From positions 10,540,001-10,604,000 of the forward strand of contig NC_073403.1 in assembly GCF_028641065.1 (NCBI RefSeq): DNA of 64,000 bases, in the 5' to 3' direction. The notes beneath the pieces are model-generated. The model worked only from the letters and a program-made list of their open reading frames with translations. It ran no database searches and had not been told where the DNA came from. Both the position numbers and the translations under genes were made by a program. The DNA is from Leucoraja erinacea (Eukaryota). Below are positions 1 through 64,000 of the stretch, one piece after another. Each line of letters begins with the position of its first letter. Within the stretch, counting starts at the first letter, position 1.

Positions 1-2629
1 CAGTACAAATGGTACAATTGATTTTTGGCAACAGAGTATAACATGCAGTGGGATTCCACGTGTGCATTTGGTGCAAACTACTGCTGGTGAATATAAATGC
101 TGTTGGAATCAGACAACAACCTGTGTTATTTCTGCCAAAAAAGGATGAATCATAAGGAGCCATTTGACCGATTTTCATATTGAATTAATATTGTTTCTTT
201 TTGCAACAATAGCAGATAGCAAGCCTCCAATACATGCAAGTGATCGAATTATAAGATTACAATGTTGCCCCTAACGATATCGCACAATGTCCATTGTTAA
301 AGCTTTTTCCTTACTGGTTTCAAACCTGCAGCCTAAAATCTCATTAAAAGCAAAACTTATTGGGCTGTTTAACTGCTGAGGAAGCAGGTGATGGTTTGGC
401 TCTAACTTTCAGTGGAGTGAGACAAAAGATGAACAGCAGTAGACAGAAAATGCTGGAGTAATTCAGCGGGACAAGCAGCATCACTGGAGAGAAGGAATGG
501 GTGAAGTTTCGGGTTGAGACCCTTCTCACAGCAGTGTTGCTGATAGAGTTATATGAAATTACAAGTTGCATAGATAGTTTAAAAAAAAAAATCCACATAG
601 AGATATAATCTTAATCTGGGGGTTAAGGCAAATTACTCAAGTTTTAGAAGGGATCTGAAGTAGACCATTTTCATCCAGAGTGTTGTTGAAATATGGAGTG
701 CACTATCTTTGCGGATGGTGAAAACGCATGCACACCATTTAAGTATCTAGAAGCAGGTAAATTTGTATACGGTGACTGGATCAAATAAACTTGATTAATA
801 AAAACAAGCACAGTATGGAAACAGGCCCCCTCTATTCTATAACACTCCACAGAACCTCAACGTTCACTGTGAAAGTCCTATCCTGGTTTGACTTCCCAAA
901 ATGTAATGCGTTACACTTATCCGAACCAAACTTAATTTGCCCTTGGCCCACTACTTAGCTGATCAAGATTTTACTGTGATTCTTGATAATCTTGACTGTC
1001 TACCTATTCCAGTGCCATATGCAAACTTGGCAACCCTGCCTTGCACATTCTCATCCAAATCACCAATATAGATGACTTCATACTTGATGGGTGTCATAGA
1101 TATGACAGCCCCCTGTTTCTATGCGTTACACTATTTTGCACTGAATCAAATAAATGTCCCAAGTTGCAAGTTGCATCAGGAACGTCAAATATTTAAATGA
1201 TGATTGGATGTTGATGAAGACTAGTGAAAATTAAGCTTAAAATATTCAACAAAAATAGCTCAAAAGCAGATGATGTACCAGATTGTACATTAGTTTTCAT
1301 GACATTTCATCCGGCATTGGCTCTTAATACTAATTACTGTTCTGTACTGTGTAATGCAACATAATTTCAGGATTCACAATGTTTGACACAATAATGCTTA
1401 AATACCATTAACCTTTTCAAAATGTCCTGCTTGAAGTATCGCAGTCATTATGTTCTGAATCCGTGATCCAGTCGTCTAAATTAATAATTAGGAGCCAGGA
1501 TTATTCTTCCAAAGTAGTAGATTTTTTCCTTCATTTCATCTAAAGGAATTAATTAGCAATGGTAGGCTGGTTTTGTAATGATGAAGGAATCTATCCGAAC
1601 ATCCGTCGAGTTTATTTATATCCTTAAGAAAAACAAGCATGCACCCTTCACTATGTAAGGTACATTAATAATTCCACACCCACATCAATGTGATTAACTT
1701 TAAAACTCTTCTATGAAATAGCCTTGTATGACAATCCAAGAGTAATGAGAGATGGGCAATGAATTGCCATTGCCGCCTATTTCCAATCAATGAATCAACA
1801 AGACACGATGTTGACAACTTTTATGAATGACAATTGAAGCAATGATAGAACAGTTATTCTGACATGACTAATGCTGATCTATTTTTAGTTACTGCTGGGT
1901 GTGGATTGCAAAGTAAAGCGCGAAATATAACATTGATGGGGGTGAAGTCACACCGAGTCTGAAATTGGTTGGTGGCACCGCCTGGTACAATGAGCCAAGT
2001 GCCAAGAGTTGCGTGTGACGGTAGCGTGGTCAGCATGCCATAGCAATCCAAATATCAGCATGCCATAGCAATCCAAATAACTCCCAGGAGCGGGACATGG
2101 TCTGCACACTCCTGGCAGCGAATTGTTATTCTTATTTCACCAGGCAGATTTGTACATAATCCCCAAGATAATGTTTGAACAGTTGACCTAGTAGTGAAAA
2201 GGGGACACAAAAGTGTTGTAGTAACACAGCGCCCAGGCAGCATTGCGGGCGAACATGAATAGGTGACGTTTTGGATCGACGTCCTTTTTTGGACTGATCA
2301 ATAAGCCACCCCTATCCATGTTCTGAGACGCTGAGTTACTCCAACACTTTGTGTCCTTTTTTCACTAATAGGTCTGTTCAAACATTATCTTGTGGATTAT
2401 TTACAAATCTGTAGTTCCGTGTTTCTGCACCTTACCCTTTAATAACATGCCATGAATGTTGTGGTTTGTACAGACTGACACAATGTTGTTGGCAATTTTG
2501 ATGTCACTGTGTTAAAATAACTCCAACATTTCCTAAAGATCACTGAAGCACTTCATTCTTATTTAAAGCAACGCTGAGTACCGCTGTTATTTTCTGTCCA
2601 TGCGTCCTGAACATAGCAATGTTGAGTTG

Positions 2630-2670
2630 ATTCTGGAAGCGTCCGGAGCTCTGCCCGTGGAATATATAAG
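2630..2670 (+). promoter_or_regulatory. Heat-shock element plus TATA box of hsp30 copy 1
   Basis: Alternating pentamers aTTCt-gGAAg-cGTCc-gGAGc at 2630-2649; TATATAAG at 2663-2670, ~95 nt upstream of the ATG. Confidence 0.8.
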
Positions 2671-2763
2671 GCGTGTGTTCCGAGGGCTGCGACAGATCAG
2701 ACACTGAAGTCTACGAGTTCATACCAGCCGGTTTTGAGCGAAGTGACAGAAGAGGCAGAGACG

Positions 2764-3414
2764 ATGCTGAGCTGCCGGACTTTCCTCCCTTCCCGTCGGT
2801 GGCAGCAGCCTGTGCACACACTGTGGTCCGCTCCACTCGCTGTCTTTGAGCCGCTCGAGTGGCCCGGGTGGGAACAGCCGCAGGAAATGAGAAAGGGCTT
2901 GAACTTCATGGAGCGAATTTTCGCGGAGCTGGCGAGAGAGTTCTGGGGGGAAAGAACAAGGAATGAGAAGCAGAGAGTCGATGCCGGTGGAGAGGTTCAA
3001 GGGAAGACGGTGGACGAGGGTGGAGATGGTTTTTCTCTGTCCCTGGATGTGCCGCGATTCTCCCCGGAAGAACTGAAGGTGAAAGTACTTGGAAGAAAAG
3101 TGCTGGTGACGGGAAAACACGAGAAGAAGAGCGGGGACGGCAGCGGCTCTTACAGCTACAAATACGAAGAGTTCAGGAGGGAGTTCCAGCTGCCAGAAGA
3201 CGTCGACGCTGAAGCTGTGAATTGCTGTTTGTCTCACGATGGCCAGTTAAAGGTTCGAGCCCCACGCCTGGCGCTGCCGGCTACGGATGAGCGAATCGTC
3301 CCCATCACCATTGAATCTGATACAACGAACGGTACCCGTCTAACTCCCGGCGGAGAGGCACAGACACAGGAGAATGGGAGAGTTGACGGGAACAAAGAAA
3401 CTAAGGACAGTTAA
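2764..3414 (+). CDS. hsp30: Small heat shock protein, Hsp30/HSPB9-like, copy 1 (intronless, 216 aa)
   Basis: Alpha-crystallin domain (FSLSLDVPRFSPEELKVKVLGRKVLVTGKHEKK...FRREFQLPEDVD...LSHDGQLKVRAP) and C-terminal IXI-type motif (VPITI). First ATG at 2764 (track ORF starts at an upstream TTG); TAA 3412-3414; AATAAA at 3572 and 3592. Confidence 0.92.
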   Translation: MLSCRTFLPSRRWQQPVHTLWSAPLAVFEPLEWPGWEQPQEMRKGLNFMERIFAELAREFWGERTRNEKQRVDAGGEVQGKTVDEGGDGFSLSLDVPRFSPEELKVKVLGRKVLVTGKHEKKSGDGSGSYSYKYEEFRREFQLPEDVDAEAVNCCLSHDGQLKVRAPRLALPATDERIVPITIESDTTNGTRLTPGGEAQTQENGRVDGNKETKDS

Positions 3415-3968
3415 GACTAATTTGTAATGCAAACCTAAAAAATGACCATAAAAATGTATGATGTGAATATATTTTCACATTAATGTTATATAAATTCGTG
3501 TTTGCTTGACAGTCAAAATTTGCTCACAGTACCAATACATTCACGTGGATTATTTTATATAAACGTATTGAAATAAATAAACATTTTGAAGAATAAAATC
3601 TTTGCTTTGGTTTGTTATCTTTCAAAATGCATGTTTGGAAACCATGCAATCACGTTCCAGGTATATGTGGGGGTTGTTTGTTTTTTTACACTGGTAAGCT
3701 ATTCTACTAAACACAGTCACATCAGACACAGTTTAATAAATAATGTCAGTGCATTGCACCGGACCAATAGACTGCCACTTGTCTCTGCCCGGATGTATTT
3801 CCCGCGGAGTCACAATGACAGCTTCTTTCAACGCGGGGGACTACTGTCCAGCATTTAGAATTTAAGAAGGCAGTGATACCTTTTTTATTTGAACTTCACG
3901 GTTTAGTATCAACACTTGTGAGAGCGATAAAACTATTTCCTTGGGAAATTTTATACAGCCTGAGTTTA

Positions 3969-5357
3969 ACCATATAACCATATAACATTACAGCACGGAA
4001 ACGGGCCATCTCGGCCCTACAAGTCCGTGCCGAACAATTTTTTTTCCCCTTTTTTGTCCTCTTGTTTGAATCTTCCCTATTCTCAAAGGGAAAAGGTTGT
4101 CCACATCAACTCTGTCTATCCCTCTCATCATTTTAAAGACCTCTATCAGGCCCCCCCCTTAACCTTCTGCGCTCCAGAGAATAAAGACCTAACTTATTCA
4201 ACCTATCTCTGTAACTTAGTTGTTGAAACCCAGGCAACATTCTAGTAAATCTCCTCTGTACTCTCTCTATTTTGTTGACATCCTTCCTATAATTGGGCGA
4301 CCAAAATGTACACCATACTCCAGATTTGGTCTCACCAATGCCTTGTACAATTTTAACGTTACATCCCAGCTTCTATACGCAATGCTCTGATTTATAAAGG
4401 CTAGCATACCAAAAGCTTTCTTTACCACCCTATCTATATGAGATTCCACCTTCAAAGAACTATGCACGGTTATACCCAGATCCCTCTGTTCAACTGTAGT
4501 CTTCAATTCCCTACCATTTACCATGTACGTCCTATTTTGATTTGTCCTGCCAAGGTGTAGCACCTCACATTTATCAGCATTAAACTCCATCTGCCATCTT
4601 TCAGCCCATTTTTCCAAATGGCCTAAATCACTCTGTAGACTTTGGAAATCCTCTTCATTATCCACAACACCCCCTATCTTGGTATCATCTGCATACTTAC
4701 TAATCCAATTTACCACACCTTCATCCAGATCATTGATGTACATGACAAACAACAAAGGACCCAACACAGATCCCTGAGGCACCCCACTAGTCACCTGCCT
4801 CCAACCCGATAAACAGCCATCCGCCATTACCCTCTGGCTTCTCCCATTCAGCCACTGTTGAATCCATCTTGCTATTCCTGCATTTATACCCAACAGTTGA
4901 ACCTTCTTAACCAACCTTCCATGAGGAACCTTGTCAAAGGCCTTACTAAAGTCCATATAGACAACATCCACTGCTTTACCCTCGTCAATTTCCCTAGTAA
5001 CCTATTCAAAAAATTCAAGAAGATTAGTCAAACATGACCTTCCAGGCACAAATCCATGTTGACTGTTCCTAATCAGACCCTGTTTATCTAGATGCTTATA
5101 TATATTATCTCTAAGTATCTTTTCCATTAATTTGCCCACCACTGAAGTCAAACTAACAGGTCTATAATTGCTAGGTTTACTCTTAGAACCCTTTTTAAAC
5201 AATGGAACAACATGCGCAGTACGCCAATCCTCGGGAACTATTCCCGTTTCTAATGACATTTGAAATATTTCTGTCATAGCCCCGGCTATTTCTACACTAA
5301 CTTCCCTCAATGTCCTAGGGAATATCCTGTCAGGACCTGGAGACTTATCCACTTTTA
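3969..5357 (-). mobile_element. CR1-clade LINE, 5'-truncated, RT fragment
   Basis: ORFs 4267-4971 and 5002-5357 carry [40 protein letters not shown]; short tandem tail near 3969; same subfamily as 48802-50518. Confidence 0.9.
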
Positions 5358-6012
5358 TACACGTATCCACTTTTTTAACAGTTATACTTTGTACACACTC
5401 GAGGCCAGTGTCGTCCAGACACAATGGGGTGCAGACCATTTCTGGGAGGGTCACTGATCCCTTATATTGAGTCGGTGAAATTATTGTAGCTCTGGCACTG
5501 GGTGAACGGGTGAGGTGGTAAGACCCGTAAAGGGAGAGTGAATCCCCAGAGTTTTGCAGGTTGCCTACATCACGTGGCCAATGTCATGATCTTGTATAAA
5601 AATAAACGTCATAGCCGTTGATAGAAACCAAGATCAAAGCCAAATCAACTCTTGAGTGTTCACTGTACCCTGGGATAGAGACTAAAGTATTGTAACCCAT
5701 GTGGATACCAAATGCATAAACACTTATGTCAAAGATGGTCAACGACTTGCTCTTGTGTGACAACATGCCTGAATGTTGCCTCTGATTTTGTATCATTTTC
5801 TGACGAAATGCTAATTACTTTGAACTTTGTGCAAAACATCGCTTTCTTATGCGAGATAGTAGCCGGACATGGTTTGACTCGGGGTACAACCCAGGGGCAG
5901 TCCAGTAGGACAAATATCCAGGTCTCGGTCAAAAGCGGCTGGGTTTGTTAAAGCCATTTGCCAGTATATACTTACGAAGTTCAGGATTTTGCTTCATGTC
6001 TGCAATGAGAGA

Positions 6013-6275
6013 CATAGAAACATAGAAATTAGGTGCAGGAGTAGGCCATTCGGCCCTTCGAGCCTGCACCGCCATTCAATATGATCATGGCTGATCATCC
6101 AACTCAGTATCCCGTACCTGCCTTCTCTCCATACCCCCTAATCCCCTTAGCCACAAGGGCCACATCTAACTCCCTCTTAAATATAGCCAATGAACTGGCC
6201 TCAACTACCCTCTGTGGCAGAGAGTTCCAGAGATTCACCACTCTCTGTGTGAAAAAATTTCTTCTCATCTCGGTT
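6013..6275 (-). mobile_element. CR1 LINE 3' end
   Basis: Encodes RRNFFTQRVVNLWNSLP...GYGEKAGTGY; (catagaaa) tandem tail; matches 13170-13419 and 60770-61024. Confidence 0.85.
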
Positions 6276-6798
6276 GCCAAGTGACCCATGAATCCCACTC
6301 TTTGTCTCTTCTCTTTGTCTCTCGATTCTTAAGTTATCCTCTCTGATGTAATTTTCCAATTACCCACCCTGGCTCCGAACCTCAGGCTCTCAGTTCACTT
6401 TTTATTGCCCTTAATTATTCCCATTAGAGAACCCGAGACTGACCCACTAAATAGAGTCATAGTCAATGAGATAGATAGCTTGAAAGCAGACCCTTCAGCC
6501 CAACTCATCAATGCCGATCAAGATGCCCACTTCGAATAGTCATATTTGAAACCCCAAATTTGTTTGTATAGCAAAAACACAGCTATTATCCATATACAAA
6601 CACGTTTTATTTCCATATACAGCACACATGGAAATTACACAATAAAGTATAAAATTTGTTAAATGCTAATTAAAGCAGTGTTTTAGATCAGTCAAGGAGT
6701 TATATATTTTGCTGCTCTTGCAGAAGTTTGCACAAAGTTCAGCTCCACAGTAAACAACCAACGGGAAATTGTCGTTGTGAAGGAGCAGGAAGAGTTGC

Positions 6799-7452
6799 TC
6801 ATTGTTGAACAGCCGATGACTTGTTCCCCACAACGTTCCCACTCTCTTGCTCCTGCGCCTCTCCACCGGGATTTAACCGCGGACTAGTTGTTGTATCAGA
6901 GGCGACGTTGATGGGGACGCCTCGCTCATCCGCAGCCGGCAGCGCCAGGCGTGGGGCTCGAACCTTTAACCGACCGTCCTGGGACAAACAGCAGTTCAGA
7001 GATTCAGCATCGACGTCTTCTGGCAGCTGGAACTCCCTCCTGAACTCTTCGTATTTGTAGCTGTAAGAGCCGCTGCCGTCCTCGCTCTTCTTCTCGTGTT
7101 TTCCCGTCACCAGCACTTTTCTTCCAAGTACTTTCACCTTCAGTTCTTCAGGGGAGAATCGCGGCACATCCAGGGACAGAGAAAAACCATCTCCATCCTT
7201 GTCCACTGTCTCCCCGTGAACCTCTCCACCGGCATCGACTCTCTGCTTCTCATTCCTTGCTCTTCCCCCCCTGAACTCTCTCGCCAGCTCCTCGACAACT
7301 CGCTCCATGAAGTTCGTGCCCGGTCTCGCTTCCACCGCCTGTTCCCACGCGGGCCACTCGAGCGGCTCAAAGACAGCGAGTGGAGCGGACCACAGTGTGT
7401 GCACAGGCTGCTGCCACCGACGGGAAGGGAGGAAAGTCCGGCAGCTCAGCAT
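6799..7452 (-). CDS. hsp30: Small heat shock protein, Hsp30/HSPB9-like, copy 2 (217 aa)
   Basis: Same alpha-crystallin domain; ATG at 7452-7450, TGA at 6801-6799; minus-strand AATAAA near 6606-6611. Confidence 0.92.
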   Translation of the reverse strand: MLSCRTFLPSRRWQQPVHTLWSAPLAVFEPLEWPAWEQAVEARPGTNFMERVVEELAREFRGGRARNEKQRVDAGGEVHGETVDKDGDGFSLSLDVPRFSPEELKVKVLGRKVLVTGKHEKKSEDGSGSYSYKYEEFRREFQLPEDVDAESLNCCLSQDGRLKVRAPRLALPAADERGVPINVASDTTTSPRLNPGGEAQEQESGNVVGNKSSAVQQ

Positions 7453-7545
7453 CGTCTCTGCCTCTTCTGTCACTTGGCTCAAAACCGGCTGGTATGAACT
7501 CGTAGACTTCAGTGTCTGATCTATCGCAGCCCTCGGAACACACGC

Positions 7546-7586
7546 CTTATATATTCCACGGGCAGAGCTCCGGACGCTTCGAGAAT
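7546..7586 (-). promoter_or_regulatory. HSE plus TATA box of hsp30 copy 2
   Basis: Minus-strand aTTCtcGAAgcGTCcgGAGc at 7586-7567 and TATATAAG at 7553-7546; a second TTCtgGAA lies near 7666-7673. Confidence 0.8.
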
Positions 7587-8730
7587 GAGCCAGTCATTGC
7601 TGGGCTCCGGGCTCGTCACTGACGCTTGAAACAAGAATGACTCGGCACTGACGCCCACAGGGCGGTTCCAGAAACGGCGGGATGTGCTCAGCCCGGGCGA
7701 TTGACAGCCCGGCCTGAGGTAGCAGGCACTCGGGAATGGCGAGCAATACACCAGAGGAACTCAACTGGTCATAGGTTTAGATATATGATTGTCACCTGTG
7801 CAGTTACAAGCTTTGTGTTGCATGCTGCCCAATACCATACATAGATACAATCAGTTCAATCTCATGTACAATAGATAGAACAATGGGGGAGATACAAAGT
7901 GCAGAATATAGTTCTCAATATTGTAGCCTATCAGTTCCTTAGACAAAGTCCAATGTCCTCATTACGGTAGAGGTGAATCGAAAAAATGTCATAGTTTAGA
8001 TAGACACAAAATGTTGGAGTAACTTACTGTGATGGACTGAGCATGTTACAGAAGTTTGAAAGCCCCTCGACCAGACTCAGGAACAGCTTCTTCCCCTCCG
8101 TTATCAGGCATCAGGACGGTCCTTCCATAAGCTTTTCGCATTTCACACGTCACAATAAAGTAAACCAAACTAAGCCAGGTCTGAAGAAGGGTCTCGACGC
8201 GAAAGATCACCCATTCCTTCTCTCCAGATATGCTGCCTGTATTGCTGAGTTGCTCCAACATTATGTGTCTATCTAAGCCGGGACATTTTTTGTGCGGTAG
8301 CTGTTGGTGAGGAATGAAATTCAGTCCCTTGAATTCAGTCCCGGTGACATTGAAACAGATGTGGAGTCAGTATGGATATAACTAAGGAATTGTAAGTGTA
8401 AAAAGACCCTAATAGGACTTATCTACAGGCCCCCAAACAGTAGCCTGGATATAGGGTGCAAGTTGAATCAAGAGTTAAAATTGGCATGTAGTAAAGGTAA
8501 TGCTGTGGTTGATATGGGAGATTTCAACATGCAGGTAGACTGGGAAAATCAGGTTGGTACTGGACCTCGAGAAAGGGAGTTTGTGGAGTGCCTCCCTGAT
8601 GGACTCTCAGAGCAGCTTGCATTGGAGCCTACCAGGAGAAGGCAATTCTGGATTTAGTGTTATGTAATGAACCGGATTTGATAAAGGAACTTGAGGTTAA
8701 GGAGCCATTAGGAGGTAGTGACCATAATAT

Positions 8731-9201
8731 TGAAATAGTTTGTTATTAATTGATTGTTGTCATATTTAAGTTTTCCTGTTGTAAAAGGCCAATTGTAATG
8801 CTTGATGGGATTTGGACAACTTCCATCGTGACAAGGGTTTTTTTAACTTAAGGTGAAAAGTTCGCAGCTCTCTTGCAAGGTTTTTTATGTAAGTTGAAGA
8901 GGTTAATCAGATCCGAAGGGGCCTAGAGGATGCCATTGGGGTGACTGGCTTTTGGCAAAGAGTGAAAAACAACTCCATATTTGGAGGTGGATGATGGTTT
9001 ACATTACATCATGCAATTAGTTTTATTTCAGTACGTATATAAACTTGCGTGTTCTGGTATTTCTTTGTGTGTGCTGCTGGAGATTCAGACGTGAAACTTT
9101 TGCCTCTGAGTCTCTCAGTCCACACCCGTCAGACGTTAAATTAAAGCATTGTATGGTCTTAAGAATTTGTACTTTGTCTATCTTTTAAGTGAACTTTTTC
9201 A
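8731..9201 (+). mobile_element. Solo LTR (471 bp) inserted in CR1
   Basis: TGAAATAGTT...AACTTTTTCA termini (9/10 inverted match), ATAT target duplication (8727-8730, 9202-9205), internal TATATAA (~9036) and ATTAAA (~9140); CR1 sequence resumes on both sides. Confidence 0.7.
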
Positions 9202-10796
9202 ATATGGTCTGGTTTAATCTACAATCGGAGAGGGAGAAGGGTAGATCGGAGGTGTCAGTGTTACAGTTAACTGTAACACTATGGAGCCATAAGGTAGGAG
9301 CTGGCCAAAGTTGACTGGAAAGATACCCTAGCAGGGATGACAGTGGAACAACAGTGGCAGGTATTTCTAGGAATAATACAGAAGGTGCAGGATCAGTTCA
9401 TTTCAAAGAGGAAGAAAGATTCCAAGGGGAGTAAGGGGCGACTGTGGCTGACAAGGGATGTCAGGGACATTATATAAATAAAAGAGAAGAAGTATAACAT
9501 AGCTAAGATGAGCGGGAAGCAAGAGGATTGGGTAATGTTTAAAGAGCAACTCAAGATAACTAAAAAGACAATACGGAGAGAAAAGATGTGGCACGAAGGT
9601 AAGCTAGCCAAGAATATAAAGGAGGATAGTAAAAGCTCTTTAGGTATATGAAGAGGAAACAATTAGTTAAGACCAAAGTTGGACCCTTGAAGACTGAAAA
9701 AGGTGAATTTATTATGGGGAACAAGGAAATGGCAGATGAGTTGAACAGGTACTTTGGATCCATCTTCACTAAGGAGAACACAAACAATCTTCCTGATATA
9801 GTAGTGGCCAGAGAATCTGGGGTGACGGAGGAACTGAAGGAAATCCACATTAGGCAGGAAATGATGTTGGGTAGACTGATGGGACTGAAGGCTGATGAAT
9901 CCCCAGGGCCTGATGGTCTGCATCCCAGGGTACTTCAGCAAGTGGCTCTTGAAATCGTGGATGCATTGGTGACAATAATGTTCTATAGATTCAGGATCAG
10001 TTCCACTGGATTGGAGGGTAGCTAATGTTATCCCACTTTTTAAGAAAGGCAGGAGAGAGAAAACAGGGAATTACAGTCAGCCTGACATCGGTGGTGGGGA
10101 AGATGCTGGAGTTAATTGTAAAAGATGAAATAGTGGCACATTTGGATAGCAGTAACAGGATCGGTCTGAGTCAGCATGGATTTCTAAAAGGGAAATCGTG
10201 CTTGACAAATTGTCTGGAATTTTTTGAAGATGTAGCTAGGAAAATGGACAAGGGAGAGCCAGTGGATGTAATGTACCTGGACTATCAGAAAGCATTTGAT
10301 AAGGTCCCACATAAGAGATTACTGGGCAAAATTAGGGCACATGGTATTGGGGGTAGAGTGCTGACATGGATAGGAAATTGGAAATTGGTTGGCAGACGGG
10401 AAACAAAGAGTTAGGGATTAACGGGTCCCTTTCAGAATGGCTGGCAGTGACTAGTGGGGTACCGCAAGGCTCGGTGCTGGGACTGCACCTATTTACAATA
10501 TACATCAATGATTTGGATTCAAAGTAACATTAGCACATTTGCAGATGATACAAAGCTGAGTGGCAGTGTGAACTGGGAGGAGGATGCTATGAGAATGCAG
10601 GGTGACTTGGACAGGTCGGGGAGGGGGCAGATGTATGGCAGATGGAGTTTAATGTGGATAAATGTGAGGTTATCCACTTTGGTATCAAAAACAGGAAGGC
10701 AGATTACTATCTAAATGGCATCAAGTTGGGAAAAGGGGAAGTACAATGGGATCTGGAGGCCCTTGTCCATCAGTCTATGAAAGTAAGCATGCAGGT

Positions 10797-11234
10797 AATA
10801 ATAATAATAATACATTTTATTTATGGGTGCCTTTCAAGAGTCTCAAGGACACCTTACAAAAATTTAGCAAGTAGAGGAAAAACATGTAAGCGGAATGAAA
10901 TAAATAGTAGAGACATGACTAGTACACAAGTTAAAGATAGAATTCAATTCAAAACACAATATGAGGCAATACAAGCACAGATGAAAAGGGAGGGGGACGT
11001 GGGGCTAAGGATAGGCAGAGGTGAAGAGATGGGTCTTGAGGCGGGACTGGAAGATGGTGAGGGACACGGAATTGAGGATCAGTTGGGGGAGGGAGTTCCA
11101 GAGCCTGGGAGCTGCCCTGGAGAAGGCTCTGTCCCCAAGACTGCGGAGGTTGGACTTGTGGATGGAGAGGAGACCGGTTGATGTGGATCTGAGGGACCGT
11201 GATGGTTGGTAGGGGGAGAGGAGGTCCGTGAGAT

Positions 11235-11272
<38 letters not shown>

Positions 11273-12759
11273 GATGGTGGAGGGATTTGTAGGTGAGGAC
11301 CAGGATTTTGTAGATGATCCGGTGGGAGATGGGAAGCCAGTGAAGTTGTTTGAGGACTGCAGTGATGTGATGCCAGGATTTGGCGTGGGTGATCTGGATC
11401 GGGCGGCTGCGTTCTGGACCAGTTGGAGTCGGTTGATGTAGGTGGAGCTGATGCCAAGGAGAAGTGAGTTGCAGTAGTCCAGTCGGGAGGAGATGAAGGC
11501 ATGGATGAGTCTTTCAGCAGCGGGAGGTGTGAGAGAGGGTCTGAGTTTGGCGATGTTGCGGAGGTGAAAGAAGGAGGTTTTAATGACATGGCGGATGTGA
11601 GGCTCAAGGGAGAGGGTGGAATCAAAGATCACGCCAAGGTTGCGGGCATGGGGAGATGGGGAGACAGTGGTGCCGTCGATGGTGAGAGTGGGGTAATTGA
11701 TTTTGCTGAGTGTGGATTTGGAGCCTATGAGGAGGAATTCTGTTTTATCGCTGTTGAGTTTGAGGAAGTTATGTTGCATCCAGGTTTTTATAGCTGACAA
11801 ACAGGAGTTGATATGGGAGAGGGGGGAGGTTGTGGGGGGATTTGGTGCCGAGGTAGATCTGGGTGTTATCGGCGTAACAGTGGAAGTCCAGGTTGAAATG
11901 GCGGAGTATCTGACCAAGGGGGAGGATGTAGATGATGAAGAGGAGGGGGCCGAGTACGGAGCCTTGGGGAACGCCTTGAGTGACTGTGGCTGTAGCAGAG
12001 GTGTGGTTATGGAGAGAGATGAAGTGGGATCTGTTGGAAAGGTAGGAACAGAGCCAGCTGAGTGCAGAACCTTCAATGCCAAGGTCCCCAAGTCTGGTAA
12101 GCAGGATGTTATGGTTCACTGTATCGAAGGCTGCGCTCAGGTCGAGGAGGATGAGGATGTTGAGGGAACCAGTGTCAGCAGAGGTGAGGAGGTCGTTGAG
12201 GACTTTGAGGAGAGCAGTTTCTGTGCTATGGAGGGGGCGAAAGCCAGGTTGGAGGGGTTCAAATAGGTTATACGCAAGGAGGTGGGAATGAAGTTGTGAC
12301 GCAACGATACGCTCCAGGGTTTTTGAAAGAAAGGGGAGGTTTGAGATTGGGTGGTAGTTAATGAGAGAGGAGGGATCAAGACCAGGTTTCTTTAAGATAG
12401 GTGTGACAGCAGCAGTTTTGAAAGCGGAGGGGACAATTCCTTGGGACAATGAGGAGTTGAAGAGATTAGTGAGGTAGGGGCAGAGAACGGGGAGGCAGGA
12501 CTTCAGCAGGGGAGTGGGGAGAGGGTCGAGGGAGCAGGTAGTGGGTTTGGAAGAGCTGATGAGTTTGGAGATTTCAGTAGGGGTGACCAGGTCAAACTGG
12601 GAGAGGAAGCAGTGTGGAGGAGGGGTAAGGAGGTCAGTGGAGATGTTGAAAGGAGGGGCCTTGGTAGGTGGTGAAGTAGATGCTGGGGAGTCGGGTACAG
12701 GGGATAAAGATTGATAGATGGTGCTGATTTTATCAGCGAAAAAGTGGAGGAATGAGTGG
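10797..12759 (-). mobile_element. L2-clade LINE, 5'-truncated, nested in CR1
   Basis: Frameshifted RT with [74 protein letters not shown]; (TTA)n tail at 10797-10812; splits CR1 at ...catgcaggta|cagcaggcagtg. Confidence 0.88.
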
Positions 12760-13619
12760 CAGCAGGCAGTGAAGAAAGCGAATGGCATTTTGGCCTTTAT
12801 CACAAGAGGAGCCGAGTATAGGAGCAAAGAGGTCCTTCTGCAGATGTACAGGGCCCTAGTGATACCACACCTGGAGTATTGTGTGCAATTTTGGTCCCCT
12901 AATTTGAGGAAGGACATTCTTGCTATTGAGGGAGTGCAGCGTAGGTTTACAATGTTAATTCCCGGGATGGCGGGGCTGTCATATGCTGAGAGAGTGGAGC
13001 AGCTGGGCTTGTACACTCTGGAGTTTAGAAGGATGAGAGGATATCTAATTGAAACATATAAGATTGTTAAGGGTTTGGACAAGTTAGAGGCAGGAAACAT
13101 GTTCCCGATGTTGGGGGAGTCCAGAACGAGGGGCCACAGTTTAAGAATAAGGGGTAAACCATTTAGAACGGAGATGAGAAAACACTTTTTCTCACAGAGA
13201 GTTGTGAGTCTGAGGAATTCTCTGCCTCAGAAGGCGGTGGGGGCCGGTTCTCTGGATACTTTCAAGAGAGAGTTAGAGAGGGCTCTTAAAGATAGCGCAG
13301 TCAGGGGATATGGGGAGAAGGCAGGAACGGGGTACAGATTCGGGATGATCAGCCATGATCACATTGAATGGCGGTGCTGGCTCGAAGGGCCGAAGGGCCT
13401 ACTCCTGCACCTATTGTCTATCTAAACCTAAACATGACCAGTTGAGTTCCTCTGGTGTATTGCTCGCCATTCCCGAGTGCCTGCTACCTCAGGCCGGGCT
13501 GTCAATCACCCGGGCTGAGCACATCCCGCCGTTTCTGGAACCGCCCTGTGGGCGTCAGTGCCGAGTCATTCTTGTTTCAAGCGTCAGTGACGAGCCCGGA
13601 GCCCAGCAATGACTGGCTC

Positions 13620-13660
13620 ATTCTCGAAGCGTCCGGAGCTCTGCCCGTGGAATATATAAG
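13620..13660 (+). promoter_or_regulatory. HSE plus TATA box of hsp30 copy 3
   Basis: aTTCtcGAAgcGTCcgGAGc at 13620-13639, TATATAAG at 13653-13660; upstream TTCtgGAA (13533-13540) and CGTCA/TGACG half-CRE sites (13552-13592). Confidence 0.8.
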
Positions 13661-13753
13661 GCGTGTGTTCCGAGGGCTGCGATAGATCAGACACTGAAGT
13701 CTACGAGTTCATACCAGCCGGTTTTGAGCCAAGTGACAGAAGAGGCAGAGACG

Positions 13754-14407
13754 ATGCTGAGCTGCCGGACTTTCCTCCCTTCCCGTCGGTGGCAGCAGCC
13801 TGTGCACACACTGTGGTCCGCTCCACTCGCTGTCTTTGAGCCGCTCGAGTGGCCCGCGTGGGAACAGGCGGTGGAAGCGAGACCGGGCACGAACTTCATG
13901 GAGCGAGTTGTCGAGGAGCTGGCGAGAGAGTTCAGGGGGGAAAGAGCAAGGAATGAGAAGCAGAGAGCCGATGCCGGTGGAGAGGTTCACGGGGAGACAG
14001 TGGACAAGGGTGGAGATGGTTTTTCTCTGTCCCTGGATGTGCCGCGATTCTCCCCTGAAGAACTGAAGGTGAAAGTACTTGGAAGAAAAGTGCTGGTGAC
14101 GGGAAAACACGAGAAGAAGAGCGAGGACGGCAGCGGCTCTTACAGTTACAAATATGAAGAGTTCAGGAGGGAGTTCCAGCTGCCAGAAGACGTCGATGCT
14201 GAAGCTCTGAACTGCTGTTTGTCCCAGGACGGTCGGTTAAAGGTTCGAGCCCCACGCCTGGCGCTGCCGGCTGCGGATGAGCGAGGCGTCCCCATCAACG
14301 TCGCCTCTGATACAACAACCAGTCCGCGGTTAAATCCCGGTGGAGAGGCGCAGGAGCAAGAGAATGGGAACGCTGTGGGGAACAAGTCATCGGCTGTTCA
14401 ACAATGA
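13754..14407 (+). CDS. hsp30: Small heat shock protein, Hsp30/HSPB9-like, copy 3 (217 aa)
   Basis: Differs from copy 2 at about six residues; ATG at 13754, TGA 14405-14407; AATAAA at ~14759. Confidence 0.92.
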   Translation: MLSCRTFLPSRRWQQPVHTLWSAPLAVFEPLEWPAWEQAVEARPGTNFMERVVEELAREFRGERARNEKQRADAGGEVHGETVDKGGDGFSLSLDVPRFSPEELKVKVLGRKVLVTGKHEKKSEDGSGSYSYKYEEFRREFQLPEDVDAEALNCCLSQDGRLKVRAPRLALPAADERGVPINVASDTTTSPRLNPGGEAQEQENGNAVGNKSSAVQQ

Positions 14408-14982
14408 GCACTCTTCCTGCTCCTTCACAACGAACATTTCCCACTGGTTGTTTACTGTGGAGCTGAACTTTGTGCAAACTTCTGCAAGAGCAGCAAAATA
14501 TATCTCGTGTTTCTTGCTACATTTGGAAACAATGTCCAATAATTAATCCCTTTCCCTATTGATTTGTATATTATTGATATAAAATAGATGTAAATGAATG
14601 TCAGCCTGGTATGCTTAAAAGTTGTTGATTTTGTTCAAATAATTGTATCATCAATTGACAAAAAGTAGATAACATTGAATGTCGACCTGTAATGGTGAAA
14701 TGTTGCGTTATTTCTCTTGAAACCAGCTTCGTTGTTTTGTACGATTGCTAATTGTGAAAATAAACTTGCATTTTCCTAAACTACGATAGCTTGGACTTCG
14801 TTTCCTCGCCCGTCAGGCGAAGTGGGGAAGAAAGGGAGAACTAAAGAATGGATGGCGAGTCTGGTCAGTCGGAGTTTGGAGGGCGTTGGAGAAATTGTTA
14901 CTTACTAAAGAGAGGAAAGACGAAGGATAGACAGGCAGAAGAAAGAATTGGGGATAGTTTCAGCACCACTTGACAGAGGGAG

Positions 14983-17080
14983 TTGGGGAATGAGCTGCCA
15001 GAGGAGGTAGTGGACGCAGGTACCATAACAACATTTAAAATATATTTGGACAGATACGTGGATAGGAAATGTTTAGAGAGATATGGGCCCAAAGCGGACA
15101 GGTGGGATGGCAGATGGGGCATCTTGGTCAGCATGGGTACGTTGGGCCAAAGGGTCTGTTTCCATGCTGTATGACTCTTCCTCCCCGTCTCCTTGCAGTC
15201 TCGGTGCAAACAAAAACCAAAGAGTTGGCCTTCGCGTTGGGGACTCTATGGCGGGAAAAACCGGGAGGAATAGTGAACGATGGTGGCCACTGATGGGCCA
15301 ACGAGGAACTAGAGGGTGGAAGCGATTTTCATTGGAACAGTAAACATGGAAGTATTTTTTTGTGTAGTGACTTATCAAATTGTTGAATTCTTCAACAATT
15401 CTACTCAAGCTCTCCCTAGGGCTCAGACCCTCTAGTCCTGGCAACATCCTTGTAAACCTTCTCTGAACCCTATCAAGCTGACAATATATTTCGGACAACA
15501 TGGTGCCCAAAACTGAACACAATACTCTAAATGCGGCCTCACCAACATCTTATACAACTGCAATATGACCTCCCAACTTCTCTACTCAATACCCTGACTG
15601 ATGAAGGCCAATGTACCAAAAGCCTTTTTGACCACCTTATCTACCTGTGACTCGACCTTCAAGGAACCATGCACCTGCACGCCCATATCCCTGCTCTACA
15701 ACACTCCCCAGAGACCTGTGTAGGTCCTGCCCTTATTAGATGTCCTAAAATGTAATACCTCATAATTACCTGTATTAAATTCCATCAACCATTCCTCAGC
15801 CCACCTGGCCAATCGATCAAGATCCTGTTGCAATCTTTCACAACCATCTTCACTATCTGCATAACCACCCACTTTTTCATCATCAGCAAACTTGCTAATC
15901 TTGCCCTGTATGATCTCATCCAAATCATTGATGTGGATGACAAACAGTAACGGGCCCAGCACCGAACCCTGAGACACACCACTAGACACAGGCCTCCAGT
16001 CTGAGAAGCAACATTCCACCATCAACTTCTGCTTCCTTCCATATTTACTATCCATTCAGCTCTCTGCTTGGATCCCACACGATCTAACCTTCCAGAGCAG
16101 CTACCATGCGGAACCTTGTTGAATGCCTTCCTGAAATTCATGTATACCTCTACAGCTCTGTCCTCGTTGACCTTTGTGCTCAGGGGTCTTGGTGAATTGT
16201 TGCTATGCATCCTATAGATGATACAATCCACTGCGACTTTGCATCGGTGATGAGTGTGAATGTTGTGTATGGGATGCCTATCAAGCAAGCTATGTCCTGT
16301 ATGCTGTTGAACTCCCAGTGACATTGGAACTGCACTCATCAGGGAAGTAGAAAGTGTCCCATCACACTCCAGACTCAAGCCTTGTGGATAGTGGACAGGC
16401 TTTGGGGAGTTAAGGGGGAGCTACACCCTGCAGGGCTCCTTGTCTCTGACCCGTTATCTGATTTGACCTCTGGCCACATTGTAGCCACATAAGTTCAGTT
16501 TCTGATCAATGGTAATCATGTGGGTATTGATATTGAAGACCCAGTGATGGTAAATCCGTTGAAAGCCACGTGGGTAATATGTGAATCACATATGTGAATG
16601 TCAGGTGGGGAGCCCGCTTGTTGAATAGCGTCATTTACTGGCACAGACATTAGTTGTCATCCATCAGCCCAGGCCTGGATACTGCCCAGCTCTTGCTGCA
16701 TTTGGATGTGGGCTGTTTCATTATCTGAGTTGTGGTGAATGATGCGGAACATTGAAATTATCAAAGAATATCTGTCCATCTGATCTTACAATTGAAGGAA
16801 GGTCATTGATGAAGTAGCTGAATTAGACCGAGGACACTGTCCTGAGGGACAAAGGTGCCTTGTGAATGAGATGATTGATCTCCAGCCACCACAACCATCT
16901 TCCTTTGTGCTTGATCGGATTCCAGCCACTGGAGAGTTTTCCCTGCGATTCACATCGCTTCAGTTTCGTCAGGGATTCATGATGCCATCCTCTATCAAAT
17001 GCTGCCTTGATTGCAACGAGAGTTATTTTTTAATGTATCTATGGAGCTCAGCACTTTAGTCTATGTTTGGATGGAAGCTG
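14983..17080. mobile_element. Cluster of degenerate LINE fragments (CR1 on both strands plus another LINE)
   Basis: NELPEEVVDAGTITTFK (+, 14983); minus-strand GVSQGSVLGPLLF, KFADD and KAFNKVPH fragments at 15405-16170. Confidence 0.7.
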
Positions 17081-17589
17081 TAATGAGTTTCAGCAGGCAT
17101 AGGGCTGAACATAGCATGTGTATGGAGGAACTGCAGATGCTGGTTTAAACCGAACATAGACACAGAAAGCTGGAATAACTCAGTGAGTCAAAGAGCATTT
17201 ATAGGGACAAGGAATAGTTGATATTTCGGGTTGAGACCCTTCATCAGACTGAACATAGCACCATCGATTATCCCTTCCATCACTTTGCTGATGATCCAGA
17301 GTAGACTAATGGGGTGTTATATAACAAAAGTAGACTAATATGATATGCTGCTATATTGTGCATAGGTCACATTATGTAAACCAAATTACCAATAGTAAAT
17401 TTGCTGTTTAATTGCTGATGTACGTCATTCTACCACCTACTGGAACATTCAAGCAACTGCGGGCCAACATTAGCCTTTTTCTTACTCATAAACTTAAACT
17501 GTGGAAACACAATCACCCCCACAACTACCATGAGCAAGGCTAATATCACTTGTCCCAACTTATTTGTACAAAATCTCCAACAGCTCCAG

Positions 17590-18330
17590 GTGAGCACAAA
17601 TGTTCTGATTGAAAGGGGAATGGAAAGTTGGTCAAGACTTTCAAGTTCCTTGGTATTAATGTTATCAACGATCTGCCATGGACGAACCCCATGATGCGAC
17701 ATTCAAGAAGGCACACCCACACCTTTGGTTCCTTCGGAGACTGAAGAAATTAGGCATGTCTCCAATGACTCTTACAAACTTCCACTGATACACCATAGAA
17801 AGCGTACCGTCACATTGAGTCACAGCTTTGTTTGGGAACAACACTGTGTAAGACCGTAAGAAATTGCAGAGGATTGTGGATGTAGCCAGTCCATCATACA
17901 GACCAGACTACCAACCATTGACTCCATTTACACTTCACTCTGCCTCAGAAAAGCAACCAACATAATCAAAGACTTGTCCTATCTTAGTCATTCCTTCTCC
18001 CTGCTCCCAGCCGGCAGAAGGTACAGAAGCTTGAAAGTCCGCAACACCAGACTCAAGAGCAGCTTCTTCACAGTTATCTGGCTTCTGAATGGTTTTCCTA
18101 CAAGCTGGGGTTCTGTGATTCACCTTTACCTCTTTAGGGACATTGGACTTTGTCAATGAAACTAACGTGCTATAATACCAAGAACTATATTCTGCGTTCT
18201 ATATCTATCCCTTCATTGTATTTAAGTTTGACTTGATTAGATTTATGTATTGTACATCCAATCTTGTTGGATAGCATACAAAGCTCTTTACTGTAACTTG
18301 ATACACGTGACAATAATGGACCTAAACCTA
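17590..18330 (+). mobile_element. Rex1/Babar-like LINE 3' fragment
   Basis: FSLLPAGRRYRSLKVRNTRLKSSFF..IWLLN, typical of the C-terminus of fish Rex/Babar-type ORFs; related pieces near 7790-8130, 61330-62020 and 63395-63680. Confidence 0.55.
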
Positions 18331-19891
18331 TACGTTTTCTGCCAGAGATGCACAGAGCTTCTGTAGCTAACCTCACAAAATGGCATCTCCTTGTGTTTTT
18401 AGTTATTTGTGTCCCGATTCTCTAAAGGAATGAAATAAAACACTAGTTATTCTTATGGAAGCTAGAGTCATAGAAGTTAGAGATGAATATATTATATATT
18501 CTTAATATATATGATAATATATATTATATATTAAACATTGTTAAGATGGAGACACAAGAAACTGCAGATACTGGAATCGTGAGCAAAAACACAAAGTGCT
18601 GGAAGAAATCTGTGGGTCAGGCAGCATCTGTGGAGGGAATGGACTGAAGGTGACTCAGGTCGGGATCCTTCTTCAGAGTGCCCATTCCCTCCAGATACTG
18701 TCAGACCTGCTGAATTTCAGAAGCACTTTGCTTTTGAACGACATCGTTACTCCCATCACAGTATACCCTCTACTCTCAAAATAAATCGGAGTTTTCTTTC
18801 CTAACTCTGAAGTCCTGCAGACTTTTCACACAAAAGCCTGCAGACATCGCTTAGCAGACGGGGGCATATCTGCCATTTGGTTTCTTTTTGCTGTTATCCA
18901 GTACAATTCCTTGTTGGAACTAAATAATTTTATGTTCTATTTTCCCAATGCACTGCTTCCCCCTTAAACTTTAATATGTGTACAAATATATTAATCCATT
19001 TCCTACATTTAAAAAGTTTAAACGTTTCTAAAAGCTTCACTTCCTAAGTTAATGCACACTTTTCAAAACAAAATGAAGCAGGATTAAATATTTAAATGTT
19101 TAATGGACCAGGCTTAATTTTGGGAAATAAAGGTGATTTTCTGGCAGATTTCTGTACTAGTGAATTAACAATCGGGGAGATGTTGTTCTCAAATGGGAGC
19201 CGCTTCAGTTGAAAAGGAGAAGTGCTTAAACTGAACTAAACTCTCAAAATATCCATGTGAGCAAGGTAACAAAGCCTTGACTGATCCTACTTCCTGTTCG
19301 GCCATCTACGTTTTTCAAAGCAAACCACAGAGTGAACTTGTTCTGAAACAACTATGTAAATCGATTTATTTTTAAAGTAACAATTTTAAGAGTCTAGAGT
19401 GTTTGTAAAATTCTGAACAATCGGGGGGAATGTTGTTCTCATCCTTATAGTGTCAATCACTTTGTTTACTCCAAACTTCTGCCAAATTATCACTAATGGT
19501 AGGAATTCCATTTGAAAACAAAATACCTTTCCAGTGTCACATGCAATTGCCCCTTGGGTTCTGATGAAATCTTTTCCCTTTCATCTCAAACCTAGTTCTA
19601 GATACCCCTACTCTGTTCATCCATCCTATCTATGCCCCTTCAAAATGGGAGGAGAATTTATTTAGACCAGACATAATTTTATACACCTCTACAAGATCGC
19701 CCCACATCTTCCTGCTCTCAAAGGAATAATTTCAATAAGAAAAAACTTAATTTATTTCTGATAAAGAAATTTGCTGCCTATTGTTGCTGCTTTGCTCAAT
19801 ATCCAGATATACCGATTTTATACTGCAAAAAACTGCCTCTTCAATCCTTGCAAAGAAAGACAAACCATACAACAGAGAAGTCACACAAATT

Positions 19892-20002
19892 TCCCCACCC
19901 CCGATCGGTCTGAAGAAGGGTTTCGGCCCGAAATGTTGCCTTTTTCCTTCGCTCCATAGATGCTGCTGCATCCGCTGAGTTTCTCCAGCTTTTTTTTTTG
20001 TA
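19892..20002 (+). mobile_element. Penelope-like 3' end fragment with hammerhead-like motif
   Basis: CTGAAGAAGGGTTTCGGCCCGAAATGTT from 19910; 10-bp TSD CACACAAATT at 19882-19891 and 20003-20012. Confidence 0.7.
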
Positions 20003-21389
20003 CACACAAATTAAGAACTGCTTTCACAAGTTTTAGTAAGCGTTTGAGACTTTGCTCTTCAGGTATTCTTTTTACTTAAATCTTGGCCACAAAATTCCGA
20101 TCCAAATTTTCAAAGTTTTGTTGTCCTTTGAGGCACTCTAAAATTTGTTTTCCATCTTTTTTTTTTTTTTTTAAGGATACAGCAAGATCAATCTCCCGAT
20201 TCATCCTTGATATGCTGGGGGTGAGCTCTCTTCTTGATCTGTTGCTCCAGAGATGTTATTAGTTTGGGAGCTCTGGGATTTTAAGATATAATGAGGGCAC
20301 CCTCATCAAAGGAACTGCAGGTTCCCGAGAGAGTCACTCACCACCACCATGAGGGCATTTCAAACACGTATCACATGAATGAATAAAAACTAAGTTGAAA
20401 GGTACTCCTTAAAGAGACCTTTCCAGAGGGAATTCCCCAGCTTAGCCCTTACGTAGCTGAATAAATTGTTGCCAGTGGTAGAGGGGAATTTTGGATTTTG
20501 CAAGAAAGCAGGAAATGGAGGAGACACAGGTAACTGCAAATGTAGGAAACTGGATTAAAAAAAACAAACTGCTGAAAGAGCTCAGCAGGTCAAACAGTAT
20601 GTGTGGAGGTAAACAAACAGTCAACATTTTGGCTCAATCTTGGAATAAGTGTGTGGAAGAAAGATAGCTAGTAGGGACAAGTGATAAACAGTGGTGATGC
20701 AGACAGGGTGGTTAGGATGAGCAGAAGGAGCGAGGTGTGCGAGGTGGGGAGTGAAGAGGCAGAGGTCGGTAAGCAATAGATGGTACCAGAAAGGAGGTGG
20801 GGATGTCGGGCAGATGGAGGCTATGGAGCTGGAAGAGTAAAATCTTGCAGAGTAAAGGGGGTGGCAGAGACAGTGAGGGGTTATGAAGGATTTTTTTTTT
20901 AAGTGTTGATATATGTAGGTTGTTTGTTATACTTGTTACAAACTATAAATGTAAGACAAGATTATTTTGTGAAGCTTGGGAATTTCACTCAAAATGAACA
21001 TTTCATTTTCAACATATATTCATCATTATGCATTTTATTTGCAAATTTAGTTATAAAGCACATTAATATTGGATATTAGCTGAAGAACACCTAAAGAATG
21101 GAATATTAAACTGGAAAACCAAGTTTGAGGGGTAAATGACACACTGCCTTTAGTTTGCAAAAGAAAGGACCAGTTTCACCATTCACTGGACAGAAACAGC
21201 TGATGTTTGAATTCGTTCAGTAAAGATGGTGGTTGGAATATTTACTGAGAGGCCAGACACGATTCAGATAGACAGTCACAAGGTTTACTACAGCCTATAA
21301 TTGTGGAATGTGGTCAACCAGAACCATTTAAAGAGGTGGAGCACTACATAAGAATAGAGTGCAAGCTAAGGGCTGGTGCTCCAAGATCC

Positions 21390-22720
21390 TTCTGTTCAGC
21401 AACACACCCCAGGACCCCCAACTGTGAAGATCCTACACCAGTTTGACTTCTTAAAATGCAACATCTCACACTCATCTGAATTAAATTATATTAGCCATTC
21501 CTCAGCCCACTTGCCCAGTGATCAAGATTTTTCTAAATCTTGATTACTATCTTCACTAGGTGATGGAAGATGAAAGAAAAGCATTAAAAAAAAAAATTAT
21601 TAGGATATCACTGTCTGCAATACCATCCACCTTAGTGTCATACTAATTACGCCTTATACGTTCACATCCAAATCATTGATATAGATGACAAACAGCAATG
21701 GGCCCCGCAGCAAACCACGAGGCATGAATCACAGGGCTCCAGTCTGAAAAACAAATTTTCATCACCACAGTGTGAAGAAGGGTTTCGGCCCGAAACGTTG
21801 CCCATTTCCTTCGCTCTATAGATGCTGCCTCACCCGCTGAGTTTCACCAGCATTTATGTCTACCTTCGATTTTCCAGCATCTGCAGTTCCTTCTTAAACA
21901 TTCCATCACCACTGTTTCCTTCCATGAAGCCAATTTTTAGCTAGTTCGCCTTGGATCCCATGCAATCTAACCTTCCAGAGCAACCTACCAAATGCCTTAG
22001 TGAAATCCATATAAACAATGTCAACAACTCTGCCCTTATTAATCATTCGGGTTATATCAAAAAAACTGTCTATGTTAGAGCATGTAAACATAATCCCGCA
22101 GAATACTCTCTAGTAATTTTCTGACCTCTGACGTTAGACTCACTGGCCTATATTTCCCAGAGTTTTCCTTGCTGCCCTTAAATAGAGGCACAACATTTTC
22201 CTCCCTCCTGTACCTCAATGATATTTAATGAGGTTTCATAAATTTCTTCTCTAGCTTCCCCCTGATATATCTGATCACTCGGGAGATTTGTCGACCTTCA
22301 TACACGTTAGGACCACCAGCACTTCCTCGACTGTAATACTGACTACCATCAAGACACTTCCATTAACTGCCCCAAATTTTGTGGTTGTCATGTCTTTCTC
22401 CATGGTAAAAAGAGGAGAAATATTGATTGAAGACCTTGCTCATCTCCTGTGGCTCCACAGAGTTGACTGTTTTATTCCACAAGGGGCCCTATTGTCCATG
22501 GTTACATTTACCCTGAATGGACATAAAAACGATTAGGATTATCCTTAATATTGCGATTTCCTTTTTAGTATGTTCAATTCCCGAAAATCATCCAGGGATA
22601 CACTTGATCCCAGTTGCCTCTACCTGCTCCATGCCTCCTAACTCTTGACCAGAGCCTCAATTCTTATCATCATCAAAGTTTCCCTACACTCATCTGCCTT
22701 GCCCTACACCCTAACTGTAA
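21390..22720 (-). mobile_element. Degenerate CR1 LINE with a nested Penelope-like fragment at ~21773-21900 (+)
   Basis: VDIVYMDFTKAF and HGIQGEL remnants; nested gaagaagggtttcggcccgaaacgttg...gcagttccttcttaa. Confidence 0.65.
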
Positions 22721-23729
22721 CAAAACATTGGACCAACGAGGACCTGCAAATTAAAACAGCAAGTGAAAGAAAATAATGTACAGTGAATAACTCCAATATG
22801 AAAGTGAAACCACACCCAAGAAAGCTTGAAGGTGGAACAAAAATTATCAAAGTTGCAGATGCAGAAATTCTAACGTAAACAGGAAAGACTGGAAACACTT
22901 TCAAGAACAGATTAAGAAGCATTAGCTGTCAGGAAAGAAATTATTACAGGTCAAGGTCATTTAATCAGAACTGAAATGAGAAAACAAGCTTAATTTCAGT
23001 GGAAGTGAGAGTGAGAGATGGAGAGGTGAAAGAGAAAATGCTTGAAATATTCATCAGCTCAGTCACCATCTGTGAAGAGATTGGCAGAGCTAATGCTGCG
23101 AGGCATTTTTTTTATTGGAACCAGGGAAAGTTATAAAAAAAGGTTTTGAGATTCAGAGAAAGAGGGCAAGGGAAGAATGATCAAAAGCAACAGGTTGGAA
23201 TGGGGGTCAGTAGAAGTTTAATGACAAAGGGGTGATAGTGCAAGACAAAAGAAGACAGTGAAGGGACAAGGAAGATAAATGCATTCCAAAGGAACTGTGA
23301 ATGGAAATGCAGAAGCCTAATTGGAAATTTAAAATAGGTTTGCTTAAAATCTGAAACAAAAATATTCATTATCTGCAACCATATTGTTGAATTTGAAAGG
23401 ATGTAATGTGCCCAGATAGGTGACCTGCTATTCTTGGAGGTTATGCTGAATTCTAACGTTGGAGTAGGATGGAACAGAGAATCAAGGTGTAGAGGCGACA
23501 TGTTTTTCTTTCAGTGTCATGCGTGCAGAGAAAGTGGATATTCTAGAATGTATTCATTTGATTCAAATTCAGTAATCACAATACATAGATGCTGAGTGGA
23601 ACTGAGCAGTATAGATGGTGGGCAGCTCTGAGAAGAATTCTCTGCTCCCCTCCAAAAAAAAAAAAATCACAAGATCTTCCGTATCTCCCCGACAGGACTG
23701 ATTAGTTTATTGTTTGCATGCAGCAGCAC

Positions 23730-24235
23730 CACATACACTTCCACCTCCTCCAACCTTGCAGATTGCAGAGGTGCTCTCGATGGGGCATCTCTACATAGCA
23801 GAGACAAAGCATACACTTGTGCGACCATTTTGAGAACATTTACGTTCTGACCTCAAGGGCATGTTGGAGCTCCTGGATTCAAGCTATTTAATTCATCCTC
23901 TGTGTACTCCTTTCCCGCACTAAACCCCCAGCCCATCGATTCTACATTTCACTCCCCATCTTCCTTCCTCTATTTCCACACCTGCAACCTTTTGACATGT
24001 GCACATAGTCTCCACCCAACCTCTCCCCCACCCGACTCATCTAACAATTCCCCCTTCACTGGAATCCGCGTTACTTACCAGTTCTCGAGTCCTTCCCCTC
24101 TTTCAAACCAGCTTTCCCCACTCTCCTTCTTCATCAGTCCATCTGTTCATTTTCTTCTACAGATGTTGCTTGACTCGCTGAGCTCCTCCAGCAGCTTTAT
24201 TTTGTTCAAAATTCCAGCATCTGTAGTTTGTCTCC
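23730..24235 (+). mobile_element. Old Penelope-like remnant with GIY-YIG endonuclease
   Basis: 23775-23850 reads approximately G-H-L-Y-I-A-E-T-K-H-T-L...D-H-F...E-H-L-R-S (YIG-ET motif, frameshifted) and ends in the same ...ccagcatctg(t/c)agtt tail; an opposite-strand remnant lies at ~22830-23530. Confidence 0.55.
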
Positions 24236-24282
24236 ATTTAAATAGTGTCACTTGCATGTAAAAGCTTTCTATATTAGTTATA

Positions 24283-26001
24283 CAGTGCCCTCCATAATCT
24301 TTAGGACAAAATCCCATCATTTATTTGCCTCTGTACTCAACAATTTGAGATTTGTAATAGAAAAAAAAGGAAAAAAAAGAACACAAGAAAAAAGAAAAGT
24401 CACATGTGGTTAAAGTGCACGTTGTCAGATTTTAATAAAGGCCATTTTTATACATTTTGGTTTCACCATGTAGAAATTACAGCAGTGTTTATACATAGTT
24501 CCCCCCATTTCAGGGCACCGTAATGTTTGGGACACGGCAATGTTATGTAAATGAAAGTAGTCATGTTTAGTATTTTGTTGCATATCCTTTGTATGCAATA
24601 ACTGCTTGAAGTCTGCAATTCATAGACATCACCAGTTGCTGGGTGTCTTCTCTGGTGAGGCGGTGATATTTACCTTATGCTTGTTTTGGGGGCTAGTCCC
24701 CTTCAGTTTTCTCTTCAGCATATAAAAGGTATGCTCCATTGGGTTCAGATCGGGTGATTGACTTGACCACTCAAGAATTGACCATTTTTTAAGCTTTGAA
24801 AAACTACTTTGTTGCTTTGTTGTCTGAAGAAGAGTCTCGACCCAAACGTCACCTATTCATTCGCTCCATAGATGCTGCCTCACCCACTGAGTTTCGCCAG
24901 CATTTTTATTTACCTTTGTTGCTTTAGCAGTTTGTTTGGAATAATTGTCTTGAGTTTTGAGGCATTTATTTGAACTTGAGCAGATAGGATGTGTCTATAC
25001 ATTGCAGAATGCATTATGCTTCTACCATCAGCAGTTGTATCATCAATGAAAATAAGTGAGCCAGTACCTTCAGCAGCCGTACATGCCCAGGCCATAACAC
25101 CCCCATCATCATGTTTCACAGATGAGGTGCTATGCTTTGGATCTTGGGCAGTTCCTTCTCTCTTCCATACTTTGTTCTTCCCATCACTCTGATATAAGTT
25201 AATCTTCGTCACCTCTGTTCACATGACCTTTTTCCAGAACTGTGGTTGCTCTTTTAAGTGCTTCTTGGCAAACTGTAACCTGGCCATCCTATTTTTGCAA
25301 CTAATCAATGGGTTGCATCTTGCAGTGTAGTCTCTGTATTTCTGTACATGAAGTCTTATGCGGATAGTGGTCATTGACAAATCCACACCTGACTCTTACA
25401 GAGTCTTTCTCATCTGTCGGAGAGGTGTTTGGGGATTTTTCTTTATTATAAAGAGAATTGTTCTGTCATCAGCTGTGGAGGTCTTCCTTGACCTGCCAGT
25501 CCCTTTGCGATTAGTAAGCTCACCAGTGCTTTCTTCCTAATGATGTTCCAAACAGTTGATTTTGTAAGCCTATGGTCTGACTGATGTTTCGAACAGCTTT
25601 ATTCTTGTTTCTCAGTCTCATAATGGCTTCTTTGACTATCATTGGCACAACTTTGGTCCTTGTGTTGATAAACAGCAATAAAAGTTTTTAAAAGTGAAGG
25701 AAAGACTATGAGAGCTCTTATACCTGCATTAAAGAGGCAATTAAACACACCTGAGCAATTACAAACACCTATGAAACCATGTGTCCCAAACATTATGGTG
25801 CACTGAAATGGGGGAACTATGTATAAACACTGCTTTAATTTCTACATGGTGAAACCAAAATGTATAAAAATCGCCTTCATTAAAATCTGACAATGTGCAC
25901 TTTAACCACATGAGATTTTATTTATTACAAATCTCAAATTGTGGAGTAGAGGCAAATAAATAAATGATGGGCCTTTGTCCCAAACATTATGGAGGGCACT
26001 A
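24283..26001 (-). mobile_element. Tc1/mariner DNA transposon copy A (degenerate)
   Basis: TA|CAGTGCCCTCCATAAT...ATTATGGAGGGCACTA|TA; long (~250 bp) TIRs; transposase remnant INLYQSDGK..VW..SVKH..GGVMAW; Penelope fragment nested at ~24819-24913 with 12-bp TSD CTTTGTTGCTTT. Confidence 0.92.
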
Positions 26002-26039
26002 TAAATTGTTTTAAAAATTCTAATTTACACATTTAGAAA

Positions 26040-29000
26040 ACTAAATGCAATGTTTTATTTTTCTACATTACATACATTTACTAATGCTAGAGCTACCACT
26101 GCAATTTTGTGGGATAGATTTCATTCCATTTCATTTAGTTGGAGCATTGAGTTCTCATGGGATTGTGGAACAATTTGCCAGGCGAGGTAAAAAAAATCAA
26201 AACGAACCACTGCCATTAAAAACAAGCTTCAATCAGAAAATCCTAATTTACTTAATATTCACCTAACTTTGTAAATGTTATACTACCATGCACTTGTTTT
26301 TCTAATTCTTAATTTAGATAAATTCTGAAGCAATTAAAGGAAAATGGAACCACCTGCACATTGACAAGGCACCCCATCACTGCAGTACAAACAGTTTTAT
26401 CTTCCTATCCAGTGAGAAGTGAGAAAGTTGATGAGGATGGCAAGTAAATGATAGAATAAGGCCACATGAAATGGAGCCAGGTTTCCAATTCTGTGTAAAG
26501 GGAAATGGACCATACATTTACACCACAAATTTATTAATAGGGTGCTAGTCAAGAACAGGAGACAATGAGAAAACAATGATAATCCGTAAAATTAATTGCT
26601 CGAAGACCAGAAAAAACCATGATCTTCAAAGTCTCCAAGAAATGTACAGATGCAAGACAGTGACGTGATACATGTAAATCTGGAAACTTACTTTGCATTA
26701 AATTGCAAATTTATAGATACTAGGTCCCACCTATAAAAGGCATTAAATATTAATATATATCACTTCAGACAAATAAAATACAGATAGGGTGAAGATTTGG
26801 AATGTGAATTATTGGACACTACCATAATGTTACAGCTTTTTGATGTCACAGCCTTGATACAGTCAATCGAGAATGTATGGTGTATTCTCTATTTGACTGG
26901 TTTCAAAAACTCATTACCATTGTTAGCCTGTTCAATAATAATATGTAGGCCATGACTCTCAGTGGTAGAAACTAATGAACTCAGATGTTGGTTTACAAGA
27001 AAGGACCTGCAGAGTTACTGCAGTACTTTGCATCCTCCTGCGTTGATTCATCACAACCAAGTTCCATTGGAGACAGCCATACAAGGCTAACTTTTGCGCC
27101 AACTATTCCCAGTATTCTATGCTGCACGAGTCCACATCGCTTCATGAAATCTGGACACTCTAGACACCTTTAGGGTAAGTTTTTTTTTTTTAATGCCTTC
27201 TTCAATGAAGCCAAACAAAAAAAAAAATGTAAATTTCACTGCCATTCCGTTATTCCCAAATATAATCACTTGTTATAAATGATCTACATTAACTTTGCTA
27301 TTTTGGATTTATATATCAGAAGCTTTTATAATCTTCGTGTTTCTCACTGAAATACATACTATCCATTTTCAAGATGTCCCTTGTTAAGTTATGCACTGCG
27401 GCCAATTTCATGTTATCAACAGAAATTTTAATCTTTAGCTGGACCACTTTTTGTATTTTAAACTAACAGTAAACTGGTTTTCCATCTATCAGCTGAATTA
27501 TACTTCATGCATTCAAGCTAACTTTGTTTAGATTTAAGATGTTAAACTTTATGATATTTATACAAATTCTACATTGGCACCACCCTTCCCATAATGACCA
27601 AATTTATTTTACCAACTCATCGCATATTAGATCCAACACAGACCTTTTCCATCATTGGCTCTTTAATATGCTGATCTCGAAAATCATCTGTGATGCATTC
27701 CATTGGGTTTTAGATGGGACGAACACATTTGTGGTGGTGTAACGCAACTCAAGCCATACAATTGTAAAATGGTTGAAACTCTTGGGACTGCTGATTTCTT
27801 GACCTCCAAATGCAAGCTAGTTGACAGTGACAAAAATAATGTAATACGGTCAAATGCACCAAGTTTCTTGTGCAAATATTGGGGTTGTGTTCTGATAGAG
27901 ATTGATGTCCTCTGCACATTTAAAGAACCATGGTTTTATGCAGGAAACCACAGCTTACTTCAAACTGGTTTTGTTTATTGCAGGTTAACAGCGTTAGTAA
28001 AAGGAGGCTAGATACAATTTTTTTTGTTTTTAAAGTTGATAGTTTATTAGAAGTCATTGGCACTCATCTTTGGGGTACTAAACTACTAGTGCTTGGCTAC
28101 CAAAGTGTGCCTTACTTCCAGAATGTTAAGAGATGTTGCATAGTGGCATATACAAAGCCACATTTGATACCAATCGGATACAATCATTTGAAATCTACAG
28201 ATTGGAGATAGTGGTGCGATTAATGCAAACTTTACCAGCAACAGGACAAGCACCAACCCTCTTGTACTCAGCACAAAACATCCCAAACTAGACTAATTAC
28301 GGAAGCTGGTGAAAACAAAATATATTCACTGTCAGAGGACATTGGGTTTCATTATTACTACCAGTTTAAAGTCTTTTTCAAATTTATAACATTCCAAATC
28401 TGTCACATTAGCCCATTTCAAAAGAGCTGGCAGCAACATCTGAAGATGTCAAAAACATTCCAGTGTGCAATATTGTTCTTGAAGCATATACTCTTGACTT
28501 TCACCCTTATTCATTTGCAAAGGTTGTAAAGTTAATACTTCAATACACAAATGACATTGTCGTTTACCTGACATCACTTGTAATACTTTAAGTAATGCAA
28601 TTGCAATGGAGTTGATAATTAAGTTAGATTTCTTTATAGAACAAATACAAGCTGGAGTTAATTTATACCTCCCTCTATTTTTATTTGTCAAATTACAGAC
28701 TTGTTTTATTACAGACTGGTATCTCTCACACAGACAAACATGTTCTTTCACTGCCAACAGTGTTAGCACGACTGAACACCACAAATCCGAGCATTGTGTA
28801 AGATTGCAATTGCTAACATTAGGGACATCACATCACCTCCATGGACATTGAAATTTACAATTATTGCAAGATTTGAACAGAATTGTGCATAACACATGAA
28901 ACCAAAAAGAAAACTCCATGCTATCCGAACACAAAGAGGAAAAACAAAACAGCTATATTGGAAGGTGCTGTATGGACAATGGTTTACTGATTGAATACAA

Positions 29001-29497
29001 AGAAAACTTACATTACAAATACAGAGATCTTTTTCAAAATTCATAATTGTGATTTGGTCAAAACCACGAGCATTTAACCGCTGATTCCCCTTGTTAAATT
29101 AATTTGTTAATGTTTATTGGAGGGGTTGCATACTAAGTAGTTCTTTAGGCAGATTTTCACAAAGACACCTAATCTATTTTTTTTTTTTTAATATCTTCGC
29201 TCTCCAGAATAATATACAAGATTGTAGAGTCTGAAAATGAAGGAATTGCCAGGTAAAGTTGGCTCAAAGTAACTGGTGCATGCATCCGCCGCTGGAATTA
29301 GAAGGGAAGAGCTAAAGGTTGATATTAAGTGATTAAGACTTAAAATTTCATATGGAAAAAGTGTTGGTGAACTTCCTCCTGGATGATTGGAGTGGTGTGA
29401 AGAATCAATGCAGCGATCTGCAGCCGCTCTTGCGGTAAGTGCGAGTGGTAAAAGGGGATTCCGGTCGGGTTTTGTGAGGACACCTGCAATTACCAGC
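26040..29497 (-). other. RAB5C: Probable long RAB5C 3' UTR
   Basis: AT-rich stretch with no recognisable TE downstream of the stop codon; minus-strand AATAAA candidates at ~29113, ~26530 and ~26054. The end point is inferred. Confidence 0.5.
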
Positions 29498-29613
29498 TTA
29501 ATTACTGCAGCACTGGCTCCGATTTTGCGGACTGGTCTCCTGGAGGTCCACACCTCTGGTTCGGCCCGAGGTTCCACCTGCATTCTGAGGCTCGTTTTTC
29601 GGCAGCTTCTTGG
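29498..29613 (-). CDS. RAB5C: RAB5C last coding exon
   Basis: ag|CC AAG AAG...: (A)[37 protein letters not shown]; CCXX prenylation motif; 116 nt. Confidence 0.96.
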
Positions 29614-30842
29614 CTATATCAAAAAGTTTAATTAAAAAAAGTTACTGCAAAATTTATTTTGCACAATTTGAGCAATTATAGATCTAAATTTCAGTAGCTA
29701 TCATTTAATGAGAAACAGTACTCCCACCCACAATTTGGAGATAACACCAAGAAACAGATTAAATATAGACTCATGGTTGTGTATCGTTTCTATTTTGTCC
29801 ATGAAGCAGCAAACCCATTCTGCCCTGGATATCCATTCTGCCCTGGAGATGTCCTCCTGTGGTGGGTGCTCCACCAACCCCGGTATATTTATATATAATG
29901 CCCACAGGCCTTTTCCGGGTGAAATTCTTGAAAGTTAAAAAACCCCCCAAAAAAACATGCAGATGTTAGAAATCTGAAAACAAAAATGTAGGAAACACTC
30001 TGGAGGTCAATCAGCATTTGTGGAAATAGACAGTTAACATTGGAGAATTTGGTCGGCTTCCGAATTGACTAAAACATTTGCAAGGACAGGCCAAAGTTCC
30101 GATGAATGGTCTTCAACCTGAAATATTAACTGTTTCTTTCCACAGGTGCTGCCTGACCTGTTGAATTTTCCAGAATGAAGTTTTTATTATAAACAGTCGA
30201 GGCTGGAATAGGGATGGCTAAAGAATGGGGATCTCTAATTATAGGAAATGGCATGTTTAGGCCAGGCTTGTATTTATTGCCAAGTACTAATCACTCAAGA
30301 TGGTGATGGCAATGGGAGATAAATATTTTACTTGCAAATTTCCTTTCATATTTTCCCACCAATATCTTTTTTCTTCAATCAACCCAAGGACGACTGGTGC
30401 AACGATCGCATATTCATAGCCAAATCATTATCATTATTTTTCTTTTTTTTTTTAAACGGATTACGTTATCTGGATAGCTTAGGAACGGATTTTACGAGTA
30501 CGACATAAATACACAGAAACGCTTAATACCAGCATGTAACATCTAAAGGAACGATTTAATATTTGTCTTAAGACAGAAACAATATCCTGGTAATGATGCA
30601 ACAAGATAGGGATATAGCCCTGTGATTTCACATCAGTCTGCTATGATCACAAAAATAACATTTAGTGCGAGTGGTAGTAACTTACCATTTAAAATTAGAT
30701 AAAACCGAAATTATGCTGTCACTATGAGCACAAACTCAAACCAAATTGATTCCTCATAGCAGATATAAAAAACTAGTTGCAAGCAACTCAACTGACGGAA
30801 GATAAGAAACCACATTTAAAAGAATCAAGAATAGCCACATAC

Positions 30843-30936
30843 CTATGGCCATAAATATTTCATTCACATTCATTGCAGTCTTTGCTGATGTCTCCATGAA
30901 CAGCAAGCTGTTGTCTTCTGCATATGCTTGTGCTTC
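30843..30936 (-). CDS. RAB5C: RAB5C coding exon 4
   Basis: cag|[31 protein letters not shown]|gtatgt; 94 nt; ETSAK G5 motif. Confidence 0.96.
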
Positions 30937-31141
30937 CTGAATGAGAAAACAACTTAAATTCTAAATAGCAAAGTCCAAACATCTGCAGTACACACATCCA
31001 AAATGCAGAGACAATTTCAGTAAGAATTGTGCTTTTATATAACTGGTTTGGACTAGTCTTCTCTCTCGGGAGGGAAGGAGTTGGGAAAAATGGTTGTGGC
31101 AGTAGCTGAAATACCAAATGCAATTTTCCACAGTAACCTAC

Positions 31142-31264
31142 CTGAAATTCCACTGCTCGCTTATTTGCAAGGTCAGCCTTGTTCCCAGCTAATGCAATCA
31201 CTATATTCGGACTGGCTTGTCGCTGTAGTTCCTTTACCCAGTTCTTCGCCCGTGCAAATGTGTC
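31142..31264 (-). CDS. RAB5C: RAB5C coding exon 3
   Basis: aag|[41 protein letters not shown]|gtaggt; 123 nt; NKxD G4 motif. Confidence 0.96.
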
Positions 31265-32169
31265 CTTCAAAATCAAACGTTAAATTCAATTGAGTAGGAC
31301 TGAAGGCCGACATCATTTTTCATCCATATCAATGGCTTTTTAGGGGAAGTGGTACACTACTGGCCAATCTGCACACGTCAATTTAGATGATTGGAAAATG
31401 ACATTTCAATTAATGATGCTCTTTCAATCTGTGTTCCATTGCAGGACTATGTTTACTGCTACACAACTGCTCGACATAAAGTACACCTGTGCAACTAAAC
31501 CCGACTTAACCAAGGAAAAGTGGTCGTAATCTAAATTAGACAAGTGCAGGCACACAAATATGCCAAGTTGCAAAAATGTTTGACTGGGGAAAGGAACAAG
31601 CAGGTACAGCTCGAGACGTTAGCCTCAGGTACTGATTGGAACTTTACAACATTGCCAAAGATTTTATTTAGCGCAGTGCTCTAGGTCAGTGCAGACCTAG
31701 CGGCCAGAGGGTCTGTTTCCAAGCTGTATCTTTGACTAATACATTGCATGTTTTAAAAGTCAATTAAGCATGCAAAAAATACAATGATTGCCATACCTAA
31801 ATTTGAGATTCAAGCACCAGTATCAATTTATAATTTATTGATGTCATGATAAAATGGGTAATATGTGTCTGTGGTGAGAGGGACATCATGCAGTATTGTG
31901 CAAGGCAAAACCAACCACAAACAAGAACAAACTTTCACATTTTTGTACTTCGACTGCTTTTGTTGTGTTTTAAGGCCCTCCAAGAATCTTAAAACCAATG
32001 CTTTTAATTACGTTAATAAGGAGTGTGCACCATCACTGAAGGTACTTGCTACATGTGTCAATCTGGAGAGGCTCAATGCCTGCTTCAGTGAAGTGGATGG
32101 CTTCTGTTTAAAGGGCAAGAACAGACATATAGAATGTAAAAGCAAAACTAAGCAAGAGGAATTACTTAC

Positions 32170-32321
32170 TGTGTTGGTTATATCATAGACCACAATGGCA
32201 GCTTGCGCCCCCCTGTAGTACATTGGTGCCAAGCTGTGATACCTCTCTTGTCCAGCAGTATCCCAAATCTCAAATTTAACAGTTGTGTCATCCAAACAGA
32301 CTGTCTGCGTTAGAAAGGCAG
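32170..32321 (-). CDS. RAB5C: RAB5C coding exon 2
   Basis: cag|(A)[50 protein letters not shown]|gtaagt; 152 nt; WDTAGQE G3 motif. Confidence 0.97.
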
Positions 32322-33449
32322 CTGAAAGTGAAAATTGACACTCATTTCAGCTATGAGAGAAAAAAATCAAACTTATGCTATTTGTTCAATCTCAAACAAA
32401 TTTGAAAAGTTCACATGTAAAATTATCCCTATTCTGCCATGTGCCCTCAAAAATCATAATGCTTTGTTAATATTATGAAACCTGAGCGATATACTAGAAG
32501 GCCTTCAGTACATGAACTGGCCCAGTCCTACTCATGGTCATTGGATCATTTCAGCCTGTGGATATGGGATCGTACTCAAGAAATGGGGTATTGCCTCCAT
32601 TTGCATTGAGCAACCAATGAATATTTAAAAAACGGAACAAAATGTCTGTTATTTCATCTTCATGCACGGGAGGTCTTACTTACAAATGATTATGTCTATT
32701 CCCAATTACCCCAAAATGTTTAAAGTGTTTTGGAATCTTATTTCATCTATTTTTAAATACCATAGGCTAAATTGCAGATTTGTACACTTTTCTCTCCTCA
32801 AAGTTGAATTCTTAAATTTATCACTGGAGTGAACATGCTGACAAATTTCCACACTCCAAAGACAGAGTTGTGAGCAATTGCAGAACATTCCATCAAAGCA
32901 ATTTCACAATTAAAAATCTACTATAACCGGTCATAATTTTATCTCAAAGTACGAGGTCAATTTTCCCAATTACCGATTTCACTAAATGTTACGGCAATGA
33001 TTCTGCTTTAAAAGTAGTTATATACCAAGATCTGTACCACATTGTGTGCTTTAATACTACCTGCTGTTTTCAAGTTCAATGAACTGAAGCAACTTATGGG
33101 AAAAACACCCAATATAAAACAGGATTTGAACGGATTAGTTTGAATTGTGCTTACGCCCCATGTACAAGAATAAATAATGAAAGTTCACAAATTCTTAAGT
33201 CTTTCTCTGCCAAAATTGAAATAAAAGGAAAACAATGAACAGAATCTTGGCAGTCTGAAGAAAACTCGAAACAGCATAATTTAGTCAGACAAAAATAAGC
33301 CATCTGGGAACAGAAAGTTTAAGGTTTATGCCTTCTACGGTGGATTTTGTAGAACTTATGTAATTTAAAAAAAAATGGCCATATGTGCTTATTTGTTTGA
33401 AAGTCTATTCTACATCTCACTTTACTTGGAATCTCAGCTGTAGAACTCA

Positions 33450-33826
33450 ACAATTCAGTAATCAGAGACATCATGATGGTGATTCACAAGTTAAATATTG
33501 GACTAGTAATCCAGACACCTGGACCAACAACTTCCACCATAGAAGCCAAGGAATTAAATTTCTGATAATTAACTAAACTTATAAAAGCTAATCTTAGTAA
33601 TGACAGCCATAAAACCATCGGAGCGTTCCAAAACCCCCCTCAAGTTTACCAATGATCTTTATCGAAGTCAATCCATCTTCCATACCCAGAATGGTATAAG
33701 TGACTTCAGACCCACCAATGTGGCTGACCCATAAACATCCTCTGAAATGGCCTCGCTTGTCACTCAGCACAATGGCACTTAGGGATGGGCCATAAATGCC
33801 GGTCTCGTCAGTGACACCCAGATCTC
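33450..33826 (+). mobile_element. Ancient DeuSINE-like SINE remnant
   Basis: gacttcagacccaccaatgtggctgac...cctctgaaatggcct...cactcag and ataaatgccggtctcgtcagtgacacccagatc resemble, from memory, the Deu core and 3' end of SacSINE1/AmnSINE-type elements. Confidence 0.45.
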
Positions 33827-35117
33827 AACAAAAAACTAATGATAAGTTTTGTTCCTCTCCACCACAAGTTCCTCTCAACCTATCAATCCATCCACTCAGG
33901 AACATGATCCAATATCACCACTTGAATTCCCATTGTATCCTCGCTTGTTCTTATTAATCAGTCATTAAAATTATGGTTATTCATCATATTGTTTTTGCGT
34001 TGGAGCGTTTGCCAAAATCCCCCAACTTCAGAACAGTGCTGTTGGTATTGGAAGTACAAAAAGTGGAGCATTCCTCAGGTGCCTCTAACTTATATAAATA
34101 TCTTTTTATCCAGGATGGGGGTAATCCTTTTTCATTTGGTTGTGCAGGATGCGCTATTCTTGATAAACACTGCACAGCAAGTTTGATGTAGACATTTGTA
34201 TACCCTGTGTATTCAGATAAACACAGCTTGTTCTGATACCACAACCCTGAAGGAATATTACCCTTTAACACTGATCTGCTGCAATTTATCCAAGACAAAA
34301 GGAAACTTGAATGGAGCTGCAAAATTTATGTTCCTACCCTCATGACAAATAAAGAAATTATAACTAAGTCTCCATTTCACACTATGGAAGCAATAAAACA
34401 CAATTGCTCACTGAATAGTTATCTCTGGTGCTTCCTTTGATGTTTAGAAGCCATTCCCAAATCTGCTGAGGGTTAAACTGATTTACACAGGCTTATTACT
34501 AAAAACTCATTATGAAACATCAAATTAGAAATGCAAATTCAGGTGCTATACAATTTGAAGACAGAATCGGAACTTGGGGCCTTTAGATTGGCATGGATAC
34601 ACAGGGAATGGATATGGATCATGTGCAGGAGATGAGTTTAATGTATCTTATCATGTTTGGTATCAACACTGGGCCAAAGGGTCTATTCTGATGCTGTACT
34701 GTCTACGTTAAGTGTAGAATGTTGCCTTCCACTCCTTTGCTTTGACGCAGAAAGGAGCAGTATTATGGTGCAGCGTCATATCTGGTTTAACAAATGTGAT
34801 AAGCTGTGCAGAACAATGTAAACTACCAAGCTACTTTCAGCAGTGACAAAGATCCTTCGTAGCTTACTTAACATAAACAAATGCTTAATTTATGCAGACA
34901 GCACTATTCATGTATTCATGAAAGCACAACATTATCTACGTGGAGAAGTTGAAATTCCATCAAGTTGAAACCAAAGGGGAAAACAGCTCAGCATGGAATA
35001 CTCATTACAATCACTACCTACACTGTTTCAAAAAGCCATGGCTGGCGAACCAATTAATGGTTAAATAACATTAAAACCAGAGCTAGTTTACCAACAGAAT
35101 CAAAGTCAATCACTTAC

Positions 35118-35283
35118 CTCCAATTGTGCTTTCTTGGTATTCATGGAACTGTCCTTTCACAAAGCGCAAAACGAGACTGGATTTGCCCACTGCTGACTCG
35201 CCCAGGAGCACCAATTTAAACTGACAGATTTTGTTCCCAGCGGCTGGTCCATTGGATCGAGCCGCGTTACCCCGACCCGTCAT
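35118..35283 (-). CDS. RAB5C: RAB5C first coding exon (exon 2 runs to the acceptor at 35382)
   Basis: [55 protein letters not shown]|gtaagt; 166 nt. The N-terminus and HEYQE match the RAB5C paralogue. The five exons sum to 651 nt = 216 aa + stop. Confidence 0.97.
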
Positions 35284-35679
35284 GGCCTAAAGTGCAGAGG
35301 CTTGAAGAAACGTTCCAAGTTTCAACAGCAGAAGTGATGCGTCAAGGCTGAGACTTCAGAGGCCGCTATCAGCAAGTTCGAACTGCAAAACATATCAAAT
35401 TAATCTTGCATGATAGATTAAGAATTTGTTGTAGAGTCAAATTTCACGTGCACTAAATGCATAAAAATTATAGCTTTAGAACAAAAACCTCAATTGTTTG
35501 AGATCAGCCAAATATTTTTCTAAGCACTTTGAGAAAGAAAGTGCTTAGAAAAATGTGCTTTTCATGTGCTAAATAAATCCAAGATTTAAGAATTTGAGTT
35601 GCATTGTGAGAGAAATCTAATGTTATTCATTATTACATTACTCCCTGGTCATATTTTCAGTTGATTTGAAACAATACAC

Positions 35680-35772
35680 TACAGGGAGAATGTCCAACTC
35701 CATTCAGACAGCACCTGTAGTCGAGATCGAACCAGGGTCTGTAAGGCAGCAACTCTACCGCTGCACCACCGT
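35680..35772 (-). mobile_element. tRNA-derived SINE fragment
   Basis: Minus strand cacggtggtgcagcggtagagttgctgcc...ggttcgatctcgact (A and B boxes); same family at 48180-48478. Confidence 0.65.
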
Positions 35773-37779
35773 GAACGTTCAAGAGGTTTTTAGATAGGCA
35801 CATGCAGGAATTGGAGGGATATGGGTCACGTGCAGGCAGAGGAGATTAACTTAGCATCGTGTTCAGCACAGACATTGTGGACTGAAGGGCCTGTTCCGGC
35901 ACGGTACTGTACTTTATTCAATGAAACAGTGCAGGTTTTTCCAATCCTTGAACTCTGAAATTAAATGCCCTGCTAAGGTCTTTGAGTCTCCTGAACCAAC
36001 TTTTACGAAATAGAACCACGCCAAGGAATACAAACAGCACAAATGATTAAAGGTCCAGTGCAAAAGAAGTCTAATATTGGCAAGCTTCAGGTGGAACTTG
36101 AAGAAATTATCAAATACGGCAACTTTTTTGATTTATTGTCCTCTTCCAAATTGTCACTCATCGTGGCACAGAAGCCATTTTATATAGCTAGATTCTACGT
36201 CAAATGGCCAATCTGTGTTCACGTCAAGAATGAATACTTGCCAGGATTTCGCCGAATAGTGCTAGCACATCATGAAATACATCTGCTCCAATGCATCTAA
36301 AAAACACAGCTCTTAAACAGAATACACCATAGAATTACTTGAACTCATTGTTTATACCTCCTAATCTTTTGGATAATGTCAAGTGTGTCCACAAAGCTGG
36401 TACTAGGACCAAACAATACCAGTGAATTCAAAATTCCCACAGAATTCTAGTTATGCAGCACCCAAGATAGACACAAAAAACTGGAGTAACTCAGCGGGAC
36501 AGGCAGCATCTCTGGAGAGAAGGAATGGGTAACGTTTCGGGTTGAGACACTTCTTCAGACCAATATAGATTCCATGTACGTAATGTATACATACAAACAC
36601 CAGGCAAATAAAATGTTACAGGTAACGGATTGTATCTTGGGATATATTATTATACTAAAGACGCCATACAAAAGTAAAAGCTGTTCTTAATCATAGATAT
36701 AATTTTCATCATTAACCAACTATGGCCAATTGATATTCACAAAAAGCTGTAGTCCCCCATTCCTTCTCTCCAGAGATGCTGTCTGCCTCGCTGAGTTACT
36801 CCAGCTTTTTGTGTCTATATTCAGTTTAAACAGGCATCTGCAGTTCCTTCTTACACAATGGCCAATAGATGCTCATTTCAAAAGGATATCTGCTGATAAA
36901 TTATAACAAAGTATCCCAGACTAGATGAAGAGAAAATTTAGGTATTAGAAGAGGTAGGCAGAGATTAAGATGGAGAAGCTGCAAAATAAAAGTATTAAGG
37001 AAATAACTTTACATTTCAAATTGCAGTTGAAGGCTACATTTTGTAATGGCAATCAGAAGACCACGATTGTGTAAGAGCACAAAGCAGACAAAACTTCTGA
37101 GACAGATGAGAGATAAGCATGCCTAACCATATTTCAAAGGAAAACACCAGAGATATTAACTAGGATGAGAGTTTCATTCTTTCAAACAGTTGCCTTTACA
37201 GCATCACTCATCTGCACCAGTTTTCTCGTGGAAAATAAAATTCAAAAAGTTAATTGGGATTAACATTTTCTCAATTGACTTGACATTTACAAGTGGTTCT
37301 GATGAGATTAATTACCTATGCATAACCACTTTAACCGTGAAGAGCAGCTTTTTCTGCCACACTTAATTAAAACCAGCCCAGAGCCAAATTACGTAAACAT
37401 TTACACAGGCCAGTCAGGTTCAAAATGTTATGTGAATATGTTTTTAATAGCTTATTAATGAATATTCAGAAAGCAAAACTGACAAGAAATCACTGGACAT
37501 CTCTTTTGGAAACTATAACTTCTACCCCCAACATAAGTGGATATACGTCTGACTTCACCCAGCTAGATGCAAAATAATCTCAAACATTGGTTGTTTTCAA
37601 CATGCATATTACATGTCGTTGGAAAGTCCCTTGCCTGAATAAAAAACATTTTGCAAAATTTTGCCATGTTGACAATACTTGGTCTGAAAGGGGCTCAGAA
37701 CATAGAACAGTGCAGCACAAAAACAGGCCCTTCGGCCCATGTCTGTGCCAAACATACCGCCAAGACCATCACTTATTTA

Positions 37780-39192
37780 CAATGCCCTCCATAATGTTTG
37801 GGACAAAGACCCATTACTTACTTATTTGCCTTTGTACTCCGCACTTTGAGATTTGTAATAAGAAAAAACAAAAAAAAAATCACATGTGGTTAAAGAGCAC
37901 AAAGCCAAGACTGCTTGAAGTCTGCGATTCTTGGACATCACCAGTTGCGGGGTGTCTTCTCTGGTGAAGCTCTGCCAGGCCTGTATGGCAGCCATCTTTG
38001 TGTTGGGGGCTAGTCCTCTTCAGTTTTCTCTTCAGCATATAAAAGGCATGCTCAATTGAGTTCAGATCGGGTGATTAACTTGGCCACTCAAGAATTTAGC
38101 ATTTTTTAGCTTTGAAAAACTCCTTTGTTGCTCTAGCAGTATGTTTGGGATCATTGTCTTGCTGTAGAATAAACTCCTGGCCAATGGGTTTTGAGGCGTT
38201 TGTTTGAACTTGAGCAGATAGGATGTGTCTACACACTTCAGAATTCATTATGCTACTATCATCAGCAGTTGTATCATCAATGAAGATAAGCGAGCCAGTA
38301 CCTTCAGCAGCCATACATACCACAGCCGTAACACCCCCACCACCGTGATTCACAGATGAGGTGGTATGCTTTGGATCTTGGGCAGTTCTTTCTCTCTTCC
38401 ATACTTTGCTCTTGCCATCACTCTGATATAAGTTAATCTTTGTCTCCTCTGTTCACAAGACCTTTTTCCAGAACGGTGGTTGCTCTTTTAAGCACTTCTT
38501 GGCAAACTAACCTGACCATCCCATTTTTGGCAGCTAACCAGTGGTTTGCATCTTGCAGTGTTGCCTCTGTATTTCTGTGCATGGAGTATTCGGTCTTCCT
38601 GAAGAGTGTTTCTGATCTGTCGGACAGGTGTTGGGGATTTTTCTTTATTAGAGAAAATTCTTCTGTCATCAGCTGTGAAGGTCTTCCTTGGCCTGCTAGT
38701 GCGCTCTTTCTTCTTAATGATGTTCCAAACAGTTGATTTTGGTAAGCCTAAGGTTTGGCTGATGTCTCTATAACAGCTTTATTCTTGGTTCTCAGTCTCA
38801 TAATGGCTTTGTTGACTTTCATTGGCGCCTCATGTTGATAAGCAGCAATAAAAGTTTCCAAAGACGATGGGACGACTGGACAAAATATTAAGTGCTGAGA
38901 GCTCTCGTATACCTGCATTAAGGAGGCAATTAAACACGCCTGAGCAATTACAAATACCTGTGAAGCCATGTCCCCCAAACATTACGGTGCCCTGAAATGT
39001 GGGAACTATGTGTAAACACTGCTGTAATTTCTACATGGTGAAACCAAAATGTATAAAAATTGCCTTTATTAAAATCTGACAATGTGCACTTTAACCACAT
39101 GTGATCTTTTCTATTACAAATCTCAAATTGTGGAGCACAGAGGCAAGCAAATAAATGATGGGTTTTTGTCCTAAACTTTATGGAGGGCACTG
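37780..39192 (-). mobile_element. Tc1/mariner copy B (same family as copy A), nested in a CR1 3' end (37698-39610)
   Basis: TA|CAATGCCCTCCATAAT...TTATGGAGGGCACTG|TA; transposase remnant HGGGGV..., FILQQDNDPKHTARATKEFF; deletion in the left TIR region. Confidence 0.92.
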
Positions 39193-40555
39193 TATCTGCA
39201 CATAACCCATATCCTTGCATATCTATATGCCTATTCCAAAGTCTTAAATGTCATCAACGCATCTGCTTCAACGACCAACCCTGGCAGCAAGTTCCAGGCA
39301 CTCACTTTCTTCACACATCTCCTTTAATCTTAGCCCCCCCTCATCTTAAAGCTATTCATTCTAGCATTTGATTTTTCCATCCCGAGAAAAATATTCTGCT
39401 TGTCTACCATTTCTCTGCCTGTCGCAATGTTGTATACTTCCATCAGGTCTCCCTGTAACCTCCGGCAGTCCAGAGAAAACAATCCAAGTTTGTCCAATCT
39501 AAAACCATCAATCCAGGCAGGCATCATGCTGGTAAAGCTCCTCTGTACCCTTTCCAAAGCCGCCACATCTTTCCTATAATGGGGTTTCCAAACTGCACAC
39601 AATACTCCAAAACGTCATTTGAACACTGAAGAGTACAAGTAATGTGAAACAGTTGATATTTTGCTCAAAAGCATGGCATTGATTGTTCATGGTTTGTGAA
39701 AAGCAACAAAAAGTGAAAAGGACAGTTCCAAGCTATTGCTTTGAAGTATCCTTCAAATCAATGATTGCTTTGTTGTTTGAATCTTTAATCCATTGCAATC
39801 ACAATTGCTACTAATGTCTGTTTAAAAATAAACTAAGTTATAAATCAAAAACACTGTATTACATAATGTTTCAACAAAGTGTAATAGCCTCCAGTTTTCA
39901 CATTCCATAATGAACCTAAATAAAATTTGAGTGGCCATTGTTTTGCGAATTAATCAGAAGTTGACAGTGTTCAATTGAGAATGTGGAGATGAAAGGAGGT
40001 GGTGTGTGGGAGATTTGATAAAGAAAAAAGCTAAAGGGCAGACAAAAATGCTGGAGAAACTCAGCGGGTGAGCAGCATCTATGGAGCGAAGGAAATGGGC
40101 AACGTTTCGGGTCGAGACCCTTCTTTAGACAAGGGCAAGAGTAAGGGCAAGTTAGTTTCAGAGACTGCTGACCTAAAAGGAGGGAAAGAGTGGGAGATTT
40201 GAAAAACATCCATTAGTTCCTGGGAGTGGACGCCTGCAATGGTGTACAAAAGGCAGATACCAGTAAAGTGGCTGTGATTGAAGACAGGTGCTGAAGCTTG
40301 GGCTCAAGACATTGGCGAGAATGCGGAAGGTAAGTCTTGTTAACCTTTCTTCTATGACCATGGTGCTGTCTGGATGTTCCTGCTGCAGAATGATGGAATT
40401 TCCATGATCCCTAGAGACTACACCTGTGGGAGACATGCAGCTGAACCTTTTGACTGACTGCATGAAGGAACTCGATGCACTCAGGCTCATCTGGGTGCTT
40501 GCTGATAGCAGAGATACTATTTTTATTGAGGTGGCCATACCCAATGCGAAGCTAA

Positions 40556-40764
40556 TGCCACTGTCTCACTTAGGAAACCCAAACGGAAACCTCTGGAGAC
40601 TTTGCGCCCCACCCAAGGTTTTCGTGCAGTTCCCGGAGGTTGCACGTGGTTACCGTAGGTTGCAGGTAGGGAGACTGACAAAAACCTCCGGGAACCACAC
40701 GGAAACCATGGGTGGGGCGCAAAGTCTCCAGAGGTTTCCGTTCAGGTTTAAGTGGGACAGGGCA
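40556..40764. mobile_element. MITE (~209 bp) with ~90-bp TIRs
   Basis: TGCCACTGTCTCACTT...AACGGAAACCTCTGGAGACTTTGCGCCCCACCCA is mirrored at the right end; flanked by (C)TAA on both sides (Harbinger/PIF-like). Confidence 0.8.
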
Positions 40765-42575
40765 CTAAGGTTACTGGCCGACCACCGGGAAAGGTAAAGG
40801 CAGTAGGCAGTAGGCAATAATCCGCTCTGGCCATTCCCCACAAAATCAAATATACCCTTTTGATACTTTCTTTATTGGGCGGAAAAGAGAAAGGGGAGAC
40901 TACTTCAGGAGAAAGTAAGTAACAACAGCAGCCAGGTCAGTTCCACCTAGACTGGCTCTGATGCTTAGCAGATAAAGGATGAAGTCAAACAGGGCTATAA
41001 TGATAAGGGACTCCATAATCAGAGGGATAGACAGGAAATTGCGGCTCCAATATGGTATTGCCTCCCTGGTGCCAGGGTTAAGGATGTCACTAAGTAGATG
41101 CAGAACATTCTAAAAGAGAGGGTGAGCAGCCTGAAATCTTGTGCATACTGGCACAAATGACATGGCTAGAAAAGGGATTGAGGTCCTGCAGAGTGAAGAT
41201 AGGCAAAGGGTTAAAAAAAAAAAAAAACCCAAGGGGCATAACCTCAACATTTCTCCCAATGTCACATGCTTGGGATGCTAAGAATTGGAGGATACGTCAA
41301 TGTACATGTGGGCCTGAAGAGTTAGTGCAGGGCTTCAGATTTGTGGACTATTGGGACTTCTTCTGGGGCAGATGTGACCTGCAGAAGAGGAATATGGTGC
41401 ATTGAAGTGGAGTGAGGCCAACATCCCACCAGGCAGATTTGCTATTGCTGCTAAAGAGGGCTTGAACTAAATTGACAGGAGGATGCTTTCCTAAACAAGA
41501 GGGAGGGAGAAGAGGAGAGGCAGGACGATCGTACAAAAGACAATGACAGTAATTTCAGTCGATGAGACAGGCAGGAGCATGTCAGGCAGCGAGGAAAGAT
41601 TTTTGGATTAAATTGCTTTATTTCATTGCCTGGAGGCTTGACAGGCAAGTCAAATGAACTCAAGATCATGGAGGTAAATACGAGGCTGGGATATTCTTGC
41701 CAATACAAAAACACGGGCAAGGGAGGGACAGGATTAGCAATTTAATATTCCAAGATACAAGTGGGATTGAGGTGGAGGAAAGAGGGGAGAGTTGCATTTC
41801 TGGTTGAGCATATTCATGTAGTAGTCAAATATGAAATGACTAAAGTTTCATTCATTGAGACTTTATGGGTGACGCTGAGTAAAAGGGGGATGGTAATTTG
41901 TTGGGATTGTACCATACGCACTCAAATAGTCAATGGAAATTAGAGAAACAAATGTGTAGTGTGTAGAGTGTTACTTGAATAATAGGGTTGTCACAGCAGG
42001 GGATTTTAACTTTCCTAATATAGATTGGGAACTGCCAGTGGATAGTATAAAATTTGGAAAGCGTGTGAAGGAAAGTTTCCTCGGGCAATATATAGAGGGC
42101 CTTACTGGGAAATAAGACAGAGCAAGTGACTGAGGCGTCAGTGAGAAGAGCACTTGGGGACCAGTGACCACAGTTCTGGTATTTTTAAAATAGTCATGAT
42201 AAAGTGCAGAACTTGTTCATGTTATATTTCTAAAATAGGGCAAGGTGAAATTTGATAGATTAGACAGTAGCTTGCAAAAATGCAATCCATGGAGTATAGT
42301 TCTGCAGTGTAAAATGAGAGCATGAGATAACTTTCAGCACAGCAAATTAAGAAAAACCCAGAGAGATTTTGAAAGTATAATAACATTAAAAACCAGGGAG
42401 ATGATAGGGTCCATCAAAGACTAAAGTGGGCACCTGTGTGTGGAGTTGTGGGAACTTGAAAGTTAACAGGATGTCTTCGGGAATCCAGTAAAGGAGACTG
42501 CTGTATGTCTTTCAGTGCCTTGTAACAGTATCTTTTGACTGTTGACTGTCCCACCGGGATAAATACACTTGCATC

Positions 42576-45500
42576 TGTAATGTATTCATACATACTCATG
42601 TATATGATAATGAGCTGGTGTTGTATATAAGCAGGGAATGTTGGGTAATAAATTCTCTCATAATCCAGGCAACCTGCGTGTAAGTTGTTATTCATTCTGC
42701 CGTCCGGAATATAACAAAATTGGCGACGAGGAGGGTGGGATAGAGTTTATGAACTCATCCTTTAAATACAGCGCTAAATAGAGTTGTGTGTCGCAGTTGT
42801 TTGCAAGCTGGACACGATAGGCCACAGATCCTTCTATACAGGGGACTGTAGTTTAAAACAGCAGCTGGACAAATCGTCAATACTTTGTCAGGCTCTCTAT
42901 GTTGTGTCTACGTGGCAAGATGCCGTCCTTGGGATTGTATCAGATTTTTTTTTGTCGAAATCATCAAGCTGAATAGACTTTGTACAGCTAAGTTTTAGGT
43001 GAATTGTTACACCAGAACAGACAGGAATTCAGGGTTTGTGAATGGACTTCAACAAAAGGAGAATGACACGATGGCAGCATCCACGGGCTACATCAGAAAC
43101 CTTGGCACTTTTGAGAAGAGAGCCGTTCAGCTCCTATATGGAGAGAGCGAACATGTATTTCATGGCAAACAACATAATGGAGGTTCGTGAAGGAGAGATG
43201 GTGACTGAAACAAATCAGGCAGTTCGCAAACGCATGAAAGCGATTCTGCTCATGGAGATCAGTCCTGAAGTGTACGGCGCACTCCTGAATCTCCTTGCGC
43301 CCATGAGCGCCAAAGTGCCAATCAATTACATTATGGAGAAGCACTTTAACCCAAAGCCTCTGGAAATTGCAGAAAGCTATAAACCCAGCACTAGAAATCA
43401 GAAGCAGAATGAGACAATCAATGAGTACATTGTAGCCTTGAAAAACTTAACTTTGCATTGTAATTTTGGAACCTTTTTCGGACGAGCACAACGCGACAGA
43501 TTTGTTTGTGGTCAAGTGGATGAACAAATTCAGTCCAAATGCCCTATGTGAATCTCCAGATTTTAGAGAAATCCAGAGAAAGCATGCAAGATTGCTACCA
43601 CAATGAAGATGACATCAAAGAATGCTCGCGGGTTTTGTCCATCACGGACTGCAGGGGCCGGTTACAGTCACAAGGCAGTGCCTATGGCCAAACCAAGAGG
43701 TGCTAAACCAAAATCAAAGTATGGCGGGGAGCCAAGTTCCGCCAGTTGTTATCGTTGCAACGGTAATCACTCATCCCAATTTTGTCAGTTCAAAATGGCT
43801 AAGTGCTATAATTGCCAGAAGAAAGGCCATATCGCCTCAGCATGTCGGGTCATGCTTAAAACAGGAAACCAACAATCTGCGGGAATCAAGCGACAACACC
43901 AGCGAGGAGTTCACAACTTGGAGATGAACCCAGGTGGAAATGAACTTGGGTTGTACACCATTTATGCAACCAACATCGATAAGCCTACAACCAGCCAAGG
44001 CAAAGACTTGCGAACTAAACTATTGATAAATGAACAGTTAATCGATATGTGTATTGGCACAGCAGCAGATTGTTCGGTCATGAGCAAAGACCTGTACGAA
44101 ACAAAGTTCCCACAGATACCATTGTTTGAGAGTAAGGTCAAGCTGAGAACCTACTTGGGCGAAGTTTTGGAGACATGTGGACAAATGAACTGTAAAGTTC
44201 AGCATAACAGTCAGTCAGTAACACTGCCCATCATCGTGGCCAGCTACAGAAATAAACCAACCCTCCTTGGAAAGGATTGGCTGAGTATAATAGACTGGAA
44301 GAACATTTTCAGCGTCGATTTGTCCAAATCACGTCTTGAAAAAGTCATAAGCAAACATTTTTGCTGACAGTTACACGGGAATAACAGAGTACTCTACACA
44401 CATTCAACTTAAGCAAGATGTGAGACCTGTGTATTGTCGACCAAGACCTGTATCATATGCACTAAATAAACAAGTGGAGGAAGAACTCGACAGATTAGAA
44501 CGGAATGGAGTACTCGTGAAGCCAGACCAGAGTAACTGGGCAACAGCAATTGTGGCCGTACCCAAGGCCGACAAAGCTGTTCCGACTATATGGTGACTAC
44601 AAAGTCACAATCAACCAAGCCGTTGATGACGAACAATATCCGTTATCTACCTCGCAAGATAGGCAAGCAGAACTTAGCGGAGCAAGAGTCTTCACTAAAC
44701 TGGATTTGTCTCACGCTTACGCCCAACTCAATGACAACAAGGTAAGTCAGGAGTACTTGACTATCAACACACATAGAGCTTGTATTCATATACAAAGCTA
44801 CCCTATGGTGTGAAATCCTCCCCGAAAAATTTCCAGTTTGTCATGGACAAAATGTTACAAGGCATTCCGCACTGTGTGCAACCAGGATGACCTACTGATA
44901 TTCACAGAGGGCATCGTAGAATATCTGGAAATCCTTGAGCAAGTTCTCACATGACTGAACTGCCACAATATCAAACTGCGACAAAGTAAATGTGCATTTG
45001 CATAGAGGTGGTCTACCTTGGACTCAAAGTAGATGCCAACAGACTTCGCCCTGTGAAGGTGAAAGTGGAAGCAATAGTGAATGCTCCAAAACCCAACAAT
45101 GTGTCAGATCTACGATCATTCCTTGGGATGGTGCAGTTCTATGCACGATTCCTTCCAGTTCCTGCCACTACTTCATCTGCTACAAAGAGATGTGAAATGG
45201 ACGTGGGGAAAGGAACAGCAACGTGCATATGACATCTGAAAGGAAAACTTGACAAGTGACAAACTCCTTGTTCACTACTATACGACACACGAGATGAAAC
45301 TTGCTTGTGATGCTTCAAGTTATGGTGCAGGTGCAGTGATCTCCCACGTAATGAATGACGGACAGGAAAAGCCTAATGCTTTTGCATCCCGCACCCTATC
45401 ACCGAGTGAACGCAATTATGCAGATAGAAAAGGAAGCACTCAGCATCGTGTTTGGAATCAAGAAATTCCATCAGTTATTTCTCGGCAGACCATTCATCCT

Positions 45501-47488
45501 AGTGACTGATCACAAGCCACTACTAGTGATACTTGGTCCCAAGTCAGCTATACCTTCCATGGCGGCATCGAGGATGCAGCGCTGGGCAATTTTGCTGTCC
45601 CAGTTTGACTATAACGTTGAGTACAGAAGCTCCAAGTGCAACAGTTGCAGGTGCCTTGTCCCCATGAGAACTCTGACGTGGGAAGTGAGAACTCCATCTA
45701 CACACTGCAAGTTGTAGATGAATACTTTCCAGTGACTGCAACAGAAATTGCAGCAGAAACAAAGAAAGACACTGTGCTAAAGTGGGTCTATGAACAGACA
45801 TTGAATGTTTGGACTGAAATTGATAGTGGATTAAACTCAGTTCTGAATTCAGAGCTGAAGCCTTTCCATAATCAACGCCATGAATTATCATGTGAGCAGG
45901 GATGCATTAAGTGGGGTTACAGAGTGCTTGTACCAGAGTCTTTGAGAAACAAAATTATGAATGAACTTCATGGCATAGTAAGCATGAAGTCAATTGCCAG
46001 AAGTTTTGTGTATTGGCCTGATATTGAGTGAAATCGAGTCACTGGTGAGCAAATGTAGAGCCTGCCAAAATTGCCAGGGTAAACCACCATTGCAACCCTG
46101 GTCATGGCCATGTAGACCTTTTCAGAGAGTTCATGTAGATTTTTGTGAAAAAGGTAATGATCACTTTCCGGTACTAGTAGATAGTCATTCCAAATGGATT
46201 GAGGTTAAGCATATGGGGTCAAGCACTACTACTGAGTGTAGCATAGACGAGTTGAGATCAATTTTTACATGCCATGGTGTATTGGAAGAACTTGTTTCTG
46301 ATAACAGGTCTCAGTTTCCTTCAGAACGGTTCAAATAGTTCATGCAGCGGAATGGTGTAAAACACACACTTGTTCCCCCATACCATCCAGCCTCCAACTG
46401 GGCAGCGGAAGGGTCTGTTAGAGTTGTCAAACATGCTCTCAAGAAACAGGTTTTGCAGGGTAGTTCAAAGCTCAGCATGAAACATCGTTTGGCTAGTTTC
46501 TTGCTGAAGTACAGAACCACACAACAGGTTTCTCACCCACAGAACTGTAGATGAAGAGAAGGCTAAGAATACGCCCAAGTCTAGTTCAACCCAATTTGGC
46601 CTTGAGAGTTGAGCAAAAACCGTTGTCAAAAACCCATTTTGACTCCCACAAAAAGGAGAGGTACTTCAAGCCAGATGAGCAGGTACTTGTACTCAGTCCT
46701 CCCAACAAGTCCAGTCGAGACAAATGGGATGTTGGGAAAATTGTAGAAGTGTGTGGAACAAAAAGATAGTCAATTGAAATTGGAGATAGGACCAAAAGTG
46801 TTCATGTTGATCAAATGATTCCAGCCAAAGATGAACCAAAAACTGAGCATGAAGTCCTAATCCCTGAGTTTTCATTTGAAAGCGAGTTGGAAGAGACCAC
46901 TGTGATTGAAACACAAAGTTCAGTTAGTACAGACAAAGAAACAGATTCCTCTGGTCCAAGTCAGGGTACTAAATTAGAGCCAAGCAAGCCAACAGTTGAG
47001 TCAACACCTAAACCTGTTACACCTGTTACTGTTAGACGATCAGGCAGGATCCGTAAACCAGTCTGAAGAAGGGTTTCGGCCCGAAACGTTGCCTATTTCC
47101 TTCGCTCCATAGATGCTGCTGCACCCGCTGAGTTTCTCCAGCTTTTCTGTGTAACCTCCGTAAACCAGTAGTTAGGTTTGTAAGTTAAGTAACTCACTGC
47201 ATAAGTAAAATGAAAATGTGTAGATATGTAAAATAAATATTATGTTTATCATTTAAGATTTCATAAGTACTGGTTTAAATAGAGTATCACAACAACAAAA
47301 TTGTAACTGAGTACTTAGATTTAATACTTAAAAAAAGGAGCGCAGTGTAATGTATTCATGCATATTCATGATATATGTTAATGAGTTGGTGTTGTCTATA
47401 AGCAGGGAATGTTGGGTAATAAATCTCTTTCGTGATCCAGGCATCCTGTGTGTAAGTTGTTATTCATTCTGCCGTCCGGAATATAACA
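42576..47488 (+). mobile_element. Ty3/Gypsy LTR retrotransposon, full-length but degenerate
   Basis: LTRs 42576-42716 and 47346-47488 (TGT...ACA); 5-bp TSD GCATC; PBS TGGCGACGAGGA (42721-42732, tRNA-Ser-like); purine tract before the 3' LTR; gag CCHC knuckles, then PR, RT (LDLSHAYAQL), RNase H (LACDAS), integrase (RVHVDF, VSDN, PYHPASN). Confidence 0.95.
47063..47156 (+). mobile_element. Penelope-like short insertion with hammerhead-like motif, nested in Gypsy
   Basis: Core CTGAAGAAGGGTTTCGGCCCGAAACGTT at 47063-47090; 13-bp TSD TCCGTAAACCAGT at 47050-47062 and 47157-47169. Confidence 0.75.
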
Positions 47489-48179
47489 GCATCGTATCAT
47501 CTTCAAGCTTATGAAGGTAAGTAAATCTCAGTGGCCCCGATCTGGTATACCCCAGATCACTGTGGGCAGTTAGTAGAAATACCAGGAGCCGTGGTTGAGA
47601 TATATACATTAGCCACAAACATGTAACTGGAAGTCTGGAGGATGGCTAATGTTACATTTTAAAGGGCTGTAAAAGAAAATGTTGGAATTATAGACTCAAC
47701 TGTGGTAGGCAAGGCACTAGAATAGTCAACATGATTTTGCGCATGGAAGATCAGGAAAGGTGTCATTAAGTTACAAAGCGCACAGAAAAGATTTGAGCAT
47801 TTTGTCACAACTTAATGGAGTTATAGGGGCAAGTGGGTCAATCTAGTGCTTTATTCCTTGGATCATACAAGACCGAGGGATGATATTTTGGAGGTACACA
47901 TGGGGCATAAAAAAAGTAAATTTACAGACTTTTTGCTAGGAATAGGAAACTAGAAGCTCTAGATGGGAAAGATTTAATAGGAATCTGAGGGGAAACTTTT
48001 TCCCCCACAAGGGTGGTACATAAATGCAACAAACTGCCAGAGGAAATGAGTGACGTAGGTGGAATAACTGCATTTAAAATGGACTAATAAATGCACAGGA
48101 AAGGTTTAGTGATATGGGTCAAACATGGGCAAATGGTACCAGCTTAAAGGGGCATCTTGGTCAGCATGTTTCTGTTTTA

Positions 48180-48478
48180 GTTTAGTATATGGTTACAGTG
48201 CAGAAACAAGATCTTCAGCCCACATCGACTAGCGATCCCTGCACACTTGCACTATCCTACACACAGACGAGGGACAATTTACAATTATACCAAGCCAATT
48301 TGCCTACAAACCTGTACGTCTTTGGAGTGCAGGAGGAAACTGGAGATCCTGGAGAAAACCCTCACAGGTCACAGGGAGAACATTCAAACTTTGTACAGAC
48401 AGCATCTGTAGTCAGAATCGAACACAGGTGTCTGGTACTGTAAGGCAGCAACTCTACCGCTGTGGCACTGTGCTGCCA
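48180..48478 (-). mobile_element. tRNA-derived SINE
   Basis: Minus-strand ggcagcacagtgccacagcggtagagttgctgcc head with a B box, a SINE body and a (TAAAC)-type tail. Confidence 0.65.
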
Positions 48479-48801
48479 TTTCTTGGTAATGGTTTTAAAA
48501 AGCTTTGGCTAATGACAAATCCCTATTGTGTTGTGACTTATGTCACTGCCAATCACCAATGGAGGATCAAAGCAGAATCGTTTAAGAGCATGTCTTTCAT
48601 TGCCAGTATAGCAATTTCTTCGGTATGAGATTCATGAGGGGGGGGGGGGGGGGGGGGGGGGGGGAGGGCAGTGCAGAGCCAGTATAGCAATTTCTTCGGT
48701 ATGAGATTATTTTCTTCGTGTGTAATGTATGGTGCAGAAACGGCATTTCATTTGGACCTCCAGGGGTCCAAATGACAATTAAATAGACTATTGACTATTG
48801 A

Positions 48802-50518
48802 GATATTGAACAGTTTCTTTTCTTCGGTATTCACCAAGGAGAAGGATATTGAATTATGTGAGGTAAGGGAAACAAGTAGAGTAGCTATGGAAACTATGAG
48901 GATCAAAGAAGAGGAAGTACTGACACTTTTGAGAAATATAAAAGTGGATAAGTCTCCAGGTCCGGACAGGATATTCCCTAGGACATTGAGGGAAGTTAGT
49001 GTAGAAATAGCAGGGGCTATGGCAGAAATATTTCAAATGTCATTAGAAACGGGAATAGTGCCCGGAGGATTGGCGTACTGCGCATGTTGTTCCATTGTTT
49101 AAAAAGGGGTCTAAGAGTAAACCTAGCAATTATAGACCTGTTAGTTTGACGTCAGTGGTGGGCAAATTAATGGAAAGAATACTTAGAGATAATATATATA
49201 AGCATCTGGATAAACAGGGTCTGATTAGGAACAGTCAACATGGATTTGTGCCTGGAAGGTCATGTTTAACTAATCTTCTTGAATTTTTTGAATATGTTAC
49301 TCGGGAAATTGGTGAGGGTAAAGCAGTGAATGTTGTGTATATGGACTTCAGTAAGGCCTTTGACAAGGTTCCTCATGGAAGGTTGGTTAAGAAGGTTCAA
49401 TGGTTGGGTATTAATGGTGGAGTAGCAAGATGGATTCAACAGTGGCTGAATGGGAGATGCCAGAGAGTAATGGTGGATGGTTGTTTGTCAGGTTGGAGGC
49501 CAGTGACGAGTGGGGTGCCACAGGGATCTGTGTTGGGTCCATTGTTGTTTGTCATGTACATCAATGATCTGGATGATGGTGTGGTAAATTGGATTAGTAA
49601 GTATGCAGATGATACTAAGATAGGTGGGGTTGCGGGTAATGAAGTAGAGTTTCAAAGTCTACAGAGAGATTTATGCCAGTTGGAAGAGTGGGCTGAAAGA
49701 TGGCAGATGGAGTTTAATGCTGATAAGTGTGAGGTGCTACATCTTGGCAGGACAAATCAAAATAGGACGTACATGGTAAATGGTAGGGAATTGAAGAATG
49801 TAGGTGAACAGAGGGATCTGGGAATAACTGTGCACAGTTCCCTGAAAGTGGAATCTCATGTAGATAGGGTGGTAAAGAAAGCTTTTGGTGTGCTGGCCTT
49901 TATAAATCAGAGCATTGAGTATAGAAGTTGGGATGTAATGTTAAAATTGTACAAGGCATTGGTGAGGCCAATTCTGGAGTATGGTGTACAATTTTGGTCG
50001 CCTAATTATAGGAAGGATGTCAACAAAAATAGAGAGAGTACAGAGGAGATTTACTAGAATGTTGCCTGGGTTTCAGCAACTAAGTTACAGAGAAAGGTTG
50101 AACAAGTTAGGGCTTTATTCTTTGGAGCGCAGAAGGTTAAGGGGGGGGACTTGATAGAGGTTTTTAAAATGATGAGAGGGATAGACAGAGTTGACGTGGA
50201 AAAGCTTTTCCCACTGAGAGTAGGGAAGATTCAAACAAGGGGACATGACTTGAGAATTAAGGGACTGAAGTTTAGGGGTAACACGAGGGGGAACTTCTTT
50301 ACTCAGAGAGTGGTAGCTGTGTGGAATGAGCTTCCAGTGAAGGTGGTGGAGGCAGGTTCGTTTTTATCATTTAAAAATAAATTGGATAGTTATATGGATG
50401 GGAAGGGAATGCAGGGTTATGGTCTGAGCACAGGTATATGGGACAAGGGGAGATTATGTGTTCGGCACGGACTAGAAGGGTCGAGATGGCCTGTTTCCGT
50501 GCTGTAATTGTTATATGG
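48802..50518 (+). mobile_element. Young CR1 LINE, 5'-truncated, RT nearly intact
   Basis: 320-aa ORF 49095-50057 with complete RT motifs plus frameshifted flanking ORFs; 3' tail ...gtgctgtaattgttatatgg. Confidence 0.93.
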
Positions 50519-52257
50519 AAACTGATGTGTAAAAAAATTAAGATGGTTTGAAAATATTCTCAAAAGATATAGCTGTGATTTATTCCGTAAGTGCTTGTTG
50601 AAAATCCACAGTGCATTGTTTTTAGCGCATCAGGCTACAGCATTGTCAATGAATGACTACATTGCTAATTTGAACAATTAAATTTCTTACAAAACATCTG
50701 TTTGCAGACTGTTCAACAAGTCTAGGGCTGTTTGATAGATGGTTTTACTCTTTCTTTTGCGTTGCAACACGAAGGCAGGGTAGAGGTAGATGATAAAAGA
50801 ATGTTGTTCAACAGGCCGAGTCAAATATCAATTTGAGTCTCCAAACACCAAATTATAAAAATGTACCTTCAGCTCTATTTGAATCCTGGGCCAATCTGAT
50901 CTAAATAAAATCTCAGCAATATGCTGCAAGTCATCACCCCATATGGGAGTGGAATGCTGCATGTGGCAATGTGAAGAAAAAGTGCACACACAGTAGAAAA
51001 GACAAACAAGGGTCCCTCGTTTCTCATCACTATTCAGACGCTGCCCGAACTGCATGATACAACCTCCTCATACCTGAAGCAGCTTCCAGATTCATAACAC
51101 CTCAACCCCATGTGAAAGTCTTACACAGAGGCTTATGTCAAATACTTTATCATACGAAGATGGTATGCAGAGGAAAATCAAAAGCTATACTAAAAAGCTA
51201 TTCAAATCGTGAAGAATGGAAAGCGTACTTTAATCGGTATTACTGCCAAGATTGCTCTTCCAATGCATTACTAACCATGATAATTCCCCTTGGACACATA
51301 TTATAACAATTCAAATCTGAAATTCTGATACAGGTAACAGCAATATATAAATATCTGACACTGGATAGCAAGACAATTGCCCAGTGGGAGAAAACAACCA
51401 ACTTACAATGTCTTTACATAGAAGGAGCCCTTATCTCCCCAACATCAAACTACTCCTGACCACTTTCATCATAATCACATTAAATTTGGTGTTTCAATAT
51501 AATGATTACCTAGTCCAAGAGTACCACATGCAACACCATGAAAGCCAAATACTGTTCTAACCTTTAACTGTACAGCCTGTTCTGGGTTATTGCAGAGTTC
51601 CATACTGGTGAACTGTTTGTAACCCAAACAGTTCTCAAGTTGGAAATGCAGACAGGAATGCCTACAACCCCACAACGGCTGTCAAATCCTTTCCACCAGT
51701 TTCACAAATGCTCATTCTAATGCATGGGTTGTTCATAAGTTATCAGAAGCTGGAAGGACCTGTAGTGATTAGTGTTTCCAAGCATTCAATCAAATACAAA
51801 CTTTTACAGTATTTTCACACTATTTCCCCTAAAATGATTACTAATCCTATTAAAAATTAGTACGTAAAAATGCTTAAATTAGCCAACTGCCATTAACGAA
51901 TTAAGTTTAAATGGGGTTTAAGAAATTGGAAAAACAGTCAACTGATTAATGGTACATGTTTCATTGATTATAATAAAGTAGTTCATAAACAGCACCAGCT
52001 ATCACATTTTAAACACCTTTGGCAGAATGCTCCAAGCTGACCAGAAACCAAATTACTACTACAATCTTTCTCCAATGCCAAAGCTAACTTTGGAGAAACC
52101 TACCCAAATGAATAGTTAATGTTTCAGATTAGATGTAAGCATACTATTAGTCAGCTTTCAACTAAAATAGTACTATATTGAAAAAAGTGCATGTTGGCTT
52201 TGGTTGAAGCTGTAAAGGTTTTTTACGAGAATAGTTCTAGGAATGAGAGATTCCAAG

Positions 52258-52640
52258 CTGACCTCCCGGTGGCTCAGCACTTCAACTCCCCCTCTCACTC
52301 CGTCTCCGACCTCTCTGTCCTGGGTCTCCTCCATGGCCACATCGAGCAGCATCGGAAATTGGAGGAACAGCACCTCATATTCCGTTTGGGGAGTCTGCAT
52401 CCTGGGGGCATGAACATCGAATTCTCCCAATTTTGTTAGTCCTTGCTGTCTCCTCCCCTTCCTCAGTCCCCCTGCTGTCTCCTCCCATCCCCCAGCCTTC
52501 GGGCTCCTCCTCCTTTTGCCTTTCTTGTCCCCGCCCACGATCAGTCTGAAGAAGGGTTTTGGCCCGAAACGTTGCCTATTTCCTTCGCTCCATAGATGCT
52601 GCTGCACCCGCTGAGTTTCTCCAGCTTTTTTGTGTACCTT
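52258..52640 (+). mobile_element. Penelope-like element 3' part (GIY-YIG C-terminus, 3' UTR, hammerhead-like motif)
   Basis: DLPVAQHFNSPSHSVSDLSVLGLLH...RKLEEQHLIFRLGSLHPGGMNIEF, typical of the PLE endonuclease end, continuous with a pyrimidine-rich UTR and the core at 52546-52573. Confidence 0.8.
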
Positions 52641-55600
52641 ATAATTACATTGATGGAGTACAAAATTGGTTTTATCTCTTCACACTAGATGTGAGAGAGA
52701 ATTGGTAAATGGTTTCAAAGATAAACAGTTTGGATAGAAATAAAGTTTGTTCCAAAGGTTGAATTGATAGCCATGGGGCACAAATATAAAAGTTTGGTAA
52801 AAGAGCAAGAGATGACAACAATTTTAATACCACTTGCTTCAGATTTGGAATACATTTAAAATACTGAAAATTGATTCAGAATTTGGCAAGTACTCAGCAA
52901 AATAAATTGCACGGATTTGAGACAAGTGAAGGGGATTGCAACTAAGCAGACTGAACTTCAAAAGAGCCACCGCAGAATCAATAAAGCATTAGTTAACGAT
53001 TCAATGAGGTCACAGCTGAAGTCAGTTACTAATACCACTTGACACATGCACCAAAAATGTGTTCCTGCCCCTACTAAACTGACTTCAAGCTGCAGCTTAC
53101 AAGAATTTTGAGTAAAGTCAAAACCCCACTAATTTACAGAAACTCATTGAAAACAAACAAGCCGACATCTGAAGTGATATTAGGACCAGCCTCAAAATGG
53201 ATCAGATCCTAATCTGGCTTCAGATGTCAAGCAAACATTTTCTTGTACTTTTCCATTCTGCTTAAATACCTTTACCCTTTAAGCATTTCTAGGAATTGAA
53301 ACATTTTTGCAATCTATACAGAAATGTAAATGTATAAAGTTATTTTTATATGAAGGAATAAGGTTTATGCCTGTGGGGCAAAACCATTTTTAGAAATGCC
53401 AGTTTTTGCTTTGGAAATATAAAATCTGAGAAATTAATGGCAAATAAATTATAACACAACGTGAATTTATCTGCTGTAATTGCAAGTAATGGATTTTAGG
53501 TATGTCGTTTGCATGAAGTAAAAATAATCAGTGGGTGGGGCTTTCATCATTTTGATCTTGTAATTGGGTAAACTGAAGTGGCCCAATGGGCTGGACTCAG
53601 CACTGACACTGTCTGTTTCAAGGCTTCGAAAGTCAACCAACCACAAATGGACAAGGGCGTCCAATTTCAAGGATCAGTAGATCCTGTAATCCGACTGGTC
53701 TAGCAGCTATAGACTGACAACTCAACATTGGGGGGGGGGGGGCCTGAAGATATACCAAATCCAAAATAAAAATTAAATTCTAGAAATATTCACCAGGTCA
53801 AGCAGCATCTGTGAAGAGGGGAATAGAGTTAACACTGCAGACTTCTTTGACTCTGGCACTGCATATTGCCATTTACAGTGAAATTTACAAAGAAATCATT
53901 AATAACCTAACCACTTCTTTAATCTCCCATTTCCCCTTTGCGTGAAAGTCCTTACCAGCTTCAGATCGCACTTTGATTCCACATTGCAAAAAGGGAACGA
54001 GCTACTGATCTACAATTACAATATGACTGGTGCAGTCTAACCACCAGAGGGTTTGCAATTAATACATTTCTGGGCTAATTTTATAGGAGGAAATGTGGAC
54101 AGTGCTATAAAACCCAGATTTACTAATTATCTGGACCTATATGGATAGGAAGGGATTCGAGCTAAATATAATATGGGCAAAATGCAAGCAAGCAACTTGT
54201 CCAGTGAGTCAACTTGGTTGGCAAGGATATGGTGGGCTAAAGGGCCCCGTTTCCGTGCTGTGTGGGTATGTGACTCGTGTCGTTTGTCAAAGAGAACTTG
54301 GTAAAACTGCCTTGCCTGACTTGCATCGATTCATTTAATTGTTATTTGTTGACCAAATACATTAAGTGTTGCTTCCGATTACCATTAACTATAAATTAGC
54401 AATAAAATATGACTTTTAGAGAAAGCCGATAAAAAGGAAGCAAAATAATCTTTCCCTATGATGCTAAGAAGTCAACCAAAATAGTTCAAAGGTAAAAAAA
54501 AGCTTTTTTTTCTTTCTTCTCCCCGCCTCCCCCCCCCACCCCCATCAATCTGAAGAAGGGTTTCGGCCTGAAACGTTGCCCATTTCCTTCGCTCCATAGA
54601 TGCTGCTGCACCCGCTGATTCTCCAGCATTTTTGTGTATCTTTGATTTTCCAGCATCTGCAGTTCCTTCTTAAAAACTTCTTAACCAAAATAGTTCCACC
54701 TGTTATTTGCAGTTCAAGAACCAAAGACCCACCAATTGATTTGATGCACATTTGAGAAACCAATATTTGCATTTAGGGTTGCTTCATGAAGTTAATTATG
54801 TTGCAAGTGCAGTTGTATATATTTACATTTATGTTCCTACTAAGACCAAACTAGTGATGAGACTCAAGGCAATTTGTGGAAGAATGCAGTGGGCACAGTT
54901 TCAGCTAAAATATTTCCATTAACATCTTGTTTGATCATAAATAGAGCAATAATTTGGAAAGAAATGTACAAATTTAGACAGGCTATGGTTCAATATTTTG
55001 AATCTGTGCATGCCCCTGAATCCCCAAGATAGATAAAATGGCTGGGTTTCTCCACTCTTATCTAGCTAGTCTGTCTAAAATGCACGCATGAACAAACAAG
55101 TGAAATATAATATACACAAAGATAAGCATGCTTCTGGCTCAAATGTGATAAAAGGCCACTTATGGAAGGAACTTCAGGCATGTAAAATGAGGCTATAGAT
55201 GTTTTAGAAGCAGTGGGTTTAAAGCGTGGACGTATCTTGGGACTCAGTTTTAATTAAATCATTTTCCTCAGATGAAAAAATATCTTTATTCTGTAAACTG
55301 GAGACATTTTCTAAAATAGTTATAGAGAGTGCTCCAATTTCTAGCAAACTTGGGCCCACAGTGCAAAACTGGTCTTAAATAGCAATGTGAAAGGTCACAG
55401 AAGTCTGATATCAGGAACCTGCCCCTCACTTAAGATGGCATCATGGACTTACTGAGCAACTGCCATTGCTATTTAGGAGTTTGAGACAACAAATCCAATC
55501 CAAGGCGAGAATTCTGTTCTGCACTACTAATTCATGCAAAAATGGGATGGAATGAGGTGAAACGGGCAGAAGTGGGGTGGGGGGGGGTGTGGGGTTAAGA

Positions 55601-58600
55601 GAAGGGGGTATGGTGCAGCCATAAGTGGGTTACGAGAATGATCCCAGAGATGATCGGGTTAACGCATGATAAGTGTTGATGGCTCTAAGCTTGTACTCGG
55701 TAGAGTTTAGAAAGATGAGGGGGGACCTCATTGAAACTTACAGAATCATGCGAGACTGGATAGAGTGGATGTGGAGAGAATGTATCCACTAGTAGGACAG
55801 TCTAGGACCAAAGGGCACAGCCTCAGAATAAACAGATGTTTAAAGGGTATCAAAAGTTACAGAGAGATGACAGAAGAATGGAGTTGAAGGAGAAAGATGG
55901 GTCATTTAATCATGGCTGACCTAATTCTATTCTTGGAACATATGAACTTAAAGAAATCTGTCTGGTGCCAAAAAAAGCTGTTACAAACTAGAAATAGCTA
56001 GAAGCCCTGAAACAAACACTGAAGCAGGTTTAAAACCCTGGAAACCCTAATTTTAGTCTATGTATACATGATGTTTGTTCAGGCAATTGCATTTCACTGG
56101 AAATATGTTTGGCAGCACCTGCCAGCATTGATGAAGAGTTCTGAACACGAAATGCTAGCTGCTCCTCTTCTGATGGGTCCTACCTGCTCTGCTAAATGCT
56201 TCTAGCATTTTTGTTTTTACTTCAGACTCCAACATCTATAAAATCTTGAATTTCAAATGAATGTTACAAATTCAAAACAAAATCTACTAAACTAAAATAT
56301 ACTGTATAATTGAAATAAAGTTTGATCAGGTGAAAAAAATGCAAAAGTTAAATCAGATATGAGCATCACGTTCCTCCCTGACCTTGAGCTATATCTGGTA
56401 CATGCTCATCATTTCCACTTCCTCATATGCTATGGGAAATTAGAAAGAGAGAAAGTCCATTGTCACGTCAAACAGACAACACCCAACAAAAATGGATCCA
56501 ACAGATCAGCAAAGAAACTAAAGTGTGGAAGCGTTCTGGATGAATCATGGAGTGTTTATGTTCACTCTCCTTGATCCCTCTGGAAAACATTTTGGGAAAT
56601 TCAAATTATATCTTATTCACAGATGAAACATGATTATAAAAGCTACTTGCTGAAGAGAGGATTAAAGCCAAACAATTATAGATCAGGAGGGTGGGGGAGA
56701 GAAGAGAGTGGAAACAACGTGACAGAGCAGACTTAAGGTAGCACTAAAAAGGCAACATCTCAGGTAATCAACTATGCTCCAACATTCGTTGACACTAAAT
56801 ATTTAAGTGTACAAATCGAAGTTTTGAAATAATGCCTATAAAAATACAAGTTGATTCAAACTAGCATGACAAAATGCATTTGAAATTCTCCATTCAAATG
56901 ATTCATAGAACTATCCTTTGAAAGTTCACTGCAAGTTTATTGATGAGAACCCAGTGTCTCTTGCTTACAACGCCAATGTCATTCAGTTCATTTTCAACAC
57001 CAAAATTGTACTGCTGCAATTATGTCTTTCCTAAAACTGGGAAATCTCTTTGACACTAAGTAGAATGTAAGGCTAGTAAAAGCAAACATTTTATATTAAA
57101 TGCCCAGCAAGAATAACGTTTCTTATTCTTATTACAATTAATACACCTTTTATTTGATTGGTTAATGTTTCAATTCAGGAGTGACACTGCACAACTTGCA
57201 ATTTTCTCATTCTTGCATTTAGGCAAGTCCAAAAGCATCTCCAAGTACCAACAAATTGCATATTTCTAATTAAAACATGCCATATTTTGCACAAAAATAC
57301 CAGTATAACTGAACTTTTGCATGAAGCATCATCACATTTAAAATGAAAAGCTCTTTAGATTCCCTGCCCCATGTACCCAAAATCTGGGGGGAAATGCATT
57401 CAGCTTGGTGGTGATAGTGAACGATGCCAGGCTTGTAAGGAAAATCTTGCTGTAAATCTCTGAAACTACACTAGCTACTGACAAGACATTACAAACTACA
57501 AAATTCACATAGCACAGGAACCAGGCCCTTCAAACCCAAGCTTTAAATTCATCATTCACTGCTCATTTCCCCATGTCCTCTAAGTGTTTCCTTTTAAACT
57601 ACAAATGTAATGCACTTTTGAAAGTTACTTTCAAATCTGGCCCCACCATCTTTTCCGACAATTCCCTCCAAGTCACGATCTTCTACTTAAGAATGTCCTT
57701 ACTACTTCTGGTTCTTTTAATCAGAAATTTCAAAACTGATGATTGAAATTTGATAGTAGAAACAATTTAACAGTTTATCAAAATTAATGTTTTATTCAGC
57801 CCACCAGAATCTCTACTTAATCTTGGCTGTTTTAAGCAAAATAAATTACATTTATTTTCTCAAATTGCCAAAGTCATTTATCCCTTGAATCACTTTGAAA
57901 TGAAAACTGGATTGCCAACTCAATCCATTTCTCTTCGGCGTTTCATAACCTTAAAGTGAGAAATTAAAAACCAAGTAGACACGAAATGCTGGAGTAACTC
58001 AGCGGGTGAGGCAGCATCTCTGGAGAAAGAATGGGCGACGTTTCAGGTCGAGACCCTTCTTCAGATTGGTAAAAACCTAGTACCTTCACCCAGAATTGAA
58101 TGAAGGCATTAGGCAACCTGTCATTTGGCTGATGAACAAGATAATTTATCTTTGCTGATCTGAGGAATACATCCTACAAAACAGTCTTACAAGCCAAATA
58201 AAAATCAGCCTGAGGTTTCTGCCAAAAAGGAGAGCAATACTAACTGCAAGGAAGGAATGCAATATTTGCAACAACCTGGGCCACTCTTGGACCGTCTCAT
58301 GTGTACTCAATATTGCACTTCCTGTTTTTGTTTCATTTTGTAGGTTGAAATGGGAATTGTGGAAGAGAGAGCCTCTTAACTCAAAACAAAATTGCAAATA
58401 CTCTGGTTACGTAGAAGCAAATAATTATATACGTTTTGTTTTTTTGCAGGACTGACAAACCAATACATTTACCAACAATTCAGAATTGGTAAAGGCAACT
58501 ATTTTTAGTTTTGTAAAAGGTTCTGCATCTTTGAAAACACCCAATAAAGTACACTTTACATTTTGTAGTGTTAAAACAATTATAATGGGTATTTACTTAA

Positions 58601-59465
58601 AATCATGCTAATCACACATCCAGAAACCAACTATCACACTCTTCCAGATAAAGATGTATATTTCTCCCATGAATAATCTTTCCTTCCCCAGCCACCATCC
58701 CCACAAACATCAATTTAAAAGGCATACCACACACCTTTACTGATCAAGTTACCAGTTTAGACGATGGCTCAAGATCAATTTATCACCAGGCATAACAATT
58801 GCTAGCAAAAACATTGTTTGTTTTAATCAACATTAATTTTGAATACATCTTTAAGGCACAGAGAGAGCAGATTGTGAGAAACCAAAAACAGATTCCAAAA
58901 GTCAAACCAGCTCGACTGTGATCAAGGCGCCCGAATAAATTCAAACTGGAAAAGAGGAAGGCAGGGTGAAAACTTGAGCAACCGAACTAACAAGTAGAAG
59001 GGGGATTTGTTTCAATCAAACACAAAACAGTTCATATCATGAGATTAAAACTTCCCACTGTGCCTCACAATTGTTTCGCAATCCATTTTTTAAAAACAGC
59101 TGACAGCATAAACCGTGAACCACTTGCTCCAAGTTTGTGTTGTTTACATGCGAGTTCCTTAAAGTAATGGAGTTTTAATATATCCATCGTCGTGCTAAAA
59201 ATCAGGAACAAGGCACCATGACACGCAGAGTGGATGCAATCTCTTCCTTCGATGTCACTGGAGCATGGCTTCACCGCGAAGTTTCTTACCAATGTCAGGG
59301 AGCGGAGGAGGCCTTGACATCCCTTCTAGTGTACGTTTTGGGGTTGGAAATGCCCGGTTGCGCTGCCAGCTAAACTTGGCCCTCCTCCTGGAGCGGTCAC
59401 CTCAATGCAAACAGCAGCATTTACCTCAACAGCGTGCTTTTAACCCACAAAGAAAACGTACTCAC

Positions 59466-59640
59466 ACGGTGGCAACGGAGCAAACAAGGGCGGCGGTGTC
59501 GGCGGCAACGGCGTCGCCCTTCTCCCAACTCTTATTCCACTTCTCTTCACTGCTTCAGATTAAACAAAACTCCGGGCCCAAGTCTCGGCCTCCACTTCCG
59601 CCTTTCCGCCTTCGCGTCGCCGGCCCGCCCATACCTCCTC
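59466..59640 (-). other. RAB5C: Probable non-coding exon 1 of RAB5C
   Basis: Minus-strand donor ACCGT|gtgagt at 59466/59465 inside the main CpG-rich island upstream of exon 2; the TSS is approximate. Confidence 0.65.
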
Positions 59641-59905
59641 CGGAAACCACGTTGCGAGGGAAGGGGGCGGGATGTTTCCTTGAGCGACATTGAATACACC
59701 CAATCAGTGAGCGAAGCTGACGGACGCTCAGCCGGAGCAGTCGGGTGACACGAGGGGTCCAATAACAGCGGCGCTGTGCGAAGTCGGGCCGATGACGGAG
59801 AATCAGCAGCACGCTGCCAGCCCATGAGGTCATCACGTACAGACGGAGGTTATGCAGACTACAATTCCCAGAAAGCATTGTGCAGAGAAGCTTAGCCACT
59901 TCCGG
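59590..59905 (-). promoter_or_regulatory. CpG-island promoter of RAB5C
   Basis: ETS sites (ACTTCCG ~59594, ACTTCCGG ~59898), GC box GGGGCGGG 59664-59671, CCAAT at 59700 and 59759, ZNF143/THAP11-type ACTACAATTCCCAGAAAGC at 59858-59876. Confidence 0.75.
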
Positions 59906-60009
59906 TGTCTAGAGGTTTCGTTGACAGGTGCCGCAGCTGGTTCGCTTCTACCTCTTCCCAGGCGAGATAACATTTCATCACCAAAAAATGTTCTATCTGA
60001 ATTTGAATT

Positions 60010-61024
60010 CCTAATTTGAGGAAGGACATCCTTGCTATTGAGGGAGTGCAGCGTAGGTTTACAAGGTTAATTCCCGGGATGGCGGGACTGTCGTATGCTG
60101 AGAGAATGGAGCAGCTGGGCTTGTACACTCTGGAGTTTAGAAGGATGAGAGGGGATCTCATTGAAACATATAAGATTGGTAAAGGTTTGGACACGCTAGA
60201 GGCAGGAAACATGTTCCCGATGTTTAAGAGGGAACTGCAGATGCTGGAGAATCGAAGGTTACACGAAAAGCTGGAGAAACTCAGCGGGTGCAGCAGCATC
60301 TATGGAGCGAAGGAAATAGGCAACGTTTCGGGCCGAAACCCTTCTTCAGACTGATCGGGGGTGGGGGGGTGGGTGGGGACAAGAAAGGGAAAAGGAGGAG
60401 TAGCCAGAAGGCTGGAGGGTGGGAGGAGACAGCAGGGGAGCTGAGGAAGGGGAGGAGACAGCAAGGACTAACAGAACTACACCCCCGGGGCATGAACATC
60501 GAATTCTCCCAATTCTGTTAGTCCTTGCTGTCTCCTCCCCTTCCTCAGCTCCCCTGCTGTCTCCTCCCACCCTCCAGCCTTCTGGCTACACCCACCCCCG
60601 ATCAGTCTGAAGAAGGGTTTCGGCCCGAAATGTTGCCTATTTCCTTCGCTCCATAGATGCTGCTGCACCCGCTGAGTTTCTCCAGCTTTTCTGTGTAACA
60701 TGTTCCCGATGTTGGGGGAGTCCCGAACCAGGGGCCACAGTTTAAGACTAAGGAGCAAGCCATTTAGAACGGAGATGAGGAGACACTTTCTCTCACAGAG
60801 AGTGGTGAGTCCGTGAAATTCTCTGCCTCAGAGGGCGGTGGAGGCAGGTTCTCCTGATGCTTTCAAGAGAGAGCTAGATAGGGCTCTTAAAAATAGCGGA
60901 GTCAGGGGATATGGGGAGAAGGCAGGAACGGGGTACTGATTGGGGATGATCAGCCATGATCACATTGAATGGCGGTGCTGGCTTGAAGGGCCGAATGGCC
61001 TACTCCTGCACCTATTGTCTATTG
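60010..61024 (+). mobile_element. CR1 LINE 3' end interrupted by an inverted Penelope insertion
   Basis: RKDILAIEGVQRRFTRLIPGM...; nearly identical to 12898-13419 apart from the insert. Confidence 0.9.
60225..60696. mobile_element. Inverted (fold-back) Penelope-like insertion
   Basis: Minus arm 60225-~60476 and plus arm ~60480-60696; 17-bp TSD AACATGTTCCCGATGTT at 60208-60224 and 60697-60713. Confidence 0.85.
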
Positions 61025-61329
61025 AACACTTATGTCTTTTTGTCAATTTTAATTAAGCATTTTGCCAACCTCTCCAATCTTATTTATTGGGGATGACTAT
61101 CATTTTAGGTTAAAAATATTATTTTTGGTGAGTGGCACTGATATAGCTTTGCCTTTAAAAAATGCTTTAATGTCTTACTGGTGTTTAAATGTTCTCTACA
61201 TCCTCTTCCACCCACATAACGACCCCTCCTTTCTCCCCCACATCTCCCCTAAGCACTGACTGACATGACACCTATCCAACCCCTCCCTCTCCACCTACAT
61301 TTCTAAACAATTCCCATTTTGAGTCTCAT

Positions 61330-62020
61330 ACCTTGTGTGCACACTGTGTACAGATACAAGATAAAGAGAATAACGTTTAGTAATCTTAGATAAAGTCCAG
61401 TGAAGTCCGATTAAAGATAGTCTGAGGGTCTCTAGTGAGGTAGATGGTAGGTTAGGACCGCTCTCTCGTTGGTGATAGGATTGTTTGCTTGCCTGATAAC
61501 CGCTGGGTAGACACTGTCCCTGAATCTGGAGGTATGCGTTGTTACACTTCCATACCGCTTTCCTGATAGGGGAAGGAAGTAGAGGAAGTGATCAGGGTGT
61601 CACTTGTCTTTGATTATGTGAGTGGACTTGCCGAGGCAGCACAAATGTAGATGGAGTCAATGAAAAGGAGGTTGGTTGACGTGATGGTTTACTCTGCGTC
61701 CACAATTCTCTGCAATTTATTGCGATCTTGGAGCTGTTCACCATGCTGTGATGCGTCCTGATAAAATGCTTTCTGTGGTGCATCTGTAGAAGTTGGTTAG
61801 AGTCGTTGGGGTTATGCCAAATCTCCTAAATGTACTAAGAAATTAGAGGCGGTGTGTTTTCTTGGCCATTGCTCTGAGTTGGCTGGTCTTGGACCAATTG
61901 CTGGTAATATTTTCTCCCAGGAACTCAAAGCTTTCAGCCATCTCTACTTTGGCATTGTCATTGTATACTGGGGTATGTTTACTGCTTTGCTTCCTGAAGT
62001 AGATTACAATCCTCTTTGTT
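61330..62020 (-). mobile_element. Rex1/Babar-like LINE 3' fragment
   Basis: Homologous to 17590-18330 and 63395-63680 (VEMAESFEFLG.NIT...; acgcatacctccagattcaggg). Confidence 0.55.
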
Positions 62021-62611
62021 TGGGGTCTGGATTGGTGCCACGGAGGCGTCTGGAGAGGACCTGGCAGCGATGGTGGAGACGTTGGTGCGACGGTCGATGA
62101 TGGGGCCAACTGACAGACGAGGACTGACACGTGGAAGTGAGGATGACACTGCCAAGGGAAGGAGCAAAAGAGGACCGTGAGGGAGGGGGGAAGATCAACG
62201 GGGACCCGCCGTGGAGGTGGGGGGAGAACAATGGAGAATGAAGGAACCTGCGTGGGGGACCACTGTGAGGGAGGGAAGTACAAAGGGGGAACTGGCCCAA
62301 GGGGGGGGGGATTTGTAACTTTATGTGCCCTTTATGGGTGACTATATGCGAGCACATGTCACAATAAAGTATTCATTTCAATTCGATAAACATCAAAATG
62401 CCAAAATGCCAAAACACCAAAACATCAAAAGAGTAACTCAACAGGTTCGGCAGCATCTCTGGAGGAAAGGAATAGGTGATGTTTCGGGGTAAGACCCTTC
62501 TTTTGCTCTCCCTCCATCAATTAAACTCCCTTGGCTCTTATTTATATCTTTCACATTTTTATTGTTCTTTGACCTAAACTCCTGAATAGTTATGATCAGA
62601 TGTTTCATTAC

Positions 62612-62768
62612 TGTGACGTATTCGCGCTTGGAATGGACTTTAAATAAGACTCGGACTCGGGAGTAAACTAACGAGCTTCTTTTATTCTGAACGCCACGAT
62701 GAGTCTCTCTTGCGCATGCGTCAATTGCGCAAGACCTTAAATATGTTAATCATATTTCATACACAACA
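62612..62768 (-). mobile_element. Short solo LTR (157 bp)
   Basis: TGT...ACA termini, 5-bp TSD ATTAC (62607-62611, 62769-62773), minus-strand AATAAA at ~62681, CpG-rich. Confidence 0.7.
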
Positions 62769-62992
62769 ATTACCTAATCTCACCCCTTCATAATTTTAAA
62801 CTCTTCTCCCAAGCTATGAATAATCTCTTTTCCTATAACAGGATTCAAATTTTTTGAGCTTTTCTTTATATTATCCACGAGAAAATATAATTTAAAAAAT
62901 TGTTAAAGGAAATTAACACTAAGGAATCTTTGTTGTGATTTGTTGATGTGCCGGTTTCTCCAATATAAATAGCAGAACAGCTCTATTTGAAG

Positions 62993-63088
62993 AAGGGTCT
63001 GAAGAAGGGTTTCGGCCCGAAACGTTGCCTATTTCTTTCGCTCCATAGATGCTGCTGCACCCTCTAAGTTTCTCCAGCATTTTTGTGT
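62993..63088 (+). mobile_element. Penelope-like short insertion with hammerhead-like motif
   Basis: gggtCTGAAGAAGGGTTTCGGCCCGAAACGTTgcct; 14-bp TSD AGCTC(T/C)ATTTGAAG at 62979-62992 and 63089-63102. Confidence 0.72.
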
Positions 63089-64000
63089 AGCTCCATTTGA
63101 AGGCCATCCTCTCTAATGGACCCAATATCCCCCTTATTGTGCTGAACCTTAAACCGAGCACAGTATTCTTAATAAGATTTGGTGATCTTATCTGTTATCT
63201 TAATATGAGCTTGTCTAGATTAGACTTCATTTTGATTTTGCAGGTTGTCAGTAAGAAAGGTCAGCGGGTTTGAGAAATCAGCCTCGTTAAAATATGGTAC
63301 TAAATTGATTATATTTTGCCAAAGCACCTGTCGTTTGTAAAAATGTTTTTCTACAAAGTACCTTGGACCACAACTCCATGAAGTGGTGATCAGCACAATA
63401 CATGATTACACTCGAGTTATCCACAGTGCACAAAAACATGATAAAGGGAATAATGTGAATAGCGTTTAATGCAAGATAAAGCCAGTCAAGTCCGATCAAA
63501 GATAGTACGAGGGTCTCTAATTATATAGATAGTAGTTCAGGACTGCTCTCCAGTTGTTGGTAGGATGGCTCAGTTGCCTGATAACAGCTGTGGAAAAACT
63601 ATAGCTGAATCTGGAGGTGTGCGTTTTAACACTTCTATACCTTACAGCCCGATGGGAGAGGGGAGAAGAGGGAGTGACTCAGGTTGTTCAATGTTGTTGA
63701 ATGCACATTCCAAGATTTAGGAGTATCTGCTGCATCTTGAAGTTCATTTGGTTACAGCTGTAATTGGCTCTGTTGTACTTGATTTTGTATCTAACATTGT
63801 TTCAAAGGTGAAAATCAAATAAAATAATTGAATACTGTAAATCTGAAACAAAAACTGAAAATGCAGACAAAATTGATCCTTCTTACACTCATTTTGCACC
63901 CCTGTCCGCAATTTCCCTATGATCTCCCCTCTGTCTCGTCGACCTCTACCCACATCCTCCCCCCCTCCTGCTTTGCATTTCACTTCTCCATTCCTCTCCG

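Follow-up and report, generated by a model that had tools for sequence, protein, structure and literature searches.

Minimal hammerhead ribozymes (min-HHRs) of metazoan Penelope-like elements (PLEs) share a consensus with an extra base after CUGANGA, a loopless palindromic stem III and a GUU or GUC triplet, and they occur as thousands of solo copies in a genome (Cervera and de la Pena 2014, PMC4209133). In vitro, their monomers are inactive and their dimers slow (PMC4209133). No cartilaginous fish appears in Fig. S3 or in the text of Table S1 of that study. Among PLE clades, a CX2-5CxxC linker between RT and EN is diagnostic for Neptune, Nematis also having the linker (PMC8557442). The hammerhead of PAc, a Poseidon element of Anolis, cleaves only with protein, insertion does not require the cleavage, and the template is mainly uncut RNA (Frangieh et al. 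2024, PMC11167929). Non-LTR retrozymes are pLTR-derived, hammerhead-bearing, non-coding and arranged in tandem arrays, with one chondrichthyan reported (bioRxiv 10.64898/2026.07.22.740005). A literature search outside subscription journals and Repbase turned up no study of PLE hammerheads in chondrichthyans, nor one describing 5' ends that coincide with the edge of the motif.

The window analysed here is a stretch of 64,000 nt from the skate Leucoraja erinacea (contig NC_073403.1, positions 10,540,001 to 10,604,000), and it carries a minimal hammerhead motif on the plus strand at 47063..47090 (C3..N17, GUU). The 28 nt comprise C3-U4-G5-A6-A7-G8-A9, an extra A, a 4-bp stem II (GGGU/GCCC) with a UUCG loop, G12-A13-A14, the palindrome ACGU and U17, so that the core, extra A, stem II and GAAAC-GUU of the original prediction are confirmed letter by letter. 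As in metazoan PLE min-HHRs, we find CUGANGAH, a G-C pair at G10.1-C11.1, GAAAN-palindrome-UH without a loop 3 and a short helix I (PMC4209133). The loopless palindromic stem III (ACGU) and the extra base after CUGANGA had also been predicted; both are present, but they are the published consensus (PMC4209133). CUGANGA plus one extra base, a stem II of 3-7 bp and GAAANNUH are found together at 47063 and in eight other copies. Cleavage of the 47063 copy is predicted to fall between 47090 and 47091.

Helix I sets the skate element apart from the published set, being only 2 bp long with U.G as its first pair. At 47063, 52546, 60349 and 60607 it consists of U.G and G-C followed by A x C, and the proposed stem I of 3-4 bp was not recovered at 47063 or in the element-borne context. 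The published descriptor (Fig. S7, PMC4209133) demands 3-7 bp, a length found in 2 of 16 copies. A 2-bp helix I is outside this search descriptor yet within the family range, because Fig. S3 contains 2-bp cases from Culex, Drosophila and Oikopleura (PMC4209133). Rfam covariance models applied to the window gave 27 matches at E≤1, none of them to a hammerhead family, as expected of a motif without helix III. Rfam matches to microRNA families at 60.4-60.6 kb were all under the gathering score; they reflect inverted arms and were rejected.

The longest copy ties the motif to its parent element. A C-terminal GIY-YIG fragment of a Neptune-type PLE ORF, including the stop codon, lies at 52254..52439 (plus strand); it is followed by a spacer of 81% pyrimidine (52440..52545, plus) that ends ATCAG-T right before the core and looks start-site-like or acceptor-like, and then by a hammerhead with a UUUG loop and the element 3' end (52546..52640, plus). 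The hammerhead starts 106 nt past the ORF stop, which is the pLTR position after GIY-YIG described for metazoan PLE min-HHRs, and as in those elements most copies are solo (PMC4209133). The predicted continuity of the 52546 copy with a GIY-YIG C-terminus was upheld by a 65-codon frame upstream and its protein matches, 14 in number, the best being a Leucoraja erinacea protein at 86% identity. Pfam gave no match on the 65-codon fragment alone, and all four scanned relatives match PF01541 (E 2.5e-4 to 8e-3, under the curated cut-off). The CX2-5CxxC linker is present in the relatives P0003 and P0011 and in a contig match, L002, described below; the corresponding region is missing from the window. 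RT is likewise absent from the window, and the RVT_1 match in P0011 is weak. Judged by these sequences, the element is probably a Neptune-type PLE, its clade assigned through relatives, with only the last 65 codons in the window and no full-length element seen.

The dispersed repeat unit of ~95-130 nt, with the motif at its head, is the 3' end of this PLE. Copies end near +90 or near +128 from C3, and a tail of ~35 nt is found in 5 of 19. Exact target-site duplications (TSDs) of 9-13 nt flank 5 of the 19 copies examined and TSDs of 10-14 nt with one mismatch flank four more; exact duplications of at least 10 nt arose in 0 of 300 random pairs, a null that covers exact matches only. With TSDs at both junctions, the copies are retro-insertions. 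At 60225..60696 an inverted PLE pair sits in a LINE, its minus copy with a tail (C3 60349) and its plus copy tail-less (C3 60607), between 17-bp TSDs at 60208-60224 and 60697-60713, and a paralogous LINE has the unbroken target site at 13096-13112. Metazoan PLE min-HHRs are likewise known to occur as opposite-strand pairs, 100-700 bp from each other (PMC4209133). We noted further opposite-strand pairs of old Penelope ends at 2198-2354, 18586-18729, 29978-30176 and 36458-36825, perhaps older inverted insertions like 60225-60696.

The family therefore shows the EN+ PLE hallmarks of 5' truncation, an inverted partner and an optional 30-40-nt tail, and it resembles Neptune-clade PLEs in its C-terminal GIY-YIG, 5' truncation, inverted 5' partner and a 30-40-nt tail at one end (PMC8557442). 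Like PAc, it has an uncut RNA template and two 3' ends that lie downstream of the hammerhead and differ by a tail (PMC11167929); unlike PAc, it belongs to another clade and its copies have no ATG at stem II. Non-LTR retrozymes are similar in being pLTR-derived, hammerhead-bearing and non-coding, but they form tandem arrays (bioRxiv 10.64898/2026.07.22.740005), whereas the skate copies are dispersed with TSDs and same-strand copies in the window lie at least 1.9 kb apart. In two DNA runs, 86,468 and 64,033 contigs match the 521-nt element end; summed contig depth was not taken as copy number. The copy load seems far above the 4,000-9,000 of coelacanth and Xenopus (PMC4209133). Contig counts, the GIY-YIG link and the consensus match together support the predicted very high-copy Penelope-like family with a minimal type I hammerhead.

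We then asked how many copies retain the motif. A profile built from 13 window copies gave 29 matches at E≤0.05, including all 16 sites listed in the original prediction, and none in the reversed window used as control. A relaxed min-HHR descriptor in which helix I was not demanded found 10 sites, nine family copies and one unrelated, against a mean of 0.12 and a maximum of 1 in 200 dinucleotide shuffles. When the published descriptor (Fig. S7, PMC4209133) was re-implemented for the 16 copies, two passed with a helix I of at least 3 bp (19910 and 62999), six with at least 2 bp and nine without a helix I demand. All 16 sites thus exist, but only nine keep core and stem II; the other seven (531, 8181, 21772, 24824, 36558, 40128 and 62507) fail even without helix I through damage to the core or stem II.

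The 47063 copy is a Penelope-end insertion of 94 nt (47063..47156, plus) in the short tail-less form, with 13-bp TSDs at 47050..47062, whose last 4 nt also match the element, and at 47157..47169. It lies in the flank of an LTR-retrotransposon remnant; this degraded remnant (zinc knuckle, protease) spans 43042-47170, with the copy inside its last reading frame. Young plus-strand copies stand at 19893..20002 (3-bp helix I passing the published descriptor, 10-bp TSD), 21769..21900 (with tail, C3>G, TSD), 54506..54675 (with tail, C11.1>U) and 62994..63090 (4-bp helix I by junction duplication, TSD of 14 nt with one mismatch). Older copies include 438..531 (minus, core damaged), 8181..8272 (plus, damage in stem II and stem III), 17117..17247 (minus, tailed, with a 12-bp TSD, an intact core and a 1-bp helix I), 24820..24913 (plus, G12 deleted, 12-bp TSD) and 62431..62503 (minus, without the 5' core). 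Older, more diverged relatives of the repeat lie at 30096-30176, 20566-20635, 53769-53824 and 56129-56218, the first of which preserves remnants of another stem II and of a helix I of 4 bp.

At 62988-63009 the first ~11 nt of the motif are tandemly duplicated at the 5' junction, which has improved helix I by chance. The constructs originally suggested for cleavage assays are accordingly poor choices, with helix I at 62999 a junction by-product and the 58064 copy damaged. The proposed subfamily change in stem II stands insofar as the variants stay paired; U.G versus U-A is a one-sided change and not a compensatory one. Similarly, both GUU and GUC occur, but the split into young GUU and older GUC copies is not clean: an older-type stem occurs with GUU in 36558 and 40128, and GUC accompanies the younger G1.1 in 58064. 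The stem II region of young copies (47072-47087) forms a near-perfect DNA palindrome, around which contigs have many strand-switch joints.

To compare conservation, 15 copies were scored against the majority, with 62507 left out. Over all differences the core changed in 3 of 164 cells versus 85 of 857 in the tail, and this higher core conservation fits selection on the masters. Singleton non-CpG changes were found in 3 of 150 core cells versus 21 of 798 tail cells (p=1.0); judged by these singletons, core and tail of the copies appear to decay at the same rate, consistent with neutral decay. Core and stem II combined had non-CpG differences in 13 of 255 cells versus 75 of 798 in the tail (p=0.037, the copies not being independent), and CpG decay within the ACGU palindrome affected 7 of 30 cells. 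Subfamily-shared variants fell in none of the 11 core columns and in 10 of the 58 columns of the tail, a difference that is not significant (Fisher p=0.34, using 9 of 58 tail columns with helix I position 1.1 omitted). Shared variants at stem II, N17 and position 1.1 obey the motif rules, but one-sidedly.

Folding is predicted to disfavour the ribozyme state in the copies, in models without tertiary contacts or protein help. The predicted probability of stem II is at most 0.06 for 47063, 60349, 19910 and 58064, four of five copies tested, and 0.4-0.8 for 62999, through its junction duplication; for L002 it is 0.99. In these predictions GAAGGG pairs with a downstream UUCCUUC, or the near-palindromic GUUUCGG/CCGAAAC pairs. 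For dimers of 47063 the active fold is placed at -7.1 kcal/mol versus -25 to -51 kcal/mol for the best, an estimated cost of at least 18 kcal/mol.

L002 provides an independent comparison. A genome-contig scan with a core and stem II pattern, helix I and the ORF lying outside the pattern, gave two matches. The first, L001, lies in bacterial coding-like DNA and was discarded as fortuitous. The second, L002, is a Neptune-like ORF end whose GIY-YIG tail is 49% identical to the window fragment, with the same core and stem II 87 nt past the stop and GUC. Its helix I has 4 bp of ACAC/UGUG type, in which both sides differ from the skate motif at the first two pairs and still pair. The identity of the core is circular, because it was the search pattern; helix I and the ORF are not. 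At the sequence level, L002 thus supports selection on the hammerhead fold in master lineages. The match (L002 3001-4083) sits in a bacterial-MAG contig, likely as animal contamination of that assembly. Scans for the exact motif in metagenome and viral contigs gave none, and none of 164 pattern matches in a metagenome protein scan was confirmed.

The window also includes a host gene. Rab5 coding exons run from 35.3 to 29.5 kb (29498..35382, minus strand), and we take the paralogue to be RAB5C from its sequence and HSP20 neighbourhood. The sole CpG island upstream of the Rab5 exons is at 59.25-60.0 kb, and a candidate first exon (59466..59900, minus) ends there at a GTGAGT donor at 59465, so that RAB5C intron 1 would extend over ~24 kb. 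Given an exon 1 at 59.5 kb, the copies at 47063, 52546 and 54550 would be antisense to RAB5C. Those in sense are all damaged: 36468..36560 (minus; the 36558 copy) has a stem II mismatch, 40040..40130 (minus; 40128) a core G5>A, and 57975..58068 (minus; 58064) C11.1>U, giving G10.1.U11.1, and a 1-bp helix I, all three in the probable intron 1. G5 of the hammerhead core is essential. The implied action of several motifs inside RAB5C pre-mRNA is thus not supported: sense copies are damaged, intact ones antisense, and solo copies lie kilobases from a same-strand partner. Three versus three copies of different ages cannot show purging from RAB5C.

Elsewhere in the window are three intronless HSP20/alpha-crystallin (hsp30-like) genes (2606-3414, 6796-7772 and 13434-14410), two of them an inverted pair 99% identical and 5.7 kb apart, and two ~90% identical repeat copies with a transposase-like translation (24681-25951 and 37998-39140), presumably of Tc1 type.

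RNA data came from run X23 (poly(A), another organism, 6% read). Among 7,827 RNA reads, the unit was about equally represented on both strands, as copies lying within host transcripts would be. X23 showed no place with many molecule starts or ends, poly(A) data being weak for 5'-OH ends. A shift of the first-mate strand ratio from ~1.02 to 1.10 past the cut site was left unused, since a subfamily mix suffices to explain it and the library direction is not given.

Taken together, the motif is probably the known minimal hammerhead at the 3' end of a Neptune-type PLE, and the dispersed copies short end insertions in which it is likely an inert passenger. Its role, if any, most likely belongs to the tandem RNA of the master, where it would act as a dimer assisted by protein. 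By analogy with other PLEs, the element protein would nick DNA and prime reverse transcription inside its own RNA, at one of two sites ~+90 and ~+128 from C3, and the cDNA would mostly stop at the 5' edge of the motif. Because the copies keep the core upstream of the cut site, their RNA templates were uncut. Cleavage, if any, would be confined to the master's tandem transcript, through a dimer formed via ACGU and probably aided by protein. Solo copies likely do not cleave, as they have no near partner and a helix I of 1-2 bp, and their core is predicted to pair with the downstream UUCCUUC. The 47063 copy is likely inert, being likely antisense to the host gene and predicted to misfold.

The 5' limit of the insertions is sharp and does not coincide with the cut site. 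Upstream of C3, similarity to the element extends for only 0-5 nt in ten of 14 copies, and eight of the nine 5' ends defined by TSDs are no more than 6 nt from C3. On the element, each of the four runs shows a 10- to 40-fold step up in depth from bin 52524-41 to bin 52542-59, and loose ends with random flanks occur at 52544 in three of the four. The accessible account of PAc (PMC11167929) holds no counterpart of this clustering. Release of the RT may account for it.

A tentative refinement of the passenger-motif explanation, and perhaps the simplest account of the limit, is run-off: element RNA would start 2-3 nt ahead of the core, and internal priming at a point ~90-130 nt further on would lead to a copy of this leader alone, in a strong-stop-like manner. 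We consider this possible, at a good deal less than even chances. The sequence ATCAGT just before the core presumably resembles an initiator. The 5' ends clustered at C3, the depth step and the loose ends at 52544 all agree with run-off, as does PAc, which primes internally and whose product is shortened by 5' truncation of its RNA (PMC11167929). In D. virilis, however, the start is ~120 nt upstream, before a 75-nt intron (PMC4209133), the C-rich linker is variable, and the depth step is partly an alignment effect. It is conceivable, with similar reserve, that internal priming on this uncut leader produced the very large family of strong-stop-like 95-130-nt insertions; the near-core start (2-3 nt) and the downstream anti-core stretch would then hold the leader ribozyme off until the element protein refolds it. 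If true, the insertion ends would map the RNA start and two priming sites of a vertebrate Neptune element.

Rather less likely, the short unit could be a SINE-like element in its own right, non-autonomous, with masters of its own and moved by the Neptune protein. A sharp 5' limit, subfamily variants, TSDs and a several-fold excess over ORF sequence would suit such an element; but young short copies resemble the end of the ORF-bearing copy at 95-98%, intermediate lengths exist (19910, 54550, 60349 and 52546), no promoter boxes were identified, and the units are not in tandem, unlike retrozymes. We think it distinctly unlikely that the pyrimidine tract with its CAG acts as a 3' splice site, whose use would give helix I a better 5' strand and switch the ribozyme on in master RNA. 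The 81% pyrimidine spacer does close with CAG, a single base ahead of U2.1, the intron of D. virilis stops at helix I and several Fig. S3 entries have, by eye, AG just upstream (PMC4209133); against this, no RNA reads fall on any of the 15 joints listed, of 94, and the loose ends at 52544 share no exon (agreement 0.33). That dispersed copies are active ribozymes cutting host pre-mRNAs such as RAB5C, alone or in trans, is very improbable: nine keep core and stem II, abundance is very high, they occur in poly(A) RNA on both strands and all three RAB5C sense copies are damaged, as purging predicts, but those three are also of the older type (n=3), core decay looks neutral, misfolding is predicted, RNA ends do not pile up, and monomers are inactive and dimers slow in vitro (PMC4209133).

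As a ribozyme finding, the skate motif is ordinary: it adds a further host to a motif known since 2014. What the family adds is very many dated copies whose 5' ends fall on the edge of the motif instead of the cut site, from which it follows that the transposed RNA was uncut. The family is therefore a test bed, in which a well-powered test is possible of whether intact sense copies are purged from introns.
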